From NCBI GenBank assembly GCA_035761325.1, contig DASTRG010000179.1, positions 10,879 through 74,878 on the forward strand: a DNA stretch of 64,000 nt, in the 5' to 3' direction. Positions 1 through 64,000 of the stretch are shown here, piece by piece. Below the pieces are notes generated by a model. That model saw only the letters and a list, made by a program, of their open reading frames with translations, did no database searches and was not told where the DNA came from. This DNA comes from Rhizomicrobium sp. Its GTDB lineage: Bacteria; Pseudomonadota; Alphaproteobacteria; Micropepsales; Micropepsaceae. The position numbers and the translations under genes were made by a program. How positions within the stretch are numbered: the stretch's first letter is position 1; each line of letters opens with the position of its first letter.

Positions 1-548
1 GTCGCAAGCAGCCGCGTACAGGTGATGGCGTGGCGCGGGTCCAGTCCGGCGATGGGCTCGTCCACGACGAGAAGCTGCGGATCGCCCACCAGCGCGCGGG
101 CCAGCATGGCGCGCGCCAGCTCTCCGCCCGACAGCGTCGTTGCGGGCTGGAAGCGGCGTTCCCACAGGTCGCATCGCTTCAATACGCGCGCGATGGCGGG
201 CGCGAAAGCGTCGGGCAAGCCTCCTGTGGCGGGAAGCCGGGGCGTCAGGCCCAGCGCCACCAGCCGCTCCACCGAAATGGGCCATTCCACAAGCGGATTC
301 TGGGGCACCCAGGCGCGGCGGGCCGCCAGCGCTCGCGGCCCCAGTCCGGCAAGCGGCGTTCCGTCCAATGTCACGGCCCCCTCGTCCGGCCGCACCAGTC
401 CCGCCAGCGCCGAGAGAAGCGTGGACTTGCCCGCGCCATTGGGGCCGATCACGGCGATGAACTCCCCCGCACCGGCCGTCAGCGAAACATCGGACAGGAT
501 CATCCTGCCGCCCCGACGCACCGTCAGGCTGTCGGCCACCAGCCTCAT
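1..548 (-). CDS. btuD: ABC transporter ATP-binding subunit (BtuD/FecE type), truncated by the window edge
   Basis: Minus-strand translation from ATG 548 gives MRLVADSLTVRRGG...IGPNGAGKST (Walker A) and LSGGELARAMLARALVGDPQLLVVDEP (signature/Walker B). ATGA overlap with the permease stop. Not in the ORF track because it runs off the edge. Confidence 0.88.
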   Translation of the reverse strand, partial: MRLVADSLTVRRGGRMILSDVSLTAGAGEFIAVIGPNGAGKSTLLSALAGLVRPDEGAVTLDGTPLAGLGPRALAARRAWVPQNPLVEWPISVERLVALGLTPRLPATGGLPDAFAPAIARVLKRCDLWERRFQPATTLSGGELARAMLARALVGDPQLLVVDEPIAGLDPRHAITCTRLLA

Positions 549-1522
549 GGTGATACCTTCCGTATACGGACGACGAGCCAGAAGAAGAAGGGCGTGCCCA
601 GAAGGCTGGTGAAGACCCCCAGCTTCAGTTCGGGATTGGTGTGGACCAGCCGGGCCGCGATGTCTGCGGCCAGCAGCAGCAGCGCCCCGGCCAACGCGGC
701 GGGCAACAGCACCCGGCGCGGCTGGTAACCGACCAGCGGGCGCACCAGGTGCGGAGCCACCAGCCCGATGAACCCGATCGCGCCGGTGACCGCCGTGACC
801 GCGCCCACCGACAGCGCCGTGCCGCCCACGACCAACATCGCCAGCCGCCGCACATCGATGCCCAGGCTTTGGGCCTGTGCCTCGCCCAGGGTCAGCGCGT
901 CCAGCCCCCGCCCCGTTGCCGCCAAAAGGCCCGCGCCGGCCATTGCAAAGGGCAGCGCCAGCCATACCTGCGTCCAGCTCTTGTCGGCGATGGAGCCCAG
1001 CAGCCAGGACATGATCTCGTAGGCGGCATAGGGATTGGGCGCGAAATTCAACGCCATTGCGATGCCTGCGGCGGTCAAGCTGGACACCGCCGCCCCCGCA
1101 AGAACCAGCGCCACCGTGCCGCCACCGCCGCCCAACGCAAAGGTCAGTCCGCAGGCGCCCAGCGCGCCGATCATGCCCATGACCGGCGCGGTGAGCGCCG
1201 AAACCGCGGCCAGCCCGAAATAGATCGCGATCACCGCGCCCAGCGCCGCGCCGCCGGACACGCCCAGCAGTGCAGGTTCGGCCAACGGGTTGCGGGTGAA
1301 GCCCTGAAGCACCGCGCCCGACAGGCCCAGCACCGCGCCCACCACCAGCGCCAGCGCCGTCCGCGGCGCGCGAATGTCCAGCACGATCAGCGAAGCCAGC
1401 GAGCCGGGCGCCTGCCATAGATCGAGCAGCGACGATGGCGGCAGCCAGACTCGTCCCGCCAGAAGCGAAGCGCAGATGCAACCGCCGATCAGTAGCACCA
1501 GCGCCAGGTTAAGGCGGCTCAT
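545..1522 (-). CDS. btuC: FecCD/BtuC-family ABC permease
   Basis: Motifs DIRAPR, LQGFTRNPLAEP, LTLGEAQAQSLG and IGFIGLVAPHLVR. Start re-picked at ATG 1522 (MSRLNLAL). The btu name rests on the riboswitch context. Confidence 0.88.
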   Translation of the reverse strand: MSRLNLALVLLIGGCICASLLAGRVWLPPSSLLDLWQAPGSLASLIVLDIRAPRTALALVVGAVLGLSGAVLQGFTRNPLAEPALLGVSGGAALGAVIAIYFGLAAVSALTAPVMGMIGALGACGLTFALGGGGGTVALVLAGAAVSSLTAAGIAMALNFAPNPYAAYEIMSWLLGSIADKSWTQVWLALPFAMAGAGLLAATGRGLDALTLGEAQAQSLGIDVRRLAMLVVGGTALSVGAVTAVTGAIGFIGLVAPHLVRPLVGYQPRRVLLPAALAGALLLLAADIAARLVHTNPELKLGVFTSLLGTPFFFWLVVRIRKVSP

Positions 1523-2345
1523 TGCCTGCCCCCCTGATGCCGTTCTGTATCTGACGCGCGCCCTCAACGGCTTCAGGCACGCCGCACCCATAAAGACCGC
1601 GATAGGTTATCCGCCGCCCCCGGTACCGCGCCAACAGAGCCGGGTGCATGTCCTGGTCGGCGCGCAGCGAGGCCATGCCGGCATAGGTGTCGCCATAGAC
1701 CAGGAAATCGGGGCGCGCCGCCAGCAATGACTCCACATCGTAATAGCCGAAGCTGCGCCGTTCGACATTGCGCGCGCCCGCCGCCGTCAGCAGCGCGCCG
1801 AAAAGCCCGCCCTTGCCGGGGACATAGCCGCCTTCACCCCATTCGGCCACGCTCGGGGCGCCGCGAGGGCGATGGGCCTTCAACTCGCCAAGCTGGGCAT
1901 CCATGTGGGCGATCAGCACTTCACCCTTTTTCTCTTCGCCGACCGCGCGGGCGACCAGCCTGACATTGGCGCGGACCTGGGCAAAATTCTCCGCCGGCGG
2001 CACTTCCACGATGCGCGCGCCGGTTTTCGCCAGGAGCGGCTTCAGTGCGGGTGGCGTGAAAGTATCAGTAAGGATCAGGTCGGGATGGACCGCCAGTATC
2101 TCCTCTGCGGTGTTGTGGTTGACGGGTATGCGCGCGCCCTGCGGCCACACTTTCAAGGACGCCGGTTCTCGCGACAGGAAGGTGATCGATGCGATGCGCG
2201 AGGTGGGCACCAGATCCAGCAGCAATTCGTCGGTGCAGACCTTGAGGGACATTATCCGCTCAGGCCGGGCGTGAGAGGGCGGCGCGGCCGCCCCCTCCCC
2301 CGACAGGATCAGAACCACAGCCGCGATAATCCTGCGCTTCATCAA
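1509..2345 (-). CDS. btuF: Periplasmic cobalamin/iron-complex binding protein (BtuF-like, class III SBP)
   Basis: Signal peptide, RIMSLKVCTDELLL and EEILAVHPDLIL motifs. Lies between the TonB receptor and the permease. Confidence 0.8.
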   Translation of the reverse strand: MMKRRIIAAVVLILSGEGAAAPPSHARPERIMSLKVCTDELLLDLVPTSRIASITFLSREPASLKVWPQGARIPVNHNTAEEILAVHPDLILTDTFTPPALKPLLAKTGARIVEVPPAENFAQVRANVRLVARAVGEEKKGEVLIAHMDAQLGELKAHRPRGAPSVAEWGEGGYVPGKGGLFGALLTAAGARNVERRSFGYYDVESLLAARPDFLVYGDTYAGMASLRADQDMHPALLARYRGRRITYRGLYGCGVPEAVEGARQIQNGIRGAGNEPP

Positions 2346-4201
2346 AGACTCGCCTTCAGTCCGGCCCAGGCGCCGAAGCCCGGGCGCTGGAATCCCACCG
2401 GATCCTGGTATCGTTCATCGAACAGATTCTCCACACGGCCAAAAAGGGCGAATTCGGGAATAACCTGCCAGGTGGCCGCCAGATTTACCGTTGCATAGCC
2501 CCCAAGCCTTTCGCGCGCGAAGCTTTCGCGGCCGATATCGTCGCGCGGCCCCACATACAGCACGCTGGCGTCCAGCAGCAGCGCATCGTCCGCCTGCCAC
2601 GCGGCGTCCAGGCTGGCCTTGTGCCGCGGGCGGCGCAGCAGCGCGTCATGGGTCACCGCATTGACCGCCTCCGTATAGGTATAGTCCGCGCGCAGGGTCA
2701 ACGCCTCGATGGGCTGGTAAACCGCGAAGCTTTCAACGCCTTGGGTTCGGGCGCGATCAACATTGATGGGCGTGAAGGCGACGTCGTAATTGATCAGATT
2801 GTCAATGTCGTTGTGAAACCAGGTAAAGCCCGCGCTGGCCGCGCCGTCCAGGAAACCCTGTTCCACGCCGACGTCATAGCCGGTACTGGTTTCCGGTTTC
2901 AGCAATAGGTTGTGGCCAAAGGGCCCGAACAGCTGCTGCAGCGACGGCGCCTTGAAGCCGCTCCCGGCGCTGGCCTTCAGCCGCGTCTGGCCGATGGTGA
3001 AGCTGGGCGCGACATGCCAGGTCGGTTTGCCGCCATAGCGGCTGTTGCCGTCATAGCGCAGGCTGATGCTGTTGGAGAGGCCGTTACCGAAATCGGAATT
3101 CAGTTCGGCATAGCCGGCGTTGGTGGTGATGCTGAAGGATGTCGGCTTGTGGATGGCGTCACGCGCCGTCTCGGCGCCTAGCACCAGTGTCTGGCCTTCA
3201 AAGATTACGGCATGGCCCTGCCAGTCGAGCTTGATACGGTTGCCCGCCACCCGCGAATAGCCGTTGTCGGGATCAGCATCGGAGATGGCGCTGCTGCTAT
3301 AGGCCAGGCCCAGCTCCTGGGTGATGCCACCCAGGGTCAGATTGGCACTTGCACGGCCGTCATATTGCAAGGTGCCGATGCGGCTGCGCACGCGTGCCGG
3401 GTAGGAGGCAAAAGTTACCGGATCGAACGCATCGTTGGTGATCTTGCCCAGGCTGGTGTTCACATGCGCCACCAAATTCAGGTGCAACGCCTCGCTGACG
3501 TCATAGCCCAGTTTGGTGCTGCCGGTGACGTTGTCATAATAATCGTCGTTGCGCTTTTCGCCCGGCAACAGGAGGGAGAGCGGCGTCACCGCCGTTGCAC
3601 CCACATGCTGGTGCTGGACGGTGGCGACATAATGGAAGCCGCTGTTCGACCCGGCCAGCGAGGCCGTCTGGCTGAAGGTATCGAACGAGCCGCCCTCGGC
3701 ACTGGCGGTAAGATGTGCCGGCCCCTGACCGTCCTTTGTGGTGATTGAGATCACGCCGCCGATCGCGTCCGAGCCATAAAGACCCGATTGCGGCCCACGC
3801 AGGACTTCCACGCGCGCAATGTCGCCCGCCAGGAGCTTGGAAATGTCGGCCTGGCCAGTGGGATTGGACGCATCGCCGATATCGATGCCGTCCAACAGCA
3901 CTTTCGTGTGGTTGGAATTTGTGCCCCGCAGAAAGATCGAGGTCTGTGCGCCGGCGCCGCCGCTTTGGGCGACGTTCAGGCCCGGTACGTCGCGCAGCAC
4001 ATCCGCCAGCGACTGCTGCTGGTGCAGGGCGATGTCGGCAGCCGTGATGACGGTGACGCTGCTGCCAATTTCGGCGGCAGGCGCGGCCAGCCGCGTGGCG
4101 CTGACCACCACGCTTTCGTCACCGGGATTGAAATCGTCAGCGTGCGCGATGGCGGCCGATAGCGCCAGCGCGGCGCTTGTTGTGAAGAGCTTCTTGAACA
4201 T
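2342..4201 (-). CDS. btuB: TonB-dependent cobalamin receptor
   Basis: Start ATG 4201 (MFKKLFTTSAALALSAAIAHA signal peptide), TonB box ESVVVSAT, plug motifs RGTNSNHTKVLLDG and VEVLRGPQSGLYGSDAIGGVI, C-terminal ENLFDERY. Directly downstream of a B12 riboswitch. Confidence 0.88.
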   Translation of the reverse strand: MFKKLFTTSAALALSAAIAHADDFNPGDESVVVSATRLAAPAAEIGSSVTVITAADIALHQQQSLADVLRDVPGLNVAQSGGAGAQTSIFLRGTNSNHTKVLLDGIDIGDASNPTGQADISKLLAGDIARVEVLRGPQSGLYGSDAIGGVISITTKDGQGPAHLTASAEGGSFDTFSQTASLAGSNSGFHYVATVQHQHVGATAVTPLSLLLPGEKRNDDYYDNVTGSTKLGYDVSEALHLNLVAHVNTSLGKITNDAFDPVTFASYPARVRSRIGTLQYDGRASANLTLGGITQELGLAYSSSAISDADPDNGYSRVAGNRIKLDWQGHAVIFEGQTLVLGAETARDAIHKPTSFSITTNAGYAELNSDFGNGLSNSISLRYDGNSRYGGKPTWHVAPSFTIGQTRLKASAGSGFKAPSLQQLFGPFGHNLLLKPETSTGYDVGVEQGFLDGAASAGFTWFHNDIDNLINYDVAFTPINVDRARTQGVESFAVYQPIEALTLRADYTYTEAVNAVTHDALLRRPRHKASLDAAWQADDALLLDASVLYVGPRDDIGRESFARERLGGYATVNLAATWQVIPEFALFGRVENLFDERYQDPVGFQRPGFGAWAGLKASL

Positions 4202-4205
4202 GGCT

Positions 4206-4223
4206 ATCCCCTGGCAGGGAGAT
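4206..4223 (-). promoter_or_regulatory. Putative RBS-sequestering hairpin of the btuB leader
   Basis: Minus strand ATCTCCCT-GCC-AGGGGAT can form a 7-bp stem with one bulge that covers the AGGGGA Shine-Dalgarno just before the ATG at 4201. Confidence 0.45.
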
Positions 4224-4339
4224 GCCGCGCGCCCGGCTGTGATGTGTGCTGAAATTGCGCACGGCGACCTCCATTGGCGTCGCCATCGCGGTTTCTCCCG
4301 CTGCATTTGGCGCACCCCGGCCGCATGCAAGACGACAGC

Positions 4340-4500
4340 GCAAGGCAGGTTTCCTGGCTTCCGGGTCTGGGCTTGACCCACCTTCCCAGCCTCCATGCGG
4401 ATGCCAGTGGTTTTTTCGGGCCTTGCTCGCCGGTTACAGTTGCGGGGGCAGCCGCGGCATTCAACCGCGTTCCCTACACCTAGCACCTGAACCGGCTTAT
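4340..4500 (-). ncRNA. Cobalamin (AdoCbl) riboswitch
   Basis: Minus strand carries GGTGC...AGGGAA...GCCCCCGCAACTGTAA...CCACTG...GGGAAGG...AAGCCAGGAAACCTGCC, the conserved core and B12 box, upstream of btuB. Ends are approximate. Confidence 0.93.
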
Positions 4501-4731
4501 CGGACAGCGGCCCGGCGCCGTCAAGCGGCCCCCGCGGATCGTGCAGAATTGGGCTGGGCGGCAAAGGCAATTGCGCCGAGACGTGGTGGACGGAAGATTA
4601 GTCCGCAATCCCAAGTCGGTTTTCCGGCCGGCGATCTCGACAATTCCCCTGCGAAATATGTGGAAAACGTGACGCAAGACGGGAGCGCGCCGGCAGGTCT
4701 ACACTGGGCTGACGCACCACAGGAGGACTTC

Positions 4732-5388
4732 ATGCCACTTGCCATAAACGAAACCGCGCCTGACTTCACCGCCGATTCCACCGAAGGACCGCTGCACTTC
4801 TATGACTGGGCGGGCGACAACTGGGTGTTGTTCTTCTCCCATCCCAAGGACTTTACCCCCGTCTGCACGACAGAACTTGGCGCGGTGGCCAAGCTGAAAC
4901 CTGAATTCGACAAGCGCGGCGTCAAGGTGCTGGGTCTGTCAGTGGATCCGGTCGTGAACCACACCAAATGGGCCGAGGACATCAGGGAGACGCAGGGCAC
5001 GGCGCCGAACTATCCCATGATCGGCGATACCGACCTCAAGGTATCCAAGCTTTACGGCATGCTGCCCGCCGACACGCCGGGTACTTCGGAAGGTCGCACG
5101 CCTGCCGACAACGCCACCGTGCGTAACGTCTTCGTCATCGGCCCGGACAAGAAGATCAAACTTGTGCTGATCTACCCCATGTCAACGGGGCGTAACTTCG
5201 CGGAAATCCTGCGTGCAATCGATTCCATACAGCTGACCGCCAGGCACAAGGTTGCGACACCGGCCGACTGGAAACAGGGCGAGGACATCATCATCAGCGG
5301 TGCGGTCAGCAACGAGGAAGCCAGCAAGCTGTTCCCCGGCTACAAGACGCACAAGCCCTATCTGAGGACGGCGGCAGCGCCAAAGTAA
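4732..5388 (+). CDS. 1-Cys peroxiredoxin (Prx6 family)
   Basis: FSHPKDFTPVCTTE peroxidatic motif, YPMSTGRNF, TPADW. AGGAGG RBS just before ATG 4732. Confidence 0.93.
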   Translation: MPLAINETAPDFTADSTEGPLHFYDWAGDNWVLFFSHPKDFTPVCTTELGAVAKLKPEFDKRGVKVLGLSVDPVVNHTKWAEDIRETQGTAPNYPMIGDTDLKVSKLYGMLPADTPGTSEGRTPADNATVRNVFVIGPDKKIKLVLIYPMSTGRNFAEILRAIDSIQLTARHKVATPADWKQGEDIIISGAVSNEEASKLFPGYKTHKPYLRTAAAPK

Positions 5389-5399
5389 CACGGCTGGCG

Positions 5400-5525
5400 C
5401 GTCGTGCCGGAACAAACACGATGGCGTGAAGCGGGGAAGATCACCGGGCGTACTTTGGCTTGGCATGAAGCCAAGGCGATGGCCTGGCGCCTTCCCCGCC
5501 GCTTCGCGGCTCGCCCGGCACGACG
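5400..5525. repeat. Long imperfect inverted repeat between convergent genes (bidirectional terminator or REP-like element)
   Basis: CGTCGTGCCGG (5400-5410) pairs with CCGGCACGACG (5515-5525). Inner arms GAAGCGGGGAAG and CTTCCCCGCCGCTTC. Apical stem TTGGCTT-GGCATG-AAGCCAA. Confidence 0.6.
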
Positions 5526-6485
5526 TCAGAGGCTGGGCTGGGCGGCTGTCCGCTTCTTCCATTTGTAAATGGCCAGCGAATTCTTCCAGAAATACTTCTC
5601 TGCGGCTTCACGCGTGCGTGTGGCGAAATAAGCCCGCGCTAAGGCGACAATTTCGGCGGGCGTGGCGGTTCCCCAGCTGTTCGGCCAATCGGTGCCGAAC
5701 ACCACCCGGTCCTCGCCGAACGCCTCCATCAACTGATCCAGACGCGCCTTGTGGGCGGCAAGTCCGCGCGCCTTCATGGAGCGGTGATCGATCTCCGACA
5801 GCTTGGCATTGATCTTGGGCCGGCCGTGGATTTCGCGCAGCAGCGCGGCATAGGCCTTTTCGTCATCAGGATCGAGCTGCGGCAGGTGGTCGATCACGAT
5901 CCGCAGGGACGGAATTTTGTCATTGATCCGGATCATCGCCTCCAGCAGGCCCAGCGTGGGATTGGCCGAATCCATCACCGCATCGGCGTCGGCCACGCGC
6001 TTGAGTCCGTCGATGAATTTCGGATCGCCGATCTGCTTGCTCACATCGCGGCCCCAGATATTGCCGCAGCGTATGCCCAGGAACATCGGGTTCTTGCGGA
6101 AGCGGTCGAACAATTGGGGAAAGTCGGGCTTTTCCGGTTCCAGGTCGCCAACCGTGCCGACAAACAGCGGATCGGTCTGCATCTGTTCCAGCACCCAAAG
6201 ATTGTCCTCCACCCAGGGACTGGCCTCCAACTCGATGGCACCCACGATGTTCAGCGGCTTGGCATAGCGATCATAGATCGAAGGCAGTGCGACGCCGTGC
6301 ATGTCGCGCGCCCATTCCGGCGAACCGGCATACGGCACGCCCTGCGGACGGCGGGAATCGAACAGGTGCACATGGGTGTCAATGATGGGGATATCCTCCA
6401 GCGACGCGGCCCGGGCCGCAGTCGCCGACATTGCTTCCACCAGCGCCGCCGCGCCGGCCCCGCCCAAAAAATCGCGCCGCTGCAT
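5526..6485 (-). CDS. Tat-exported amidohydrolase_2 family protein (lactonase-like)
   Basis: Start 6485 after a GGAGGG RBS. MQRRDFLGG twin-arginine signal, IIDTHVHLFD metal motif, IVIDHL, FGTDWP. Confidence 0.85.
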   Translation of the reverse strand: MQRRDFLGGAGAAALVEAMSATAARAASLEDIPIIDTHVHLFDSRRPQGVPYAGSPEWARDMHGVALPSIYDRYAKPLNIVGAIELEASPWVEDNLWVLEQMQTDPLFVGTVGDLEPEKPDFPQLFDRFRKNPMFLGIRCGNIWGRDVSKQIGDPKFIDGLKRVADADAVMDSANPTLGLLEAMIRINDKIPSLRIVIDHLPQLDPDDEKAYAALLREIHGRPKINAKLSEIDHRSMKARGLAAHKARLDQLMEAFGEDRVVFGTDWPNSWGTATPAEIVALARAYFATRTREAAEKYFWKNSLAIYKWKKRTAAQPSL

Positions 6486-6493
6486 GTTCCCTC

Positions 6494-7294
6494 CTATTTC
6501 ATCCGCTGCAGGCCCTTGTTCTCCCAAAGGGCGACATGCTCGGGTGCCATCAGATAATCGAGAAAGGCCTTCGCGGCCTGCTGGTGGGTGGACCGCGACG
6601 ATACCGCCAGCGCGGTGTCGATATAGGCACCCAGTTCCTCGGGCACCGTTCCGACCAGTTCTATCTCAGGATGGTTGAGCACCTCGCAGATAAGCTGCAG
6701 CGCCATGTCACCCTCGCCGCGCACCAGCGCCTGGCCACCCTCGCCTTTCAGACTGATCTTGCTCTTCACGCCCTCGAAAATCGGATAGCGGTGCAGCATG
6801 TCGTTGATGATGCGCGCCTCCATGCTGCCGGTGGCGGGATTGGAATAGAGTACCGTGCCGCCGGCTTTCAGCGCCGCGGCCAGCTTCTCGGGTGTCGAGA
6901 TATCAGGATGCGGCTTGCCTTTGGGCACCGCCAGGCCGACATAGACGCGGCCCAGACGCGCGCGGGTTCCGGCCACGACGCTGCCTTCGGCTTCCATCCC
7001 GTCCATGAAGGCAATCGGCAGCGCCACCACATCGGCAACAGGCGTGCCGGTCTTGATGTCATTCACGAGGCGGGCCATGCCGGTGGCCTTGACCGTGACC
7101 TTGACGCCGGTCTCCCTGGTATAGGACTGGGCCAGATCCACCAGCCCGGAATTGTAGACCACGCCCGGTGTCAGGACATAAAGCTCGGTCTGTTGCGCCG
7201 ACGCAGGTCCGGACACCAGAGTCCCTGCCGCCAAGGTTCCCAGCGCCAGCAGCGCCGCGATGGCCAAATTCGCACTACCAGGTTTGCGCATCAT
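6494..7294 (-). CDS. Orphan ModA-like periplasmic substrate-binding protein (SBP_bac_11 type)
   Basis: Signal peptide, GLAVPKGKPHPDISTPE and YSNPATGS motifs. No modB/modC nearby. Confidence 0.7.
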   Translation of the reverse strand: MMRKPGSANLAIAALLALGTLAAGTLVSGPASAQQTELYVLTPGVVYNSGLVDLAQSYTRETGVKVTVKATGMARLVNDIKTGTPVADVVALPIAFMDGMEAEGSVVAGTRARLGRVYVGLAVPKGKPHPDISTPEKLAAALKAGGTVLYSNPATGSMEARIINDMLHRYPIFEGVKSKISLKGEGGQALVRGEGDMALQLICEVLNHPEIELVGTVPEELGAYIDTALAVSSRSTHQQAAKAFLDYLMAPEHVALWENKGLQRMK

Positions 7295-7308
7295 TTTTTC
7301 CTGTCCTT

Positions 7309-8673
7309 CTATTCTTCAGCGGGCACGGCCGCCCCCATGTCGGCGTTCTGCGCCTCAGGCCCGAAATACATCATTGCCGCAATAAGAATTGCCGCGAAGG
7401 CGGCCACAACCGCCAGCGCGATGGAATAGTTGCCGCCCTGACTCTGCGCGAACTCGGCCTGGAACACTGCGTTGACGGAGGCGATCAGGTTGCCAAGCTG
7501 ATAGACGGTGCCGCCAAAAGTTCCCCGCACTGTGGCAGGCGACAGTTCGTTCAGGTGCACCGGCACTACGCCCCAGGCACCCTGCACGCAGACCTGCATC
7601 AGAAAGGCGCCGGCGGCCAGCGTGACCGCGGTAGGCGCATAGGCCCAGAAATAGATCACCGGCAGCGACAGCAGCGTCACCATCACCACTGTCTTGCGCC
7701 GTCCCAGTGTCTGGCTAAGAGAGGCGAAGAACAGTCCGCCCACGATCGCGCCGATGTTCAGGATGACCGTGACGGTCGTTACCGTGGCAGGGTCGAAATG
7801 ATGCTGCTCACGCAGGAAGACGGGGTAAAGATCCTGGGTGCCGTGGCTGAAGAAGTTGAAGCCTGTCATCAGGATGATGGCGTAAAGTGCCAGTTTCCAG
7901 TACTGCCGGATAAAGGGGGTCATCACCGCGGCGAGAACCAGCAGCGGCACCACCAGCAGGACGATGTAGAGCAGGCCCTGTTCGCGGCCGAACTCGATCA
8001 GCAGGAACATCACAACAACCAGCGCCGCGGTAACGCCGGCGAGGTGCAGGCCATGCCGGCCCGCGCTCACGATTGCAGGACGGCGCCAGGACGCACTCTC
8101 CGGTACCGCCAGGTAGATGTAGAGGGCCAGCAGAAGCCCTGGAACCAGCCCCGCCATGAACATGCCGCGCCAGCCAAAATGAACATATAGCACCCCGAAG
8201 ATCAGCGATGCGATCAAATACCCCGAAGGATAGCCTGACTGCAGCAGCCCGGAAACGAACCCCCGCGCCTTTGGCTGGACAGTCTCCATCGCAAGGCTCG
8301 CGCCGATACCCCAGATGCCGCCCATCGCAACGCCGAACAAGGCGCGAATAATCAGGAAAACATCAAGGCTGGTGGAGAATGCCGTGGCGAATCCGAACAC
8401 CGAATAGCAGACGACATTGAAGATCAGCACCTTGCGCCGGCCGTAATCGTCAGCCAGCCGGCCGAACAGAAACGCGCCAAGGGGACGCACCGCCAGCGTC
8501 AACGTCACCGCCAGCGCAACCGCGGGAATGCCCACGTCGAACTGCTTGGCCACATCGGGCAGAACGAAGACGAGCGCAAAGAAGTCGAGGGCGTCGAAGG
8601 TCCAGGCCAGGTAACTGGCAGCAACCACATGCTTCTGCGGCCGCGTCCAGCCCGAAAGTGCGCCCAGCGCCAT
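7309..8673 (-). CDS. MFS transporter, sialate:H+ symporter/JEN-like carboxylate family
   Basis: AWTFDALDFF, GRLADDYGRR, GLLQSGYPSGY, NFFSHGTQDLYP, QGAWGVVPVHLNELSP. Confidence 0.88.
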   Translation of the reverse strand: MALGALSGWTRPQKHVVAASYLAWTFDALDFFALVFVLPDVAKQFDVGIPAVALAVTLTLAVRPLGAFLFGRLADDYGRRKVLIFNVVCYSVFGFATAFSTSLDVFLIIRALFGVAMGGIWGIGASLAMETVQPKARGFVSGLLQSGYPSGYLIASLIFGVLYVHFGWRGMFMAGLVPGLLLALYIYLAVPESASWRRPAIVSAGRHGLHLAGVTAALVVVMFLLIEFGREQGLLYIVLLVVPLLVLAAVMTPFIRQYWKLALYAIILMTGFNFFSHGTQDLYPVFLREQHHFDPATVTTVTVILNIGAIVGGLFFASLSQTLGRRKTVVMVTLLSLPVIYFWAYAPTAVTLAAGAFLMQVCVQGAWGVVPVHLNELSPATVRGTFGGTVYQLGNLIASVNAVFQAEFAQSQGGNYSIALAVVAAFAAILIAAMMYFGPEAQNADMGAAVPAEE

Positions 8674-8846
8674 GCTCTACCCCGCCCCTTCTCAACCGGG
8701 CGAGTATGGCGGGACGAACGAATTCAGCAACCCCCTACCGCTTACTGCGTCGCAACAATATTCCGATAGCGCACAGGCGCGCTTTTATTTCGATGCAGGG
8801 CATCGGAACGAAGGGCCATTTCAGCCGGACGAACCCGCAGGCGTTC

Positions 8847-9812
8847 TCAGACAAGATCGATCTTGAAGACATACCCGCCGCTGGGGCTGTTCAACTCGGG
8901 AAATCCGGTCCGCGCGTACTTTTTGTCGATCGGCCAGCCCGGATGCTCGCCGGCGTCGACGCCATAAAGCTGGCCATCCATCACGGTGACGTCATGGATG
9001 TCGCAACTGCCAGGCTCGAACTCCACGACTTCCTTCACCTTGCCGCTGTGCGCGTCATACTTCACCAGGCCCGGCAGATAGCCTTCATAGCCCCCGACCT
9101 TGGAATTCTGGGTGCCGCAGACCTGCCAGATGATGCCGCCCTCGCGCGGATCGTAGGTGATTCCATGCAGGCGCCCGATCTCGTGTGTGACCGGAAACAT
9201 CCAGTCCACCGCCCAGGTCTTGGGATCGATGCGCACGATGGATTCGAGGCGATTGGCATAGACCCACAGTTTGCCGCCCGGCACGCTGGCATCCTGCTGC
9301 CAGCCCATGCCGTGGCAGGAGCCGCCGTCATCCTTCGGCCCGAACGGAATCTGGCGCCAGCTAAGCTGCTTGCCGTTCATGTCGGTCTGGAAGATGCCGT
9401 TGACCGGCGGGGTGGGATGGTTCTTGACCGAGGCGCCGTTGGCGCCGCTCCAGATGAAGCCCCCGCCCCACACCCCGCCCGAAGTATTCTTGGACTGGGT
9501 GACAACGGTGTGCAGCACCTTGCCGGTCTTGAAGTCCAGCCGCCACGCCTTTTCAGGCGCGCCGTCATGACGCTGTTCCTGCACCCAGAAGCCCCTGCCC
9601 GGCTCGACCGAGATGGCGTTGGCCCAGCAAGGTGGCGCCAAGAACAGCTTGGTGGTCCTGGCCTTGCGGCGCGGCGCCTTTTTCGGAGCCTGGTTGCCGC
9701 GGCGGCCAAGATCATCCGTACCCGGAGGATGACCGCCAGCCGTACCCTGCGCCAAGGCCGGCGACGCCGCAGCCGCCAGCATAGCGCCGGCCAGGAATGT
9801 CCGCTTGTCCAT
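8847..9812 (-). CDS. Exported beta-propeller-like hypothetical protein
   Basis: Start 9812 after a CAGGAG RBS. MDKRTFLAG Tat-like signal, repeated HG-x-x-W/Y and aromatic-Gly blade-like units. No family recognised with confidence. Confidence 0.65.
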   Translation of the reverse strand: MDKRTFLAGAMLAAAASPALAQGTAGGHPPGTDDLGRRGNQAPKKAPRRKARTTKLFLAPPCWANAISVEPGRGFWVQEQRHDGAPEKAWRLDFKTGKVLHTVVTQSKNTSGGVWGGGFIWSGANGASVKNHPTPPVNGIFQTDMNGKQLSWRQIPFGPKDDGGSCHGMGWQQDASVPGGKLWVYANRLESIVRIDPKTWAVDWMFPVTHEIGRLHGITYDPREGGIIWQVCGTQNSKVGGYEGYLPGLVKYDAHSGKVKEVVEFEPGSCDIHDVTVMDGQLYGVDAGEHPGWPIDKKYARTGFPELNSPSGGYVFKIDLV

Positions 9813-9832
9813 CTTGTTCTCCTGTTGTCGCA

Positions 9833-11020
9833 TCAGGGCAGGAATGCCATCACCGCCGGGCTGCCCAGCGCCATGTAATGGCCGGTGAATTTCGGAATGC
9901 CGTCGGCGCCGATGCGGAAGGTGGTGACATTGTCGGCGCCCTGGTTGAGCGAATAGATGAAGCGGCCGTCCGGCGACAGCGTCAGGCTGCGCGGCAGGTG
10001 CGCCTCAGTGGCGACATTGGCGATCTTGGTCGGCATTGCGTTCGCGCCAATCGAAAAGGCGGCGATGGAGTTCTGGGTGCGATTACCCGAATAGAGATGC
10101 TTGCCTACCTTGTCGATCAGCAGCTCCGAGGCCGTGTTGCTGCCCTGATAGCCATCAGGCAGGGCCGAGATGGTCGGCCCCTTCTGGGTCAGCCTGCCAT
10201 TGGCGAAGCTGTATGTCGCCAGCCGCGAATCCTGTTCCTGAAGCTGGTACATGGTTTTGCCATCTGGCGAGAACACGAAATGGCGCGGCGCCGAACCCGG
10301 CAGCGCCTTGGTCACCGACACCTGGTTCAGCTTGCCCATGCCGGTGTCCAGCTTCCACACAAAGATCTGGTCGCGGCCGGCATCATCGCCGATCACATAT
10401 TCGCCGGAAGGATCGGGTCCGATCATGTGGCCGCGCGAGCCGCGATGATCGCTGCCGGCAAGCTGGCCGGGCGGGTTGTCGGAGGCGGTGGCGGGATTGA
10501 GCGGCCCGTCCGGTTTGACCACATCGGTCGTCTCGCCCAGGCTGCCGTCCGGCTTGATGCGGATGATCGTGTAGCCACCGCCGCTATAGTTGGCCACCAT
10601 CAGGAACTTGCCGCTGGGATGGACCGAGATGTAGCAGGGCACCGCCAGCTCGGAGCTGACCACGTTTAGCGGGGTCAACCTGCCGCTGGCCTGGTCGACG
10701 GCGAAGGCGCTGACCGAGCCGGACTTCTTCGGGCCGTAATTGGCGATCTCGTTGGCGGCGTAGAGGAACTTGTGGTCCTTGGAGAAAGTGATCCAGGTCG
10801 GCGACAGCGTCCTGGCCACAAGCCGCGGATTGGACGGCGTGCCGGTCTGGTCGTTGACATCCACCAGGTAGATGCCCTCGCCGTGGCTCTCGCTGCGCGC
10901 GCCCGGCGGGTTGGGCGTATAGGTGCCGATATAGGCGCGCCCGGCGAAAGCGTCGGACGACGCCAGCAGCGCCGCGGCCATCGCGGAAGCGGCCAGCACG
11001 GCGCGGAAGGAAACGGTCAT
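9833..11020 (-). CDS. Periplasmic lactonase, 6-phosphogluconolactonase (Pgl/YbhE) beta-propeller family
   Basis: Start 11020 after a CAGGAG RBS. YIGTYT...GIY, YAANE, VANYSGG, H-x-IGPDPSG, GSAPRHFVF and PRSLTLSPDG motifs. Confidence 0.88.
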   Translation of the reverse strand: MTVSFRAVLAASAMAAALLASSDAFAGRAYIGTYTPNPPGARSESHGEGIYLVDVNDQTGTPSNPRLVARTLSPTWITFSKDHKFLYAANEIANYGPKKSGSVSAFAVDQASGRLTPLNVVSSELAVPCYISVHPSGKFLMVANYSGGGYTIIRIKPDGSLGETTDVVKPDGPLNPATASDNPPGQLAGSDHRGSRGHMIGPDPSGEYVIGDDAGRDQIFVWKLDTGMGKLNQVSVTKALPGSAPRHFVFSPDGKTMYQLQEQDSRLATYSFANGRLTQKGPTISALPDGYQGSNTASELLIDKVGKHLYSGNRTQNSIAAFSIGANAMPTKIANVATEAHLPRSLTLSPDGRFIYSLNQGADNVTTFRIGADGIPKFTGHYMALGSPAVMAFLP

Positions 11021-11033
11021 GGCTATCTCCTGA

Positions 11034-13175
11034 TCAGTTTTCCGGCAGGGCAAAGACGAAAATCGCATTGCCGTTGCCGGGATGATGGACATCACGCAGA
11101 AGCGTTGTGGGCTTGGCCACGGGGCTGCCGCCGCCAAGGCCGGTTTCAACGGCGATATACTGCCGCCCGTTCACGGCATAGGACACGACATGGCCCTGCA
11201 CGCTGGTGGTCAGGCGTGTCTGCCACAGCGTCTTGCCGGTCTTGGTTTCGACGGCGCGGAAGCGGCGGTCGAAATCGCCGACAAAAGCCACACCCCCGGC
11301 GGTGGTCAGCACGCCCGTCAGAAAAGGCGCCTTCTGCTGCAGGCTCCAGGCCGCCTTCATGGTGGTTGTATCGTACGCCGCCAGCCGCCCCAGATTGCCG
11401 TCGGTGCCCGGCATCTCGAACAGTTGCTGCGAACCGGCATTGGTCGCGGCGGGGCCAATCTTCTTTTCCAGCGGATTGCCGCGCATCAGCACGCAGGACT
11501 GGTGCAGCGGGATCAGCATCAGGTCATTGTCGGGGTCATAGCTGGTGGCGGGCCAGTCATGGCCGCCGGCGGGCCCCGGACAGGACGACACCCACTCGCC
11601 CACCTTGGCATCCTGTATGTCCTGGCGATAGGTGGGAATGCCGGTCTTGGGATCGATGCTGGTATAGACATTCTGAAAGACGGTCTGGGCGCTGTCCTTG
11701 TACTTGCCGGTTACGCGGTCCAGCTTCCACAGCACCCCGACCTTGCCTACGGTCAGCAGATCCTTTTGCGCGCCATGGTCGATCAGCACGCGCTCGAAAA
11801 CCTCGTCCAGGTCCAGCGCCTCGCCGGGCGCGTGGCTGTAATACCATTTCAGCTTTCCGGTGTCGGGATCCAGGGCCAGCGTGGCATTCGCATAAAGATC
11901 GGCGCCGCCGGCAGTACCGCGCGTCGCCCGCGTCCATGGCTTAGCCTGGGCGGTTCCCCAATAGGTCGTATTTGTTTCCGGGTCGTAGGTGCCGGCAATC
12001 CAGGTCTCTGCGCCCTGGCGGAATTCGTCGGGGAGGCCATTCCAGGTGTCGCCGCCCGGCTCGCCCTTCAGCGCCACCGTCCTGAAGCGCCATGCCACCT
12101 TGCCCGTGTTGGCGTCATAGGCGCTGATGAAGCAGTGCTTCTCCTCGTAGCGGTTGCAGTAGGTCAGGCCCACCAGCACCTTGCCGTGCACGGCGATGGC
12201 GCCGCCGGTGTTGGAATAGCCTTCGCGGCCGTCCTCGATCTGGGTCTGCCAGACGATCCTGCCGGTCCTCGCATCCAGCGCATAGAGCTTGGCGTCGGTG
12301 GTGGGCACGAAGACCTTGTCGCCATAGAGCGCCAGGCTGCGGGTGGCGCCATAGGCGCGCGTCGGCGCCGGACCGATGCGGTTCTCCCAGATCAGCTCGC
12401 CCGTGGCTGCGTTCAGCGCCTGCACCGTGTTGGCGGTATTGGACAGGAACATGATGCCGTCATGGATGATGGGCGTGACCTCGCTGGCGCCGCCGTCATT
12501 CATCGCCCAGGACCAGACGAGCTGCAGGTCCTTCACATTGCCGGTATTGACCTGCCTGAGCGGCGAATGGCTCCAGCCCTGATAGTTGCGGCGGTACATC
12601 AGCCAGTCGCCGTCGGCGGGATGGGCCAGCATCTCGTCGGTGACGGGGCGGTAGTCCTTCACGGTACCCGCCACGATCAGTCCAAACCGTCCCGGCGGAT
12701 AGGCAGTGGCGGGGCGGTCGGCGGTCGGCGCCTTCGCCGTCTGGGTGGACGCGGGCGCGGCGGCGGGCGCCTTGCCGTCGGCTATGGCGGAGATCTTGAC
12801 CGCCTCGCCGCCGGTGAAGGCCTCCGTTCCGGCATCGGCGCCGTTAGCGGACAGCACATAGGCGATGATGCTGCGATAGGTAGCCGCGTCCAGGCTGTTG
12901 CCGTTGCCATAAGGCATCGACGCCTTGACCATATTGTAAAGGTCAGCCGCCGAACGGTCACCCCACGCGCCCATGAAGCTGGTCCCCGCCAGGGCGGGGG
13001 CCTCGCCCGCGCCCTTCAGGTCATTGCCATGACAAGCCGCACAGTTGGCGACATAGGCGCCACGGCCGCTCTGCGCCTGTTGCCCCGTGAAGGGGCCGGG
13101 CGGTCGTGTTTGCGCGAACGCGACCGCGGCCAGAGTGGCAGAGGCACAGGTGGCGACGAGAATTGTCTTTCTCAT
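11034..13175 (-). CDS. PQQ-dependent dehydrogenase with N-terminal class I cytochrome c domain
   Basis: Signal peptide, CAACH heme motif, [17 protein letters not shown], repeated PQQ tryptophan-docking blades ([11 protein letters not shown]), [21 protein letters not shown]. Confidence 0.9.
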
Positions 13176-13663
13176 CTCTGGGGCACATCCAGCTGGGGCA
13201 GGAAACCATGGCCTTCGACCGGCACATCCTCGCCGGCGAAGGGATGCGGCGGCAGCAGCCAGCCCTGCAGATTGCCGTTCGGGGCACCCTGGCTGTCGAC
13301 CTGCACATAGATATGCCCGCGGCGCAGCTGGGTGAGCTGGGCGCGGCTAAGCGTGACCGTGCCCGACAGGGTGCCGTCGCGGCCGGGAGTGGCGGTGATG
13401 TCGAATAGCTTGTCGCCGGGCACCCCGATGCCGTTGCCCGATCTGAGTTCGGCGGCGATGGCATTGGAGGCCAGGTCCCGGAAGCTGCCGCTTACGGTCA
13501 GCCGGTCGCCGTCCAGCCGCGCCTTGGCCTGGCCCTCGCCCGTGGTGGCGGCCCGGGTGCCGTCGGTGACTGGCGCCGGGGACAGATGGGTGGCGAAATC
13601 ATCGGCCAGAACCGGCCCGCAGGCCGCCATCCACGCCACGCAGAAACACAGTGAACCCCGCAA
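13172..13663 (-). CDS. CHRD-domain secreted protein
   Basis: TTG start after GGAGGGAGG. Signal peptide, LSPAPV, G-x-x-YVQVDS...PNGNLQGWL pattern of CHRD domains. Stop overlaps the PQQ dehydrogenase start. Confidence 0.75.
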
Positions 13664-13759
13664 AGCCCCTCCCTCCGACTTGTTTTTCCGCCGGTTGTTC
13701 CGATTCCTAGCACGTTTCGGCGAGGCTGGCAGGGGTGCGCCGCGGGTCCGGCCGGCCAG

Positions 13760-13775
13760 ATGACAATTCAGTCAT
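13760..13775. promoter_or_regulatory. Candidate operator ATGAC-N6-GTCAT in a divergent promoter region
   Basis: Perfect 5-bp inverted repeat with a 6-nt spacer in an AT-rich patch between divergent genes. Binding protein unknown. Confidence 0.3.
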
Positions 13776-13823
13776 TAATTTACCTTTTCGCCCTAAGACG
13801 GTGGTTAGCCTGGAGAAAAGGAC

Positions 13824-14357
13824 ATGCCCTCCATCGTCGCCTTGGACGCCGGCCTTCCGCTGGAAAGCGCTCCGATCAATCCGTCCTGGATAACCGGCGG
13901 CAAGCCACAGGCCCGCAACCGGGTGCTGTCGCGTTCTACCGACGGATCGTCATGGACCATGCTTTGGGATTGCACCCCCGGCAGCTTCCGCTGGCGCTAT
14001 AGCTTCGACGAGACCATCCACTTCCTGGAAGGCAGCGTCACCATTACCGGCAATGATGGCGTCGCCCGTCACTTCGGCCCCGGCGGCATGGTGTTCTTCC
14101 CCGCCGGTTCGGTCGCCGACTGGCGCGTGCATGCCCACATCAAGAAGCTGGCCTTTTGCCATGTGCCCGCGCCCCGGGTACTACGCGTGCCACTCAAGGC
14201 CTGGCGAAGGCTGGCCGCCTGGGTCGGCGCGAAACGGAATCGTCTGAATAATAGGCCCCTTCGGCTCCCGGGCCCGACACTGAAAATTGCGCCTGATCAT
14301 CGTTCGCATCCTGACCCGGCACAGAAATCGTTGCCGGCGGGGCAATCGCAACCTTAG
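13824..14357 (+). CDS. Cupin_3 (DUF861/EutQ-like) protein
   Basis: INPSWITGGKPQAR, WDCTPGSFRWRYSFDETIHFLEG, FFPAG...WRV motifs. GGAG RBS. Confidence 0.85.
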   Translation: MPSIVALDAGLPLESAPINPSWITGGKPQARNRVLSRSTDGSSWTMLWDCTPGSFRWRYSFDETIHFLEGSVTITGNDGVARHFGPGGMVFFPAGSVADWRVHAHIKKLAFCHVPAPRVLRVPLKAWRRLAAWVGAKRNRLNNRPLRLPGPTLKIAPDHRSHPDPAQKSLPAGQSQP

Positions 14358-14507
14358 GCTATTCGCAGTCGCGTTTTTCCGGCCGACATCGCGCCATGCC
14401 AACCGCGTCCCAGCAAAACCTTTTTTCATTGCATCCTCCGGCAGGCGCTAGCACAAGTTGCAGGGCGGATTGCTGACGCGCTGACATCGGCGAACAAGGG
14501 GGCGGCC

Positions 14508-17500
14508 ATGAATTCCAGCGATTATCGTGGGTTGGTCGTCGGCATTGGCGCATCGGCCGGAGGATTGCCGGCCCTGGAGGTTTTCTTCCGCGGGTTGCCC
14601 CGTGACACCGGCATGGCGTTCATCGTCGTGACCCACCTGCCCAAGGACGACAAGGGCAGGCTGCACACGCTTCTGTCGCGATGCACCGCTATGCCGGTGA
14701 CTATGGCCATCAAGGGTGAATCTGTCCTGCCGGATCATGTCTATGTCTGCCCCGCCAATCAGACCCTGACAATCAAGAACGGCCACGTGAAGCTGGCCCC
14801 GCGCGGCCAGGATCTGCGGTACTTCCCGATCGACCAGACATTTTCATCCGTCGCCACAGAATACGGGGAATACGCGACCGGCATTCTGCTGACCGGCGGG
14901 GGCACCGACGGCACATCGGGACTGCGCGCCATCAGGGAACATGGTGGCGTTACGCTCGCACAGGCATCGGACGGACCAGACCCCGCCCACAAGGAAATGC
15001 CGGGCAATGCCATCGCCAGCAACGTGGTTGACCTGGTGCTGCCGGCGGAAGCGATGGGCCGGCGTTTGGCCGAATTCGCGCGCGGCGCGGTGAAACGCCC
15101 AGATGTCGGCCCGGCGGAAGCGCCGGAGGCTGCCGACAGCGATGCCGTGAAAACCCAAAAGCAGATTGCCGCCATATTGCACGACCGGCTGAAGCACGAC
15201 TTCAGCGGCTACAAGACGGCGGTATTCCTGCGTCGCGTGGCGCGCCGGATGCAGCTGCTGCGGATTGCAGGCCCGGATTCCTATATCGCCTATCTGCGCG
15301 AGAACACCCAGGAACCGCCTTTGCTCTTCCGGGATCTGCTGATCGGCGTAACCTCGTTCTTCCGGGACACCGCCGCCTTCAACGCGCTGAAAAGCCAGGT
15401 CATCCCCAAACTGTTCCAGAATGCCGCCCAGGGCGAGCCCGTGCGCATATGGGTACCGGCCTGCGCGACCGGTGAAGAAGCCTATTCGCTGGCCATCGTG
15501 CTACGCGAGCATATGGAGACCATGCGCGCGCCGCCCCCTGTGCAGATTTTTGCCACGGACATCGATGAAACCGCAATCGAGTTCGCCCGCAGCGGACGCT
15601 ATAATCTGTCGGAACTGCAAAACGTCTCGACGGACAGATTGCGGCGCTACTTCGCGCGGAACGAACTGCACTGCACGATCAGCAAGGACATTCGGGACAT
15701 GTGTGTCTTCTCACAACACAGCGTCCTGGAAAATCCGCCCTTTTCGCGTCTCGACCTTATTTCCTGCCGCAATCTGCTGATCTACTTTGGAACCCAGTTG
15801 CAGGCGCGTGTCCTGCCGCTGTTTCATTTCGCCCTCAAGCCGGGCCGTTACCTGTTCCTGGGCACGTCGGAGAATGTCAGCCAGCATCCTGAGCTTTTCA
15901 CCGCTATCGACAAGAAGAACCGCATCTATCAAAGGCGGAACAGCGCGCTTGCTGCCCACCGCCTGCTCCCGCAGACCAGGGTCAGCGACTTTACATCGAC
16001 CACCATGGCTGGACGGGCCGATGCGCCCATGACGCTGGCCGATCTTCATGCCCAGGTCGAACGGCGGGTGATGGAGCGCTTCGCCCCCGCTCATGTGGCG
16101 GTCAACCGCGAGGGCGACATCCTTTATTATTCGGCACGCACCGGAAAATATCTCGAAGCCGCCGCCGGTCCGCCGAGCCGGCAACTTGCCGCGATGGCGC
16201 GCAAGGAACTGCGCCATGACCTGCGCGCCGCCCTGCGCGAAGCCAAGGAAAGCGGCAAGCGGGCCGAGCGTAATGGGATTTCCTTCGAAGGCGAAGGCGG
16301 CATGTGGGCCACCGACCTGATAGTAGAGCCCTTCGGCAACTACGAAAATGATCCGCTATTCCTTGTTGTTTTCCGTGATGCCGGTGAAGCCGGGGCGGCG
16401 AAGCCACCGTCGTCCGACAGCCAGAGCCGTAAATTCAACAAGGCGCTTGGCCATGCGGAGCAGGAACTGGCAGAAACACGAAGGCGGTTGCAGCTGATGG
16501 TGGAGGAATATGAAACCGCCGTCGAGGAGCTCAAATCTTCCAACCAGGAATTGCAGTCGATCAACGAAGAACTCCAGTCCGCGAACGAGGAAATGGAGAC
16601 ATCCAAGGAAGAACTGCAATCGGTCAATGAAGAGCTTGATACCGTCAACACGGAGCTCCAGAACCGGGTGGAGGAGCTGGATCGTGCCAACTCCGACCTT
16701 CGCAATGTCTTCGAGACCACGCAGGTCGCCATAGTCTTCCTGGACGCCAAACTTGCCATCCGCACCTTTACCCCAGCCGCCACGGCGATCTTCAAGCTGA
16801 TACCCGGCGACCGCGGCCGTCCCCTGACGGACATCGCCAGCAACCTGCGCGATATCGGCGATCTACGCCGTGACATCCAGGCGGTTTGCGAACAAAAGAA
16901 ACCAATCGAGCGCCAGGTCCACCACGTGGATGGCCGCAGCCACTATTCCATGCGAATTCTGCCCTACCGCAGCGAGCGCGGTGTGATCGACGGCGCCCTG
17001 ATCGTCTTCGCGGATGCAAGTCGCCTGGTCGAATGTGAGACCCGGCAGGATAACCTGCTGAAAGAGGCCAACGCCTGCATCAGGACCTTCCTCGATGCAG
17101 CCCACCGGTTGATCCGGGAAGCGCCGACCAGGAGGCTTACGGTCGAGCAGTTCATGAAAAGTTTCCAGCGACGGCTGCAGGCCCTGACCACCGGCTACGA
17201 GCTGTCTATACATGCCAATTGGGGCAGCGTGGCGCTCTCGCACGTTGTGCAGTCCGCGCTTGAAGGATATGCGGGGCAAAACAGCAAACGCCTTTCCATC
17301 ACCGGCCCAAAGCTCTTCCTGCCGGCGGCCCAGGCCCCGGCGCTGGTCATGGTCATGCATGAACTTGCCGACAACGCGGTCCGGCACGGCTCGCTGTCGC
17401 AGCGGGGCGGCAAGATTCAGGTGAGCTGGAACATCGCGCGCGTCAGAGGCCGCGACCTCCTGCGCATCGATTGGCTGGAAAGCGGCGGCCCAGAGGTCGC

Positions 17501-17657
17501 CAGGCCCCAGAAGACGGGGCTTGGCAGGAAGCTGATCGATGACGCGGTCAAATCGGAATTGCGCGGAACCATAGCAATCGATTATGCACCCCCCGGCGTG
17601 AAGGCGCAGCTTTCCATGCCGATCAAGGTTTGGGAGGATGCCCCCGCCGGCCGCTAA
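14508..17657 (+). CDS. CheB methylesterase-CheR methyltransferase-coiled coil-PAS-HWE kinase-like fusion
   Basis: GIGASAGG, THL, TDG (CheB). RIWVPACATGEEAYS, FATDID, ISCRNLLIYF (CheR). ELQSxNEEL heptads, PAS region, HELADNAVRHG, W-x-E-SGGP and GLGRKLI (HWE ATPase domain). Confidence 0.9.
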   Translation: MNSSDYRGLVVGIGASAGGLPALEVFFRGLPRDTGMAFIVVTHLPKDDKGRLHTLLSRCTAMPVTMAIKGESVLPDHVYVCPANQTLTIKNGHVKLAPRGQDLRYFPIDQTFSSVATEYGEYATGILLTGGGTDGTSGLRAIREHGGVTLAQASDGPDPAHKEMPGNAIASNVVDLVLPAEAMGRRLAEFARGAVKRPDVGPAEAPEAADSDAVKTQKQIAAILHDRLKHDFSGYKTAVFLRRVARRMQLLRIAGPDSYIAYLRENTQEPPLLFRDLLIGVTSFFRDTAAFNALKSQVIPKLFQNAAQGEPVRIWVPACATGEEAYSLAIVLREHMETMRAPPPVQIFATDIDETAIEFARSGRYNLSELQNVSTDRLRRYFARNELHCTISKDIRDMCVFSQHSVLENPPFSRLDLISCRNLLIYFGTQLQARVLPLFHFALKPGRYLFLGTSENVSQHPELFTAIDKKNRIYQRRNSALAAHRLLPQTRVSDFTSTTMAGRADAPMTLADLHAQVERRVMERFAPAHVAVNREGDILYYSARTGKYLEAAAGPPSRQLAAMARKELRHDLRAALREAKESGKRAERNGISFEGEGGMWATDLIVEPFGNYENDPLFLVVFRDAGEAGAAKPPSSDSQSRKFNKALGHAEQELAETRRRLQLMVEEYETAVEELKSSNQELQSINEELQSANEEMETSKEELQSVNEELDTVNTELQNRVEELDRANSDLRNVFETTQVAIVFLDAKLAIRTFTPAATAIFKLIPGDRGRPLTDIASNLRDIGDLRRDIQAVCEQKKPIERQVHHVDGRSHYSMRILPYRSERGVIDGALIVFADASRLVECETRQDNLLKEANACIRTFLDAAHRLIREAPTRRLTVEQFMKSFQRRLQALTTGYELSIHANWGSVALSHVVQSALEGYAGQNSKRLSITGPKLFLPAAQAPALVMVMHELADNAVRHGSLSQRGGKIQVSWNIARVRGRDLLRIDWLESGGPEVARPQKTGLGRKLIDDAVKSELRGTIAIDYAPPGVKAQLSMPIKVWEDAPAGR

Positions 17658-18319
17658 TTTCCCGAGCCGGTCCGGCTCGAATTGGGTTTGACAGAGCCGG
17701 AATTGTCCGGTTCTTCGCCTGTTGTGGATTCGCCCGGGAGGCGATCGTCAGGGATCGGTTCAGCGACACTTTCCCGGGCGATGTGTTCGTTGCGTTCGAC
17801 GATCGCTTCCGCTTGTGCGACAATGAACCTGGAGACAGCGAGCTCGATTTCGAATTCCGCGATTCGTTCGCGGATACTGGCCAGGCTGTTGCGAAACTGT
17901 TCGATATCGCCATTTCGCTGCTGCAGTGCCTTGGCGATCAGGCCGCCTTTTGGCAAAGCTGATATGTCTGCCTGGTCGCGATAGGAGAATTTAGGGACAT
18001 AGCCGCCCGCCGGCATGGAAATGACGACGGGATTGTCTGCGCCCTCCTCTTCGTAATAGCGCGCCAGCGCCATCCGCAGCCGCACGGCCTCGACACGAAC
18101 AATGGGATCGGTCGCCGGATCGAAATCATCCGAGCGGCCGAACACCATCGTACCGATGGTATAGCCCTTGATGCTTTCCGCCTGGCCGGCCAGCGTTCGC
18201 TCGACAACGAACTGTAGAAAGGCCTTGAGCCGCGGCGAGGCAAAGGAGGTGCTCCCCAACGCCCGCGCCAGGGCGGCACGTATAGCCTCTGCATCAGGTT
18301 CAGGGCGAGAAGTCTCCAA
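17654..18319 (-). CDS. Hypothetical protein: stand-alone N-terminal domain typical of TolB-like/TPR 'adenylate cyclase-like' proteins plus coiled coil
   Basis: SPRLKAFLQFVVERTLAG...IKGYTIGTMVFGRSDDFDPATDPIVRVEAVRLRMALARYY...GGYVPKF. TTG start is uncertain. Confidence 0.7.
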   Translation of the reverse strand: METSRPEPDAEAIRAALARALGSTSFASPRLKAFLQFVVERTLAGQAESIKGYTIGTMVFGRSDDFDPATDPIVRVEAVRLRMALARYYEEEGADNPVVISMPAGGYVPKFSYRDQADISALPKGGLIAKALQQRNGDIEQFRNSLASIRERIAEFEIELAVSRFIVAQAEAIVERNEHIARESVAEPIPDDRLPGESTTGEEPDNSGSVKPNSSRTGSGN

Positions 18320-18377
18320 AATTGGCCGCCCCCAGATTTCACAACTCTTAATAGAATAGCACCCGTTGCCCCCTGAG

Positions 18378-18405
18378 GTGAATCAAAGATTCACGGCATT
18401 GCCGT
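18378..18405. promoter_or_regulatory. Two adjacent palindromes between galE and the downstream gene
   Basis: GTGAATC-AAA-GATTCAC (18378-18394) and ACGGCA-T-TGCCGT (18393-18405). Confidence 0.3.
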
Positions 18406-19449
18406 TCAAATCGAAAAATTTGGGTGACCCGCGGGCATCCGGAGCGTCATCCGGGGCGGGGCATCGCGGCCGTCCTTGCCCAGCCGGCGTTCCCAGGCGA
18501 GAGCACTGCCAACAATCGTGTCGATGCTGTCAAAGCGCGGTACCCATCCCAGCCGGGCCTTGAGCCGGCTGGGATCGGCCACAACCGAGGCCAGGTCGCC
18601 TGGACGTCGCGGCATCTCGCGAACAGCGAGCCTGCAGCCCGCTGCCCGTTCAACGGCTGTAATGATCTGGCGCACGGAATAACCGGAGCCGTAGCCGCAA
18701 TTGAACACGCCGCTATCGCCACCCTCCCGCAGGTGTCGCAACGCCAGCAGGTGCGCCGCCACCAGGTCGGACACGTGAATATAATCGCGCACCCCGGTTC
18801 CGTCCGCTGTCGGATAATCGGTGCCGAAAATACCAAGATAGGGGGCACGACCCAATGCTGTCTGGCAGGCCAACTTGATCAGATGGGTAGCGCGCGGCGT
18901 CGATTGGCCAGTGCGCCCATCCGGGTCAGCACCGGCAACATTAAAGTAGCGAAGCGCAACATAGCGGAAGGCGCCGGCACGGGCGCCGTCTTCCAGCATC
19001 CATTCGGTCATCAACTTGGAGCGACCATAGGGCGAAGCCGGCACGGTGGGCGCCGTCTCTGCCACGGTCTTGGCCTCGGGCGTTCCATAGACGGCGGCGG
19101 TTGACGAGAAAACGACACGCCGTACTTCGGCATCCGCCACCGTCTCCAGCAAAGTGCGCGTCTCCGCCACATTATTGCGATAGTAGAACAAGGGACGTTC
19201 GACCGATTCCGGAACCACCGCAGCCCCGGCAAAGTGGATCAGCGCGTCGATGTCATGGTGCGCCAGGATTGCGCGAACCAGATGTTCGTCGCCGACACTG
19301 CCCTTGACAAAGGTGCATTCGGGTGGGACCAGCGCGCGCAGTCCCGTCGAGAGATTGTCCAGAACAACGACATCCTCACCCTGTTCGAGCAGCGCCAGGC
19401 ACATATGACTGCCGATATATCCTGCGCCCCCGGTCACCAGCACCGTCAT
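18406..19449 (-). CDS. galE: UDP-glucose 4-epimerase
   Basis: VTGGAGYIGSH, HFAG...ESVERPLFYYRNN, FSSTAAVYG, SPYGRSK (YxxxK), LRYFNVAGA, RDYIHVSDL. Confidence 0.95.
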   Translation of the reverse strand: MTVLVTGGAGYIGSHMCLALLEQGEDVVVLDNLSTGLRALVPPECTFVKGSVGDEHLVRAILAHHDIDALIHFAGAAVVPESVERPLFYYRNNVAETRTLLETVADAEVRRVVFSSTAAVYGTPEAKTVAETAPTVPASPYGRSKLMTEWMLEDGARAGAFRYVALRYFNVAGADPDGRTGQSTPRATHLIKLACQTALGRAPYLGIFGTDYPTADGTGVRDYIHVSDLVAAHLLALRHLREGGDSGVFNCGYGSGYSVRQIITAVERAAGCRLAVREMPRRPGDLASVVADPSRLKARLGWVPRFDSIDTIVGSALAWERRLGKDGRDAPPRMTLRMPAGHPNFSI

Positions 19450-20819
19450 GATGCACCTCTCCCGGCGAACTGGGTGTTGGGCCGGAATCCGGCACGCAGA
19501 TCGGACGGTGAAGTGCGGATCGCGACGGCCGGAAGGCCGATCTCGCGCCAGCGCGGCATTTTCTGCCGCAGGGTTTGCGACGCCGGCTGTCGCACCAGCA
19601 GCGCCAGCGCGCCGGAAAGCGACAGGAGAATGAAGAACCCGTCATAATAGGCCATCGACAGCGCCGCGCCGCCAACGAGATAGCCGGCAATGCTGATCTG
19701 CAACGTGCGCGCCAGGTGACCCGCCCAGTCCATCTCCGGCCTGTCGCGGGTGGCACTGATAACGATGGAGGTATTGAACAGCGCCGCCACTATCAGCATC
19801 AGGTAGAGCGCCAGGCCCATGAAGCCATGGTCGCCCAGCACCTCGAAGTACATGCTGTGCGCCGCCCGTCCCTCCGTAAGTCCGCCAGGCACGCTGTAAA
19901 CCTGTGCCACCCAACTCAGGTCAATTGCCGAGAATCCGCCGCCCAGGAAGCGCAGGCGCGCGATCTCAAAGCTGGTACGCCATGCCTCAACCCGTCCCTC
20001 GAACGAAAGATCCTGGTGGTAGGACTGAATTGTCGACATGCGGTGGAACCAGTCGCCCGGCATCAGGCTCGGCAGCGCGACCAGCAGAAGGGCGCCCAGC
20101 ACCAGGGGCGTCACCCCGGCACGCGTCCGCGCCGCATACACGACCGCCGAGACCGCCAACGCCAGCAATGCACCGCGTGAATAGGTTCCGATGATCGCCA
20201 CCAGCGTCAAACCCATCGCCACCAGAAGAGCCTTCGTCACCAGCGTGGACCGGCTGGTAACGCGCAAATAGTTCATCAACGGCAGGAGCATCACCAGCGC
20301 CAGGCCGAGCTGGTTGTTGTCCTCGATCATCGACTGTGCTGGACCGAAGACGTGGCTGCGCCCGCCGGTCAGAAGGACGAACCCGCCGCCCTTCACGGCG
20401 TAATATCCCAGCGAAACGACTACCACCCAGACCAGTGCCTGGACCCGCGCCTTCGTGTTGACCAGCGCCAGGATGGCAAGCGCCAGGATGACGGTCTTTA
20501 CCGTGCGGTCCCAGATGACAAAGGAATAGGCGGGGTCCAGCGCGTTATAGGTTGTAACGCTGACCCATAGTGCGAACAGGATCAGCATTCCCGTGACCGA
20601 ATTGAGCGGTGCCGTCTTGCGTTCGCGCGAAATCGCCCAGGCAAAAACCGTCAGCAGCGTGATGTAGAAATTTATCTCGAAGCCGTGCAGAAACCCGAAC
20701 ACTTCGCGCTGCGGGTTGAACAGTGTCACCCACGTCCAGGCCAATAGGCCGACCTGCGGCGCACGCAGGATCATCGGCACCAGCCCGGCCAGCGCTACCA
20801 GAAGCAGAAGATCGCGCAT
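19446..20819 (-). CDS. O-antigen ligase/Wzy-like protein, exosortase A-associated putative O-glycosylation ligase type
   Basis: Multi-TM protein with NPQR, DNNQLGLAL, TYSRGALL, GRVEAW, AHSMYFEVLGDHG. ATG 20819 after GGAG. ATGA overlap with galE. Confidence 0.85.
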   Translation of the reverse strand: MRDLLLLVALAGLVPMILRAPQVGLLAWTWVTLFNPQREVFGFLHGFEINFYITLLTVFAWAISRERKTAPLNSVTGMLILFALWVSVTTYNALDPAYSFVIWDRTVKTVILALAILALVNTKARVQALVWVVVVSLGYYAVKGGGFVLLTGGRSHVFGPAQSMIEDNNQLGLALVMLLPLMNYLRVTSRSTLVTKALLVAMGLTLVAIIGTYSRGALLALAVSAVVYAARTRAGVTPLVLGALLLVALPSLMPGDWFHRMSTIQSYHQDLSFEGRVEAWRTSFEIARLRFLGGGFSAIDLSWVAQVYSVPGGLTEGRAAHSMYFEVLGDHGFMGLALYLMLIVAALFNTSIVISATRDRPEMDWAGHLARTLQISIAGYLVGGAALSMAYYDGFFILLSLSGALALLVRQPASQTLRQKMPRWREIGLPAVAIRTSPSDLRAGFRPNTQFAGRGAS

Positions 20820-20967
20820 CACTCCAACAGACGCAGTTGTTCAGAGCAAGGTCGCAAGGCCGTGCAAGACGTGGAATACCCACTGTTTGGCAGTGCAATA
20901 AAATAAACCTCTTGTCCTGGGGCACAGGCCATGAGACCCATTCGACAGCTCCACGCGAGAGGCTGGG

Positions 20968-21225
20968 ATGAGCTCAATTCTGTTCGCCATGGAAGTGGTT
21001 GCCTTTCTTGTGGTGGCCGTCTGGGCCTACCGCAATGATCGGGTTGGAGCCGAGGAAGGCGGCACCGGCCTTTTGGCCTTCCGCTCCGCCAGCGACGCAC
21101 CCCCGGCAAGGCCTCAGCGCTGGCGAAAGGATTTTCGCGCCAAGGGAATTTATGCCCGCCGCAGCGATATGACTAACGCGCCGCAGCCGCGCTGGAAGTC
21201 TCGGCCGGCGCCGCGGCGGTGGTAA
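20968..21225 (+). CDS. Small single-TM hypothetical protein
   Basis: GAGAGG RBS, N-terminal hydrophobic helix ending WAYRND, then GLLAF. Fills the gap divergent from the ligase gene. The 3' end overlaps the convergent GT4. Confidence 0.5.
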   Translation: MSSILFAMEVVAFLVVAVWAYRNDRVGAEEGGTGLLAFRSASDAPPARPQRWRKDFRAKGIYARRSDMTNAPQPRWKSRPAPRRW

Positions 21226-22387
21226 TCAGATCGCGCGCCAGGGCTTCGATACGATTTGCATTGCTTGTCCAGGTGAAGGGGGTTGTTTCCACCGCCCGGC
21301 GCGCGCCGGCGCCCACATGCCGGCGCAATATCGAATCGTGGTAAAGACGGGCCACTGCGCTCGTGAATGACGCCTGGTTTTCCGGCTTGAACAACAGCGC
21401 ACTGTAGCCGTTGACCAGCACTTCGCGAATGTTGGGCTGATCCGGCGCGATGATGGCGCGCTTCAGTGCCATATACTCGAACAGTTTCATCGGCGAGGCA
21501 TAGGCGACCGCGGCAGGTTGCAGGGCCACATCGAAAGCGCGCATATGGGCCGCAATCTCGGCATGCGGCACCCGTCCGGTGAAATGCACCCGTTCCGCCA
21601 CCCCGCGCTCAATGGCCCTTGCCCTCAGTGAGGGCAACGCCGGCCCATTGCCGACGACAAGCAAATGCGCGTCCGGCGGCAGCCCTGCCAGCGCGTCGAC
21701 CGCCCATTCCACCCCATGCCAGGCGCGCACGAAGCCCGCGAACCCCAGCACCACGTCGTTTGGTCCAATGCCGAAGCGGCGCCGGATGGCATTGGCTTGA
21801 GCCTCTCCCACCTTTTGCGAAAGGTCGGCTCCATTGTGCACAACATATATCCGGCCATCGGGACCGCGCACCTGGCGCACCATTCCAGCCAGCACACCGG
21901 TTACAGGCAAGGCGACATCGCAACCTCGCCACAGTGCTGCCTCGCAGGTCCGGGCCAGATATCCCAGCGACAATCCCCCCGCTGCGGCGCGCTCCGCCGC
22001 CAGGGGCGAATTAATTTCCAGAAGCATGGGCAGTCCTCGCCGCCATTTGAGAAGCAGCCCGGCAACCAAATACAGGTTGTAGCGCTCGTAAAGAATGTCG
22101 GGGCGGAAAGCGCGAGCGGCAAGCGACAGGCGCCAATAGGCGGGAATGTTGTAGGTCAGTTCCAGCAACTCGAAAAGAAAGGCCGGCAGATGCCGGCGCA
22201 GCCAGTCCGTCACCGCCTCCAGACGGTCGGTTCCGGTGCCGCGCGATGTCGCGCCTCCCGCCGGGCCAACCACCAGCACGTCGTGGCCGCGCTCCCGCAA
22301 GGCCGCAACGATCTGCTCTATGTGCACGCGCATGCCGTCATTGGCGGCCGTGCGGTGGTGGTAAAGAATACGCAGTGGCCGTGTCAT
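21173..22387 (-). CDS. Glycosyltransferase family 4
   Basis: Start 22387 (MTRPLRILYHHRT), LYERY, LLEINSP, GFAGFVRAWHG, SPMKLFEYMA. Confidence 0.9.
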   Translation of the reverse strand: MTRPLRILYHHRTAANDGMRVHIEQIVAALRERGHDVLVVGPAGGATSRGTGTDRLEAVTDWLRRHLPAFLFELLELTYNIPAYWRLSLAARAFRPDILYERYNLYLVAGLLLKWRRGLPMLLEINSPLAAERAAAGGLSLGYLARTCEAALWRGCDVALPVTGVLAGMVRQVRGPDGRIYVVHNGADLSQKVGEAQANAIRRRFGIGPNDVVLGFAGFVRAWHGVEWAVDALAGLPPDAHLLVVGNGPALPSLRARAIERGVAERVHFTGRVPHAEIAAHMRAFDVALQPAAVAYASPMKLFEYMALKRAIIAPDQPNIREVLVNGYSALLFKPENQASFTSAVARLYHDSILRRHVGAGARRAVETTPFTWTSNANRIEALARDLITTAAAPAETSSAAAAR

Positions 22388-22391
22388 TGGA

Positions 22392-23912
22392 TCAACCCCG
22401 AAACAGGATAAGTGCCTCCGCGAGAAGCATCGCGGCCATGGCTGCCGCGCACAGGGCGCGCCGTGCGATGGCGCGAATACGCGCCAGGACAACGCGCCCC
22501 GCCGTCCAGGCAATGGTCACGCCGAAAAGCAGTATCGGACACAGAAACCAGCTGAGCAATGGCGGGCCCAAAGCTCCATCCGGATCGCCACTGTGCGCGT
22601 AAAGCGCAAGCACCAGGGCGCTGACATATCCGGTGGCCATGCCCAGAAGCGGCAAACTTGTGCATTCCGCCCGCTCCGCCGGCGACTGTCTCAGACCAAC
22701 CCGCACGAGCGCGGCATGACGGTGCCATGCGGCAGCTCCGATGAAGAATGGGGTTGCGAAGGCTATCTGCCAGAAGAAGGGCGTGACACCCAGCACGATC
22801 GCACCCGCTGTCAGCCGGTGCAGATCCAAGGCGGCGAGCCCAAGGACATCCAGCCCCGCCACGCGCTTGAGCCAGAAGGCGTAGGCCAGCGCCAACACGG
22901 GATAAAGCACCAGCCAGCCGGCGAAAACCGGCGACACAATCGCCGCCAGCACAAAGCCCAGGGCCGCGACAAATCCTGCAAGGACCAACGCCCGGTCGAA
23001 TTCCAGATGACCGGAAGCCAGGGGCCGCCGCCGCGTGAGAGGATCGCGGCGGTCTTCAGACAAATGCGCCATGTCGGCCACCAGATCGCTCGCCGCCGCG
23101 ACCAGACACAGGGCACAGAACGCACAGTAAAGCGCAACCAGGCTATGGAAGGCAGGCACGCCAAGCGCGAGCAGCGGAGCAAAAATCAGAAGGCTGCGTG
23201 GCCAGCGAGAGGGCCTCAGCGCGTCCAGCCAGGCAAACGGCCGGCGACGTCGTTCGACCAAGATGTCGGCGGTCTGGCTATTCCAGGTGGGATGGTCCAG
23301 GACACGCGGCGCCGGGGACGCGATTATCGCCCGTCGCGCCGTGGCCCAGGCGGGGATGTCGCACGTCCCCTCCCCCACATAATCAAAACCGGCGGGTCCG
23401 AATATCGAACAGAGCAGCCGCGCGCGGGATGCCGCGCTCAATTCGTGATCGCCGTCGCTGCCGAGGCTGTAGGTAAAAATGCCCAGATAATCGGCAACGG
23501 CGCGCACCGTTCCGTGATAGTCCGCGCCGACCAGGACAAGGGTGCGTCCCCGGGCCCGCTGATCACGCAGAAACCGCAACGTTTCCTGGCGAAATGGCAG
23601 GATGGCTGGATCCATACGGGCCATTTCCCCCAACCTGGCCTTGAGCTGTGCCGGATGACGCCAGGTGCCGAACAGCAGCGGCAACAGCTTTCCTGGCCGC
23701 GTGCACAGAAGGGTCAGCGCAGCTTCCTGGGTAATCCGGCCGCGCACGAGCGCGCCTTCCACCGCCACGCAGAGCGGCACATCCCGGTCCATATCCCCGC
23801 CTTCCAGCCGACGCTTCAGCGCCAGCGCCCGCAGCAGACGCAAGGACGGCGCCCGTCTGGACGCGGGCTGTTCCACAATGATGTTGGGGGCCGGCAGGGG
23901 ATAGGCCGTCAT
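22392..23912 (-). CDS. Degenerate HAD-UbiA fusion (polyprenyl-phosphate phosphoribosyltransferase-like, catalytic motifs lost)
   Basis: Collinear with 45625-47097, but PLCVAVEG replaces PLCVDLDG, RPSRWPRS replaces RPHQWVKN, ADMAH replaces NDATD, and the C-terminal HDDP is missing. ORF intact. Confidence 0.8.
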   Translation of the reverse strand: MTAYPLPAPNIIVEQPASRRAPSLRLLRALALKRRLEGGDMDRDVPLCVAVEGALVRGRITQEAALTLLCTRPGKLLPLLFGTWRHPAQLKARLGEMARMDPAILPFRQETLRFLRDQRARGRTLVLVGADYHGTVRAVADYLGIFTYSLGSDGDHELSAASRARLLCSIFGPAGFDYVGEGTCDIPAWATARRAIIASPAPRVLDHPTWNSQTADILVERRRRPFAWLDALRPSRWPRSLLIFAPLLALGVPAFHSLVALYCAFCALCLVAAASDLVADMAHLSEDRRDPLTRRRPLASGHLEFDRALVLAGFVAALGFVLAAIVSPVFAGWLVLYPVLALAYAFWLKRVAGLDVLGLAALDLHRLTAGAIVLGVTPFFWQIAFATPFFIGAAAWHRHAALVRVGLRQSPAERAECTSLPLLGMATGYVSALVLALYAHSGDPDGALGPPLLSWFLCPILLFGVTIAWTAGRVVLARIRAIARRALCAAAMAAMLLAEALILFRG

Positions 23913-24535
23913 CCCACGGTACTCCCGGCGATGCCAGCGGGTTCCGTGCGGGAGGCGTGCCTCATGCGGGCGGGCGGCGCAATGGCGAAGGTGGGATCTT
24001 GGGCATAGTTGGCGGTCATCGCCCGGATAGGTTCATGCACAGAGTCGTAAGCAGCTGCGACTTCGGGGGAAGGGTCGACGTTCAACAACCTCGCGAGCGC
24101 CCCCCGCGTAAGGGCGGCATAGCCACCGCCCCGATAGGCAGGGCCACTCGCCAACAGAACATAGCCGGCCTGCTTCGCAAGTTCGTCGCGATAGAATTGT
24201 GAGCCGGTCAAGAGATAGGGATAGCTTAGCGATGGTTGACGGCTATCGTCCGGCGTCCATTTGTTGTCAGAGACATAGGCCACACGCAGCGCCGGCGCCG
24301 GCCCTGGTATCCTGACCACGGCGTGACGAACCGACCCGTCCGGCCACAGCGCCTTGGGATCGATTTGCGATTGCGCCGGAATATTGTTCAGGCTGGCCGA
24401 TAGAGCCTTGCCGGGGTACGGCCCTTCGGTCCGGCCCAGCATCAGCACGAGCAACAGCGCGATCTTTGCAGCCGTCAGCAGGCGGCGCCGCCACACCGGG
24501 GCGCATCCCAAGCCGGATACAGTATCCGCGGTCAT
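23909..24535 (-). CDS. Internally deleted mini-paralogue (208 aa) of the secreted protein at 25631-27658
   Basis: Three collinear blocks shared with the large protein (QIDxKA..DGSVRHA; QPxLSY.PYL.TGSQ.YRDEL..QA.YVLL; DPTFAI.PP). ATGA overlaps at both ends. Confidence 0.75.
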   Translation of the reverse strand: MTADTVSGLGCAPVWRRRLLTAAKIALLLVLMLGRTEGPYPGKALSASLNNIPAQSQIDPKALWPDGSVRHAVVRIPGPAPALRVAYVSDNKWTPDDSRQPSLSYPYLLTGSQFYRDELAKQAGYVLLASGPAYRGGGYAALTRGALARLLNVDPSPEVAAAYDSVHEPIRAMTANYAQDPTFAIAPPARMRHASRTEPAGIAGSTVG

Positions 24536-25335
24536 GTATCGTCCAGCAGATCGAGCGCGTGCATGGCGCGCGCAGCAGCGCGGCGCCAAATCTGGCCATT
24601 AATCTCCCACCCATAAGTCTCGTACGCCAGAGTCTGAGGGCTAGGGGGCAAAAGGAAATTGTAGGACGGCGCGCGTCTGAATGCTTCCTGCATGAGCGCA
24701 AAACCCGCCAGCGCCGCGGCCTGCGTCTGGTGGCAGTCCAGCATGGCACGTTTGAGGACAATCTCCCCGGGGTCGAGCTGGAATCGCTCCACGGGCCCGG
24801 CACCGGGGTGGGACATGAACTCGCCATACACCATCTGTCCGTTCGACATGTGATAGCCTGCCATCTCGACAATGCTAGGCACGGGCACGCCCTGTCGTTC
24901 GAGTAATTGGCAGGCGCCGTGAACTGCCAGCGCGGTTGCATCATGGTCGGGGTCGCCGCCCTCATAGGCATGCGTGATGATCGTGGAGAAGGACCCTGCC
25001 CTGAAAAGGCGCACCATCTGGCGCACCAGCCGGGTCAGATGAAAAACCACCCGCTGGTCAGGCAACCCCAGATTCGTCACCGGATTGAGCGGACGGGGCA
25101 GCAGCGAGAGCGCCGCCTCGGCCTCGCGCCTGCGCGCACGGACATAGCGCCAGTTGCTGGAAAGCCCCACGCGCGCGCTCCGACCGTTGCCCGGCACCCC
25201 GCCGGTCACCGTGACCACACCCGCCGTCTCAAGCCGGCTCAACATGGCGCCGGCACCGATCACTTCGTCGTCGGGATGGGCGCTAACCACCAGGGCAGAC
25301 TGATGCGCAGGTTCCGACAGCGGAAACGGCCGCAT
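24532..25335 (-). CDS. PIG-L/LmbE-family deacetylase, variant paralogue
   Basis: SAHPDDE motif. GGDPDHD instead of GGHPDHD. Start uncertain (25335 or up to 25434). Confidence 0.82.
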   Translation of the reverse strand: MRPFPLSEPAHQSALVVSAHPDDEVIGAGAMLSRLETAGVVTVTGGVPGNGRSARVGLSSNWRYVRARRREAEAALSLLPRPLNPVTNLGLPDQRVVFHLTRLVRQMVRLFRAGSFSTIITHAYEGGDPDHDATALAVHGACQLLERQGVPVPSIVEMAGYHMSNGQMVYGEFMSHPGAGPVERFQLDPGEIVLKRAMLDCHQTQAAALAGFALMQEAFRRAPSYNFLLPPSPQTLAYETYGWEINGQIWRRAAARAMHALDLLDDT

Positions 25336-25630
25336 ATCCGGAACGGATCGCAATTGATCATCCTGCCCGTGACTTGCCAAGCCGCGCCCCTGGTCTGGCC
25401 CAGATTGGTTGAGAAGTGACCAGACGACCAACATGTCTCATGTGGTTAAAATTCGACAGAAGACTAAGACGGCCCGGCCTGGTTCCGCGTGCCCAAGACT
25501 GGGTATTCTCTTTGCGGCAGCCTGCTTCTCAGGGTTATCTCATGTAATCAGGCGGCTTCTGGACCGCACTCTGGTCACCCTGGTTCGCCGGTCATCATGG
25601 CAAGGCCGCGTGGCCACTCGAGCCAGGCGA

Positions 25631-27658
25631 CTATTTTCCCGAAACCGTGACCGTATCGGGCGGCAGGATCGCGAAGGTGGGGTCGCCCGTAACCGGTCGG
25701 TAGGTAACTTGGCGGAAGCGCTCGCTGACATACCGATAGGCATTGAGGGCGCGGGGCGAATGACTGGCGACATAAGCTGCGCCGGTCCCCGCCCGCATGA
25801 TCATGCCCAATTCGGTCCAGTTCTCGGCAACCTCCTTGTCCGACACGTTGTTCAACCCACTCTTATTGAAAACTTCCGCCCAATTGTCGAAGCGCTTTTT
25901 GGTGGCTGGATCGTAAACCATGAGTATATAGGTCGCGCCTCGCGACGGATCGAATCCCTGGTTGCCGCTGGTGAAGAGACCGGCGAGGAAATTCGCCATC
26001 CAGCCCGCAACACGTCCCGCTTGCGGATAGCCCATATCGTTGATCCAGTTCAGCGTCACGATGAGAAAGGCATTCTGCCAGGGCGCCGTGGCGCCATCCG
26101 GACGATAATCGCCCGGCATCCAGCCTTCCAGGGCACCAGTATCCTTCATCTTGCCCTGTGCGATCATTGCGTCCGCCAGCTTGGCGAGATTGGCCTTGAG
26201 CTTGGCGTCGAAGTAGGCGTGCAAGGGATAATCGTCGGGAAGAATATAGGCGGCATTGGCAAGTGTACGCAGGGACCAGGCAAGGCCACGAACCTGGATC
26301 CAAGCCTCGACATGCTCGCCGATGAGAACCCCGTGGCTGCCGCCGCGATAATAGGGATCGTAAGACAGAAGCACATATGCGGCCTGGGCCGCGAGCTCGT
26401 CGCGATAATATTGCGAGCCGGTCACCAGATAGGGAAGATATGAAAGCGCCGGCTGATGCGCGTCGTCCAGGGTCCAGCCGTGATTTTCCTGCTGGAACCC
26501 TTCCGGCAGCACGCCGGGTTGAGCCTTGCCGCGCGAATCCAGCCACAATTGGGGGTAAGCATCGATGGTCAGTGGCAAGCCGGTCTTGCGGTCGCGCAGG
26601 TGCCACGGGACCGAGCCAGCCGCATCGGCGTTGGCGAGAAGAAGCTTGCGACTGTCTTCGCTGCCCTCCATCAGATCGACTACCGCCCAGGTCGGCATCG
26701 GCCCGATATCCATGCGGCCGCCGGTATCGGGCATGTGATTGTCGATCGTGCCCTGTTGCATCGGCTCGTCCGACATCTTCCCTGCCAGCCTGGAAATAGT
26801 GGCGGAAATCTCGCCTGCGATGGAAAAGTCCTGCGCATAATGCGGTACCGCCCCTGCCGCGGCCAGCGTCGCAAGATCCGGCTTTACGCGAATGGGCGGC
26901 CCACCATCCGTCCAGAGAAGATGATGCCAATCGGCGAATGTATAATGATAGACACTCTTCGCCTCGAATACCGGCGTGCCCGCCAGCATGATGGCGACAC
27001 TGTATTCCAGATTGTCGTTTCGGCGGATTCCCGTCCAGTCGTTATGGAAAATGACATCCACGCGCTGCGGCCCTTTTCTGGGCGTGAAGACATCGAACAG
27101 GATTTGCAGGTGATCACTGACGTCCGCGCTGTAACGGCGCTCCTGCGCAAGGGGACCGTCTATCCACAGCCGGGTCGATGCATTGCCGGGATCTCGGGCG
27201 ATTTTTTGTAGTTCGATGTCGATTCTGGCGGCGCCCTTGGGCGTGATCGAGACGGTGAGCGCCGGAACAGGCCCCGCCGCGAATGGGGCGGATGCCACCT
27301 GCGGGCCCTTGACCAGGACGCCCGCCAGCTCCTGACCGGACCTGAGCTTGGGCAATTCCAATGTCACGATCGCATGTCTGACGGAGCCGTCGGAATTAAA
27401 AGCCTTGGCATCGATCTGGGTGGCGACGGGATGACCATCGAGCATCGCCTCCAGCCTGTCGCCACGCCGGACCGAGCCGGGAAGAAACACCTGCCCGAAG
27501 CTGATTGTCCGTGCCGGTGATGACGCATCGGCTTCGATCCGGAACGTTCCGACATTGGCCGGGCTCTGCGCGCCGGCCGGCATCATGCTGCCCATGAAAC
27601 CGAACAACAACCCCAGCGCCGCAGGCAACCAGCTGCGGCATCCGATCTTCCAGCTCAT
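25631..27658 (-). CDS. Large secreted protein of unknown function (possible alpha-barrel polysaccharide lyase/hydrolase)
   Basis: Start 27658 with a signal peptide (MSWKIG...PAGAQ). FGQVFLPG, DGSVRHA, MPDTGGRMDIGPMPTW, DDAHQP, QVRGLAWSLRTL. The family link is inference only. Confidence 0.7.
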   Translation of the reverse strand: MSWKIGCRSWLPAALGLLFGFMGSMMPAGAQSPANVGTFRIEADASSPARTISFGQVFLPGSVRRGDRLEAMLDGHPVATQIDAKAFNSDGSVRHAIVTLELPKLRSGQELAGVLVKGPQVASAPFAAGPVPALTVSITPKGAARIDIELQKIARDPGNASTRLWIDGPLAQERRYSADVSDHLQILFDVFTPRKGPQRVDVIFHNDWTGIRRNDNLEYSVAIMLAGTPVFEAKSVYHYTFADWHHLLWTDGGPPIRVKPDLATLAAAGAVPHYAQDFSIAGEISATISRLAGKMSDEPMQQGTIDNHMPDTGGRMDIGPMPTWAVVDLMEGSEDSRKLLLANADAAGSVPWHLRDRKTGLPLTIDAYPQLWLDSRGKAQPGVLPEGFQQENHGWTLDDAHQPALSYLPYLVTGSQYYRDELAAQAAYVLLSYDPYYRGGSHGVLIGEHVEAWIQVRGLAWSLRTLANAAYILPDDYPLHAYFDAKLKANLAKLADAMIAQGKMKDTGALEGWMPGDYRPDGATAPWQNAFLIVTLNWINDMGYPQAGRVAGWMANFLAGLFTSGNQGFDPSRGATYILMVYDPATKKRFDNWAEVFNKSGLNNVSDKEVAENWTELGMIMRAGTGAAYVASHSPRALNAYRYVSERFRQVTYRPVTGDPTFAILPPDTVTVSGK

Positions 27659-28004
27659 TGAGAACCTGCGAATTCCGTCGCCGGCAATCTTAACATGGTC
27701 CAGGTTGGATTTCCCCTGCCAATTGGAGAGGCGCGAGGAATTGTAGGACACTGGTAAAGTATAGGGCGGGCCCGTTTCGATCTGGGCACGGCGCGAATGG
27801 ACTTCCCAGCGACCATTCATTAGACTACGCGGACGTTTTCCCATGTGTTGCAAGAGGGGGGCACAGCATGGCTTGCTGCGGCCAACGCCGTGGAGCTCAG
27901 GCGCCTGAGCATTGTGGATCGAATCACGAAAACACCCCGGCACTTGCTTTTGTCGCGCTTCCCGCTGGTGAGGCCTGCCTGCCAGCGTCTCCCAGAACCC
28001 CTCG

Positions 28005-29024
28005 ATGAACGCAAGCCCGACCTGGCGCGTGAGCGCCATCATTCCGTCTTACAATCGGGCCGATTTTCTGGGTGAAACCATCGCGTGCCTGATCGCTCAA
28101 AATGAACCGGTTTACGAGATCATCGTTGTCGACGACGGCTCGAAGGATGCGACCGCCGAAGTGGTCGCCGGTTTCGGGGACAGGGTGCGCTATCGGCGGA
28201 TAGAAAATTCGGGCGCGCCGGTGGCGCGGAATATCGGCGCGGAGATGGCGACCGGCGATTGGTTGTGGTTCTGCGACAGCGACGACCTCTGGAAGCCGAA
28301 TTTCCTGGCTTCAGTCCGCACCATTGCCGGGACGCCGCCCCATCCGCCGTTTCTCTTCGGGAATTTCCGCCTGGTACGTGACGGAATCTGGGAGCCAGAA
28401 AGCAAATTCGAAACGGCACCCAAGAGTTTCTGGGAGAATATTCCATCCCGCAAGGTTCCGGGCGGAACGATCCTACTCGAGCCCCTCTTTCGGCACATCC
28501 TGTCGTTCCAGCCGGTCTTTCCCTCTACCATCGTGATGCGGAAGTCGCTTTTCGATGCCGTGGGGGGCTTCGACGTCAAATTCGCCCGCACCGCCAGCGA
28601 GGATTTCGAGTTCACGCTCCGCTGCGTCGCGCATGCGCCCATCGGCGTGGTGGACGAAGCGCTGGTCGGCGTTCGCCGCCATGGAGGCAATTTCAGTGCC
28701 AATCAGCTGGCCAACCTCCTGGGCGAAGTCCGCATCCTCAACCATGCCCGACACCATCACGCGGCCGCGGCCCAATTCGCAGAGGAGGTCGACGCCGACA
28801 TCCGCCGCCGCAATGTCGAGGCGCTGGGCCTTGCCTTCAGCGAAGGGCGCTATACGCTGGTCCGTTCCCTAGCCGATGATATCGGCAGACCCAATCTCGA
28901 CGACCGTTCCCGGCTCAAGGTTCTTCTGGCCTCCTGCCCCGAGGCTGTTCGCACATCCCTGTTGGCCCTGATCCGGTGGATCAGGCCGGATGAACGCGTG
29001 CGCAAAAATGAAAAGCCGGGATAG
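28005..29024 (+). CDS. Glycosyltransferase family 2
   Basis: SAIIPSYNR, VVDDGS, ARNIG, FCDSDD, SEDFEF. Confidence 0.92.
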   Translation: MNASPTWRVSAIIPSYNRADFLGETIACLIAQNEPVYEIIVVDDGSKDATAEVVAGFGDRVRYRRIENSGAPVARNIGAEMATGDWLWFCDSDDLWKPNFLASVRTIAGTPPHPPFLFGNFRLVRDGIWEPESKFETAPKSFWENIPSRKVPGGTILLEPLFRHILSFQPVFPSTIVMRKSLFDAVGGFDVKFARTASEDFEFTLRCVAHAPIGVVDEALVGVRRHGGNFSANQLANLLGEVRILNHARHHHAAAAQFAEEVDADIRRRNVEALGLAFSEGRYTLVRSLADDIGRPNLDDRSRLKVLLASCPEAVRTSLLALIRWIRPDERVRKNEKPG

Positions 29025-29045
29025 CGGCGCCATCGCGCCAAGCGG

Positions 29046-29984
29046 CTAGCCTGGCGACAATCCCGCGCGGTCCCGCTTCGCGCCGTGCAGGATTCCCAAA
29101 TAGTAGGCATCACGAATGCTCCACAGGGTCCGCTCCTCGATCGGCCGACCGAGAAGCCGGGATACCAACAATTTGGCCTTGTGCTGGATTACGGCCCTTA
29201 TGATCCAGGGCGGAATCCCGAACCATGTCCGCCGCGGGGGGGTCCGGCTGTGAGTCGAAATCCAATCGGTCACGCCCAATCGGAAATTGCGCTGCCGTAC
29301 CCAGTCCAGTGTATAGCAGTCCCTGGGCACATAATGGTAGATCAGCGCGCCAGGCAGGTAGACCGGCTTGAGGCCGGCCGCGAGAAGCCGCTCCTGCAAT
29401 TCATTTTCTTCGCCGACCGGAGAATTTTTTTCTCCCGTCACGCCCAGATTCTCCGTGAAGAGGCCCACCTGCAAAAGCGCATTCTTGAAAGCTGCCCAAT
29501 TCGCGCCAAAGAAGAACTGGAAGTGCGACGCATCAAGCTCCGATTCAGCCTCACCCAGCGACCAGCCGGCCGCCGAACGAGGCAGAAAGGGCAGAAGGTG
29601 CGCCGGGCATTCGATTTCCGCATCGGGAACCAGCGGACCGCCAAAAAAGTGGCCGGGGCCGAATTTCCGCGCGGCCTCGATATAGGCGGCGATCAGGCTG
29701 GGAGCCACCTGCACATCGTCGTCGAGAAAGATCAGAAAATCCGCATCGCTGGCGCGGATCGCCCGATTGAGGGCCGGCGACTTGCGGGCAGGAGCCGAAT
29801 AGGAGTAGCGCACCCTTCCGCCGGTAGAGAATTTCCGGCAGATCGCCTCGGCGCCGCAAGGCGCACCATTCTCCACTACGTGGATCGTGACGTCGCCGGG
29901 AAGCCCCGTCTGCTCCAGATTGACAAGCAACCGCTCCAAAAAAGCAGGGCGCCTGTAGGTCGGTACGATGATCGTCGTCTTCAT
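29046..29984 (-). CDS. Glycosyltransferase family 2
   Basis: IIVPTYRR, VVENG, ALNRAI, FLDDD, GANWA, GEENEL. Confidence 0.9.
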   Translation of the reverse strand: MKTTIIVPTYRRPAFLERLLVNLEQTGLPGDVTIHVVENGAPCGAEAICRKFSTGGRVRYSYSAPARKSPALNRAIRASDADFLIFLDDDVQVAPSLIAAYIEAARKFGPGHFFGGPLVPDAEIECPAHLLPFLPRSAAGWSLGEAESELDASHFQFFFGANWAAFKNALLQVGLFTENLGVTGEKNSPVGEENELQERLLAAGLKPVYLPGALIYHYVPRDCYTLDWVRQRNFRLGVTDWISTHSRTPPRRTWFGIPPWIIRAVIQHKAKLLVSRLLGRPIEERTLWSIRDAYYLGILHGAKRDRAGLSPG

Positions 29985-30163
29985 GCTGTTCTTCGGCAGA
30001 CCGGTCCGTCATGAGGTCGCGGCAGCGAAATTGGCCCTCACCCCGCCACCTAAGTTAGACTGCCGGGGTCCACTTGGAAATGCGAGTCCCTGGGATTGGC
30101 GTGGCTTGCCAAGGCCGCCGCCATCATGGGAAAAACCGCGGCGAAGGCGGGAAGAGCATCTGA

Positions 30164-30925
30164 ATGCGTCAGAGCCTGACATTCCATATTGCAAGAGTGC
30201 TGGGCCCACGCGTCGGCGCGTGGTTCGGCGCTCGCCCGATTTCCGATCTCTGGCCCAGGGGCGTTGTCTCGTTTACTTTCGATGATTTTCCCAAATCCGC
30301 CTTGACCACGGGCGGAGCCATCCTGGAGCGCCATGGCGCACGCGGCACCTATTATACGGCGTTGAAGCTTGCCGGGATCGAAAACAATCTCGGCCCCTCC
30401 TTCGATGAAAGCGACGTGGTCGCGGCGTACCAAAAAGGCCATGAGATCGCCTGTCACACCCATACCCATCTCAATTGCGCGCGATCCAGCCCCAGCGCCA
30501 TCAAACAGGAAATTCACGCCAATGCCCGGGATTTCTCGGGACTCCTCGCCGGCGCAGCGCTGAAAAATTTTGCCTATCCTTATGGCGCAGTCTCGCGCCA
30601 GGCCAGGCGGTCATTGATATGGCGATTTCAATCCTGCCGGGGCATCCGGCCCGGCCTCAACAAGGCCGTGCCGGCACTGGCGGAACTGCTCGCCAACCGG
30701 ATTTACGCGCGGGATTTCGACAGCGAAAGGATCCGAGAGATGATTGCGCAGAACAAGTCGGAGAAAAGCTGGCTGATCTTCTACACCCATGATGTGACGA
30801 ACGATCCATCTCCCTATGGCTGCACGCCCGAACAGTTCGAAACAGTCGTGGCAGAGGCCGTGAAGACTTCGCCCGTTCTGCCGGTGCGCGATGTGATCGC
30901 CCGCTTGCGCGGCGCTGGGTGCTGA
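30164..30925 (+). CDS. Polysaccharide deacetylase (CE4/NodB-like)
   Basis: SFTFDD, HEIACHTHTH, FAYPYG and FYTHDV are the CE4 motifs. Confidence 0.88.
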   Translation: MRQSLTFHIARVLGPRVGAWFGARPISDLWPRGVVSFTFDDFPKSALTTGGAILERHGARGTYYTALKLAGIENNLGPSFDESDVVAAYQKGHEIACHTHTHLNCARSSPSAIKQEIHANARDFSGLLAGAALKNFAYPYGAVSRQARRSLIWRFQSCRGIRPGLNKAVPALAELLANRIYARDFDSERIREMIAQNKSEKSWLIFYTHDVTNDPSPYGCTPEQFETVVAEAVKTSPVLPVRDVIARLRGAGC

Positions 30926-30948
30926 ATTATCCATTGCAGGAAGGCCCT

Positions 30949-32022
30949 TCAGGCCGCCAGCGGCCTGAGGGGGGCAGCCTCGCGAAGGAGCGCAAGCAGG
31001 GCATCGATCTGGTTCGCGCTGTCCAGTTCAGGACGCCCAGCATGGGCGAGTGCCGCCTGGGATTTCTCCCGATAATAGTCGGCATCCGTCCACAGCCGGC
31101 GTATCTCCCCGACCCAGAGATCGATGGGCGCCTCTGGATCGAGAATGGCGCCGCCCGGGCCGACTGCTTCGGGCAAGCCGCCACGATTGGATGCGACCAC
31201 CGGAATGCCGTTTATGTGGGCTTCAGACGCAACTCGGCCCCATGCCTCTTCGCACAGGCTGGGGGCAAGCAGGATCTTCGCTCCGCTGTAGATGCTTTTC
31301 ATGTCGTCGGTTCGCGGCTTCAGCTTTACATTCGGGAGCGTCCTGAGCCGCGCATGCAGGTTTTCCCTGTGCGTGCCTTCCAGTTCCCAGCTTTCGACCA
31401 GGCAAAATGGAATCTCCGGCAGGCGGCTGGCGATATCGAGCACCAGATTGCCGCCTTTCTGGGGGTGGGGATTGATCATGGTGACGTAGCGGGGGTTGCG
31501 CGCCGCCAGATAGCGGCCGGCGCGAATGAGCGGCGGAATGACGACCGGTTGCAGCCCGTAGGTCTCTTCGCAGCGCCTGGCCGTAAACCGGGAATTGGCA
31601 GCGAAGCGGACATGCTTCAGCGTGCCGGGGTCCCCGCTCAACTGGCGGAAAAATACATCCTGAAAATAGGCAACGGTGGGAACCGACAGCGCCGCGAGTT
31701 CGCGTGCTATTCCATAAATGTCTTTCGGCAGGGCAACGGCGACATCGGGGGCAATGGCGGCAATGGGCTGGCGCAGATCCGACATCGTCCATCGGCGATA
31801 AACAGAATAGCCATGCATGCGGTCGCGGACAGTCTCCTGCCGCAACACCTTCATGAGAAATCGCGTGCGCAGTCCCACGTAGCCCCGGTAATCAAGGGTG
31901 GTGAGCACCGAAGGCTGATGCCCGCGCTCGATCAGCGCCAGTGCCAGCTCGTGAATAAGAGACTGGCAACCACCATTTCCCTGCGGCAGGTAATGCAGAT
32001 CCGTCACGAAAAGAATCTTCAT
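30949..32022 (-). CDS. Glycosyltransferase family 4
   Basis: MKILFV, INPHPQKG, EAWGRVASEA (EX7E), SNRGGLPEAV. Confidence 0.9.
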   Translation of the reverse strand: MKILFVTDLHYLPQGNGGCQSLIHELALALIERGHQPSVLTTLDYRGYVGLRTRFLMKVLRQETVRDRMHGYSVYRRWTMSDLRQPIAAIAPDVAVALPKDIYGIARELAALSVPTVAYFQDVFFRQLSGDPGTLKHVRFAANSRFTARRCEETYGLQPVVIPPLIRAGRYLAARNPRYVTMINPHPQKGGNLVLDIASRLPEIPFCLVESWELEGTHRENLHARLRTLPNVKLKPRTDDMKSIYSGAKILLAPSLCEEAWGRVASEAHINGIPVVASNRGGLPEAVGPGGAILDPEAPIDLWVGEIRRLWTDADYYREKSQAALAHAGRPELDSANQIDALLALLREAAPLRPLAA

Positions 32023-32040
32023 AGCCGCCCCGCGCTCGCG

Positions 32041-32994
32041 TCACCGGAATCGCGACGCGATTCTGGGTCCGCCCTGCCGGCTTAGCCATCGCGGCCGTTT
32101 CTCCTGGCGCTCGCGCCAACCATCTTCATAGCCTTGATCGGCCACCCATTCCCATTGGCGAGCCCACGCCTCCGCGGGATCGTAGAAACGCATGAGCAGC
32201 GGATAAAGGCTCCAGCGCAGAAAATTCTTCCGGCTGAGGCGCTGGGGGGAATAGTGATGCGGCTCCTGCATGTGCGCCTGGCCCCGGCCCCAGCGATAGC
32301 CCCGCATGAGGATCGCTGCCCGTTCCAACTGGTGCGGCCGGATGATGTGCTCGACCCTCGGGCCGGGCGAGAACCAGCATTTATATCCCAGACTAGCCAG
32401 CCGCCGCGCCAGCTGTGTTTCGCTTCCCATCGGATAGCCGCGCGAACTGTCGGGGCCGATCCTCTCATCGAACCTAATGCCGCCGTCAGCAAAAATCGCC
32501 GCCCGAAGCGCCATGTTTGTTCCCAGCATGCATCTGGGATCGCAGGGGCCTTCCTGTAAATGTTCATTGGTGCCGAAGATGATGCTGATGTCTTGGCTCT
32601 TCAAGCTCCACTCGGGCGGGTCGGTCTGCCAGAAAGGCACCGTCTTTCCCGCGAAGAGCGAATATTCGGGAAGGCCATCCGCCAGCGCCCGCCATCGCAA
32701 AAGCCAATCTTCCGCGACAATCACATCGTCGTCGCAAAAAATGAAAAAATCTCCTTCCGCATACTCGAGTGCGCGATTGAGGCTTCTGTTTTTGCCGGGA
32801 ACCGATTCCTGTAGCACCGTCAAAGGCAGGTTTTGCGCATAGGCATCCAATATGTTCCGCGTGTCGTCCGTGCTCGCATTGTTCACGGCGATGAATTTGC
32901 AGCCGCCGGTGGGCATTTTGGCGCGCGCAAGGCTGGCGAGCATCTTGGGAAGCACGGTGCCGCCATTATGGGTGGCAAACAGAACGGACATCAT
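32041..32994 (-). CDS. Glycosyltransferase family 2
   Basis: LFATHNG, VNNASTD, GKNRSLN, FCDDD, GTNMA. Confidence 0.9.
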   Translation of the reverse strand: MMSVLFATHNGGTVLPKMLASLARAKMPTGGCKFIAVNNASTDDTRNILDAYAQNLPLTVLQESVPGKNRSLNRALEYAEGDFFIFCDDDVIVAEDWLLRWRALADGLPEYSLFAGKTVPFWQTDPPEWSLKSQDISIIFGTNEHLQEGPCDPRCMLGTNMALRAAIFADGGIRFDERIGPDSSRGYPMGSETQLARRLASLGYKCWFSPGPRVEHIIRPHQLERAAILMRGYRWGRGQAHMQEPHHYSPQRLSRKNFLRWSLYPLLMRFYDPAEAWARQWEWVADQGYEDGWRERQEKRPRWLSRQGGPRIASRFR

Positions 32995-33128
32995 GTCAGG
33001 GACACCGTGCTAGGGAATAGCCATTTCGGATTCGGCTCTGGAAGAAAAAATCTCGGCAACATATATTACACGAAGAGCTGGCGTTTTGAATATGCTCCGG
33101 TGCCAGGATCCGCGATAGGTAAACGCCG

Positions 33129-34028
33129 ATGGGGGGATTGGGAATCCGCCGCATACATGCCGCCCTGGACCAAATCGTTCACGATCGCCTTTATTCCGGT
33201 CGCGCGATGGTGGGCGGCCCTGACCGGAACGGTTTTTCCATTGACGATCTTCCGGACGCGTCCGCCCTTTGCGTGGTCGCCCATCCCGACGATGAGATTA
33301 TTGGCGCGGGGTACATGCTGACGCGGCTGCCCACGGCCACCATCGTCCTTGTCACCGACGGCGCGCCACGGGACGGTGGTGCGACGGCACGCGCGGCGGG
33401 CTTCGCCGGTAATGGCGATTACCGGAAATCCCGCGAGAAGGAGGCAGCGGCGGCGCTGGCGCTCACCGGCAATCCGTCCCTTTCCCTTATCCATTTCGCC
33501 GTTCCAGATCAGCAAGCCATTTTCAACGCGACCAGATTGACGCTTCGGCTTGCAGACATCATGCGCCGAGGTAAATTTCGTTATGTGATTACCCATCCCT
33601 ATGAAGGGGGGCATCCCGACCATGACGCAGCCGCTCTGGCAGTACATGCCGCCTGTCTTCTCTTGCGCGATGAAGCCGCGCCCGTCGTCGTTGAGATGAC
33701 GAGCTACCATCTGCTGAACGGAGAGATGGCTTACGGGCAGTTCCTGCCCCACGACAAGGCCGGGGTGGTAAAAACGTTTCTTCTCGACCCGCGAGAGCAG
33801 GCGCTGAAGCGCCGGATGCTTGCCTGCCATCAGAGTCAGAACAAAATACTTGAAAACTTTCCCGTCGATGCCGAGAGGTTCCGCGCCGCACCACCCTATG
33901 ATTTCCTGGACGCACCACATCCCGGTCGTCTGGCTTACGAAACCTTTCTTTGGAAAATCGATGGCGCGGCGTGGCGGCGGGCCGCGACGCGGGTCTTGAA
34001 TCGGCTGGGCCTGCTAAGTAGGCGTTGA
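33129..34028 (+). CDS. PIG-L/LmbE-family deacetylase (canonical motifs)
   Basis: VAHPDDE, VTDG, SREKEA, THPYEGGHPDHD. Start uncertain. Confidence 0.88.
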   Translation: MGGLGIRRIHAALDQIVHDRLYSGRAMVGGPDRNGFSIDDLPDASALCVVAHPDDEIIGAGYMLTRLPTATIVLVTDGAPRDGGATARAAGFAGNGDYRKSREKEAAAALALTGNPSLSLIHFAVPDQQAIFNATRLTLRLADIMRRGKFRYVITHPYEGGHPDHDAAALAVHAACLLLRDEAAPVVVEMTSYHLLNGEMAYGQFLPHDKAGVVKTFLLDPREQALKRRMLACHQSQNKILENFPVDAERFRAAPPYDFLDAPHPGRLAYETFLWKIDGAAWRRAATRVLNRLGLLSRR

Positions 34029-34330
34029 AGCCCGGCCAGTTGCGGTTGCGGCTGCGTCTGGCGATCACCGGCACTTCCGTGCATACCAGATTAGCTTCAC
34101 GTCCTGTTGGCCGCTAGTTTGGCAAACATGCAGGCCCTGAAGTTACGAAAATCCCGCAGAATAGTCACTGCGGCACCAAAGGTTTCCGCCTCGTCGTAGC
34201 ATCAACCCGTTGGTACCATAGGAGGATTCGGCAACAGGCGGAAAATGTATACTCTAGAACATAAAATCGGATCCGCTTGAGCCATTTTCCATCTGGTCGG
34301 AGTACCAGAGTATTGGGCGGCGCGGGTGAT

Positions 34331-35584
34331 ATGACCAACATAGCGGGGTACGGCGCAGGGGCGTGGAACGCATTAGCGGCGGAAGGACCGCCGCAAGTCA
34401 CCTCCGCGATCTCGGCGCGCAAATTCGAGAGCAGATGTCTTCGCAAATTCCTTACCATCGAGGAATTTGAAGCCGCAGCCAGGCGCAAGCTGCCGCGTAT
34501 CCTGTACGACTATGCCGCCAGCGGCACGGAAACTGACGCCTCGCTTCGCCAGAACCGGCAAAGCTATGCCAGATATGAACTAGTGCCGCGCGTGCTCGTG
34601 GGCAGGAGCAGGTGCGATACCGGGGCGCGCCTCTTCGGCCGGCGCTACAGCGCGCCATTCGGTATCGCCCCCATGGGGGCGAGCGCGCTTTTCACGTATC
34701 GCGCCGACATCAAGATGGCGGAAGCCGCGCGGGCAGCAGACATTCCCATGGTGCTCAGCGGCGCCTCCCTGATCGCCCTGGAAGAGGTTGCAGTGGTGGC
34801 GCCGGGAACCTGGTTCCAGGCCTATCTTCCCGGCCATCCCGACCAGATCAGGCGCCTGATCCAGCGGGTTGCGCGCGCCGGCTATGAGACGCTGGTGGTG
34901 ACCGTCGATGTGCCTGTGCCCGGCAATCGCGAAACGGACAAGCGCAACGGATTCAATGTGACGCTCGCGCCAAGTGCGAGGCTGTTATGGGATGGCGTCA
35001 CCCATCCCGCATGGCTGCTGGGCACGGCTCTTCGCACGATCATGCTGCGTGGCATGCCCCATCTGGAGAATTACAGGGCCTCGCGCGGCCCTTCGATGCT
35101 GTCGGGGATCGACATTGGTGACGGCGGCGCGGTCTTGCGTCATGGCTGGGCGGAGATCCGGCTGGTGCGCAGCCTGTGGAAGGGTAACCTCGTGGTGAAA
35201 GGCATTCTCTCGGCCGCTGACGCCCGCCAAGCCCAGGAATGCGGGGTTGATGGCATCATCATCTCAAACCACGGCGGCAGGCAACTGGATGGCGCTGTTG
35301 CCCCCTTGCGGATATTGGCGGCGGTCCGTGAGGCGGTTCCAGGTCTGACTGTCATGATCGATGGCGGCGTTCGCCGCGGAACCGATGTGATCAAGGCGCT
35401 CGCGCTGGGGAGCGACTTCGTGTTCATCGGCCGCCCGTTCCTTTACGCGGCCGCCGTTGCCGGCGCCGAGGGGGTCACGCACGCCATTCGCCTGATGGGC
35501 GGGGAAATCCGGCGCAACATGGTCCTGCTGGGCATCGGATCGCTCAAGGAATTGACCCCATCGTTCGTGTCGGAGGCGTATTGA
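34331..35584 (+). CDS. FMN-dependent alpha-hydroxy acid oxidase/dehydrogenase (LldD/mandelate dehydrogenase family)
   Basis: PFGIAPMG, WFQAY, TVDVP..GNRE, VVKGI, SNHGGRQLDG, DGGVRRGTDVIKALALG. Start uncertain (34277 or 34331). Confidence 0.92.
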   Translation: MTNIAGYGAGAWNALAAEGPPQVTSAISARKFESRCLRKFLTIEEFEAAARRKLPRILYDYAASGTETDASLRQNRQSYARYELVPRVLVGRSRCDTGARLFGRRYSAPFGIAPMGASALFTYRADIKMAEAARAADIPMVLSGASLIALEEVAVVAPGTWFQAYLPGHPDQIRRLIQRVARAGYETLVVTVDVPVPGNRETDKRNGFNVTLAPSARLLWDGVTHPAWLLGTALRTIMLRGMPHLENYRASRGPSMLSGIDIGDGGAVLRHGWAEIRLVRSLWKGNLVVKGILSAADARQAQECGVDGIIISNHGGRQLDGAVAPLRILAAVREAVPGLTVMIDGGVRRGTDVIKALALGSDFVFIGRPFLYAAAVAGAEGVTHAIRLMGGEIRRNMVLLGIGSLKELTPSFVSEAY

Positions 35585-35632
35585 TGCACACCCTTCGATC
35601 GACGACATGAATTTCAGGACAGACCCGTTCCC

Positions 35633-37531
35633 ATGCTGGCATCGCAATTATCGTGGCTACCAAATAATCCCGCTTGGCGAGATGACTTCAGGTCTGTTGC
35701 CGCTGACGACGACGCCGATTTCGACGCACTGTCGCGACTGGCCGGTTTCCAGATCGATTTTCTTTGCACCGAGCGGTTGGACACGCTCGCCCAGCGGAAA
35801 TTGCGCGCCATCCCTCCGGCGCAACTTCCTGACCCACCAATCCGTCTGGCGATTCTGGGTTCGTCGACCATATCGTACCTAGTTCCTGCTATCCGGGTGG
35901 GACTGTTGCGTCGCCGGCTTTGGGCGCAAGTCCATGTCACCCCCTACGGCCAGTATCTTCAGGAGTTACTGGACCCCGGTTCCGATCTCCACAAATTCAG
36001 GCCCACGGTCATCCTCTTTGCCTTCGACGCGCGTCATGTCATTGGGCTGCCGGCGGCCGGAATGAGCAGAGCCGAAGCGGATAGCCTGATCGAGGAGAAA
36101 GCCACTCATTATGCGGAGCTTTGGGACCGGGCGCAGCAGGCATTCTCGTGTCGTGTCATCCAGCAAACCATGCTGCCGGTTTTTCCGGAGCTGCTTGGCA
36201 ACAACGAACACCGGTTGCCCGGTTCGCCGCAGCGGATGGTTGCCCGCTTCAACCAGTGCATGCGGGAGTTGGCGGACGGCCGCCGGGTCGATGTGCTGGC
36301 GATCGACAATCGCGTACAACGCGATGGCATAGGCCTTTGGCACGAGCCCGCGCTTTGGCATAAGGGCAAGATCGAAATCGCCCCCGCGATGGCACCCCTC
36401 TATGGCGATCTGGTGGCGCGGATCGTGGCGGCGCAATGCGGCCGTTCGCACAAGTGCCTGGTACTGGATCTGGACAACACATTGTGGGGCGGCGTGGTAG
36501 GTGATGACGGCGTCGAAGGTCTGGTGCTGGGCCAGGGGAACGCCGCGGGGGAAGCCTTCGTCGAATTCCAGCGCTATGTCCAGCAATTGTCGGCCCGGGG
36601 AGTCATCCTGGCCGTCTGTTCCAAGAACGAGGAAAAAGCCGCGCTTGAGCCCTTCAGCCGCCATCCGGAGATGGTGCTGAAGCGACCGGCCTTCGCCGCT
36701 TTCCTCGCCAATTGGACGGACAAGGCGACCAACCTCAGGCACATTGCCGAAAGGCTCAATATCGGCCTGGATTCGCTGGTGTTCGCAGACGACAGCCCTT
36801 TCGAGCGCAATCTTGTCCGGCGCGAATTGCCGATGGTCGCCGTGCCGGAACTTCCCGAGGACCCCGCCGAATATGCACAGTGCCTGGCGGATGCCGGATA
36901 TTTCGAAGGCATCGGATTGACCGCAGAGGATCTGAGCCGCGCCGACCAGTACCGTGCGAATGCGGAGCGCGAGACCTTGCGGACCTCGATGGCCGACCTA
37001 CCGTCCTATCTGAAAAGCCTGGAGATGGAGATGATAGCCGGCCCCTTCGACCGGCTCAGCCAGACGCGCATCACCCAGCTGATCAACAAGACAAACCAGT
37101 TCAATCTCACGACACGCCGTTACAGCGAACGGGAAGTTGCCGAAGCCATGGAGAGAGCAGATGTCGTTACCTTGCAGGTCCGTTTGACAGACAAGTTCGG
37201 CGACAATGGCATCATCGCGGTTGTGATTGGCAAGCCGTCGGGCGCGGGTCTCCTCATCGACACATGGCTGATGAGTTGCCGCGTCCTTGGCCGCCAGGTC
37301 GAGCAAGCGACGCTCAACCTCCTGGTAAAGGAAGCCCGCCGCCGGGGTCACAAGGCACTGATCGGGGAGTTTCGGCCGACGCAAAAAAACATCATCGTCC
37401 GTGACCACTATAAGAAGTTGGGCTTTACCCGCCAGGATTGCGACGAGTCCGGCAACAGCCTGTGGCAGCTTCCGATCGACCAGTTCGTTCCATTCGACAC
37501 CTTGATAACGATCGCAGGAATGCCGGCATGA
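35633..37531 (+). CDS. fkbH: FkbH-family HAD-IIIC protein (glyceryl-ACP synthase type)
   Basis: KCLVLDLDNTLWGG, CSKN, NWTDKA, FADDSPFER, LINKTNQFNLT, DKFGDNG, WLMSCRVLGR (acceptor Cys). Confidence 0.92.
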   Translation: MLASQLSWLPNNPAWRDDFRSVAADDDADFDALSRLAGFQIDFLCTERLDTLAQRKLRAIPPAQLPDPPIRLAILGSSTISYLVPAIRVGLLRRRLWAQVHVTPYGQYLQELLDPGSDLHKFRPTVILFAFDARHVIGLPAAGMSRAEADSLIEEKATHYAELWDRAQQAFSCRVIQQTMLPVFPELLGNNEHRLPGSPQRMVARFNQCMRELADGRRVDVLAIDNRVQRDGIGLWHEPALWHKGKIEIAPAMAPLYGDLVARIVAAQCGRSHKCLVLDLDNTLWGGVVGDDGVEGLVLGQGNAAGEAFVEFQRYVQQLSARGVILAVCSKNEEKAALEPFSRHPEMVLKRPAFAAFLANWTDKATNLRHIAERLNIGLDSLVFADDSPFERNLVRRELPMVAVPELPEDPAEYAQCLADAGYFEGIGLTAEDLSRADQYRANAERETLRTSMADLPSYLKSLEMEMIAGPFDRLSQTRITQLINKTNQFNLTTRRYSEREVAEAMERADVVTLQVRLTDKFGDNGIIAVVIGKPSGAGLLIDTWLMSCRVLGRQVEQATLNLLVKEARRRGHKALIGEFRPTQKNIIVRDHYKKLGFTRQDCDESGNSLWQLPIDQFVPFDTLITIAGMPA

Positions 37532-37776
37532 CAGATTCTGAAATTCTCGACGGCATCACCGACATCGTTCGCGACGCGCTGGAGGACGATACGATCGTGC
37601 TTTCACCCGAGAGCACGGCCAGCGACTACGCCGATTGGGATTCGTTCAAGCATATTACCATCGTCGTGGCGACAGAAGTGCGCTTCGGCGTCAAGTTCAA
37701 AACCGCGGAAATCGAATCGATGCGTAAGGTTGGCGACTTCATCAGCCTGATCCAAAAAAAGCTGAAAGCCGCCTGA
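37528..37776 (+). CDS. Acyl carrier protein
   Basis: 82 aa, acidic, WDS phosphopantetheine site (Ser39), E.RFGVKF. ATGA overlap with fkbH. Confidence 0.92.
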   Translation: MTDSEILDGITDIVRDALEDDTIVLSPESTASDYADWDSFKHITIVVATEVRFGVKFKTAEIESMRKVGDFISLIQKKLKAA

Positions 37777-37834
37777 ATATCCGGAATCCGTTCGCGCGTG
37801 GCGGATGGGCATACGCCGAAGCAAGGGAAGAACG

Positions 37835-39385
37835 GTGCTATTCAATTCCTATTCATTCCTTTTCGGCTTCCTGCCAGCTTCTATGCTCGCCTACTTTCTT
37901 GCAGGCCGCATCGACCGGCGCGCGGCGGGACTATCCCTCGTCATAAGCTCGCTGATCTTTTACGCTTGGTGGAATCCACCCTTCGTCCTGGTGCTACTGG
38001 GTTCCATTCTGTTCAACTATGCGATCAGCCGGTGGATAGCCCATTGCGAAGGTCAAGAACGGACACAGAGCGCGATCCTGGCACTGGGCATCGGCATCGA
38101 TCTGGCAGTTCTGGTCTACTACAAATATCTCTTCGTTTTGGTGGGTTTCCTGACAGGCCTGGGCCTGATCCATTTGGAGCTGGCTCCGATCATTCTGCCG
38201 TTGGGCATCTCCTTCTACACATTCACCCAGATTGGATATCTCGTCGACTGCCGGCAGGGCATGGCGAAGGAACGGAACATTTTCGAATATTTCCTGTTCG
38301 TTACATTCTTTCCCCACCTGATTGCCGGACCGATCATTCATCATCGCGAGATCATGCCCCAATTCGCCAGGCCGGAAACATATCGGCTGGACTCTGGGAA
38401 AATGGCGGTTGGCCTGACGTTCTTCATCATCGGGCTAGCGAAGAAGGTTCTGCTGGCGGACTCCATGATCCAGCTCGCCAATGCCGGATTCGCCGTACCC
38501 GGAACGCTGGGACTGGTCACCGCCTGGCTGACAGTCTTGTCCTACTCGATGCAGATCTATTTCGATTTTTCAGGCTATTCCGACATGGCGATCGGCCTGG
38601 CCTATATGTTCAACGTTCGATTTCCCATCAATTTCAACTCGCCCTACAAGGCCCATTCCATAATCGACTTCTGGCAACGCTGGCACATGACGTTGACGCG
38701 TTACCTTACGCTCTATCTCTACAATCCTATGGCCATCGCGATCACGCGACGACGCGCGGCCAAGGGCCTGCCGATTTCAAGCAAGGGGGCGAAAACCGTT
38801 ACCGGGTTTCTCAACATGATCGCCTTGCCAATTTTTTTCACGATGATCCTGGCGGGGATCTGGCACGGCGCGGGCTCGCAATTCCTTGTTTTCGGGCTTC
38901 TTCATGGTCTCTATCTGACGGTCAATCATGCCTGGCAAATTTTCAAGCCGGCTGGCCTGTCGCGTGCTTTCCGCAGTCCGCTGCTCCGCCCTTTAGTCGT
39001 TATCGCGCCAGTTTTGCTCACCTATATTGCGGTTCTGGTGGCGCAAGTTTTTTTCCGCGCAGCCTCGTGCAGTGACGCGGTTGCAATGCTGGCGGGCATG
39101 ATCGGCCAGCACGGCGGTGGATTGGCTGGCTGGGAAGACAAATTCGGCTCCGTGAGCCAAGGCACTGCCCGGCTTCTCGTCTATTTCGTCATCGTTTGGG
39201 CGATGCCGAATTCCCAGGAGATAATGGCGAAATTTCCCGCAGCCTTGGCTCGAATCAAGGCGGCCCCCGATGGGCTGTTGCAATGGAGTCCCGATCTGAG
39301 ATGGGCGGTTCTCATCGGCGGGATGGCCGGCATGGCGATCGCCAATCTCTCCCACCACACCGAATTTCTTTATTTCCAGTTCTGA
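37835..39385 (+). CDS. MBOAT O-acyltransferase (AlgI/DltB/PatA family)
   Basis: GTG start MLFNSYSF, LPLGISFYTF, FFPHLIAGPI, YFDFSGYSDMAIG, DFWQRWHMTL, LAGIWHGA (catalytic His), EFLYFQF C-terminus. Confidence 0.93.
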   Translation: MLFNSYSFLFGFLPASMLAYFLAGRIDRRAAGLSLVISSLIFYAWWNPPFVLVLLGSILFNYAISRWIAHCEGQERTQSAILALGIGIDLAVLVYYKYLFVLVGFLTGLGLIHLELAPIILPLGISFYTFTQIGYLVDCRQGMAKERNIFEYFLFVTFFPHLIAGPIIHHREIMPQFARPETYRLDSGKMAVGLTFFIIGLAKKVLLADSMIQLANAGFAVPGTLGLVTAWLTVLSYSMQIYFDFSGYSDMAIGLAYMFNVRFPINFNSPYKAHSIIDFWQRWHMTLTRYLTLYLYNPMAIAITRRRAAKGLPISSKGAKTVTGFLNMIALPIFFTMILAGIWHGAGSQFLVFGLLHGLYLTVNHAWQIFKPAGLSRAFRSPLLRPLVVIAPVLLTYIAVLVAQVFFRAASCSDAVAMLAGMIGQHGGGLAGWEDKFGSVSQGTARLLVYFVIVWAMPNSQEIMAKFPAALARIKAAPDGLLQWSPDLRWAVLIGGMAGMAIANLSHHTEFLYFQF

Positions 39386-39387
39386 AC

Positions 39388-40407
39388 ATGAATACGCAAA
39401 TATCAACTGCAATCCGATATCTCGCCGTCCTGCTGGCGGTAATTTTCGTCGTCTTGGCTGCAATCGGGGTCCTCAATTACCTTGTCGATCCCCTCTGGTT
39501 TTTTGGCGGAAACAAGATTCAACCCCGCAACTTCGCATTCAACGAGCGTGTGGCGCGGATGGCGCATTTCATGTCCACCGACCGCGACTTCGACTGCTAT
39601 ATATTCGGCGCTTCCCGCGTGGCCATGGTGAACGTGCATGATTTCAAGGGCCACCGATGCTTCATGGTGTCCTTTGAAAACGCCTCACCCCGCGAACTTG
39701 TGGCCTATGCCTCATATATGAAGGCGCATGCGCGGCGAGAACCGACCCTGGTCGTGGTCGGCGTGGACGACTTCGATTTCATCGACCAGGCTGACGCCAA
39801 TGACGTGCCCGAGTTCGTGCGAGATGGCGGTGTTCCGCACTTCTGGCAATATTATTTTTCGTGGGACGTGGCAACGTGGTCGCTCAAGACCATATTCGAC
39901 ATCTCCCCGAAGGCCAGATATTTCGGCAAGGACCTGTCAGGCCAGATCCGGGCCGATGCACGTATGCTTCCGGTGTTGCGAATGACACTGAAGCCGGGCC
40001 AGAAATGGCACATGAGTCTTGCAAGCGTGAGCGAATATGCAAAATTTCGCCAGCTGTTTCCAAAAGCACATCTCGTTGGCTACGCGACGCCGGTGGCGGC
40101 GACCCGGATTGCCGAATATCGGATGTCGGGTCTGCTGCCGTTCTATATCCGGGCGCTCATTGAGACCTCGACCAAGTTCGACGAGATGTACGATTTCTCG
40201 ATACCGTCCACCATCACTGCCGACCCCGGCCTCACTTATGACGGCTCGCATTATCAACCTTCAGTCTCCCGAGAGATCGCCATCGCAATCCAGCGGCATG
40301 AACCTTCCTTTGGCGTGGCGCTGACGGGCCGGTCCACGGAAGACTTGGAAGCGGACTATGCGAGCCGGCTTGCCCGATTTCACAAGTATGCCGAGGCAAA
40401 AATGTAA
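39388..40407 (+). CDS. Membrane-anchored periplasmic SGNH-like acyltransferase partner (DltD/AlgJ/PatB-like)
   Basis: N-terminal TM then VDP, FGASR (Ser nucleophile-like) and YDGSHY (DxxH). Starts 2 nt after the MBOAT stop. Confidence 0.7.
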   Translation: MNTQISTAIRYLAVLLAVIFVVLAAIGVLNYLVDPLWFFGGNKIQPRNFAFNERVARMAHFMSTDRDFDCYIFGASRVAMVNVHDFKGHRCFMVSFENASPRELVAYASYMKAHARREPTLVVVGVDDFDFIDQADANDVPEFVRDGGVPHFWQYYFSWDVATWSLKTIFDISPKARYFGKDLSGQIRADARMLPVLRMTLKPGQKWHMSLASVSEYAKFRQLFPKAHLVGYATPVAATRIAEYRMSGLLPFYIRALIETSTKFDEMYDFSIPSTITADPGLTYDGSHYQPSVSREIAIAIQRHEPSFGVALTGRSTEDLEADYASRLARFHKYAEAKM

Positions 40408-40547
40408 AAGAAAGCAGTGCCTTGTGGATCGAGATGTTAACCGTGTGCCAAGATCTTCTTCGACGTTTTCGCGTTTTCCACCGAAAATATGCGGTGGCGT
40501 CACGCGGTCCGGCTTTTGGGCAGTCAGCAGGTTAGGTTTCAACTGAC

Positions 40548-43397
40548 ATGGTCGAATTCGTTGACGATTTGCTGTTTGACGCCGCGCGAACCCGTTCACA
40601 ACGTCCGGCTCTGACTTTGGACGGTAGAGTCACGAATTACGGTGAGTTGGCAGACAGCGTACGGCGGTTTGCCCGCGCCTTGCGCGCTTCCGGCATTCGC
40701 GCGGGGGACCGCGTCGGCATTTTCCTGGACAAACGGGAAGAAGCAGTTGTCGCGATCATTGGCGCCTCGGCGGCGGGCGCCGTCTTTGTGCCGATAAACC
40801 CCGCCTTTAAATCCTCCCAGGTCGGATACATGGTTGAGGATTGTGGCATCAGGATCCTGGTCACTACTCGAACCAGGATTGCGAATTTCGAGGACATTCC
40901 ACGCTGTCCTACCATCGAGAAAATCATCCTGGTGGACGATGATGAGACAGCAACCGCTCGGCATGGCGTTCAATTCCAGACCTTCAGCACGTTCCTGCAT
41001 TCCGGCTCGCGGGAGATCCCTGTAATTGGGCCCCGCACCGGCAACGACATGGCCGGCATACTCTATACGTCCGGTTCGACCGGCAACGCGAAAGGCGTGG
41101 TCCTGTCACATCGCAACTTTGTCGCCCGAGCCGAGCATGTCTCTCGGTATCTCAAGATGACGGATGATGACAGGGTTTTGAATCTGCCGCAGTACAGTTT
41201 TGGTTTTGGCCTGGATCAACTGTTCAACGCCTTCTATGTCGGCGCCTGCTCCGTCCTCCATAATTTTGTGACAGCCCAGAACCTGATGCGTACCATCGTC
41301 GAGGAACGCGTCACCGGTGTCGCCGCGGTCCCCACCGCCTTGACGGCGCTGGCGGGAATGGACTGGCCACAGGAAGCTCGCGACACGGTCCGGTATATCG
41401 CCGCGGCAGGCGGGCGCATGCCAGAATTCGTCACCCGGTCGCTCAGATGCCTGGTGCCCGGTGCCGACATCTATCTGATGTACGGACAGACCGAGACGTT
41501 GCGTTCAACCTTTCTGGCACCGAGCGAGGTGGACCGGCGGCCCAACTCCATCGGAAAAGCGATCCCCGGTGCCCACATACACGTGGTGAGGTCGGATGGG
41601 ACGCTGTGTGGTCCCAACGAGCCTGGCGAACTCGTACAAAGCGGCGATACCGTAGCTTTGGGCTACTGGAACGATGCGGCCCGCACCGCCCAGATATTTC
41701 GACCGGCGCCCATCGCCCTGCCGGGGAGTTCAACGCCCGAGATCGCGGTCTGGACGGGCGATCTGGTTTCCTATGACGAGGAAGGCTTTCTTTATTACAT
41801 AGGCCGACGGGACAATCTCATCAAGACAAGCGGCTACCGCGTCAGTCCGACAGAGATCGAAGATGTGCTCCATGCCGATGCGATGGTGGAAACCGCGGCG
41901 GTAGTCGGTATCAAGAATGACGAGCTTGGTCATGCAATCGTTGCCTTCGTCACCAGCAGGACCGGCGTTGAACTGGATCAAGAACGCCTGATGGCGCATT
42001 GCCGGCATGAGCTGCCGGGTTACATGGTTCCGCATCAGTTGATTCAACTCGCCAGCCTGCCGCTGAATGCGAATGGAAAGATTGACAGGACACGTCTGAT
42101 TGCCGATTTTGCAGAACAGAAGCTGCAACCCATCGCGGAACGGGCGCGCACGTTACCGAAGGGTAGCGATCGCGGCTTGGTGGGGCGCCTGACAACTTAT
42201 GCGTTGGAGATGGTCGGACTAAAGCGACGATCGGTCGGCAGCGTAGCGGAAATATTTGCCTCGACTTTCAATCTGAAGGCGGTCGATCTCGATCTCACCT
42301 TCTCCGCGCTGGGCGGCGATTCGCTCTCTTATGTCGATGTCCAAATCGCGCTTGAGGATTTTGTGGGCTATTTGCCGGAGAATTGGGAAAATACCCCCAT
42401 TCGCGAACTGGAAAAATTGGAAAGATCGTCAGTTACCAGCACGTCGATGGCCCCGGACGTGCTCTTGCGAGCGGCCGCCATCCTGGGCGTGGTCAGCTTT
42501 CACAATCGTTATTCCAACCTTTCGGGCGGCGTAAGTCTTCTTTTCCTCCTGTCGGGTTTCAGCTTCGCTCGCTTTACCTGGAGCAGTGACCAATCACAGG
42601 TCCGACGCTCCATCCTTTCCACCATGTCCCGGATAGCGTTCCCCACTTTTCTGCTTTTGCTGGTCTTCTTCCTGGGCGACGGTATCGTGCACTGGAGCAT
42701 GCTGCTGTTCGTGGACAATCTGATCGAACCGCAATCCCCCCTGTGGTGGGAAGGCGCTTACTTCGTGCAGGTCCTTTTCCAGATCTTCCTTCTGATGGGG
42801 ATCATGGTAAGCATTCCTGGCGTCGGCGCATTCGGAGAACGGCGGCCATTCGCCTTTGGTCTTATCTTCACGGCGACGGCGGCGCTTCTGAATTTCGGGT
42901 TAGAGATGCTGGTACGATCCCCGGTCATGAACTCCGGCATTCTGCCGCAATATTTCCTTTGGCAATTCGCCGTTGGCTGGCTGGTCTTCGCCGCCCAGCG
43001 TCAAAGCCAACGAATTGCGGCCATCGCAATGCTGATCGGCTGCCTCGCCTTGGCGTATATCGGGCGCGGCCGGACCGGCGACTTCCTCTTCACGGGTCAT
43101 GCGCCCTATTGGCTCCTGCTGGGCAGCGCGCTGCTTTTGTGGATGCCGGCAATTCCTATGCCCCGTCTCATCGCTGCACCCATCATGACCGTCGCCAAAT
43201 GCACCCTCTTTATCTACTTATTCCATTGGCCGTTCGACGTCCTCGCGTTCCGTTGGTTCAATGTGCATGGCGGTCCATTGGGAATTGCCATCGGGCTGGC
43301 CGGCGGCATCGGGGTCTGGGCGCTTTATGAATCGCTCGCACAGCTGGGGCGCTCCTTTAGGGCAACTCCGCGCAGGGCGGCCGAAGTCTTTGGCTGA
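40548..43397 (+). CDS. Adenylation-thiolation-acyltransferase 3 fusion (NRPS-like acyl loader with integral membrane acyltransferase)
   Basis: YTSGSTGNAKG, YGQTE, TGDL, IKTSGYRVSP and NGKIDR (A domain, resembling exosortase A-associated acyl-CoA ligases). LGGDSL with Ser592 (T domain). LLRAAAILGVVSFH, FLLSGFSF and YLFHWP in a multi-TM C-terminal third (AT3). Confidence 0.85.
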   Translation: MVEFVDDLLFDAARTRSQRPALTLDGRVTNYGELADSVRRFARALRASGIRAGDRVGIFLDKREEAVVAIIGASAAGAVFVPINPAFKSSQVGYMVEDCGIRILVTTRTRIANFEDIPRCPTIEKIILVDDDETATARHGVQFQTFSTFLHSGSREIPVIGPRTGNDMAGILYTSGSTGNAKGVVLSHRNFVARAEHVSRYLKMTDDDRVLNLPQYSFGFGLDQLFNAFYVGACSVLHNFVTAQNLMRTIVEERVTGVAAVPTALTALAGMDWPQEARDTVRYIAAAGGRMPEFVTRSLRCLVPGADIYLMYGQTETLRSTFLAPSEVDRRPNSIGKAIPGAHIHVVRSDGTLCGPNEPGELVQSGDTVALGYWNDAARTAQIFRPAPIALPGSSTPEIAVWTGDLVSYDEEGFLYYIGRRDNLIKTSGYRVSPTEIEDVLHADAMVETAAVVGIKNDELGHAIVAFVTSRTGVELDQERLMAHCRHELPGYMVPHQLIQLASLPLNANGKIDRTRLIADFAEQKLQPIAERARTLPKGSDRGLVGRLTTYALEMVGLKRRSVGSVAEIFASTFNLKAVDLDLTFSALGGDSLSYVDVQIALEDFVGYLPENWENTPIRELEKLERSSVTSTSMAPDVLLRAAAILGVVSFHNRYSNLSGGVSLLFLLSGFSFARFTWSSDQSQVRRSILSTMSRIAFPTFLLLLVFFLGDGIVHWSMLLFVDNLIEPQSPLWWEGAYFVQVLFQIFLLMGIMVSIPGVGAFGERRPFAFGLIFTATAALLNFGLEMLVRSPVMNSGILPQYFLWQFAVGWLVFAAQRQSQRIAAIAMLIGCLALAYIGRGRTGDFLFTGHAPYWLLLGSALLLWMPAIPMPRLIAAPIMTVAKCTLFIYLFHWPFDVLAFRWFNVHGGPLGIAIGLAGGIGVWALYESLAQLGRSFRATPRRAAEVFG

Positions 43398-43545
43398 AGC
43401 TCCGGCGAATTTTGGGGCGCCACAGCGCTCCTCCCACCGTGCTGCGGAACGTTTGCTTGCATGAATTATCAAGTCTGCAGCCAGATCTCGGTGCAAACGG
43501 TGTGGTTTTATGACGGCGATTATGCGCCAGGCTCAGGAGGCCGCG

Positions 43546-45330
43546 TCAGGAGGCTGATTTGCATCTGTTCGCCTTCACGACCGAGAACCACCGATTGCTG
43601 AAGACTGCCTGAATCGACGCCGAGCCGGCCAGTTGCCTTCCGGGCCGCTTGTCCAGTACCACATAGTCGATGCCGTGAAGGCAAGCATAGCGCAAGGCCG
43701 CCGGTGCGCTGCGAAGCGCCATAACGTCCTCGCTGCGTGCGTGCCAGAGCGGATAGTAGCTTGGCGCCCACATTACGACGGCGCCTTCCTTCCAACCTAC
43801 CCAGCTGCGGCGCTTGGCGGCGGCGACGAAATCGAGCTTCGGCGGAACCAGGAATATCGCGCTGGCCGGTGAAGATTTTCGCGCCCACTGTGTGACCTCC
43901 AGCCAGAAGGGCGCAGCGGGATCTGTGCCCAGCAATTGCCGGTCGTTGGGCACGTCTTGGCTGCCGGGCGCGGCGGGCGCCTGGGAATAGGCACCCCAGA
44001 CAAGGGACGCCACCAGGATAACGACCGATGCCGCGGCCATCGACAGGGCCGGCCTGATCCGCCATGCCGGCACGTCATGCCCGGCCTTCCATGCAACCAG
44101 CCTTGTCGCGCCCCGCAGGAGCAGCGCTGCCATGACTATCGTCCAGTCATTGGCGACAAGCCCCGCCATCGCAACCACCCCGGCCAGAGCCGCAAGAGCC
44201 CGCCCGCTCGAGATCGAGGCGAACGCCGCGGCGGCAACAAGCGCCACGACCAGCAAGGTCACCATGCCGTCGACCCGTAGCAGGTGCAGGTTCATCAGAA
44301 TGCGCGAATGGGAAAGCTGCCCAACCGCAATGCCGGCGGCGAAGACAAGCGTAAAGCCGACCAGCGCCAGCGCCGCCCTTCCGCGATTGCAGGGCAGAAG
44401 TGCCGACGCCAGCATTCCTGACGACACTTGCAGCACAAAGGCGATCCGCTCGGGCCAAGCCGTCCAGCCGATGAAAAAATGATAAGGATAGTAGCCGATA
44501 AGAAATTTCCGGTAATCGAAGTCCCAACTGCTGAAGTGCTGCGTGGAAAAGATCCACAGTCCGACAGGCAGCGCGCTCAGCAAAAAGGCTCCTGCCGCCA
44601 ACAGTACAGGCCGGATCGCGGCGTGCGACGATGTCGCCAAACGTGCCCCGGCCGCGAGCATGACCGGGACCAAGGTCCAGATTCCCACCATGACATTCAG
44701 ATCGAATGCCATTCCGACGGCGACCGCTGGTCCGATCAACCTGCCCCGCAGCAGGCCGGAGATTGCGACAAGTGCCACAGCCTGGGCCAACGCCGTATGG
44801 GTGAAAATACTGACGAACAATTCATCACGGCTTATTCCAGTTTCACCATAGAGCGTGGAGACTAGGGCCAGGCTGGCCGTGGCGCCCAGGAGCCACCGTC
44901 CATGCAGCCCGCAGGACCGCATGATAAGAAGCAGCGCATAGAAGGTGAGCGCCCGCGTGGCGAGGAAGGCCGCGAAAAAAAACGTGGCGACATTGCCTTC
45001 GTTCGCGACCAAGCCCAGCAGCGGATAAACCGGTGTCGCATAGCCGCGCAGCGACTGGATGGCCGGATCACGAGCAAATTGCGGTAGATCGAACCAGTGC
45101 AGGACGATAGGAATGTGAAAGACGTTGTTGTCGATGCCGAATGCAAAGCCCTGAAGACGCCAGGACAGAACAGCCAGACCCAGACAAAACAACCCTATGG
45201 CCGCCGCGGTAATCGCCGCCAACCGGCCGGCCAGCGGGTGGTACGCGCTGCCTTCAGCTGCGGGCGACGAGGATGACGCCGGCGACGACCAAGACTGTGC
45301 CGGCGACGCGGCCGGGATGGAACGGTTCAT
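43546..45330 (-). CDS. Multi-TM membrane protein with C-terminal periplasmic domain, putative GT-C glycosyltransferase
   Basis: Many TM helices, acidic first loop (GIDNNVFH...FARDP), C-terminal soluble domain with FLVPP..F...KRRSWVGWKEG resembling DUF6798-type domains (from memory, unverified). Start uncertain because of a 77-nt overlap with the upstream gene. Confidence 0.6.
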   Translation of the reverse strand: MNRSIPAASPAQSWSSPASSSSPAAEGSAYHPLAGRLAAITAAAIGLFCLGLAVLSWRLQGFAFGIDNNVFHIPIVLHWFDLPQFARDPAIQSLRGYATPVYPLLGLVANEGNVATFFFAAFLATRALTFYALLLIMRSCGLHGRWLLGATASLALVSTLYGETGISRDELFVSIFTHTALAQAVALVAISGLLRGRLIGPAVAVGMAFDLNVMVGIWTLVPVMLAAGARLATSSHAAIRPVLLAAGAFLLSALPVGLWIFSTQHFSSWDFDYRKFLIGYYPYHFFIGWTAWPERIAFVLQVSSGMLASALLPCNRGRAALALVGFTLVFAAGIAVGQLSHSRILMNLHLLRVDGMVTLLVVALVAAAAFASISSGRALAALAGVVAMAGLVANDWTIVMAALLLRGATRLVAWKAGHDVPAWRIRPALSMAAASVVILVASLVWGAYSQAPAAPGSQDVPNDRQLLGTDPAAPFWLEVTQWARKSSPASAIFLVPPKLDFVAAAKRRSWVGWKEGAVVMWAPSYYPLWHARSEDVMALRSAPAALRYACLHGIDYVVLDKRPGRQLAGSASIQAVFSNRWFSVVKANRCKSAS

Positions 45331-45628
45331 GAAAAAGAAAATATCCCAACAAGGCGGTGATGATGAAACTCAGCCCCACGAAAGGATAAGCGAGCGACAG
45401 GTCAGTCCGGGACAGGACATTCAGCCAGATCAATGTTCCGAACCCATACATCGCCAGCCCGGCGATGACAGCGGGGCTGTGGACGAATGCGAGCAGAACC
45501 GATGCGGCCGATCCATCGGCCATGGCGGCGCGGGCCGCCGCCGTGGAGACGCCGTACTTGAACAATACCTGGGCCAAACCCGACAACGAGACGCTGAACA
45601 GGATAAGAAGCAGAAGAGGCGCCGTCAT
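45254..45628 (-). CDS. SMR/EamA-type small membrane protein (ArnE/ArnF-like lipid-linked sugar flippase)
   Basis: 124 aa, 4 TM, AQVLFKYG, LSRTDLSLAYPF, FHEP. ATGA overlap with the UbiA stop. Confidence 0.8.
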   Translation of the reverse strand: MTAPLLLLILFSVSLSGLAQVLFKYGVSTAAARAAMADGSAASVLLAFVHSPAVIAGLAMYGFGTLIWLNVLSRTDLSLAYPFVGLSFIITALLGYFLFHEPFHPGRVAGTVLVVAGVILVARS

Positions 45629-47097
45629 GGAAAACCCCGCAAGACGACGGAATGAGCCATCAGCAGAATGACCAGCATCGATGCGCCGACGATCCATGAC
45701 ACCCAATCACGCGCGGAATACACGATGGGGTCGTCATGCATGTAGCCACGGGTGGTGGACAGCCACAGACGGCATTGCCAGAATAGCATAAGCGGAACGA
45801 TGCCCCAGAGCAGGCCAGGAGAGGCGTACTGCGCGGCCGCGCTTTCCCACTGGACAAACAGCGCTAGCACCAGGCTGGAGGCGAAGCTCGCGCAGCATCC
45901 AAAGGCCAGAAGGACCGATATGTCGCTTGCGCCATAGCCTCGGCGCGCGACTAAGCGGCTGTCGCTCGCCCGAGTTGAAGACAATTCGGCCACACGCTTG
46001 AGAAGTGCAAGTCCGAGAAACAGGAACCCCGAAAAGGCGAGGAGCCATAGCGACAATTCGTGACCGGTGGCGATGCCGCCGCCAAACAGACGGATCGTGT
46101 AAAGCGCGGCGAGCATAAACACATCGACGAGCGGTTGTTCCTTCAGGCTGAGGGAATAGGCCATGGACATCGCCGCGTAGGTCAGGATAACCGCAACGGT
46201 GCCGCTTGCCGCCGCCAGGGCAAGGCCCAGCGCGGCCAGGAGAAACGCGACCATGAGACCGCCGGACAAAGGCAATGCCCCGCTTGCGAAGGGACGCAAG
46301 CGCTTGCGCGGATGCCGACGGTCAGCTGCCAGGTCAGTTGCATCATTGAAGAGATATATCGAGGACGCGGTCGCGCAGAAGGCCAGGAACATCAGCGTGC
46401 CGTTCAACCAATCCCCCAGGTTGGAAACCGCATGGGCGGTAAAGATCGGAATGAATACCAGAAGGTTCTTCACCCACTGATGGGGCCGCATCGCGCTGAG
46501 CAGGGCGCGTAGTGGCAGGGAACGGCCGGGCATAGCCGCCTCCACGGGCGCAAGCCTCTGGGCGCGCGCCCCGATCCTGGGGGAGACATTTACCAGAATG
46601 GCCGATCCCGCTACCTTCCAGACCGCCAGATCGCTGTTGTCGTTTCCCGCATAGGCGAAGCCGCGCACGCCAAAGCGTGCGCAAAGCGCCGCGGCCTTGG
46701 CCGATCCTTTCAGATTGCGTGTTTCATCGGATGCAACGATTTCGTCGAACAGGCCCAGATGATCGGCCACGCCGGCGGCAATATTCCTGTTTGCAGCCGT
46801 CGCAAGCACCAGATAGCGCCCTCCCCGCCGTTCCTTTGCCAGATAGTCCAGCAGCGCCTCATTGTATGGGAGCAGGCCCGGATCGAAGGGAGCGCCAGCC
46901 GCAATCCTTTGCTTGAATGCGGCACGACCCCGGGACAGCAGGGTCACGAATGCCCGCACGAGGCTTCCGTTTCGAGGGTGCGAGGCAAGACCTTCCATAA
47001 GCGTGTCCGAATATGTCAGCGTGCCATCAAGGTCGACGCACAGCGGCAGGGCGCCGCCCGCGGTAATCGGCTCTGTCTTGGGGGCCGCCAGAGTCAT
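45625..47097 (-). CDS. HAD phosphatase-UbiA fusion: polyprenyl-phosphate 5-phosphoribosyltransferase (Rv3806c/NoeC-like)
   Basis: PLCVDLDGTL (HAD DxD), YAGNDNSD, MRPHQWVKNLLVF, YLFNDATDLAADRRHPRKRLRPFASG, RGYMHDDPI. Confidence 0.9.
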   Translation of the reverse strand: MTLAAPKTEPITAGGALPLCVDLDGTLTYSDTLMEGLASHPRNGSLVRAFVTLLSRGRAAFKQRIAAGAPFDPGLLPYNEALLDYLAKERRGGRYLVLATAANRNIAAGVADHLGLFDEIVASDETRNLKGSAKAAALCARFGVRGFAYAGNDNSDLAVWKVAGSAILVNVSPRIGARAQRLAPVEAAMPGRSLPLRALLSAMRPHQWVKNLLVFIPIFTAHAVSNLGDWLNGTLMFLAFCATASSIYLFNDATDLAADRRHPRKRLRPFASGALPLSGGLMVAFLLAALGLALAAASGTVAVILTYAAMSMAYSLSLKEQPLVDVFMLAALYTIRLFGGGIATGHELSLWLLAFSGFLFLGLALLKRVAELSSTRASDSRLVARRGYGASDISVLLAFGCCASFASSLVLALFVQWESAAAQYASPGLLWGIVPLMLFWQCRLWLSTTRGYMHDDPIVYSARDWVSWIVGASMLVILLMAHSVVLRGFP

Positions 47098-47178
47098 GGC
47101 GCTACCATCGGCGATGCACCGGCAGACTGAAACGGAACAGAGATGGACTTGCGCATGGTGCCCCGCCTGCACTTCGGC

Positions 47179-48540
47179 TCATCGCAGGGTCGCAAACCAG
47201 TGCAGGCGCCGGAATACCCATGAATGGGCATGGTTCTGACATGGTTTATCGGCGGCGGCCGATGACGCAACCGACATGCCGACCCACCAGGCGACCAATC
47301 CGAACCAAAGCAGCCCGCCAAACAGCAATAGTGAAACAGCGGCGTTCTTGTAGAATTCCCACATCCATGGCTCCGCAAAGTGCAGAAGACGTATCACCGG
47401 CGTTACCAGCATGATCGCCAGCCAACCACAAATGCGCGACAAGCGCGGAAGCTGATGCCGCCAACGCAGGAACAGCGCTGCAGGCAGCAGAAGCCAGCAA
47501 TAATAATGAGACCAGGACAGCGGGCTTGCGACGATCGCTAGGCAGATGATCAGACTGTATTGAAGCTCCAGCGCCGGCAGCGACGCCTGATGCCGGGCCG
47601 CCCGCCGCCATAGAGCCGCCGCAGCCAGCGCGAACAGCAGGCCGAAAAAAATATTCGCCAAAATCGCAAGATCGGGGGGCGGCTGACGCGCATTCCAGTC
47701 CTCTAGCAAGCTCGGCGCCAAGTCAAACCGGAGCATGAATGCGGGAACCGACTGGACATTATATGCGGCGAGCCACTGATGGCTGAACTGAATAATGCAG
47801 ACTTCAAACCAATGCCAGTTGTCGCTCCATCCAAAAACGCCGATAGACAGAGCGGCAATGCCTGCGCAGGCGGCAAAAAAACCAAAGCCTCCCCGAACGT
47901 CCCGCCGCAACAAAAAAAACAAGCCCAAAAGCAGCAATGGCGGCTTGATCATCGCAAAACAACCGAGCAGAACTCCGGCTGCCGTGGAGTACCCCGCTCG
48001 CAACAGCAACAATGATCCAGCAAGGGCGAGAAGCACAAATTGGCTCGTATTGCCGATTTTCAGGCTATAAAACAAAGGACCGTTGACAGCGAACAGCAAC
48101 AGCAACAACCAGCGATCCTTCGCTCCCAGGCCCGCAGCGCGGGCGAGCAAGAACCATGCAGCTACGGCCGCAAGCACCCCCAGAGCCAGAAAGAGGTATG
48201 TGGCCGTCAGTTCCGGCAGCAGTGCGAGAGGAAGGAACAAATAGGAGATGACAGGCATGTTTACAAAGCCGTTGACGCCGTTATCTGTCATCTCGCGCAG
48301 CTGCCGCGCACTCGCCATCGAGACTTTGCCCGCCGGGTAGTAGGCGTTATGAAAGTCCCAGAACGCGTAATAGGGATCGCTGATACGAAAACTGAGCAGT
48401 GCAAAAGCTGCGCAGCCAGCGATGAGGAGAAATGGGAGCCAACTGCTGCGCGGCATCCTGTCGGTATAGCAAATGAAGGCCACGGCGAATGGGATCGCCG
48501 CCAGATGAGCAAAGAAAGCTATCTGGGCCAGCATGCTCAC
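47179..48540 (-). CDS. GT87/DUF2029-type GT-C glycosyltransferase
   Basis: WDFHNAYY, FVNMP, GNTSQ, IKPP, SPLSWSHYY in a multi-TM protein. ATGA overlap with the upstream paralogue. Confidence 0.8.
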   Translation of the reverse strand: MSMLAQIAFFAHLAAIPFAVAFICYTDRMPRSSWLPFLLIAGCAAFALLSFRISDPYYAFWDFHNAYYPAGKVSMASARQLREMTDNGVNGFVNMPVISYLFLPLALLPELTATYLFLALGVLAAVAAWFLLARAAGLGAKDRWLLLLLFAVNGPLFYSLKIGNTSQFVLLALAGSLLLLRAGYSTAAGVLLGCFAMIKPPLLLLGLFFLLRRDVRGGFGFFAACAGIAALSIGVFGWSDNWHWFEVCIIQFSHQWLAAYNVQSVPAFMLRFDLAPSLLEDWNARQPPPDLAILANIFFGLLFALAAAALWRRAARHQASLPALELQYSLIICLAIVASPLSWSHYYCWLLLPAALFLRWRHQLPRLSRICGWLAIMLVTPVIRLLHFAEPWMWEFYKNAAVSLLLFGGLLWFGLVAWWVGMSVASSAAADKPCQNHAHSWVFRRLHWFATLR

Positions 48541-49919
48541 AGTTCCACCTCCATTTCCTTACACCGGGTTCGACCACCAGCCGAGAGAAATATTCCAAGC
48601 AAAATAAGTGCGCCCATGAAGCAATACGCCTGGGCTATCGCGAATGTACCGTGGGCCAAAAGGCTGGCAAACGGTATGAAATTGGCGACCGTGATCCACG
48701 ACACCGGGAGTGCGATGCAGATGGGATCTATCTTTGCCGCCTTGTCGCGCGTAAAGATCATCCGGAGCGCCACCAGGAAGAGCGGCATCAGAATGCCGTA
48801 ATGATGCTCCCATACCACCGGCGAGCCAACCACGGTGCATATCGCCGCCGCGGCGAGATCCGACAGACAGGGTATATCATCCCTGTGCAGCAGTGGGACT
48901 GCGCAGATCAATATCAGGGAGATTATGGACGCCACCATCGTGCCGGCGTAAACCACCGGATTGAAGGGCGTTAGCGACGTAGCATACCAACGAAGGCTAT
49001 CATTGGTAGAAAGATACCAGTTGAGAATACCATTCACGGAATTGTTTGCGTAGAAACTCTCGCCATGGCGCGACAGAAACGACAGGACGTTCAGATAGGC
49101 CAGATTGTTGTGGATCCCGTAATGGTACAGCGACACCAGCAGAATTGGCACGCATATGCCCAAGATACCGCCAGCGAACTTCCATTGGCGCCACAAAACA
49201 GCCCAAAGCAGCAGAATACCTATTTGCGGCTTGATCGTGCAGGCAACGCCGATCAGCAACCCCGCGACGAAGCGCCTGCCGAGAAGCCACGCGAGGAGCG
49301 CGAGCGTGAACAGCAGATCGATCCACAACTGGATTTGCCCCAGGATATAGGCGCGCATCAAAGGATAAAAAGCAAAAGACGCGGCGAATGCCATCGCGGC
49401 TACGGCAGGTGCCGGCGGCGCATCGCGACCCACACCTGTTCCGCGACGAAACAGCAACCACCCCAACGCTGAAATCGCGCCCGCGTTCAGCACAAATACC
49501 AGCGTATTGATCCTATTGAGGGCGCCCACACTCGACAGACCCAGGGCGGAAAGAAATTCCAACGGTAACAGACTGGAGGGCGGGTACTGGAAGCGCACAT
49601 GCTCTTTCATGAAGAGCGCTTCGTAGAGCTGGCCGTTATCGGGCCCCCGCATTACCGCCAACGCGTGCCGCATCGGCAACCATGAGTCCTCGTTACTCGT
49701 CGGGTGAACCAGGAAGGACAGGATCTTCCGGATCGCGCTAAAATTTGTGAGGTCGATAGGTATAATGTCGTGAGTCGGGAAAAGGCCGCTCAGTAAATCA
49801 ACGTAGTGTCGGCCAAGCAGGCTTATCAGCACGATTGGCAGGAACGCCCACAGCCCGACGTATATCATCGAGCGATTGAGGAGATGCGTCCTGGGGGCAC
49901 CGACGGAGGTTAACCTCAT
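48537..49919 (-). CDS. GT87/DUF2029-type GT-C glycosyltransferase
   Basis: EDSWLPM, FQYPPSSLL, LGQIQ, IKPQ, NNSVNG, SPVVWEHHY. Confidence 0.82.
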   Translation of the reverse strand: MRLTSVGAPRTHLLNRSMIYVGLWAFLPIVLISLLGRHYVDLLSGLFPTHDIIPIDLTNFSAIRKILSFLVHPTSNEDSWLPMRHALAVMRGPDNGQLYEALFMKEHVRFQYPPSSLLPLEFLSALGLSSVGALNRINTLVFVLNAGAISALGWLLFRRGTGVGRDAPPAPAVAAMAFAASFAFYPLMRAYILGQIQLWIDLLFTLALLAWLLGRRFVAGLLIGVACTIKPQIGILLLWAVLWRQWKFAGGILGICVPILLVSLYHYGIHNNLAYLNVLSFLSRHGESFYANNSVNGILNWYLSTNDSLRWYATSLTPFNPVVYAGTMVASIISLILICAVPLLHRDDIPCLSDLAAAAICTVVGSPVVWEHHYGILMPLFLVALRMIFTRDKAAKIDPICIALPVSWITVANFIPFASLLAHGTFAIAQAYCFMGALILLGIFLSAGGRTRCKEMEVEL

Positions 49920-51112
49920 CCGGTCCTCAGGGATCCATGTTCAGCCGAAAGCGGCGTCGCGTTCCATTCCGGACCAGCCGCTTGTGTATCGGTTGGGAAG
50001 TAGCGCTTGAGTCTCAGGAAGCGCTTCTCCCAAAATTGATAGCTGGCCCACGCGATCACAAGATCCAGCGCGAAAACACCAAGTGCGATGATGGTAACGA
50101 GGCCAGCGCCGGCACCACGTGGCACGATCGAGACGGCAGAATGAAACAACAGCATTCCGGTGATCGGGTGCCAAACATAAAGACCGTAACTATACCTGCC
50201 GAACCATCGTAGTATCCGCGCGGAGAAAACTATTGCGACCATCCCGCCCGCGCAACACAGAACCAGCAGCGCTGCCGTCGCAACCGAAATCGCCGGGTAG
50301 GACACCATCCAGTTGAGAGGGTCTGATTGGTCGGCGGTACCACGCCCCCAGAACATCGCAATCAGGGCCGCCATCGCGGCCGTGAAAACAAATACGGCGC
50401 CGCCGCGCAGCCGGCGCGGGTCGTGGACCCGTATCAATATCGCCGCCAGTGCGCCGAGTGCCAAGCCATCGAGGCGCAATGGTGTCAAGCCGAATACAAA
50501 GCCGGTGTTCAAGCCATGGCGAAGGACCAGCAAACGCCCGACGATGGAAGCGCAGATGGCCATGGCTGAAACAACCCCCAACAAGCGCCGTGACAGAAGC
50601 CAGACCAGCAGCGGCCACAGAAGATAGAAATACTCTTCCACCCCAAGTGACCAGTAATGCGTCAATACGCCGGAAGCGTCTGAACCGTGGATTGCCACGG
50701 CTGCATTTTGAAGGAAGAGGAGAGTCCAAAAATAGCTACCCGGCGAGAATATTCCCGTTTGGATTCCCCATATACCCGCGGACGGCAGGATCGCCCGCAA
50801 GATCATCACCACGAACAGCGCCCCATAATAGAGCGGGAATATCCTAAGAACGCGCCTGGCATAGAACGCCTTGAAATAACCCGGCGAAGCCTTGGTATCG
50901 AGCAGAATCCCGGTGATCAGGAACCCTGAGAGAGTGAAAAAAACATCCACGCCTCCCCATCCGAAATCCCACGGGCTCAAGAGCGGGCTTTTGACGCCCA
51001 GAAATTCCATGCTGCTGGCGAAATGGTAGATCACCACCAGCAGTATCGCGACCCCCCGAATACCGTCCAGCGCCGGAACATGGGCGGACTCGCCTGGCGC
51101 TCCAGCCTGCAT
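49916..51112 (-). CDS. Acyltransferase 3 (OafA-like O-acetyltransferase)
   Basis: ALDGIRGVAILLVVIYH, GVDVFFTLSGFLIT, RRVLRIFPLYY, HYWSLGVEEYFY, SYGLYVWH. Start uncertain (51112 or 51202). Confidence 0.92.
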   Translation of the reverse strand: MQAGAPGESAHVPALDGIRGVAILLVVIYHFASSMEFLGVKSPLLSPWDFGWGGVDVFFTLSGFLITGILLDTKASPGYFKAFYARRVLRIFPLYYGALFVVMILRAILPSAGIWGIQTGIFSPGSYFWTLLFLQNAAVAIHGSDASGVLTHYWSLGVEEYFYLLWPLLVWLLSRRLLGVVSAMAICASIVGRLLVLRHGLNTGFVFGLTPLRLDGLALGALAAILIRVHDPRRLRGGAVFVFTAAMAALIAMFWGRGTADQSDPLNWMVSYPAISVATAALLVLCCAGGMVAIVFSARILRWFGRYSYGLYVWHPITGMLLFHSAVSIVPRGAGAGLVTIIALGVFALDLVIAWASYQFWEKRFLRLKRYFPTDTQAAGPEWNATPLSAEHGSLRTG

Positions 51113-51185
51113 GGGCTCTTCTTTCGGGTGTGCCGCGCCGGCCACGTTAGCAAGCGGCCAGCGCAGATTATTCGCGGCAGTGAAT

Positions 51186-52445
51186 TCACGCCATCTCGAC
51201 ATTCGGCAACGCTCGATTCTTCACATGCCAGCGGCAAGGGGCGACGCACACACCTGCGGAATGTGCGCCCCAGCCATCGCCGAAAGTGTCGTTGTTGTAG
51301 ATGCTGAAGGTGATATTTCCGTCCACCAGGTCGACATAACCCGCACTCTTCCACAGGCCGAAATTGAGAACATATTCCCCCGGCATCAGTGGAATGGAGT
51401 CGACCTCGCAAGTCAGTTCACACCAACCCTGCAGACTAGGGCTCGCTTTGGGCGTTTTGAGAGTGAGCATGCAATGCCCAAAGCTGTCATCGATCCATAC
51501 CGTGAATACTGCCCCATGCATCGCCTGCGGCAATTCCAGAGTCGCCTTCACTTTTATCTTGCCGCCCATCGGCACGCGGCGAGTCGACCGCCCGCTTTCA
51601 TCTATCAGGTCGGCGCTGCGTACATGTTCATAGCGTGTCCCGTAGTCGACCGGAGCGGCCTGGACCATGGTCTCCGGAACATGATCAGGCCGTATCATCC
51701 GCTGGTATTCACCAATCGTCTCTTTCAGTGAGCCGGCATGCAGCAGCCGTCCCTTATCGAGCAGTATGCCGTGGGTGCACAGCGACTCCAGCGTCGCCAT
51801 GTTGTGTCCCACGAACACCACGGTCCGTCCTTCATCAGCAACGTCGCTAAGCCGCCCGAGGCACTTGTTCTGGAACTCGGCGTCGCCAACCGACAGAACC
51901 TCGTCAACGAACAGGATATCGGTGTCGAGATGGGCCGCAACCGCGAACGCAAGGCGGACATACATGCCGCTGCTATAACGCTTGACGGGGGTGTCGAGAT
52001 ATTTCTCCACGCCCGAAAAATCAACGATCTGATCGAACCGTCGGGCGATTTCGGTCTTGCGCATTCCCAATATTGCGCCATTCAGAAAGATGTTCTCGCG
52101 ACCGGTCAGTTCCGGCTGAAAGCCGGTTCCCACCTCTATCAGGCTACCCACGCGACCGGCGATCCGGGCCTCGCCACGGGTAGGTTCGGTGATGCGACTC
52201 AGAACCTTCAGCAGGGTGCTCTTTCCCGCGCCGTTGCGTCCGATGACGCCGACAATCTCACCCTTGCGAATATCGAAATCGACATCCTGCAGAGACCACA
52301 CTTCCTCTCGCGCCGGCGGGCGAAAAGGATTGGCTAGAAAGCGGAACAGCGCCTCGGCTGCGGTACTGGCCTCGCGCGCCTTATGCTCGATGATATAGGA
52401 CTTCGAGAGTCCTCGTACTGAAACAACCGTATCCCTAGATGACAT
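51186..52445 (-). CDS. wzt: Polysaccharide ABC exporter ATPase with C-terminal carbohydrate-binding domain
   Basis: GRNGAGKST, ELTGRENI, YSSGMYVRLAF, VDEVLSVGDAEFQ, plus a C-terminal Ig-like extension (LMPGEY). Start 52445. Confidence 0.93.
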   Translation of the reverse strand: MSSRDTVVSVRGLSKSYIIEHKAREASTAAEALFRFLANPFRPPAREEVWSLQDVDFDIRKGEIVGVIGRNGAGKSTLLKVLSRITEPTRGEARIAGRVGSLIEVGTGFQPELTGRENIFLNGAILGMRKTEIARRFDQIVDFSGVEKYLDTPVKRYSSGMYVRLAFAVAAHLDTDILFVDEVLSVGDAEFQNKCLGRLSDVADEGRTVVFVGHNMATLESLCTHGILLDKGRLLHAGSLKETIGEYQRMIRPDHVPETMVQAAPVDYGTRYEHVRSADLIDESGRSTRRVPMGGKIKVKATLELPQAMHGAVFTVWIDDSFGHCMLTLKTPKASPSLQGWCELTCEVDSIPLMPGEYVLNFGLWKSAGYVDLVDGNITFSIYNNDTFGDGWGAHSAGVCVAPCRWHVKNRALPNVEMA

Positions 52446-53286
52446 CGGCGAACTTCCGCTCTGTATTTCTGAATATGACGAGGCCCAGAAGCATGGCGAA
52501 GACTGTGGCCACGATGGAATAGGCCAGCGAGCCAAGATCGAGCTGGCCAACACCGGTCAACGACCAGCGCAGCGTTTCTATGGGCGCGACCAGCGGATTG
52601 AGATCGTAATAAGGACGGATATAGGCCGGCACAGCGGCGGCCGAATAGCCGACGGGACAGGCATACATCATGAGCTGCACAAAAAGAGGCACGATATACT
52701 GGATGTCGCGATATCTGACCGCCAGGCTGGCGGCGACAATGCCCAGCCCCAACGCCATGCCCAGCAGGATCAGGGTCGCCACAGGAAACATCAACAGGCC
52801 CCAGCCCGGCACGATGTGATAATAGATCATCAAGCCCGTCATGAAGATGCCGCCGATGGCGAAGTCCAGCAGCAGGCAGGGCACGATGCCCAGCGGCATC
52901 AGCAGGCGCGGAAAATAGACCTTCCGGATCAGTTCGGCACTTGCCACCAGACAGATGCTGGCGCGGCTCAGGCCTGTACTGAACAGGGTCCATCCCAGCA
53001 GGCCCGAATAGGCCACCACCAGATAGGGAACACCCTGGGTCGGCATTTTCGCGATCATGCCGAACACGATGGTAAATATCGCCGCGCCCAGAAGCGGCTG
53101 AAGGACAACCCAGGTCACGCCCAGGAAGGTCTGCCGATAACGCAGCCTGACATCGCGCCAGCCGAACGCCATCAGAAGGTCGCGGAATTTCCACAGCAGT
53201 GGCAAGTCGATCGCCAGCCAGCCCTTGCGCGGCCGGATAATGACGACGTCGGGACCGTCAATTAAAGTATCGCCGTTTACCATCAT
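52435..53286 (-). CDS. wzm: Polysaccharide ABC exporter permease
   Basis: RDVRLRYRQTFLGVTWVVLQP, KVYFPR, RYRDIQ, LNPL, FADVI. Confidence 0.93.
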   Translation of the reverse strand: MMVNGDTLIDGPDVVIIRPRKGWLAIDLPLLWKFRDLLMAFGWRDVRLRYRQTFLGVTWVVLQPLLGAAIFTIVFGMIAKMPTQGVPYLVVAYSGLLGWTLFSTGLSRASICLVASAELIRKVYFPRLLMPLGIVPCLLLDFAIGGIFMTGLMIYYHIVPGWGLLMFPVATLILLGMALGLGIVAASLAVRYRDIQYIVPLFVQLMMYACPVGYSAAAVPAYIRPYYDLNPLVAPIETLRWSLTGVGQLDLGSLAYSIVATVFAMLLGLVIFRNTERKFADVI

Positions 53287-54257
53287 GCAGGATTCCTTTG
53301 AAATTGCTGCCGCACCGCCCTGATGGTGGCGCGCGGCATTCGCAGCAGCGCAAGCGGCCGTTTTCCGACATAAGTCGTTGCAAGCCAGACCGCCCCGAAT
53401 TTGAGCCGGCGGACACAGGCGAACAGCGCCTGCCAGAATGTCAGGTCCAGATCGCGGCAGCGGTCCTCAATCAGAGCCGCTGCCACCGGATCGCTTGAAA
53501 ACATCTGCCGGAACGCGCGCTGAGCCTGCATTTCGTCCAGTGCGGTGCGCAAGCTGCGCTCGTCGCCCCAGCTGCGGTGGTTGAAGACGCTGACACCCCG
53601 GCCGTAGACGGCCTCACAATGGGTGCTGCAGGCCACGCGCGGGCCGGTTTCCAGCACACTGAGCCAGAAAAGCGAATCCTCGCCGGCGGTACGCAGATCG
53701 GTCCGCAGACGGCGCAGGCCGATCAGATCCCGGGAGATCGCCACGGTCGAGGTTCCCACCGGCGAGCGCCGCACGATCGTCTGCATCAGCGAACGCGGAT
53801 TGCACCATACGATATCCGGACTCCCGGCGGCGATCGCCCGGCCATCGGGCTGGAAGCCGCACTCGGCGAAGCGGGTCAGCGGATCCTCCTGGCGCCAGTG
53901 GTCGGCAAAATAGAGGGCGGCACCCGCCTTGCGCGCGGCGTCGACATTGGCCAGGTGGGTAGCGTCCCAGACATCGTCGGAATCCAGGAACGCGACCATA
54001 TCGGCCCCGGGCGGGAGCGCGTCCAGCGCCAGATTGCGTGCCGCAGCAGGCCCGGCATTGGACTGACGCAAAATTCGCACCTGCGCGATAAGGCTGGATG
54101 GCAGGCCGTCAAGTTCGGTTTCCGCTGGGACCGGCGAGCCGTCGTCCGTCACCAGAACCCGCAGTTCGCCTGTCCATCGCTGCTGAGCGATCGAGGACAA
54201 TGCGCGATGCAGAAGCCCAGGCTGACGCTGATAGAAGGGAACAATCACCGCGATCAT
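53283..54257 (-). CDS. Glycosyltransferase family 2
   Basis: VIVPFYQ, VTDDGS, NAGPAAARN, FLDSDD, GEDSLFW. Confidence 0.9.
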   Translation of the reverse strand: MIAVIVPFYQRQPGLLHRALSSIAQQRWTGELRVLVTDDGSPVPAETELDGLPSSLIAQVRILRQSNAGPAAARNLALDALPPGADMVAFLDSDDVWDATHLANVDAARKAGAALYFADHWRQEDPLTRFAECGFQPDGRAIAAGSPDIVWCNPRSLMQTIVRRSPVGTSTVAISRDLIGLRRLRTDLRTAGEDSLFWLSVLETGPRVACSTHCEAVYGRGVSVFNHRSWGDERSLRTALDEMQAQRAFRQMFSSDPVAAALIEDRCRDLDLTFWQALFACVRRLKFGAVWLATTYVGKRPLALLRMPRATIRAVRQQFQRNPA

Positions 54258-55402
54258 GCCGCCACCGCATCGACTGGATGACCATAGATCGCCAGATAGC
54301 GCGCCGCGACCTCGTCGATGTCATAATGTTCGGCGACAACGGCCCGGCCGCGCTCACCCATCGTGCGGCGCAGCGCGGCATCCGATGCCAGTGCCCTGGC
54401 CCCGGCCTGAAAACTTCCGGCATCGTCAAACAGGAATCCGGAAGCACCCTCTTCGACGAAGGCATCATTTACCCCCGGCAGACGGCGCACCAGGACCGGG
54501 AGGCCCCGCGCCATGGCTTCAATTACCACAGTGCCGAAGCCTTCTTCACGGGAAGCGAACACCATGGCATCTGCGGCGTTGTAATAGTCCCAGGGATTTT
54601 CCTGATAGCCTGCGAACATCACATGCGATCCAAGCCGGCCACGGGTTATCTCCGCCTCCAGCCGCGCGCGATACTCCGGTTCAAGCACCGGACCGACCAA
54701 CATCAGCACGAGCCCTGGATGACGCGGCACCAGAGAAGTCATTTGTTCGATCAGGAATAGCTGGTCCTTGCGCGCGCATATTCCTCCCACACTCACGAAT
54801 ACGGTCGCGCTTTGCGGGATCCGGAGCTTGCGTCGCGCTGCGGCGCGCGTTTCCCGCGAGGGCGCGGGCGGGATTGTGATTCCGATCGGCACCAGCACCG
54901 ACTTGGCACGCGGCGCCACCTGGTTGTTTTCCACGAAAAGCCGGGGGCTGATGGCCACGAATATGCTGATCACCCCGCTCAGCACCCGCACCAGCGGACG
55001 AAAGAGCGGCCGGTAGGTGCTCACAAGGCCGGGGATGCTGTCGTCCAATGTCGCAGAAAGAACCACACGTCGCCTGAAAATGCGCAGCAACGCGCTTGCC
55101 GCAAAGCTGCGGTCGACATGCGTATGGTAATGCACGGTGGAAAACCGGGCTGCGTGGCAGGCCAGCCAGCTTACCAGCTTCGTCTGACCGGCCGGGCCGC
55201 CTTCACCGAGGAAGTGCACGGCTGCCAGTCCCGGCGGTGGTACGAAATCTTGGGGGCGCCCGGTCGTCGTCACGGCAACCTCGTGAACGACATCTGGCCT
55301 CAAGCGCTGGAAAACAGGCGCGAGGCGCTCGAGGAAAATTCCTTCGCCAGTGAAGTCCGGCCGGAAATACTTGAATACATGCAATACGCGATCCGGGTTC
55401 AC
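54254..55402 (-). CDS. Glycosyltransferase family 4
   Basis: GTG start, SVGGICARKDQ, EEGFGTVVIEAMA (EX7E). Confidence 0.9.
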   Translation of the reverse strand: MNPDRVLHVFKYFRPDFTGEGIFLERLAPVFQRLRPDVVHEVAVTTTGRPQDFVPPPGLAAVHFLGEGGPAGQTKLVSWLACHAARFSTVHYHTHVDRSFAASALLRIFRRRVVLSATLDDSIPGLVSTYRPLFRPLVRVLSGVISIFVAISPRLFVENNQVAPRAKSVLVPIGITIPPAPSRETRAAARRKLRIPQSATVFVSVGGICARKDQLFLIEQMTSLVPRHPGLVLMLVGPVLEPEYRARLEAEITRGRLGSHVMFAGYQENPWDYYNAADAMVFASREEGFGTVVIEAMARGLPVLVRRLPGVNDAFVEEGASGFLFDDAGSFQAGARALASDAALRRTMGERGRAVVAEHYDIDEVAARYLAIYGHPVDAVAA

Positions 55403-55563
55403 GGCATCCTCCGCGAGACCAGTCGTTGATGCAATTCGGTCAAATGCGCGGCCAACTCCACGATCAACTCGTGCGGCGGCATGCGTTGCGCCATCAGCGA
55501 ACGCAATGTCTCCTCAAGCAGTCCGGCACGGTTGTAAGCCGGCACGATGGCGCTGACACGCAT
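55399..55563 (-). pseudogene. Internally deleted GT2 remnant (54 codons)
   Basis: MRVSAIVPAYNRAGLLEETLRSLMAQRMPPHELIV matches a GT2 N-terminus (compare 28005 RVSAIIPSYNRADFLGETIACLIAQ) but stops before DDGS. Its TGA overlaps the GTG of the next gene. Confidence 0.75.
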
Positions 55564-55570
55564 TCCGGAA

Positions 55571-56722
55571 CTAGGCACTGAGCTGCCTCCTCGCGGCGAG
55601 TGTGGCATCTATGAGCAGCTGATAGCGCGCCGCCATGTCGCTGGCGCGATAGACGCTGCGCACCCGCTTGCGATTTGCGCTGCCGATCCCGGCACGCAGT
55701 CCGGGGTCGGCGACCAGGGCGGCCAGTGCCTGACTCAGCGCCTCATCCCTGCGCGGTACGATAAATGGGCGATTCTCATCCGATACCATCTCCCGGACGT
55801 CGCCTACATCCAGTGATGCGACAGGCAGGCCCGCATCCATCGCCTCAAGAACAGCGAAAGGCATTTGCTCAGTATCGCTGGACAGCGCTAGGACGTCGGA
55901 CTGCATGACGATGCTGCGTGCATCACTGCGCCGGCCCAGAAGCCGAAGATGCGATAGAACGCCAAGCCGTTCAGCCTCGCGCATCACGGCATCCTGCTCG
56001 GGCCCGTCCCCCACCAGAATAAGCACCGCCTTGCCCGCCAGCGGAGCGAACGCCCGCAGCAGCCGCAGTGGGTTTTTTTCGCGTCGCAGTGCCCCTGTCC
56101 AGACAATGCGGCACAGATCGCGCGGAAATTCGAGCCCCAGTTTCTCGATGGGAATCCCACCACGGTCGCAAGGAATGATGCCGTTGGGAATATGGTGCAC
56201 CTTGCGGGCGGCTATTCCCCAGCTCCCGGTCGCGATATCCGACAGAACCCGGGACGGTACCGCGACACTGCTATGGCGCAGCGCCAGGCGGCGCGTCCAG
56301 ATACGGCGCTGAAACTGACGCGCGCTCTCCTCCGGCCCAAAGCCGTCCTCGTGATGAAGATGCGGCAAGCGCCCGCCGTTGGCGAGCGCCCACTCAATCG
56401 CACCCCAGTTATACGTCAGAAGAGCATCCGGCGCGATCGACTCCAGCATATTGCGGATCCGCAGAAGCCGCGAGGCAAGGCCCCTGCCGCCGGGCGACAC
56501 GGAAAGCGCGGTCACGGGCGCATCTCCGGGCAGGAGGGTTGCAGCACTCCAGCCACCGTCCAGCGAGACAATAGTATGGTCGAACAAGTGGCCCAGCCGC
56601 TTCACCAGCGTGGCGAAACGCACCTGCGATCCACCGATGTCAAAGCTGGGGAAGATGTGAAGCAACCGTGGCGGCCGACTGATAGGCGCGCAGTCCGGCT
56701 CGAAGAACGCTGTAGGCGGCAT
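55571..56722 (-). CDS. Glycosyltransferase family 4
   Basis: LHIFPSFDIGGSQ, HHEDG, GALRREKN, SDTEQMPFAVLEAM. Confidence 0.9.
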   Translation of the reverse strand: MPPTAFFEPDCAPISRPPRLLHIFPSFDIGGSQVRFATLVKRLGHLFDHTIVSLDGGWSAATLLPGDAPVTALSVSPGGRGLASRLLRIRNMLESIAPDALLTYNWGAIEWALANGGRLPHLHHEDGFGPEESARQFQRRIWTRRLALRHSSVAVPSRVLSDIATGSWGIAARKVHHIPNGIIPCDRGGIPIEKLGLEFPRDLCRIVWTGALRREKNPLRLLRAFAPLAGKAVLILVGDGPEQDAVMREAERLGVLSHLRLLGRRSDARSIVMQSDVLALSSDTEQMPFAVLEAMDAGLPVASLDVGDVREMVSDENRPFIVPRRDEALSQALAALVADPGLRAGIGSANRKRVRSVYRASDMAARYQLLIDATLAARRQLSA

Positions 56723-56724
56723 GA

Positions 56725-58134
56725 TTAACGCGCACCCTCCGCGAACAGGATTACACGCACCGTCCGCACAAGGATGGCGATGTCCAGAAACATGTCGTTG
56801 CTTTTGACGTAATAGAGGTCATAGGCCAACTTTTCGCGAGCATCGTCGACGGATGCGCCATAGGGATAGTTGACCTGGGCCCAACCCGTGATTCCGGGTT
56901 TCACCCGGTGTCGCAACTCATAATATGGAATCATTTCGCGCAACTGTTCCACGAAGAACGGTCGCTCCGGCCGAGGACCGATGAAACTCATGTCCCCGGC
57001 AAGTACATTGATGATCTGGGGAATTTCGTCGATGCGCACTTTTCGTATGAAACGCCCTACGCGGGTGACACGGCTGTCGCCGGCGCCGGCCCATTTGGGC
57101 ACCCCATCGCTCTCGGCATCTGCGCGCATGCTGCGGAATTTCCACACCCGGAAGATCCGCCCGTTCAAGCCCACACGCTCCTGGCGATAGAAGATCGGGC
57201 CGGGACTTTCCAACCGTATGGCCAGGATGGTGGCGAGGATGAGCGGCAGGAAAAGAACCAGGAATGCCAGGCTGACGGCGAAATCGGCTGCGCGTTTGAG
57301 TACCCGCTGAGGCTGGTTAAGCAGGAATCCGTCCGAAAAGGCAAACCAGTCCGGACCGGCGTGAAGGAAATCGACCTGGCCCGACTCCCTCTCCCAGAAG
57401 GTCATAAATCCGGTTACGGCGATACCATGCAGCTTGCACTCCAGCAGCTCATACATCGGCAGGGAACGGGCGTCCCTGGTGGCGACAACTATCTCATCCA
57501 CCCGTAGCGACCGTGCGACCGCCAGCAATGGCGTTTCGCTCTGCACATGCAGAGCCAGATTGCCGCTGGTGGCGATGGCCGCCGGGGCGGGGGGCGGAGC
57601 AACGGTGCGCACATGCCGCAGATGGGCCTGATCGGATCCCTCCAGGAAATTCGTCAGACGATCGGCGATCTCACCGCTTCCCAGAATCAGGATTCGCCGG
57701 CGCACAAAAGGCTTGCGCAGCAGCCAGATCATGGCCGCCCGCACCGTGAAAAGCAGCATCATGAAAATTGTAATGGCCAGCGTGAGGACGCCGACATACC
57801 AGCCGAACGGAAGACCGGCCAGAAACTTGGTCAATGCAAAGACCGTCACCGTCGGGATCAACAGCAATTGCCAAGCCAGAAGGAAGCGCTTGAGAAAAGG
57901 AGCAAAGCCCTTGAGCGTTTCCGCCGTATAAAGGCCGGACGACGCGGTCACCAACAGGAAGGCCGCTGTCAGCAAAAGCGCCCTGACCGGGTCCAGTCCC
58001 GCCACCGCGCCCACGTAACAGCCTCTGCAATGGTTGGTGAGCGAGAGAGTGTAAAGGACCGACAGGAACAGAGACGCATCCAGCCCGGCAAGCAGGACAA
58101 ACGGCAGGGCTATATAGCGTCCGAAAATCTTCAC
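56725..58134 (-). CDS. Priming undecaprenyl-phosphate glycosylphosphotransferase, XrtA/PEP-CTERM-system type
   Basis: N-terminal TMs, KRAADF, ESPGPIFYRQERVG, KFRSM, RIDEIPQIINVLAGDMSFIGPRPER, KPGITGWAQVNYPYGAS, KLAYDLYY. Confidence 0.93.
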   Translation of the reverse strand: MKIFGRYIALPFVLLAGLDASLFLSVLYTLSLTNHCRGCYVGAVAGLDPVRALLLTAAFLLVTASSGLYTAETLKGFAPFLKRFLLAWQLLLIPTVTVFALTKFLAGLPFGWYVGVLTLAITIFMMLLFTVRAAMIWLLRKPFVRRRILILGSGEIADRLTNFLEGSDQAHLRHVRTVAPPPAPAAIATSGNLALHVQSETPLLAVARSLRVDEIVVATRDARSLPMYELLECKLHGIAVTGFMTFWERESGQVDFLHAGPDWFAFSDGFLLNQPQRVLKRAADFAVSLAFLVLFLPLILATILAIRLESPGPIFYRQERVGLNGRIFRVWKFRSMRADAESDGVPKWAGAGDSRVTRVGRFIRKVRIDEIPQIINVLAGDMSFIGPRPERPFFVEQLREMIPYYELRHRVKPGITGWAQVNYPYGASVDDAREKLAYDLYYVKSNDMFLDIAILVRTVRVILFAEGAR

Positions 58135-58549
58135 TGCGACCGTCCGTGAGCCGGCCGATGCGCCACGACATCAGTTTGGCTGGCCCGGCCCGTGGACCGT
58201 AGAATTTCCGTAAACCAGCAGTCGACGCGACCCCACTAATTGGTAGCGGGCAACTGACCGCTTCCACCTTAACGGTTACACATGCACGATCCGTACACCG
58301 AATTATTTGAATCAAACCGTACGCAACATCATTAACGACCCAACGCGGGAGCCCGAAAATAACCAAGTTTAACGAGACGGCAGCGCAGGTTGGGCTGTCC
58401 GTGCCAGGTCTGGCAAATGAATATTTTCGGACGACAAAATTATCGTCTGGAACAAACCACTTTGTCTCAACCCGAACAGATTTGAGGCCAACATGGTGTT
58501 AATTGTACGTTAAGGATTTTGATCCGCTCACGATAGAAGGCGGGCTGGG

Positions 58550-59371
58550 GTGACAATGAAGACGGCAGATTTCAGCGGGCCATATTCCGCACAGCGACTT
58601 CCCATTACCTCCGGAAATCGGATGCTCCAGGCCCTCCCGCCCGCCATCCTTTCCCAGCTCATTCCCTATATGGAGCGGATCGAGTTGCGGCGCGACGAAG
58701 TGCTGGCGGAAGCGCATAGCACGATGTCAAGGGTTCACTTCATCGAGAACGGTCTGACGCTTTTCACCAAGATGATGAGCGACGGACGCAGCACGATGAT
58801 AGCTTCCGTCGGCCGTGAAGGCATGACGATGCCCAACATTCTCGGCGGCGCGCACCGAACCGGCGTAGAATGTGTCGTGCTGATTCCGGGGACGGCACTC
58901 AGCATCGACCGCTCGGTCCTGTTCGGGCTGGCGCTGAAGTCGCCGCAGCTTGGCCAGATGCTCCAGCAATACAGCCTGTTCATGAACGAACAGATCACGC
59001 AGATCTCCGCCTGCAACCGCCTCCACTCGCTGGAACAGCGATATGCCCGCCTTCTGCTTACAGTGCACCAGAATGCTGAAGGCCGGCCTTTCACGCTGAC
59101 GCAGGAAATGATGGCCATCACGCTGGGTGCGCAGCGTCCGCACATTTCCGTGGTCGCCACCCAGTTTCGAAAGAAAAATCTGATTGAGTATCGCCATGGC
59201 CAGATGCAGGTGATCAACCCTGAACGGTTGCGCCTGGCGTCGTGCGAGTGTCACGACATACTCAAGGACGGCGCCGAGGAAATGTACCTGCCGGTACCAA
59301 ACGGTGTCCTTTCCGGCCATCTGTTTCACGAGGGCGTGATCTGCGAATCAGGCTGCGCCCGGCCGCGCTGA
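58550..59371 (+). CDS. Crp/Fnr-family transcriptional regulator
   Basis: NRMLQALP, SVGREG, ACNRLHSLEQRYARLLL, LTQE...LG..R HTH. Alternative start ATG 58556. Confidence 0.9.
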   Translation: MTMKTADFSGPYSAQRLPITSGNRMLQALPPAILSQLIPYMERIELRRDEVLAEAHSTMSRVHFIENGLTLFTKMMSDGRSTMIASVGREGMTMPNILGGAHRTGVECVVLIPGTALSIDRSVLFGLALKSPQLGQMLQQYSLFMNEQITQISACNRLHSLEQRYARLLLTVHQNAEGRPFTLTQEMMAITLGAQRPHISVVATQFRKKNLIEYRHGQMQVINPERLRLASCECHDILKDGAEEMYLPVPNGVLSGHLFHEGVICESGCARPR

Positions 59372-59513
59372 TCGGACAGCGATCATTCTTATTTGCTACG
59401 TTGTCCAATCCAGGACGGATTCCAGCGCCCGGGCATGCCAAACTTTTTGTACAGAACGATCGTGCGCGAAATTGCACGGCACAATGGGAATGGGTTAGGG
59501 GCTGCGTAAAGGC

Positions 59514-60125
59514 ATGCAATATGGAATCCCGATACTAAACGACGTCGCCAAAAACTGGCTGGAACAGGTATCAATCTCCCTGTTCCTTGTGTCCGACGAT
59601 CTGCGGGTGATCTGGGTTAACGCCAGCGGACGCAGCATGATGAAGCAGCTGGGGCTCAGGCAGGATTCGTTCGGCGTAGTCCGGGGCAACACACGCGAAA
59701 AAGAACTGGCGGTACAGAATGCCAGGCGCCTGCTGCAGCACGCCGTCGCCGATCGCGCAAACTGGAAGAACGGCACCACCACGCTTAGCATGGCGGACTA
59801 CCCCAATGGGCAGGTTCAGCTCTACGCGCTCTCCATCAACGGGATATCGCTGATCGGCTGCGCCGTTACCACGGCGGGCAGCGAGGCAAAGGACATCTCT
59901 GCGATGTTGACCGAGTATGGCCTGACGTCAACCGAGAAAAAGGTCGTCGGCATGCTGACACGCGGTGCAACCGCCAGCGAGATCGCTCGCACCAACGGCA
60001 GCTCGCTGCTGACCATTCGCACGCACATCAAGCGCATCTATGCAAAAATGGGCGTGCATTCCCGCGAAAAAATGTTCGCGCGGCTTAGCACCACCCCGAG
60101 CGGTCCCAGCTTGGGCAGTCCGTGA
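59514..60125 (+). CDS. LuxR-type HTH regulator with PAS-like N-terminal region
   Basis: YGLTSTEKKV..ML..GAT..EIA......TIRTHIKRIYAKMGV C-terminal HTH. Confidence 0.85.
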   Translation: MQYGIPILNDVAKNWLEQVSISLFLVSDDLRVIWVNASGRSMMKQLGLRQDSFGVVRGNTREKELAVQNARRLLQHAVADRANWKNGTTTLSMADYPNGQVQLYALSINGISLIGCAVTTAGSEAKDISAMLTEYGLTSTEKKVVGMLTRGATASEIARTNGSSLLTIRTHIKRIYAKMGVHSREKMFARLSTTPSGPSLGSP

Positions 60126-60171
60126 GCCCCCGGCCCGGGGTTGCGGGGCCAGTACAGGATGAAATGATTAC

Positions 60172-61416
60172 GTGACAACTCGAGTCCTGGTCTTTTCAAC
60201 CCTCTATCCCAACGCCGAGCAACCCAACCACGGCATTTTTGTCGAGAACCGGCTCCGGCATACCCTGGCGCTGGGCGGGCTCACGGCCGCTGTGCTTGCG
60301 CCGCGGCCATGGTTCTTTTCCGCTCACCACCGTTTCGGCCGCTATGCAACCTTCGCCCGTATTCCGGTGCGAGAAACACGCCACGGTCTTGAGGTCCATC
60401 ACCCGTCCTATTTCGTCCTGCCGCACCTCAGCGCATTGACACCGTGGTTTCTTTATCGGGCGGCTCTTGGCGCGATGGAACGGCTGGCAAGCGCCGGACA
60501 ATCGTTCGACGTGATCGATGCCCACTACTTCTATCCCGATGGCGTTGCCGCAGGGCTGCTGGGACATGCCTTGGGCCTGCCCGTAGTGATTACCGGCCGG
60601 GGCACCGATCTGACCCTGATCCCGAGCGCCGCCCTGGCGCGGCGACAGATCCGGTGGGCCGCCGGCCAAGCCAATGCGATGATCACTGTCTGCGAGGATT
60701 TGCGCCAGCGGCTGCTGCTGCTGGGCGCGGCCGCGGATCGGACCATCGTCCTGCGCAATGGAGTGGATCTTGACCGCTTCACACCCACGCCGGTCGCTCC
60801 CCGCCGCAGTGATCGCTTCTCGCTGCTGTCGGTGGGCAGCCTTATTCCCCGCAAGGGCCACGAGCTGACGATTGGCGCCCTGCCCGGCCTGCCCGATTGC
60901 GATCTGACCATTGCCGGCAGCGGCCCGCTGCGCGCCGAGCTGGAAGCGCTGGCCCAACGCCTAGGCGTAGCGGCGCGCGTGCGGTTCCTTGGCGAAGTTC
61001 CCCATGCCGAATTGCCGAATCTGTACCGGGCCGCTGACATGCTGGTGCTGGCCTCCGAGCGCGAAGGCTGGGCCAACGTACTGCTTGAGGCAATGGCGTG
61101 CGGCACGCCGGTGGTGGCAACCAACGTCAATGGCAGTGCCGAAGCCGTCTGTTCGCCGGCTGCCGGTTTGCTGGCCCAAGAGCGAAGTGTTGCCGGCATC
61201 CGTGACGCGATATTGGCTCTCAGGCAGACCATGCCTTCCCGCCAGGACACGCGCCGCCATGCCTGCCGGTTCAGCTGGCAGCAAACCGCCCGCGCCAACC
61301 GAGAACTGCTGATTGCCGCCGCGGCTGCGGGCCGCGCCGGTCGCGCCAGCCCCGTGGCTGCCCAGGCGGCCCGCGCGAGCCTTGCGGAATCAGGTCTGGT
61401 GCCCACACCCGTCTGA
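60172..61416 (+). CDS. Glycosyltransferase family 4 (TuaC/WlbH-like)
   Basis: VFSTLYPN, IDAHYFYPDG, GRGTD, SVGSLIPRKG, REGWANVLLEAMACG. Confidence 0.92.
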   Translation: MTTRVLVFSTLYPNAEQPNHGIFVENRLRHTLALGGLTAAVLAPRPWFFSAHHRFGRYATFARIPVRETRHGLEVHHPSYFVLPHLSALTPWFLYRAALGAMERLASAGQSFDVIDAHYFYPDGVAAGLLGHALGLPVVITGRGTDLTLIPSAALARRQIRWAAGQANAMITVCEDLRQRLLLLGAAADRTIVLRNGVDLDRFTPTPVAPRRSDRFSLLSVGSLIPRKGHELTIGALPGLPDCDLTIAGSGPLRAELEALAQRLGVAARVRFLGEVPHAELPNLYRAADMLVLASEREGWANVLLEAMACGTPVVATNVNGSAEAVCSPAAGLLAQERSVAGIRDAILALRQTMPSRQDTRRHACRFSWQQTARANRELLIAAAAAGRAGRASPVAAQAARASLAESGLVPTPV

Positions 61417-61535
61417 CACAGGCGGCCATCCACAGGGCTTTCCGGCGGCGATTTCCATCTGCTCTGTCGCTCTGCTAACCTCGTGTTAACCAAATAAGCC
61501 CCAGAAAGGCCGAGCTTTTCGTGGAAAGCGCGGCC

Positions 61536-61745
61536 ATGGCACAAATATCGCCCATTATAGCCGGCAAGGGCCCGTACCTCGTGGAGTCCCGCGAAGACAA
61601 TCAGCGGACGGATTTATCCGATCCCGACACCGATATCAGCCAGCAGCTCGACGCGCCCCTGTCGCTGCGGGTCAGTCTGCTGATATGGCTGGTTCTGACC
61701 GGGCTGGGGTGGCTGGCGCTTGGCCTTTTGTTGCGCTGGATTTGA
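61536..61745 (+). CDS. Small hypothetical protein with C-terminal TM helix
   Basis: Acidic N-terminal part then LSLRVSLLIWLVLTGLGWLALGLLLRWI. Overlaps the low-complexity tail of the convergent amidotransferase. Confidence 0.45.
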   Translation: MAQISPIIAGKGPYLVESREDNQRTDLSDPDTDISQQLDAPLSLRVSLLIWLVLTGLGWLALGLLLRWI

Positions 61746-63642
61746 CCGTGGAGTCCTTCGGCGCGTGACAGCGCAGGAACGCGTCGAATGACCAGGCAAG
61801 CCACAATGCCTTGGAATTGTCCCGTGCGCCGCGCACATGCGCCGCTGCCATGGCCGCGACCCTGTCGGTATCAACGATTCCGCTTTCCCGCAGCCAGGGA
61901 CTGTCTGCCAAGGCCAGGATGTCGGCACGCAAGGCACGACGAAACCAGTCTGCCAGCGGCACGGTAAAACCCTGCTTGGGCCGGTATAGAAGGTCGTGCG
62001 GCAGATAAGGCTCCAAGGCGTGCTTCAGGATCGCCTTGCCTTCGGCGCCGGCAATTTTCGCTTCCGGGGGCTGGGCAAAGGACCAGGCAAAAAGGTCTTG
62101 ATCCAGCATCGGCGCCCGCAGCTCCAGCGAGTTGGCCATGCTGGCACGGTCCACCTTCACCAGAATGTCCCCTGGCAGATAGGTCATCACGTCCGCATAT
62201 TGCGCCCGCTGCAAGGTATCGAGCGGCGCTGCTACATTGAAGTGGTCCCGCACCACGTCGGCGGATTCATATCCGCCAAGACTCCTGCGGAAGTCCGGTG
62301 TCAGCAGCGTCCGGCGAACCTCATTGGGCAGCGCACAGACCATCCGTGCATAGGCATCGGCGGGATCGAGCGACCATTCCGTCAGTGTCGACCTTGCCCG
62401 CAGCGGGCGCGGAAGCCAGGCCGGCTGCGGAAAATGCCGCGCCAGGGCCGCCAGAGCCGGGCGTGTTCGCCCAGGAATCCAGCGTCGCGCCCGCTCCGCA
62501 ATCAAATGGAAGCGGTAGCGGCGATAGCCGGCCAGTGCCTCGTCACCGCCATCGCCCGTCAACGCCACTGTCACATGCCGCCGTGCCAGGGCACAAACTG
62601 CAAAGGTGGGAATGGCGGACACGTCCCCGAACGGCTCGTCATAAATTTCCGGCAGCCGCGGCAAGAGGCTGAAATCATCGGCCGCCACCGTCTGGGTGAA
62701 ATGCCGGGTTTGGTAATCCTCCGAAACCGCCCGGGCGTAAGCGCTTTCATCGAAAGTCCTTTCCCCAAAACCGATCGAAAATGTGTCGAGATGCGAGGGC
62801 GCAAATCCCGCCATCAGCGCGACCACTGCGCTGGAGTCCACTCCGCCCGACAGCAGAGCGCCCAGAGGCACATCGGAAATCAGCCGCCGCCCCACCGCCC
62901 TCGTCAGGCGCTCCAGCAGCGCCTCTGCCGCGTCCTCTTGCTTCTGGTCCACACCCAGCGTGTCCAGCAAATTCCAATAACGCCCCGTCCGCGGCGGCGA
63001 TCCGCGTTGTGCGATCAGGTAGTGCGCCGGCGGGAGCTTACGTGCGGCCAGATAAATCGTCTTCGGATCGGGCACATAGCCATAGGTGAAAAAATCGGAG
63101 ACTGCCTGCCCGTCCAGCGTCCGGTCGAAGCCGGGATGACACAAGAGCGCCTTCAGTTCCGATGCGAAGGCCAGAGTACCATCGGCAAGATGTGCATAAT
63201 ACATCGGTTTCTTGCCCAATGGATCGCGGGCCAGCACCAGCGTTTCGTCCCGCGCGTCCCATAGCGCAAAGGCGAACATGCCCCGAAGGCGCGCCAGCAT
63301 GGCCAGTTCCCACTGCCGCCAGCCATGCAGCAGCACTTCTGTGTCGCTGTTGGTGACAAATCGCGCGCCTTGGGCCTGAAGCTCGGCACGCAGCTCCGGA
63401 AAATTATATATCTCGCCGTTGAACACCACCGTCAGCCTGCCGTCCGGCGTTTGCATCGGCTGGGCACCGCCGGCCAGATCGATGATCGACAGCCTGCGAT
63501 GGCCCAGTACCACCCCCGCCCCGCTATAAAGCCCCGAGCCGTCGGGCCCGCGATGGGCCAGCGAATTGGTCATGGCCGCGACCAGACCCTCGGGAAGGGA
63601 TCTGCGTCCGGCGCAATCGAACAGTCCCGCTAACCCGCACAC
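61672..63642 (-). CDS. asnB: Asparagine synthase-like glutamine amidotransferase (exosortase system type)
   Basis: GTG start gives an N-terminal Cys (MCGLAG). HRGPDG, GHRRLSIID, FNGEIYNF, SDTEV, LSGGVDSS, EPFGDVS, GDGGDE, KVDRASMANSLELRAP. Confidence 0.92.
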   Translation of the reverse strand: MCGLAGLFDCAGRRSLPEGLVAAMTNSLAHRGPDGSGLYSGAGVVLGHRRLSIIDLAGGAQPMQTPDGRLTVVFNGEIYNFPELRAELQAQGARFVTNSDTEVLLHGWRQWELAMLARLRGMFAFALWDARDETLVLARDPLGKKPMYYAHLADGTLAFASELKALLCHPGFDRTLDGQAVSDFFTYGYVPDPKTIYLAARKLPPAHYLIAQRGSPPRTGRYWNLLDTLGVDQKQEDAAEALLERLTRAVGRRLISDVPLGALLSGGVDSSAVVALMAGFAPSHLDTFSIGFGERTFDESAYARAVSEDYQTRHFTQTVAADDFSLLPRLPEIYDEPFGDVSAIPTFAVCALARRHVTVALTGDGGDEALAGYRRYRFHLIAERARRWIPGRTRPALAALARHFPQPAWLPRPLRARSTLTEWSLDPADAYARMVCALPNEVRRTLLTPDFRRSLGGYESADVVRDHFNVAAPLDTLQRAQYADVMTYLPGDILVKVDRASMANSLELRAPMLDQDLFAWSFAQPPEAKIAGAEGKAILKHALEPYLPHDLLYRPKQGFTVPLADWFRRALRADILALADSPWLRESGIVDTDRVAAMAAAHVRGARDNSKALWLAWSFDAFLRCHAPKDSTVKSSATKGQAPATPARSEPAISAD

Positions 63643-63722
63643 GGCAATACCCGTTTGTGGGCATGGGCGCCGCGCGGGCATGACGGGATAATGCCGCCGA
63701 ACCGCAATACGAGCTGCCTGGC

Positions 63723-64000
63723 ATGGCCAAAATTCTTTTTCTCGCCCACCGCGTACCCTTTCCGCCGAACAAGGGCGACAAGATCCGTGCCTACAATATT
63801 CTGGAACATTTGTCGGCGCAGCATGACATCTGGCTGGGCGCTACCGCGGACGATCCGGCCGATATGGCTCATCTGTCCTGGGCGCGACAGCATTATCGCG
63901 ATGCTTATTTCGGCGCGCCCGGCCGATTGACGATGGCTGCGAACATGGCGCTGGCGGCCCTGACCGGCAGACCCGCCAGCGTGGGCCGATTCCGCAATTC
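63723..64000 (+). CDS. GT4 sugar transferase, PEP-CTERM/EpsH1-system type, truncated by the window edge
   Basis: ATG 63723 gives MAKILFLAHRVPFPPNKGDKIRAYNILEHL, the characteristic N-terminus of this family. Not in the ORF track. Confidence 0.88.
   Translation, partial: MAKILFLAHRVPFPPNKGDKIRAYNILEHLSAQHDIWLGATADDPADMAHLSWARQHYRDAYFGAPGRLTMAANMALAALTGRPASVGRFRN

Follow-up and report, generated by a model that had tools for sequence, protein, structure and literature searches.

When three consecutive, coupled genes each resemble an intact gene elsewhere in the same locus, it may be asked whether they are a single decaying copy or genes with histories of their own. The question is raised by a 64,000-nucleotide stretch of Rhizomicrobium sp. 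DNA (hereafter the window), in which PIG-L', a mini-protein gene and HAD-UbiA' lie directly upstream of a GT4 glycosyltransferase gene (Table 1). The features noted in a first-pass annotation are confirmed: each of the three genes has its paralogue, ATGA overlaps lie at both junctions between them, the frames are open, and GT4 follows after 4 nt. That annotation sought one explanation for the whole trio, either a set of pseudoenzymes kept as scaffolds, sensors or regulators, or an old duplicated module decaying while its coupling to GT4 is preserved. Neither alternative fits all three genes, and each fits one. Comparison with related genomes indicates three genes with three separate histories, not one decaying copy. 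The account preferred here, to which a probability of roughly 0.7 may be given, is that they are resident 5' genes of an operon, in which PIG-L' is under selection, the mini-protein serves as a coupling spacer, and HAD-UbiA' has become non-canonical.

Table 1. Features of the operon and the intact paralogues in the window, with the basis of each assignment.
Feature	Position	Strand	Basis or relation
Leader, 76 nt, conserved, upstream of PIG-L'	25435..25510	-	Local alignments
PIG-L', deacetylase-family gene, 300 aa	24532..25434	-	Pfam PF02585, orthologues
Mini-protein, 208 aa, in-frame eroded bigB remnant	23909..24535	-	Alignment to intact L012 bigB
HAD-UbiA', 506 aa, PRP-PPPRS fusion derivative, remodelled active site	22392..23912	-	Pfam, NCBIfam, site mapping
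GT4 glycosyltransferase	21173..22387	-	Pfam GT4/GT1 domains
PEP_O_lig_1 (DUF5935 + Wzy_C), exosortase-A-associated putative O-glycosylation ligase	19446..20822	-	TIGR03097, 395.6 bits (cutoff 188)
NAD-dependent epimerase/dehydratase, final gene of the conserved operon core	18406..19449	-	Pfam Epimerase, E 1.6e-58
bigA, intact paralogue, 675 aa	25631..27658	-	43% identical to bigB
PIG-L2, intact HPDH paralogue, in the extra block	33129..34028	+	47-50% identical to PIG-L' orthologues
HAD-UbiA2, canonical PRP-PPPRS (polyprenyl-phosphate phosphoribosyl synthase + phosphatase)	45625..47097	-	NF006088, 561 (cutoff 351), all motifs intact

The operon and its neighbours

PIG-L', the mini-protein gene, HAD-UbiA' and GT4 are minus-strand open reading frames without internal stops, and no frameshift is present in the first three. 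PIG-L' and the mini-protein gene share an ATGA at 24532-24535, the mini-protein gene and HAD-UbiA' share another at 23909-23912, and 4 nt separate the TGA of HAD-UbiA' from the ATG of GT4, a junction kept in relatives. Farther downstream, the junction sequence shows that the epimerase start also overlaps the preceding gene by ATGA. The operon is found in four other genomes (L007, L009, L012 and L052), and its order, PIG-L', bigB, HAD-UbiA', GT4, PEP_O_lig_1 and epimerase, is that of a conserved exosortase-type exopolysaccharide operon, of which the trio is the resident 5' part. PEP_O_lig_1 holds the same position in every related operon compared, and the top NCBIfam match of GT4 is the PEP-CTERM/XrtA-system glycosyltransferase TIGR04063, at a score under its cutoff. 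In more distant operons a big gene is coupled straight to GT4, and HAD-UbiA is missing from the junction.

Alignments to L012, L009 and L007 all begin at window position 25510, and homology to relatives lacking bigA stops at about the same point, the boundary of the block that contains bigA (the extra block). PIG-L' probably starts at 25434, since the start first assigned to it, 25335, is an internal Met and three relatives conserve the 33 residues that precede it. The same 208-aa mini-protein occurs in at least 10 independent assemblies, which rules out an assembly artefact. One of the earlier alternatives took the trio for a duplicated module of intact genes elsewhere in the locus. That view is not sustained, because bigA and PIG-L2 are confined to the two genomes carrying the extra block and the paralogy of the two HAD-UbiA genes is ancient. 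The intact copies of two of the genes, lying in an extra block of only some genomes, may be the newcomers; a "degenerate paralogue of an intact neighbour" can conceal opposite directions of history.

Erosion of bigB

The mini-protein aligns with bigA in three collinear blocks (62, 50 and 47% identity) and had been listed as its degenerate paralogue in the earlier reading. In the closest relative, L012 (91-95% amino acid identity), an intact 692-aa bigB occupies its position. Because the mini-protein is 85% identical to another genome's bigB across the retained parts, it is not derived from bigA; it is the remnant of this second paralogue. Alignment of its DNA to L012 bigB identifies deletions of 105, 84, 744, 3 and 516 nt (junctions at 24420/24419, 24312/24311, 24279/24278, 24221/24220 and 24133/24132), which leave 484 of the 692 codons missing. 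The more distant L007 carries an independent in-frame remnant, with deletions of 1518 and 3 nt. Decay with preserved coupling, the second of the explanations first offered, fits this gene and no other in the trio, with an intact copy in the closest relative, a differently broken copy in another genome and a raised dN/dS. The locus thus presents a natural time series in which an apparently redundant gene vanishes from among translationally coupled genes: L012 has it whole, five in-frame deletions have reduced it here, and in another lineage it is cut differently.

Intact bigB, about 690 aa long, is predicted to be exported and to have a fold resembling that of PL26 lyases. It scores 23.6 bits against Pfam PcRGLX_1st (cutoff, 22.1), where the mini-protein reaches 13.3, and its structure model is confident (pLDDT 92), with PL26 as the top fold match (E 2.5e-6). 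The likeness to the PL26 exo-rhamnogalacturonan lyase PcRGLX (PDB 5XQG) consists of the N-terminal RIFT-barrel Pfam match and, in the model, a beta domain and an alpha/alpha barrel, but the structures superpose with low TM-scores (0.26-0.43), about 10% of residues are identical, and the mini-protein retains only fragments. The full architecture of the big family (signal helix, beta domain, alpha/alpha barrel) is gone from it. Forty-nine of 70 family-invariant residues are deleted and invariant H410 is replaced by R; within the retained segments 20 of 21 such residues are intact.

dN/dS values, calculated pairwise by the NG86 method and approximate where dS is near 1, give 0.37 (0.23-0.61) for the mini-protein against L012 bigB, about three times the 0.12 (0.07-0.18) of intact copies at the same sites. 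Changes on the window branch number 22 non-synonymous and 17 synonymous, and those on the L012 branch 6 and 8; the L007 remnant has a dN/dS of 0.19. Comparison of orthologues and dN/dS, proposed with the first-pass annotation as a check, thus gives the pattern of pseudogenisation in the mini-protein only in part, its ratio being below 1, and the fragments may have residual function or the deletions may be too recent.

From these losses we infer that the mini-protein no longer works as a protein. Alternatively, it could be a new functional small membrane-anchored protein, for example one that regulates, or partners with, bigA or the assembly machinery. Such a protein would account for the same N-terminal 31 and C-terminal 74 residues being kept in both independent remnants, for dN/dS values below 1, and for the preserved frame and the mostly intact invariant residues of the retained blocks. 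The shared ends, however, coincide exactly with what the remnant and the gene after it require to initiate translation, and the middle parts kept by the two lineages are wholly different. The motif DDAHQP..SYLPYL is damaged (H to R, one L deleted), the dN/dS is about three times the intact-copy value, the retained fragments belong to three different domains, whose fold, according to the model, would be unable to close, and no family of such mini-proteins was found among 5.8 billion proteins. A new function of this kind is accordingly unlikely.

Most likely the mini-protein survives only as a translated spacer that maintains coupling to the downstream genes, as suggested by the overlaps, the position of the Shine-Dalgarno (SD) sequence and the in-frame-only erosion. 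It retains the ATGA start overlap, the N-terminal signal/TM helix and a 3' end that carries both the ATGA for HAD-UbiA' and, about 10 nt before the HAD-UbiA' ATG, a GGGAG. Relatives likewise have the [A/G]TGA overlaps and an SD some 10 nt before HAD-UbiA'. A frameshift or stop in the mini-protein would uncouple translation and exert polarity on HAD-UbiA', GT4, the ligase and the epimerase, and it is proposed that, owing to this cost, only frame-preserving losses were fixed. GT4 (dN/dS 0.17-0.19) would be a downstream beneficiary of such coupling.

All seven deletions, five in the window and two in L007, are multiples of three, which by chance has a probability of (1/3)^7 = 5e-4. That the pattern reflects a mutational or sampling accident rather than selection for coupling is quite improbable, though the count is of seven events in two lineages and microhomology of 7-8 nt is present at two of the deletions. 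Frame-breaking bigB variants do arise, because a 1-kb metagenome contig from an L012-like population (L067) has an out-of-frame deletion of 256 nt in bigB and another contig (L068) breaks off inside the gene. Even with the short-contig variant included, however, 7 of 8 deletions in frame would be expected by chance at about 0.003, and two more in-frame losses, in HAD-UbiA' of L052, preserve the stop-4nt-ATG junction there.

A known parallel to the proposed spacer is comEB-comEC of Bacillus subtilis, in which an ORF needs translating though its product is dispensable (bioRxiv 10.1101/2020.12.30.424838). In both, an operon ORF with a dispensable product would hand ribosomes on to its downstream neighbour, whose start overlaps or adjoins it. 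The comEB gene is intact, however, and its coupling has been shown experimentally, whereas the mini-protein is a shrinking remnant whose coupling is read from its junctions. Should this be borne out, erosion that spares the frame could be read as a mark of polarity constraint, and would caution that short "hypothetical" operon ORFs can be translated spacers.

The erosion probably began with redundancy. bigB would have become dispensable where bigA is also present, and five separate in-frame deletions then stripped it in this genome. bigA is found only in the two genomes that carry a mini-protein (G000 and G043) and is absent from G041 and G042, which have intact bigB, a reciprocity based on four metagenome-assembled genomes of imperfect completeness; bigA presumably makes bigB redundant. 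Between bigA and the L007 copy identity is 89% and dS is 0.42 (operon genes, 0.60-0.99). The arrangement recalls reciprocal loss or xenologous displacement in that one of two 43%-identical paralogues is intact in each genome, but differs in that two lineages show the losing copy still eroding, under the constraint of its place within a coupled operon.

PIG-L' and its active site

PIG-L' is 50% identical to PIG-L2 (E 9e-75) and had been called degenerate. One catalytic residue is indeed off consensus, but the Pfam PF02585 score of 67.5 bits (cutoff 28.2; profile positions 1-128 of 129) is near the 70.5 bits of the paralogue. In common with the PIG-L/LmbE deacetylases of this family (MshB, BshB), PIG-L' has a full-length Pfam match, the AHPDDE metal/base motif, here (S)AHPDDE at 25264-25281, and the metal-binding second His of HPDH. 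It differs from them in that DPDH replaces HPDH at 24943-24954, the first His being Asp. This His we take to be the general acid or oxyanion residue, as in MshB.

Orthologues of 65-95% identity hold the same operon position in L012, L007, L009 and L052. The Asp is shared only with L012; His is present in L007, L009, L052, L010 and PIG-L2, and in 148 of 149 nearest cluster representatives. The substitution would thus predate the split from the closest relative, in a gene best regarded as a resident deacetylase. The dN/dS between the window and L012, both with Asp, is 0.12 (CI 0.06-0.21), and no second PIG-L homologue was found in the L012 genome. The view of PIG-L' as a pseudoenzyme or relic does not survive this comparison; it is a near-ordinary orthologue with one active-site substitution and strong constraint. 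PIG-L' is still under selection as a protein and is probably either active or altered in activity. PIG-L2, confined to G000 and G043, belongs to the extra block and is not the source of PIG-L'.

HAD-UbiA' and its remodelled active site

HAD-UbiA' and HAD-UbiA2 are 32% identical (E 1e-42) and fall in separate clades of the family tree. With the ORF15-type PRP-PPPRS of three-component pentofuranose systems (Citrobacter youngae O1; PMC11127046) and with the decaprenyl-phosphate phosphoribosyltransferase Rv3806c (PDB 8J8J; PMC10994848), HAD-UbiA' shares an N-terminal HAD domain and a C-terminal 9-TM UbiA domain. It matches Pfam UbiA PF01040 at 39.5 (cutoff 34.2; profile positions 5-225 of 250), but the Pfam HAD score is under cutoff, as is that for NCBIfam NF006088, at 306.3 bits (cutoff 351; HAD-UbiA2, 561.3). 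HAD motif I, DxDGT, has become AVEGA at 23751-23765 ([AG][VL]EGA in the clade), the UbiA motif Y..ND..D...DR.H has become D..AD..H...DR.D, and the remodelled UbiA loop, SDLVADMAHLSEDRRD, lies at 23043-23090. Mapped on Rv3806c, the changes are Y70D, N73A, D77H, H84D and Y157D. In that enzyme N73 and D77 are Mg ligands, and Y70 and Y157 contact the 5-phosphate (PMC10994848); the clade equivalents of N73, D77, Y70 and Y157 are A/S, H, D and D. The canonical UbiA residues are kept in 36 of 37 other family members from many phyla, and DxDGT is exact in 30 of 35 scorable ones, with both Asp in four more. The motif changes reported earlier are therefore real, but "motif-less" was too strong a term, as two of the three first-motif Asp, the basic, pyrophosphate-binding cluster R22, R90 and K143, and Y138 are retained. 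HAD-UbiA' thus differs from the canonical enzymes in the loss of the HAD nucleophile, Mg ligands and 5-phosphate Tyr, in its sub-cutoff NF006088 score and in its neighbours, which are the bigB remnant and GT4 and not a flippase and a GT-C enzyme.

The altered sequences form a monophyletic clade (100/100), whose stem measures 0.99 and whose crown is short. Within it dN/dS is 0.19-0.24 in both domains, similar to GT4, and the loop (residues 271-300) is the most conserved segment, 80-90% invariant vs 58% overall. A likely history is that a phosphatase-phosphoribosyltransferase fusion was inserted between big and GT4 in one lineage, lost its phosphatase nucleophile, both Mg ligands and both PRPP 5-phosphate Tyr along the long stem, and afterwards came under purifying selection, with the rebuilt loop best preserved. 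Given this selection and the conserved loop, HAD-UbiA' would do something other than make polyprenyl-P-ribose, and it appears to be a pseudoenzyme or a re-tooled enzyme, not a relic. The first of the earlier explanations, retention as a pseudoenzyme, suits this gene alone, its dN/dS of about 0.2 being drawn from branches wholly post-dating degeneration and its altered loop being its best-conserved part.

Simple pseudogenisation of the whole trio, in which an old duplicated module decays neutrally and its frames stay open by chance, is highly improbable. Long spurious ORFs are common at the G+C of this locus (62-65%), catalytic residues are altered in all three genes, and HAD-UbiA' is eroding further in L052. 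On branches younger than the motif changes, however, the dN/dS values of PIG-L' and HAD-UbiA' are low, and their confidence intervals end well short of 1; orthologues of 70-95% identity are kept in four other genomes, no part of HAD-UbiA' is better conserved than its altered loop, and every deletion of the two bigB remnants is in frame. Neutral pseudogenisation is already contradicted for two of the three genes, to judge by these values.

Two readings of the selected HAD-UbiA' may be distinguished. It is doubtful, though possible, that it is still an enzyme, using a new donor without a 5-phosphate so that the phosphatase chemistry became unnecessary. D70, H77 and D84 are invariant across the five crown-clade sequences, the loop is conserved with R22, R90, K143 and Y138 in place, and a long stem with a slow crown fits a functional shift. 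On the other hand, the clade has H, Q or R in place of K191, which Rv3806c cannot do without (PMC10994848), K87 is not constant, HAD-UbiA' is coupled to neither a flippase nor a GT-C enzyme, and the L052 copy has two in-frame deletions and a dN/dS of 0.28-0.44. Because of this erosion, and because HAD-UbiA is absent altogether from the operons of other lineages, its function is dispensable in some backgrounds. Most likely HAD-UbiA' is a membrane subunit that has no catalytic activity and binds either partner enzymes or the polyprenyl-phosphate carrier, a scaffold role suggested by its residue changes and its conservation. No intact HAD-UbiA2 was seen in G043, which argues against obligate partnership with the intact paralogue.

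The clade has lost every hallmark of phosphoribosyl transfer yet remains selected, and offers a defined target for testing whether a UbiA-fold pseudoenzyme exists; no description of one was found in the open literature. A tentative suggestion, at rather long odds, is that its members descend from a phosphoribosyltransferase and have been re-tooled as membrane transferases or as subunits that bind polyprenyl phosphate, representing a new activity or the first UbiA-fold pseudoenzyme in exosortase-type polysaccharide assembly. The canonical version of the three-component pentofuranose system lies elsewhere in the window (45625-49919). There HAD-UbiA2, which matches Rv3806c (PDB 8J8J, E 3.7e-27), adjoins a pair of GT87 genes; the PRP-PPPRS pathway is described in PMC11127046.

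Gene order in the window and its relatives

The genome of the window (G000) is an alphaproteobacterial MAG of 3.1 Mb and 93% completeness, with a large polysaccharide locus on the window contig. Three minus-strand genes of this locus, PIG-L', mini and HAD-UbiA', were described in the first-pass annotation as a coupled set of degenerate paralogues, and the observation itself is confirmed. The junction sequences show the two ATGA overlaps and a gap of 4 nt ahead of GT4, and the motif changes in PIG-L' and HAD-UbiA' are real. So is the paralogy of PIG-L' (50% identity to its paralogue), of HAD-UbiA' (32%) and of mini, which matches bigA, the intact 675-aa gene upstream, in three collinear blocks. 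The single history proposed for all three genes gives way to three separate ones. A promoter and terminator scan of 18000-28200 gave the same counts as shuffled sequences.

Features of the polysaccharide locus
Feature	Position	Strand	Remark
bigA	25631-27658	-	first in minus-strand run
PIG-L'	24532-25434	-	second in run
mini	23909-24535	-	third in run, 208 aa
HAD-UbiA'	22392-23912	-	fourth in run
GT4	21173-22387	-	fifth in run
DUF5935/Wzy_C protein	19446-20822	-	matches TIGR03097, exosortase-A-associated O-glycosylation ligase
epimerase	18406-19449	-	end of listed run
small ORF	20968-21225	+	85 aa, one hydrophobic helix; antisense to GT4 3' end, between GT4 and ligase gene
ORF after epimerase	17654-18319	-	221 aa, no family match
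canonical HAD-UbiA adjoining two GT87 genes			elsewhere in window
ABC transporter pair and further glycosyltransferases			elsewhere in window
acylation cassette and asparagine-synthase-type amidotransferase			elsewhere in window

Operons of relatives were taken from the contigs of HAD-UbiA' matches and from a scan of GTDB species representatives. Orthologues from the protein search with HAD-UbiA' are 70-74% identical to it, with one more at 54%; a sister group follows at 43%. In the closest relative, MAG ES1.bin.28 (locus L012, 91-95% amino acid identity), the order is GT2(-), PIG-L', bigB, HAD-UbiA' and GT4, where bigB encodes a 692-aa paralogue 43% identical to bigA. The same order is found in L009 and L013 (about 70% identity) and in L052 (about 54%), the last with a shortened HAD-UbiA'. 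Loci of the 'Alphaproteobacteria bacterium 64-11' type (L007 and L014, about 73%) carry bigA, PIG-L', a 185-aa mini, HAD-UbiA' and GT4, while L010 (about 43%), of the sister group, has a bigA-type gene, a HAD-UbiA with UbiA motifs and HAD motif I intact, and GT4. In the more distant operons of Rhizomicrobium, metagenome contig L065 and Caulobacter segnis, the big gene is coupled straight to GT4, with no HAD-UbiA between them, and ligase and epimerase follow. On these gene orders the conserved core is big, GT4, ligase and epimerase, with PIG-L and HAD-UbiA as lineage-specific additions. All related operons that were inspected (L006-L011, L052, L066) have an ORF of 80-92 aa called at the position of the small plus-strand ORF. 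The position of the ORF after the epimerase is conserved in L007 and L009, with 73% identity to the L007 copy.

The mini-protein and its relation to bigB

An origin of the mini-protein as a shrunken copy of the upstream 675-aa gene is rejected, given its 85% identity to L012 bigB versus only 37% to bigA overall. At the N-terminus, too, it matches L009 and L012 bigB, not bigA. DNA alignment with L012 bigB reveals five deletions (105, 84, 744, 3 and 516 nt) between retained blocks that are 85-94% identical. The L007 mini has independently lost segments of 1518 and 3 nt, and all seven deletions in the two minis are multiples of three (chance probability 5e-4). The arrangement is not an assembly artefact, since at least ten independent assemblies, all collinear with the window and 99.8% identical to it, have this 208-aa mini. 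Across 9.25 kb the ten assemblies show only 9-20 differing sites, one of them inside mini, too few for a pN/pS test. A singleton non-synonymous variant at window position 24174 places Lys at mini residue 121, which is Met in all ten other assemblies of the population and in bigB of L012 and L009.

The confident bigB model (pLDDT 92, pTM 0.90) combines a signal/TM helix with a beta domain and an alpha/alpha domain. In the fold comparison the PL26 exo-rhamnogalacturonan lyase ranks first, and bigB scores 23.6 against Pfam PcRGLX_1st (cutoff 22.1). Mapping the retained segments of mini onto this model places pieces of all three parts in it, from which the bigB fold could not be rebuilt. A family alignment of 50 sequences has 70 invariant residues; mini has lost 49 of them to deletion and has R in place of H410. 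It also lacks a Leu of the conserved SYLPYL stretch through deletion. Comparison of mini with L012 bigB gives a dN/dS of 0.37 (CI 0.23-0.61), against 0.12 (0.07-0.18) between the intact L012 and L009 bigB over the same 208 codons. Outgroup polarisation assigns 22 non-synonymous and 17 synonymous changes to the window branch, and 6 and 8 to that of L012. Whole-length mini-to-mini dN/dS was set aside because the alignment paired non-homologous segments. Mini is thus best read as a recent remnant, and for this gene the proposal of decay with coupling preserved fits the intact bigB in L012, the independent L007 remnant and the raised dN/dS. Two caveats attach to this reading: the mini dN/dS is still below 1, and bigB variants occur in L012-like material. 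In one of them (L067, a 1023-nt JGI contig from an L012-like population) bigB has lost 256 nt out of frame, and in the other (L068, a 1069-nt ENA contig) the match to L012 ends after about 440 nt of bigB; each could reflect a minor strain variant or a break in the assembly.

Only the N-terminal ~31 and C-terminal ~74 residues are common to both independent remnants. These ends hold mini's own start, overlapping the PIG-L' stop, and the SD and [A/G]TGA for HAD-UbiA', all conserved in all relatives. A frameshift or stop in mini would uncouple or polarise four downstream genes, and we infer that frame-breaking losses have been selected against for this reason. Downstream dependence of the kind proposed here exists in comEB-comEC (bioRxiv 10.1101/2020.12.30.424838). 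Some members of the big family (bigB homologues P0060, P0061, P0075-P0080 and others) carry C-terminal RTX calcium-binding repeats (PF00353), suggesting, by analogy with secreted rhizobial exopolysaccharide glycanases, type I secretion.

Divergence of HAD-UbiA'

The intact paralogue, HAD-UbiA2 (45625-47097), matches Rv3806c (8J8J; E 3.7e-27) and NF006088 (561 bits), and is a phosphatase-synthase fusion of ORF15 type, belonging to the three-component pentofuranose pathway (PMC11127046). HAD-UbiA' scores 306 bits against NF006088, under the cutoff of 351. On Rv3806c numbering, with residue roles from PMC10994848, it carries Y70D, N73A (S in relatives), D77H, H84D and Y157D; K87 is variable, R22, R90, K143 and Y138 are kept, and HAD motif I has no Asp. 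The 37 other family members compared span many phyla, and 36 of them have the canonical UbiA residues, the exception having Asp for the His after DR. HAD motif I is exactly DxDGT in 30 of 35 readable members, four more keep both Asp residues, and one has Asn in place of the nucleophile.

The degenerate sequences, six in all, group as a single clade (100/100) with a long stem (0.99) and a short crown. Within this clade 80-90% of the rebuilt loop (residues 271-300) is invariant, versus 58% overall. Sister to the clade is the L010 type (L010:10001-11560, P0007), which keeps DxDGT and NDxxD and has Asn at Rv3806c K191 and a HAD motif IV (GQKSSGLGLW) without Asp. Because K191 and the acidic motif IV are already missing there, departure from the canonical enzyme began before the degenerate clade and seems to have been stepwise.

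For HAD-UbiA', every pair and each of the two domains give a dN/dS of 0.19-0.24 (CIs 0.15-0.35), equal to that of the adjoining GT4; the intact paralogue gives 0.09, at saturated dS. Antisense ORFs such as 22593-24008 are usual at this G+C content, and this one was rejected as the cause of the low dN/dS, the family homology lying in the sense frame. HAD-UbiA' in the window's clade is therefore a protein under selection whose function is non-canonical. Decay does not fit it; the proposal of a kept pseudoenzyme does, as would a re-tooled enzyme, the sequence being compatible with scaffolding or carrier binding or with a new catalytic activity. Obligate partnership with the intact paralogue was rejected as a requirement, since G043 has a degenerate copy and no intact one was detected in this possibly incomplete MAG. 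The 433-aa HAD-UbiA' of L052 (L052:10001-11302) is eroding by in-frame deletions, one of 8 codons in the catalytic loop and one of about 66 codons internally, near the C-terminus. Both preserve the stop-4nt-GT4 start junction, and dN/dS is raised to 0.28-0.44.

PIG-L' and the bigA block

The PIG-L' orthologues of L007, L009 and L052 have HPDH, and DPDH is found only in the window and L012. The His-to-Asp change, common to these two, is therefore older than their split and than the presence in the window of the intact-motif paralogue PIG-L2 (33129-34028). No second PIG-L homologue was found in the L012 genome. The two Asp-bearing copies give a dN/dS of 0.12 (0.06-0.21). His is kept in 148 of the 149 closest 50%-cluster representatives with a readable position, and Asp occurs in one other. 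A PDB sequence search with PIG-L' returned no match. PIG-L' is a strongly constrained enzyme, close to ordinary and normal apart from its rare active-site variant, to which neither decay nor a kept pseudoenzyme applies. The cluster representative P0153 (185 aa) is 93% identical to PIG-L' residues 1-152 and unrelated beyond; it is a variant produced by a frameshift or a chimera in some assembly.

Whole-genome searches of four genomes found bigA only in the two with a remnant, G000 and G043; it is absent from G041 and G042, which have intact bigB. PIG-L2 has the same distribution as bigA. For the GT2b-GT2a-bigA block, dS between the window and L007 is 0.39-0.53, against 0.60-0.99 for the operon genes, and homology to relatives without bigA stops at window position 25510. 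Given this lower dS and the homology edge, the block is either a later arrival or an ancestral polymorphism sorted reciprocally. In a comparison of window 28005-34028 with L007, the block with GT2a, GT2b, bigA and PIG-L2 proved to be shared only with the L007 genome, and the roughly half synonymous divergence of GT2a, GT2b and bigA relative to the adjacent operon suggests a later exchange of the block.

Follow-up and report, generated by a model that had tools for sequence, protein, structure and literature searches.

A candidate carrier-protein-fed MBOAT-SGNH acylation cassette in a glycan locus of Rhizomicrobium sp.

What could an FkbH-like acyl loader and an acyl carrier protein (ACP) be supplying in a glycan locus? 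The question is raised by four co-directional open reading frames at 35633-40407 on the forward strand of the window (the whole 64,000-nucleotide stretch of Rhizomicrobium sp. DNA that was analysed). They encode an FkbH-like protein, an ACP, a membrane acyltransferase of the MBOAT family and a fourth protein, here called P4. An earlier sequence-only reading had described four tightly linked genes with intact motifs, and all of the reading frames were found at the coordinates given there, together with all of the motifs that it named. The FkbH-like gene (35633-37531, 632 aa) and the ACP gene (37528-37776, 82 aa) share an ATGA overlap at 37528-37531, through which the ACP is translationally coupled to FkbH. 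After the ACP stop at 37776, a gap of 28 nt precedes the ATG of the MBOAT gene at 37805 (37805-39385, 526 aa), and only 2 nt separate the MBOAT stop at 39385 from the ATG of P4 at 39388 (39388-40407, 339 aa); all three junctions were read from the DNA. Since homologues of the MBOAT begin with MLFNSY, its real start may be the GTG at 37835, in which case the gap behind the ACP would be 58 nt.

The setting of the cassette, claimed earlier to be a glycan locus without a polyketide synthase (PKS), was found to be just that. Around the four genes lie GT2 and GT4 glycosyltransferases, a Wzm/Wzt ABC exporter, HAD-UbiA fusions, PIG-L and HfsH-like deacetylases. No modular PKS was detected in the whole metagenome-assembled genome (MAG) of the window, which is 93% complete and gave only three ketosynthase matches, all of FabB/F size. 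Thus nothing of that kind is present to use a glyceryl-ACP, and this was counted in favour of a relay from the ACP to the MBOAT and P4.

Two neighbouring genes on the same strand bear on the question. Upstream, an FMN-dependent 2-hydroxy-acid dehydrogenase of the LldD/glycolate-oxidase family (34277-35584; PF01070, E 3e-121), which probably starts further downstream than the TTG at 34277, ends 49 nt before FkbH. It lies directly upstream of FkbH in all six close relatives with sequence there (L001, L002, L003, L005, L010 and L011), and none was detected at the 40 FkbH loci that are more distant; as a conserved neighbour it is thus confined to the close clade. Downstream, 140 nt after P4 and outside the core four genes, begins a 949-aa fusion of adenylation, carrier and acyltransferase-3 domains (A-T-AT3; 40548-43397), which scored 618.9 bits against TIGR03098 (cut-off 592) and carries AMP-binding, PP-binding and Acyl_transf_3 domains. 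The A-T-AT3 gene follows P4 in L001, L003, L004, L005, L010 and L011 and is absent in L002. It is a candidate for a second, separate carrier-fed membrane acyltransferase, and the dehydrogenase may alter the acyl group of the FkbH route or belong to the A-T-AT3 route. One reading joins all of these genes into two parallel carrier-fed routes, FkbH-ACP-MBOAT and adenylation-carrier-AT3, with P4, whose gene lies between the two, as shared periplasmic transferase and the dehydrogenase supplying or editing one of the acyl groups. We consider this arrangement decidedly unlikely; if true, it would go against the view that AT3 proteins, and MBOAT-SGNH systems outside Dlt, use acyl-CoA.

The loader, its carrier protein and the acyl group

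The FkbH-like protein was matched by TIGR01686 with 313.8 bits (cut-off 146.65), positions 3-323 of the 323 profile positions being aligned. Its first domain, FkbH_N (residues 1 to about 265), is poorly conserved and contains no invariant catalytic residues; a HAD-IIIC phosphatase domain and a C-terminal acyl-transfer domain follow, and PDB entry 3SLR (BF1531) matches residues 63-426 (E 1.5e-64). In the HAD motif DLDNTLW the aspartates are D279 and D281 (D279-x-D281-N-T), and the acyl-transfer domain carries MSCR with Cys549 (nt 37277-37279). D279-L-D281-N-T and M-S-C549-R aligned with the corresponding residues of 10 short forms adjacent to a PKS and of 5 FkbH domains embedded in one, and the features common to PKS-type FkbH (DxDNT, SKN, DD, TNQFN and the SCR cysteine) are kept in the window protein. 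The adjoining ACP gave PP-binding at E 0.005 and generic ACP matches that were all under their cut-offs; its WDS motif places the predicted phosphopantetheine site at Ser39 (nt 37642-37644). An ACP with the same WDS motif adjoins FkbH in 37 of 40 sampled stand-alone FkbH loci.

OzmB, the biochemically studied short form, has 366 aa as against the 632 aa of the window protein, and the two kinds are separate in the FkbH tree, where the short forms stand on a long separate branch. The clade to which the window protein belongs is well supported and comprises 14 sequences, of which 9 are MBOAT-linked, and MBOAT linkage is clustered in particular clades of the tree (0 of 500 shuffles were as low). 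The long-form FkbH or 'HAD-IIIC phosphatase' family comprises more than 8000 clusters; the MAG of the window has a single FkbH, and its long-form clade has no characterised member. Because this clade lies apart from the OzmB-type and PKS-embedded forms, glyceryl loading is argued here from the shared motifs only, by which the loaded group is most likely glyceryl. The glycerylation proposed by the sequence-only reading thus keeps its support from the core motifs of FkbH, and is weakened by the separate position of the long-form clade and by MaoC dehydratase and SDR reductase genes, which are often added in related loci and imply other C3 acyl groups, e.g. lactyl. Gellan carries L-glycerate, and FkbH chemistry gives D-glyceryl.

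The relay might accordingly be the same and the acyl group not plain glyceryl, either because FkbH loads another phosphorylated C3 acid or because glyceryl is altered on the ACP before it is passed on. Oxidation aided by the upstream FMN-dependent dehydrogenase could yield a hydroxypyruvoyl or tartronyl-type group, and elsewhere a lactyl group could arise by dehydration and reduction. Tailoring at the ACP level seems common, as FkbH-ACP-MBOAT clusters in other genomes enclose MaoC plus SDR, methyltransferase or B12-radical-SAM genes; likewise, the route proposed for the lactyl starter of the bryostatin PKS is FkbH with DH and KR domains. However, the window cassette itself has neither a MaoC nor an SDR gene. 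The constant position of the dehydrogenase directly upstream of FkbH in the close clade fits a modified group, but this enzyme could equally serve the neighbouring A-T-AT3 protein, and the substrates of characterised FMN-dependent 2-hydroxy-acid dehydrogenases are free acids whose hydroxyl is L-configured, rather than D-glyceryl thioesters. For the window, a group other than plain glyceryl seems to us quite unlikely.

The MBOAT and the fourth protein

The MBOAT was matched by PF03062 (E 5e-22) and by the DltB structures 6BUG and 8JEM (E 5e-28), its His354 and His294 aligning with both DltB histidines. His354, the predicted catalytic residue, lies in the motif WHG (nt 38864-38866). Against TIGR04091 (DltB) the protein scored 164.8 bits, under the cut-off of 375, and is thus a homologue and not an equivalog. 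Direct reading of the sequence shows that it ends in the hexapeptide FLYFQF (residues 521-526 with Tyr523; 39365-39382), which is an FxYxxF acyl-shuttle motif; of 25 MBOATs from related loci, 21 have the same motif. It was demonstrated experimentally that the tyrosine of FxYxxF is auto-acetylated in PatA, and that the same motif in DltX carries D-Ala (PMC12148441). With the shuttle motif joined to the MBOAT's own C-terminus, no DltX is needed. The architecture of the protein is not DltB-like but of the PatA/AlgI type.

P4 has no Pfam or NCBIfam match, Pfam DltD included. It is a type II membrane-anchored protein with a transmembrane helix at about residues 4-33, the remainder being predicted to be extracytoplasmic. 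An AF2 model (mean pLDDT 85.9) was searched with Foldseek, and the best PDB matches were SGNH esterases and DltD; they are weak (best E 2.6e-3, up to about 0.1; TM 0.3-0.4), DltD standing among the esterases with 6PFX (E 3.4e-3) and 3BMA (E 0.09). A modelled strand leads to Ser76, where a helix begins, and the last strand is followed by D285-x-x-H288, so that Ser76 (GASR), Asp285 and His288 (DGSH) form the predicted triad. These three residues, together with C70 and C91, are invariant in 40 P4-family sequences of 24-54% identity. Structure prediction of 39388-40407 therefore points, as had been suggested from the motifs, to an SGNH/DltD-like domain with a putative Ser/Asp/His triad.

The P4 family comprises 1474 representative clusters at E <= 1e-3, and the MAG of the window has a single member. 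P4 itself gave no match to PF07611 (DUF1574) at E <= 1; 7 of 40 family members were matched by it (best E 3.2e-9), and the similarity between the P4 profile and DUF1574-type partners is confined to the C-terminal DGxH block (hhalign E 0.014). The P4 family thus appears to be distantly related to DUF1574. True DUF1574 proteins hold the place of P4 beside FkbH-ACP-MBOAT in L045 (36.8 bits) and L031 (49.7 bits). DUF1574 is a family of the SGNH clan with unknown function (PMC9487903), and the P4 family is without a characterised member; both facts would suit an acceptor other than the polysaccharide of the locus, for instance peptidoglycan, the head group of a lipid, or a protein. Against this, nearly every locus examined has the cassette in or beside polysaccharide genes (glycosyltransferases, Wzm/Wzt, Wzx, Wzy_C, dTDP-rhamnose-like and rkp capsule-export genes), and such an acceptor is highly improbable.

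Recurrence of the gene set and the proposed relay

In a neighbourhood survey of FkbH-ACP-MBOAT-SGNH quartets, as the sequence-only reading had suggested, the set recurred in several gene orders and lineages. The order dehydrogenase-FkbH-ACP-MBOAT-P4 is kept in six Alphaproteobacteria MAG loci that span the region, with FkbH identities of 64-87%. P4-family proteins were present in 9 of 401 sampled genomes of the phylum, and in 5 of these FkbH adjoins P4. Among the 40 stand-alone FkbH loci, 17 have an MBOAT gene within about 8 kb, where about 1% would be expected by chance from some 2.5 MBOAT genes per 4 Mb; an MBOAT was present in 46 of 61 FkbH-positive genomes vs 74 of 340 FkbH-negative ones. 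As to gene order, FkbH-ACP-MBOAT-partner is found in the window and in Rhizorhabdus argentea, MBOAT-partner-ACP-FkbH on pSymB of Sinorhizobium meliloti (next to rkpR and the adjoining ABC transporter genes for capsule export), partner-MBOAT-ACP-FkbH in L045, and FkbH-ACP-partner-MBOAT in L063. No other acyltransferase able to accept acyl-ACP was detected nearby in the Rhizorhabdus or S. meliloti islands.

Such linkage might nevertheless bring together two independent systems that share a glycan. MBOAT and P4 would then be an acetyl-CoA-dependent pair of the PatA/PatB type, and FkbH-ACP would feed a different cytoplasmic acceptor enzyme, e.g. one that acylates a nucleotide- or lipid-linked sugar on N or O. 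MBOAT-P4 pairs of 38-46% identity do occur with no FkbH nearby (L012-L014 and L026), and in two of these genomes there is no FkbH anywhere; the MBOAT family can therefore presumably use another donor, e.g. acetyl-CoA, as PatA does (PMC12148441), and the MBOAT of the window has the PatA/AlgI architecture with fused shuttle motif. Conversely, 23 of the 40 FkbH loci have FkbH-ACP with no MBOAT nearby, and in Niveispirillum it is a WcbI-like acyltransferase, a cytoplasmic one, that comes after the FkbH-ACP pair, from which it follows that FkbH-ACP also serve other acceptors. In Campylobacter jejuni a gene with an FkbH domain, cj1302, is located in the locus for flagellin glycosylation (PMC7099621). 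On the other hand, the cassette has no other acceptor gene as a conserved companion, and in the self-contained Rhizorhabdus and S. meliloti islands FkbH-ACP have no acyltransferase beside them except the MBOAT pair. Moreover, the linkage has outlasted several rearrangements of gene order, it is concentrated in particular FkbH clades, and translational coupling runs through all four genes. Two separate systems are to our mind unlikely, if a serious candidate. A dedicated ACP and loader coupled to the MBOAT-P4 pair argue for an ACP donor.

The gene set, its motifs, the predicted fold and the recurrent genomic linkage were established in this analysis. We consider it rather probable that the four genes make up an O-acylation module of the MBOAT-SGNH kind, fed by a carrier protein, which decorates the polysaccharide of the surrounding locus, and the following relay is proposed. 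In the cytoplasm, the FkbH-like enzyme would take a glycolytic C3 unit, most likely 1,3-bisphosphoglycerate, and hold it as a thioester on Cys549. The HAD domain would strip the phosphate, and the acyl group, most likely D-glyceryl, would pass to the phosphopantetheine arm on Ser39 of the ACP; motif conservation with characterised FkbH/OzmB suggests this loading step. The acyl-ACP would then dock at the cytoplasmic face of the MBOAT, where His354 would send the acyl group through the membrane onto Tyr523 of FLYFQF, by analogy with the transfer from DltC via DltB to the DltX tyrosine and with the auto-acylation of PatA. Finally, Ser76 of P4, assisted by Asp285 and His288, may receive the group and esterify a hydroxyl of the glycan in the periplasm, as suggested by the predicted fold, by the residues that are invariant and by the coupling of the genes. 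The earlier proposal of a Dlt-like cassette with FkbH as loader stands in so far as FkbH-ACP as donor module of an MBOAT-SGNH-like system is backed by recurrent linkage and by the predicted fold of P4; its Dlt-like character does not extend to the MBOAT, which is of the PatA/AlgI and not the DltB-like type.

Relation to known systems

The only carrier-dependent MBOAT route in open papers is that of D-alanine on teichoic acids, and no description of an FkbH-ACP-MBOAT-SGNH route was found in the searchable literature. If true, an FkbH-ACP-fed MBOAT would widen acylation of envelope polymers to glycolysis-derived hydroxy-acids (glyceryl, lactyl and tailored derivatives). It would also give a function to the long-form FkbH family and to DUF1574-like SGNH proteins, and an explanation for base-labile non-acetyl esters on bacterial polysaccharides.

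The cassette resembles Dlt in its dedicated carrier protein and cytoplasmic loading, in an MBOAT homologous to DltB (6BUG, E 5e-28) with the conserved catalytic histidine, and in the FxYxxF tyrosine motif; P4 resembles DltD in its membrane anchor and predicted SGNH fold, with the serine first and Asp-x-x-His last. It differs, first, in the loader. DltA is an ATP-dependent D-alanine adenylase, whereas the cassette has no DltA-type ligase and carries an FkbH-type HAD/acyltransferase that would use a glycolytic C3 unit; the nearby adenylation-domain protein (40548-43397), a ligase of the TIGR03098 type with carrier and AT3 domains of its own in the same chain, is not DltA. Secondly, Dlt has the separate microprotein DltX, while in the cassette DltX is absent and the motif is on the MBOAT. 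Thirdly, Dlt acts on teichoic acid, whereas the host here is Gram-negative and the proposed target is the polysaccharide of the Wzm/Wzt locus.

With the glyceryl-ACP loading of FkbH, OzmB and BryA the cassette shares the TIGR01686 domain, the DxDxT motif, the SCR cysteine and an adjacent dedicated ACP. In contrast, the window protein is a long form of a separate clade with an additional FkbH_N domain, as in the structural-genomics protein BF1531 (PDB 3SLR), and its genome lacks a PKS, an FkbG/I/K-type tailoring set and a ketosynthase partner.

In the membrane steps the cassette resembles PatA/PatB, AlgI/AlgJ/AlgX, WssH/WssI and PatA1/PatB1, in which the C-terminal part of the MBOAT contains two additional helices and ends in FxYxxF, an adjacent gene encodes an extracytoplasmic partner of the SGNH superfamily, and the target is an envelope polymer. 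P4 lies outside the characterised SGNH families (AlgX, DHHW, PatB/DUF459 and DltD), in a family near DUF1574. MBOAT/SGNH pathways other than Dlt are described as users of acyl-CoA without a carrier protein (2025 mechanistic paper, PMC12148441). The PatA/PatB-, AlgI/J/X- and WssH/I-type systems thus differ from the cassette in their donor, acetyl-CoA, in place of which the cassette has a coupled ACP and loader.

Organisation of the cassette and its locus

The sequence-only reading had described an FkbH-ACP-MBOAT-SGNH cassette, and its four genes were found present and intact at 35633-40407 (+), together with every motif listed for the four products. The FkbH-like gene (35633-37531, +) encodes 632 aa, matches TIGR01686 over its whole length (313.8 bits against a cut-off of 146.65) and carries D279-L-D281-N-T and M-S-C549-R. 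Its stop overlaps, within ATGA, the ACP gene (37528-37776, +; 82 aa, W-D-S39). The MBOAT gene (37805-39385, +; 526 aa, W-H354-G) follows after 28 nt; homologue N-termini, which read MLFNSY, suggest a GTG at 37835 as its true start, which would make the gap 58 nt. P4, the predicted SGNH-like partner (39388-40407, +; 339 aa, G-A-S76-R and D285-G-S-H288), starts 2 nt past the MBOAT stop. Scanning for promoters and terminators gave no signal above chance.

The flanking genes form a polysaccharide locus, encoding transferases of families GT2 and GT4, a Wzm/Wzt exporter, HAD-UbiA fusion proteins and deacetylases. The source genome is an alphaproteobacterial MAG (3.1 Mb, 93% complete) that holds a single FkbH and a single P4. 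Only three ketosynthase matches were found in this MAG, all FabB/F-sized, and therefore no PKS is available there to use glyceryl-ACP.

Directly upstream of FkbH lies an LldD-like gene for an FMN-dependent 2-hydroxy-acid dehydrogenase (FMN_dh; 34277-35584, +), a position kept throughout the close clade and not seen in distant FkbH loci. Its annotated TTG start puts about 67 residues ahead of the domain, so that the true start is probably later. Downstream of P4, a 949-aa fusion (A-T-AT3; 40548-43397, +) combines an acyl-AMP ligase of the TIGR03098 ('exosortase A-associated') type with a carrier domain and an Acyl_transf_3 membrane domain, and has no SGNH domain. The order FMN_dh-FkbH-ACP-MBOAT-P4 is kept in close relatives, and in most of them the fusion gene comes next; it is absent from locus L002. 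According to current reviews, the donor of AT3 enzymes is acyl-CoA, not carrier proteins (PMC9558356). A possible FkbH-ACP-AT3 link in locus L072 was ruled out, the neighbour being an AMP-binding enzyme and not an AT3.

Properties of the loader, the transferase and P4

The closest solved structure to the FkbH-like protein is the uncharacterised BF1531 of Bacteroides fragilis (3SLR, E 1.5e-64, residues 63-426). Compared with the characterised OzmB, which has 366 aa (PMC9057759), the window protein belongs to the long forms and has about 265 additional N-terminal residues, the FkbH_N domain. This domain is poorly conserved and has no invariant catalytic residues; a weak GDSL-like match might have made it a second catalytic SGNH domain, which was ruled out because no Ser or His is conserved in 45 long forms. 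The HAD and C-terminal domains retain all motifs common to short PKS-adjacent, PKS-embedded and long forms that were collected from genomes of this phylum. In a maximum-likelihood tree the short forms occupy a long separate branch and the PKS-embedded forms another group, while the window FkbH falls in a 14-sequence clade with support of 96/89, nine of its members being MBOAT-linked. MBOAT linkage clusters on this tree: none of 500 shuffles gave a value as low.

The MBOAT aligned to DltB (6BUG, E 5e-28) with both conserved histidines matching. Its chain exceeds that of DltB by about 100 residues, and its last six, F-L-Y-F-Q-F, are an instance of the FxYxxF acyl-shuttle motif. In PatA the tyrosine of this motif is auto-acetylated and then serves as donor to the SGNH partner PatB, and in the Dlt pathway the motif is carried by the microprotein DltX (PMC12148441). 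FxYxxF also forms the C-terminal end in 21 of 25 MBOATs of related loci. Taken together, the ending, its recurrence and the PatA mechanism indicate that the window pair is mechanistically of the PatA/AlgI MBOAT-SGNH type. Two MBOATs of other FkbH loci (L042 and L065) have no C-terminal FxYxxF, and in their partners D/N-N-H replaces D-G-x-H; these loci may encode a DltX-like microprotein separately.

P4 has no sequence match in Pfam, NCBIfam or PDB, and PDB-chain searches with a close-homologue profile or a 40-member profile returned chance matches only (antibody chains, Ro, RbcX). Its AlphaFold2 model, built with 20 homologues, is confident (mean pLDDT 85.9, pTM 0.85), and in it a predicted N-terminal transmembrane helix precedes an alpha/beta domain. 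The SGNH fold proposed for P4 is supported in so far as the best Foldseek matches in PDB are SGNH esterases and DltD (6PFX, E 3.4e-3; 3BMA), but the scores are weak. By exhaustive profile search the family comprises 1474 representative clusters at E <= 1e-3. Across 40 members sharing 24-54% identity with P4, just seven columns show no variation, among them Ser76, Asp285, His288, Cys70 and Cys91; the two cysteines may form a disulfide, consistent with a periplasmic domain. Ser comes first and Asp-x-x-His last, the canonical SGNH order. DltD and PatB have the same order, while AlgX/AlgJ are permuted. Pfam DUF1574 is matched by 7 of the 40 members (best E 3.2e-9), and is an SGNH-clan family without known function (PMC9487903). 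In an hhalign comparison with the DUF1574-type partners of other loci, the P4 family aligned over just 51 columns, those surrounding DGxH (E 0.014, probability 3%), and direct family membership is not claimed.

Linkage of the cassette genes across genomes

In a neighbourhood survey, FkbH-ACP, MBOAT and partner were seen to recur together. Among 40 stand-alone FkbH loci that were fetched, an ACP with the WDS motif adjoins FkbH in 37, and an MBOAT lies within about 8 kb in 17, against about 1% by chance. Beside these MBOATs there is usually a membrane-anchored protein of 310-400 aa with G-x-S around residue 70 and D-G-x-H close to the C-terminus; true DUF1574 members occur among such partners (L045, 36.8 bits; L031, 49.7 bits). 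Gene order differs between loci, which favours function over one inherited operon. In the phylum sample of 401 genomes, FkbH was found in 61, MBOAT in at least 120 and the P4 family in nine, with FkbH adjoining P4 in five. By our own count among the matches listed, MBOAT is present in 46/61 FkbH-positive and 74/340 FkbH-negative genomes. In L029 (genome G046) and L031 (G154), a DUF1574-like membrane-anchored protein adjoins FkbH, and MBOAT is absent from the fetched flanks.

Clusters elsewhere contain tailoring genes for a MaoC dehydratase with an SDR, a SAM methyltransferase or B12-radical-SAM enzymes; none of these is found in the window. MaoC and SDR lie beside FkbH-ACP whether or not MBOAT is present, fused into about 480 aa (L028, L041, L050, L093) or separate (L042, L069), and look like DH and KR functions tailoring the ACP-bound C3 unit. 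Dehydratase and ketoreductase action on FkbH-loaded glyceryl is the proposed route to the bryostatin lactyl starter. In family f64, B12-binding radical SAM genes flank partner-MBOAT-ACP-FkbH (two in L045, at least one each in L054 and L060), and their products might act on the acyl group by methylating or rearranging it. The cassette class probably delivers several C3 acyl groups.

Two culturable, named organisms are carriers. Rhizorhabdus argentea has FkbH-ACP-MBOAT and then a 401-aa protein, with Wzy_C and GT4 genes alongside. On Sinorhizobium meliloti pSymB the order is MBOAT, a 409-aa partner, ACP and FkbH, with rkpR and adjacent capsule-export ABC transporter genes a few kb away. No other acyltransferase to accept acyl-ACP is nearby in either island. 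In strain 1021 the long-form FkbH (L094 11209-13091, minus strand) is frameshifted into two reading frames split at residue 361. Strain ml66 (L092) has the gene in intact form, and tblastn matches in one piece point to the same in further strains. The 409-aa gene of ml66 (L092 7217-8446; plasmid pMl9, a pSymB-like replicon) is labelled 'TonB-dependent receptor', probably wrongly: like SGNH-like partners elsewhere, its product combines a TM segment at the N-terminus with the serine motif VGGSTT and, C-terminally, DPGH.

Each half also occurs alone. MBOAT-P4 pairs (38-46% identity) have no FkbH nearby in L012-L014 and L026, and the assemblies of L013 and L014 contain none anywhere; a carrier-fed mode is hence not obligatory for this MBOAT family. 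Conversely, FkbH-ACP is found without MBOAT, in Niveispirillum with a WcbI-like cytoplasmic acyltransferase. For these reasons we retain, as improbable, the explanation that MBOAT-P4 and FkbH-ACP are two independent systems side by side. A carrier-fed relay from FkbH-ACP to MBOAT-P4 is moderately probable. Given such a relay, plain glyceryl would rather likely be the acyl group, which is a separate and further uncertainty. The observation made in the sequence-only reading was confirmed, and its interpretation is supported in part.

Relation to known acylation systems

No link between FkbH and an MBOAT or DltD-like protein in glycan modification was found in the openly searchable literature, which leaves subscription journals outside, and MBOAT/SGNH pathways other than Dlt have been stated to lack a carrier protein (PMC12148441, a 2025 PatAB paper). 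What the window adds as new is the P4-type partner family, along with FMN_dh as a neighbour and the A-T-AT3 fusion next to the cassette. The cassette falls outside the Dlt pathway: DltA and DltX are both missing, the MBOAT does not qualify as a DltB equivalog, and P4 has no DltD Pfam match. It would work, by analogy, like a hybrid, sharing the carrier-protein donor with Dlt, and the fused tyrosine shuttle and polysaccharide target with PatAB and AlgIJ.
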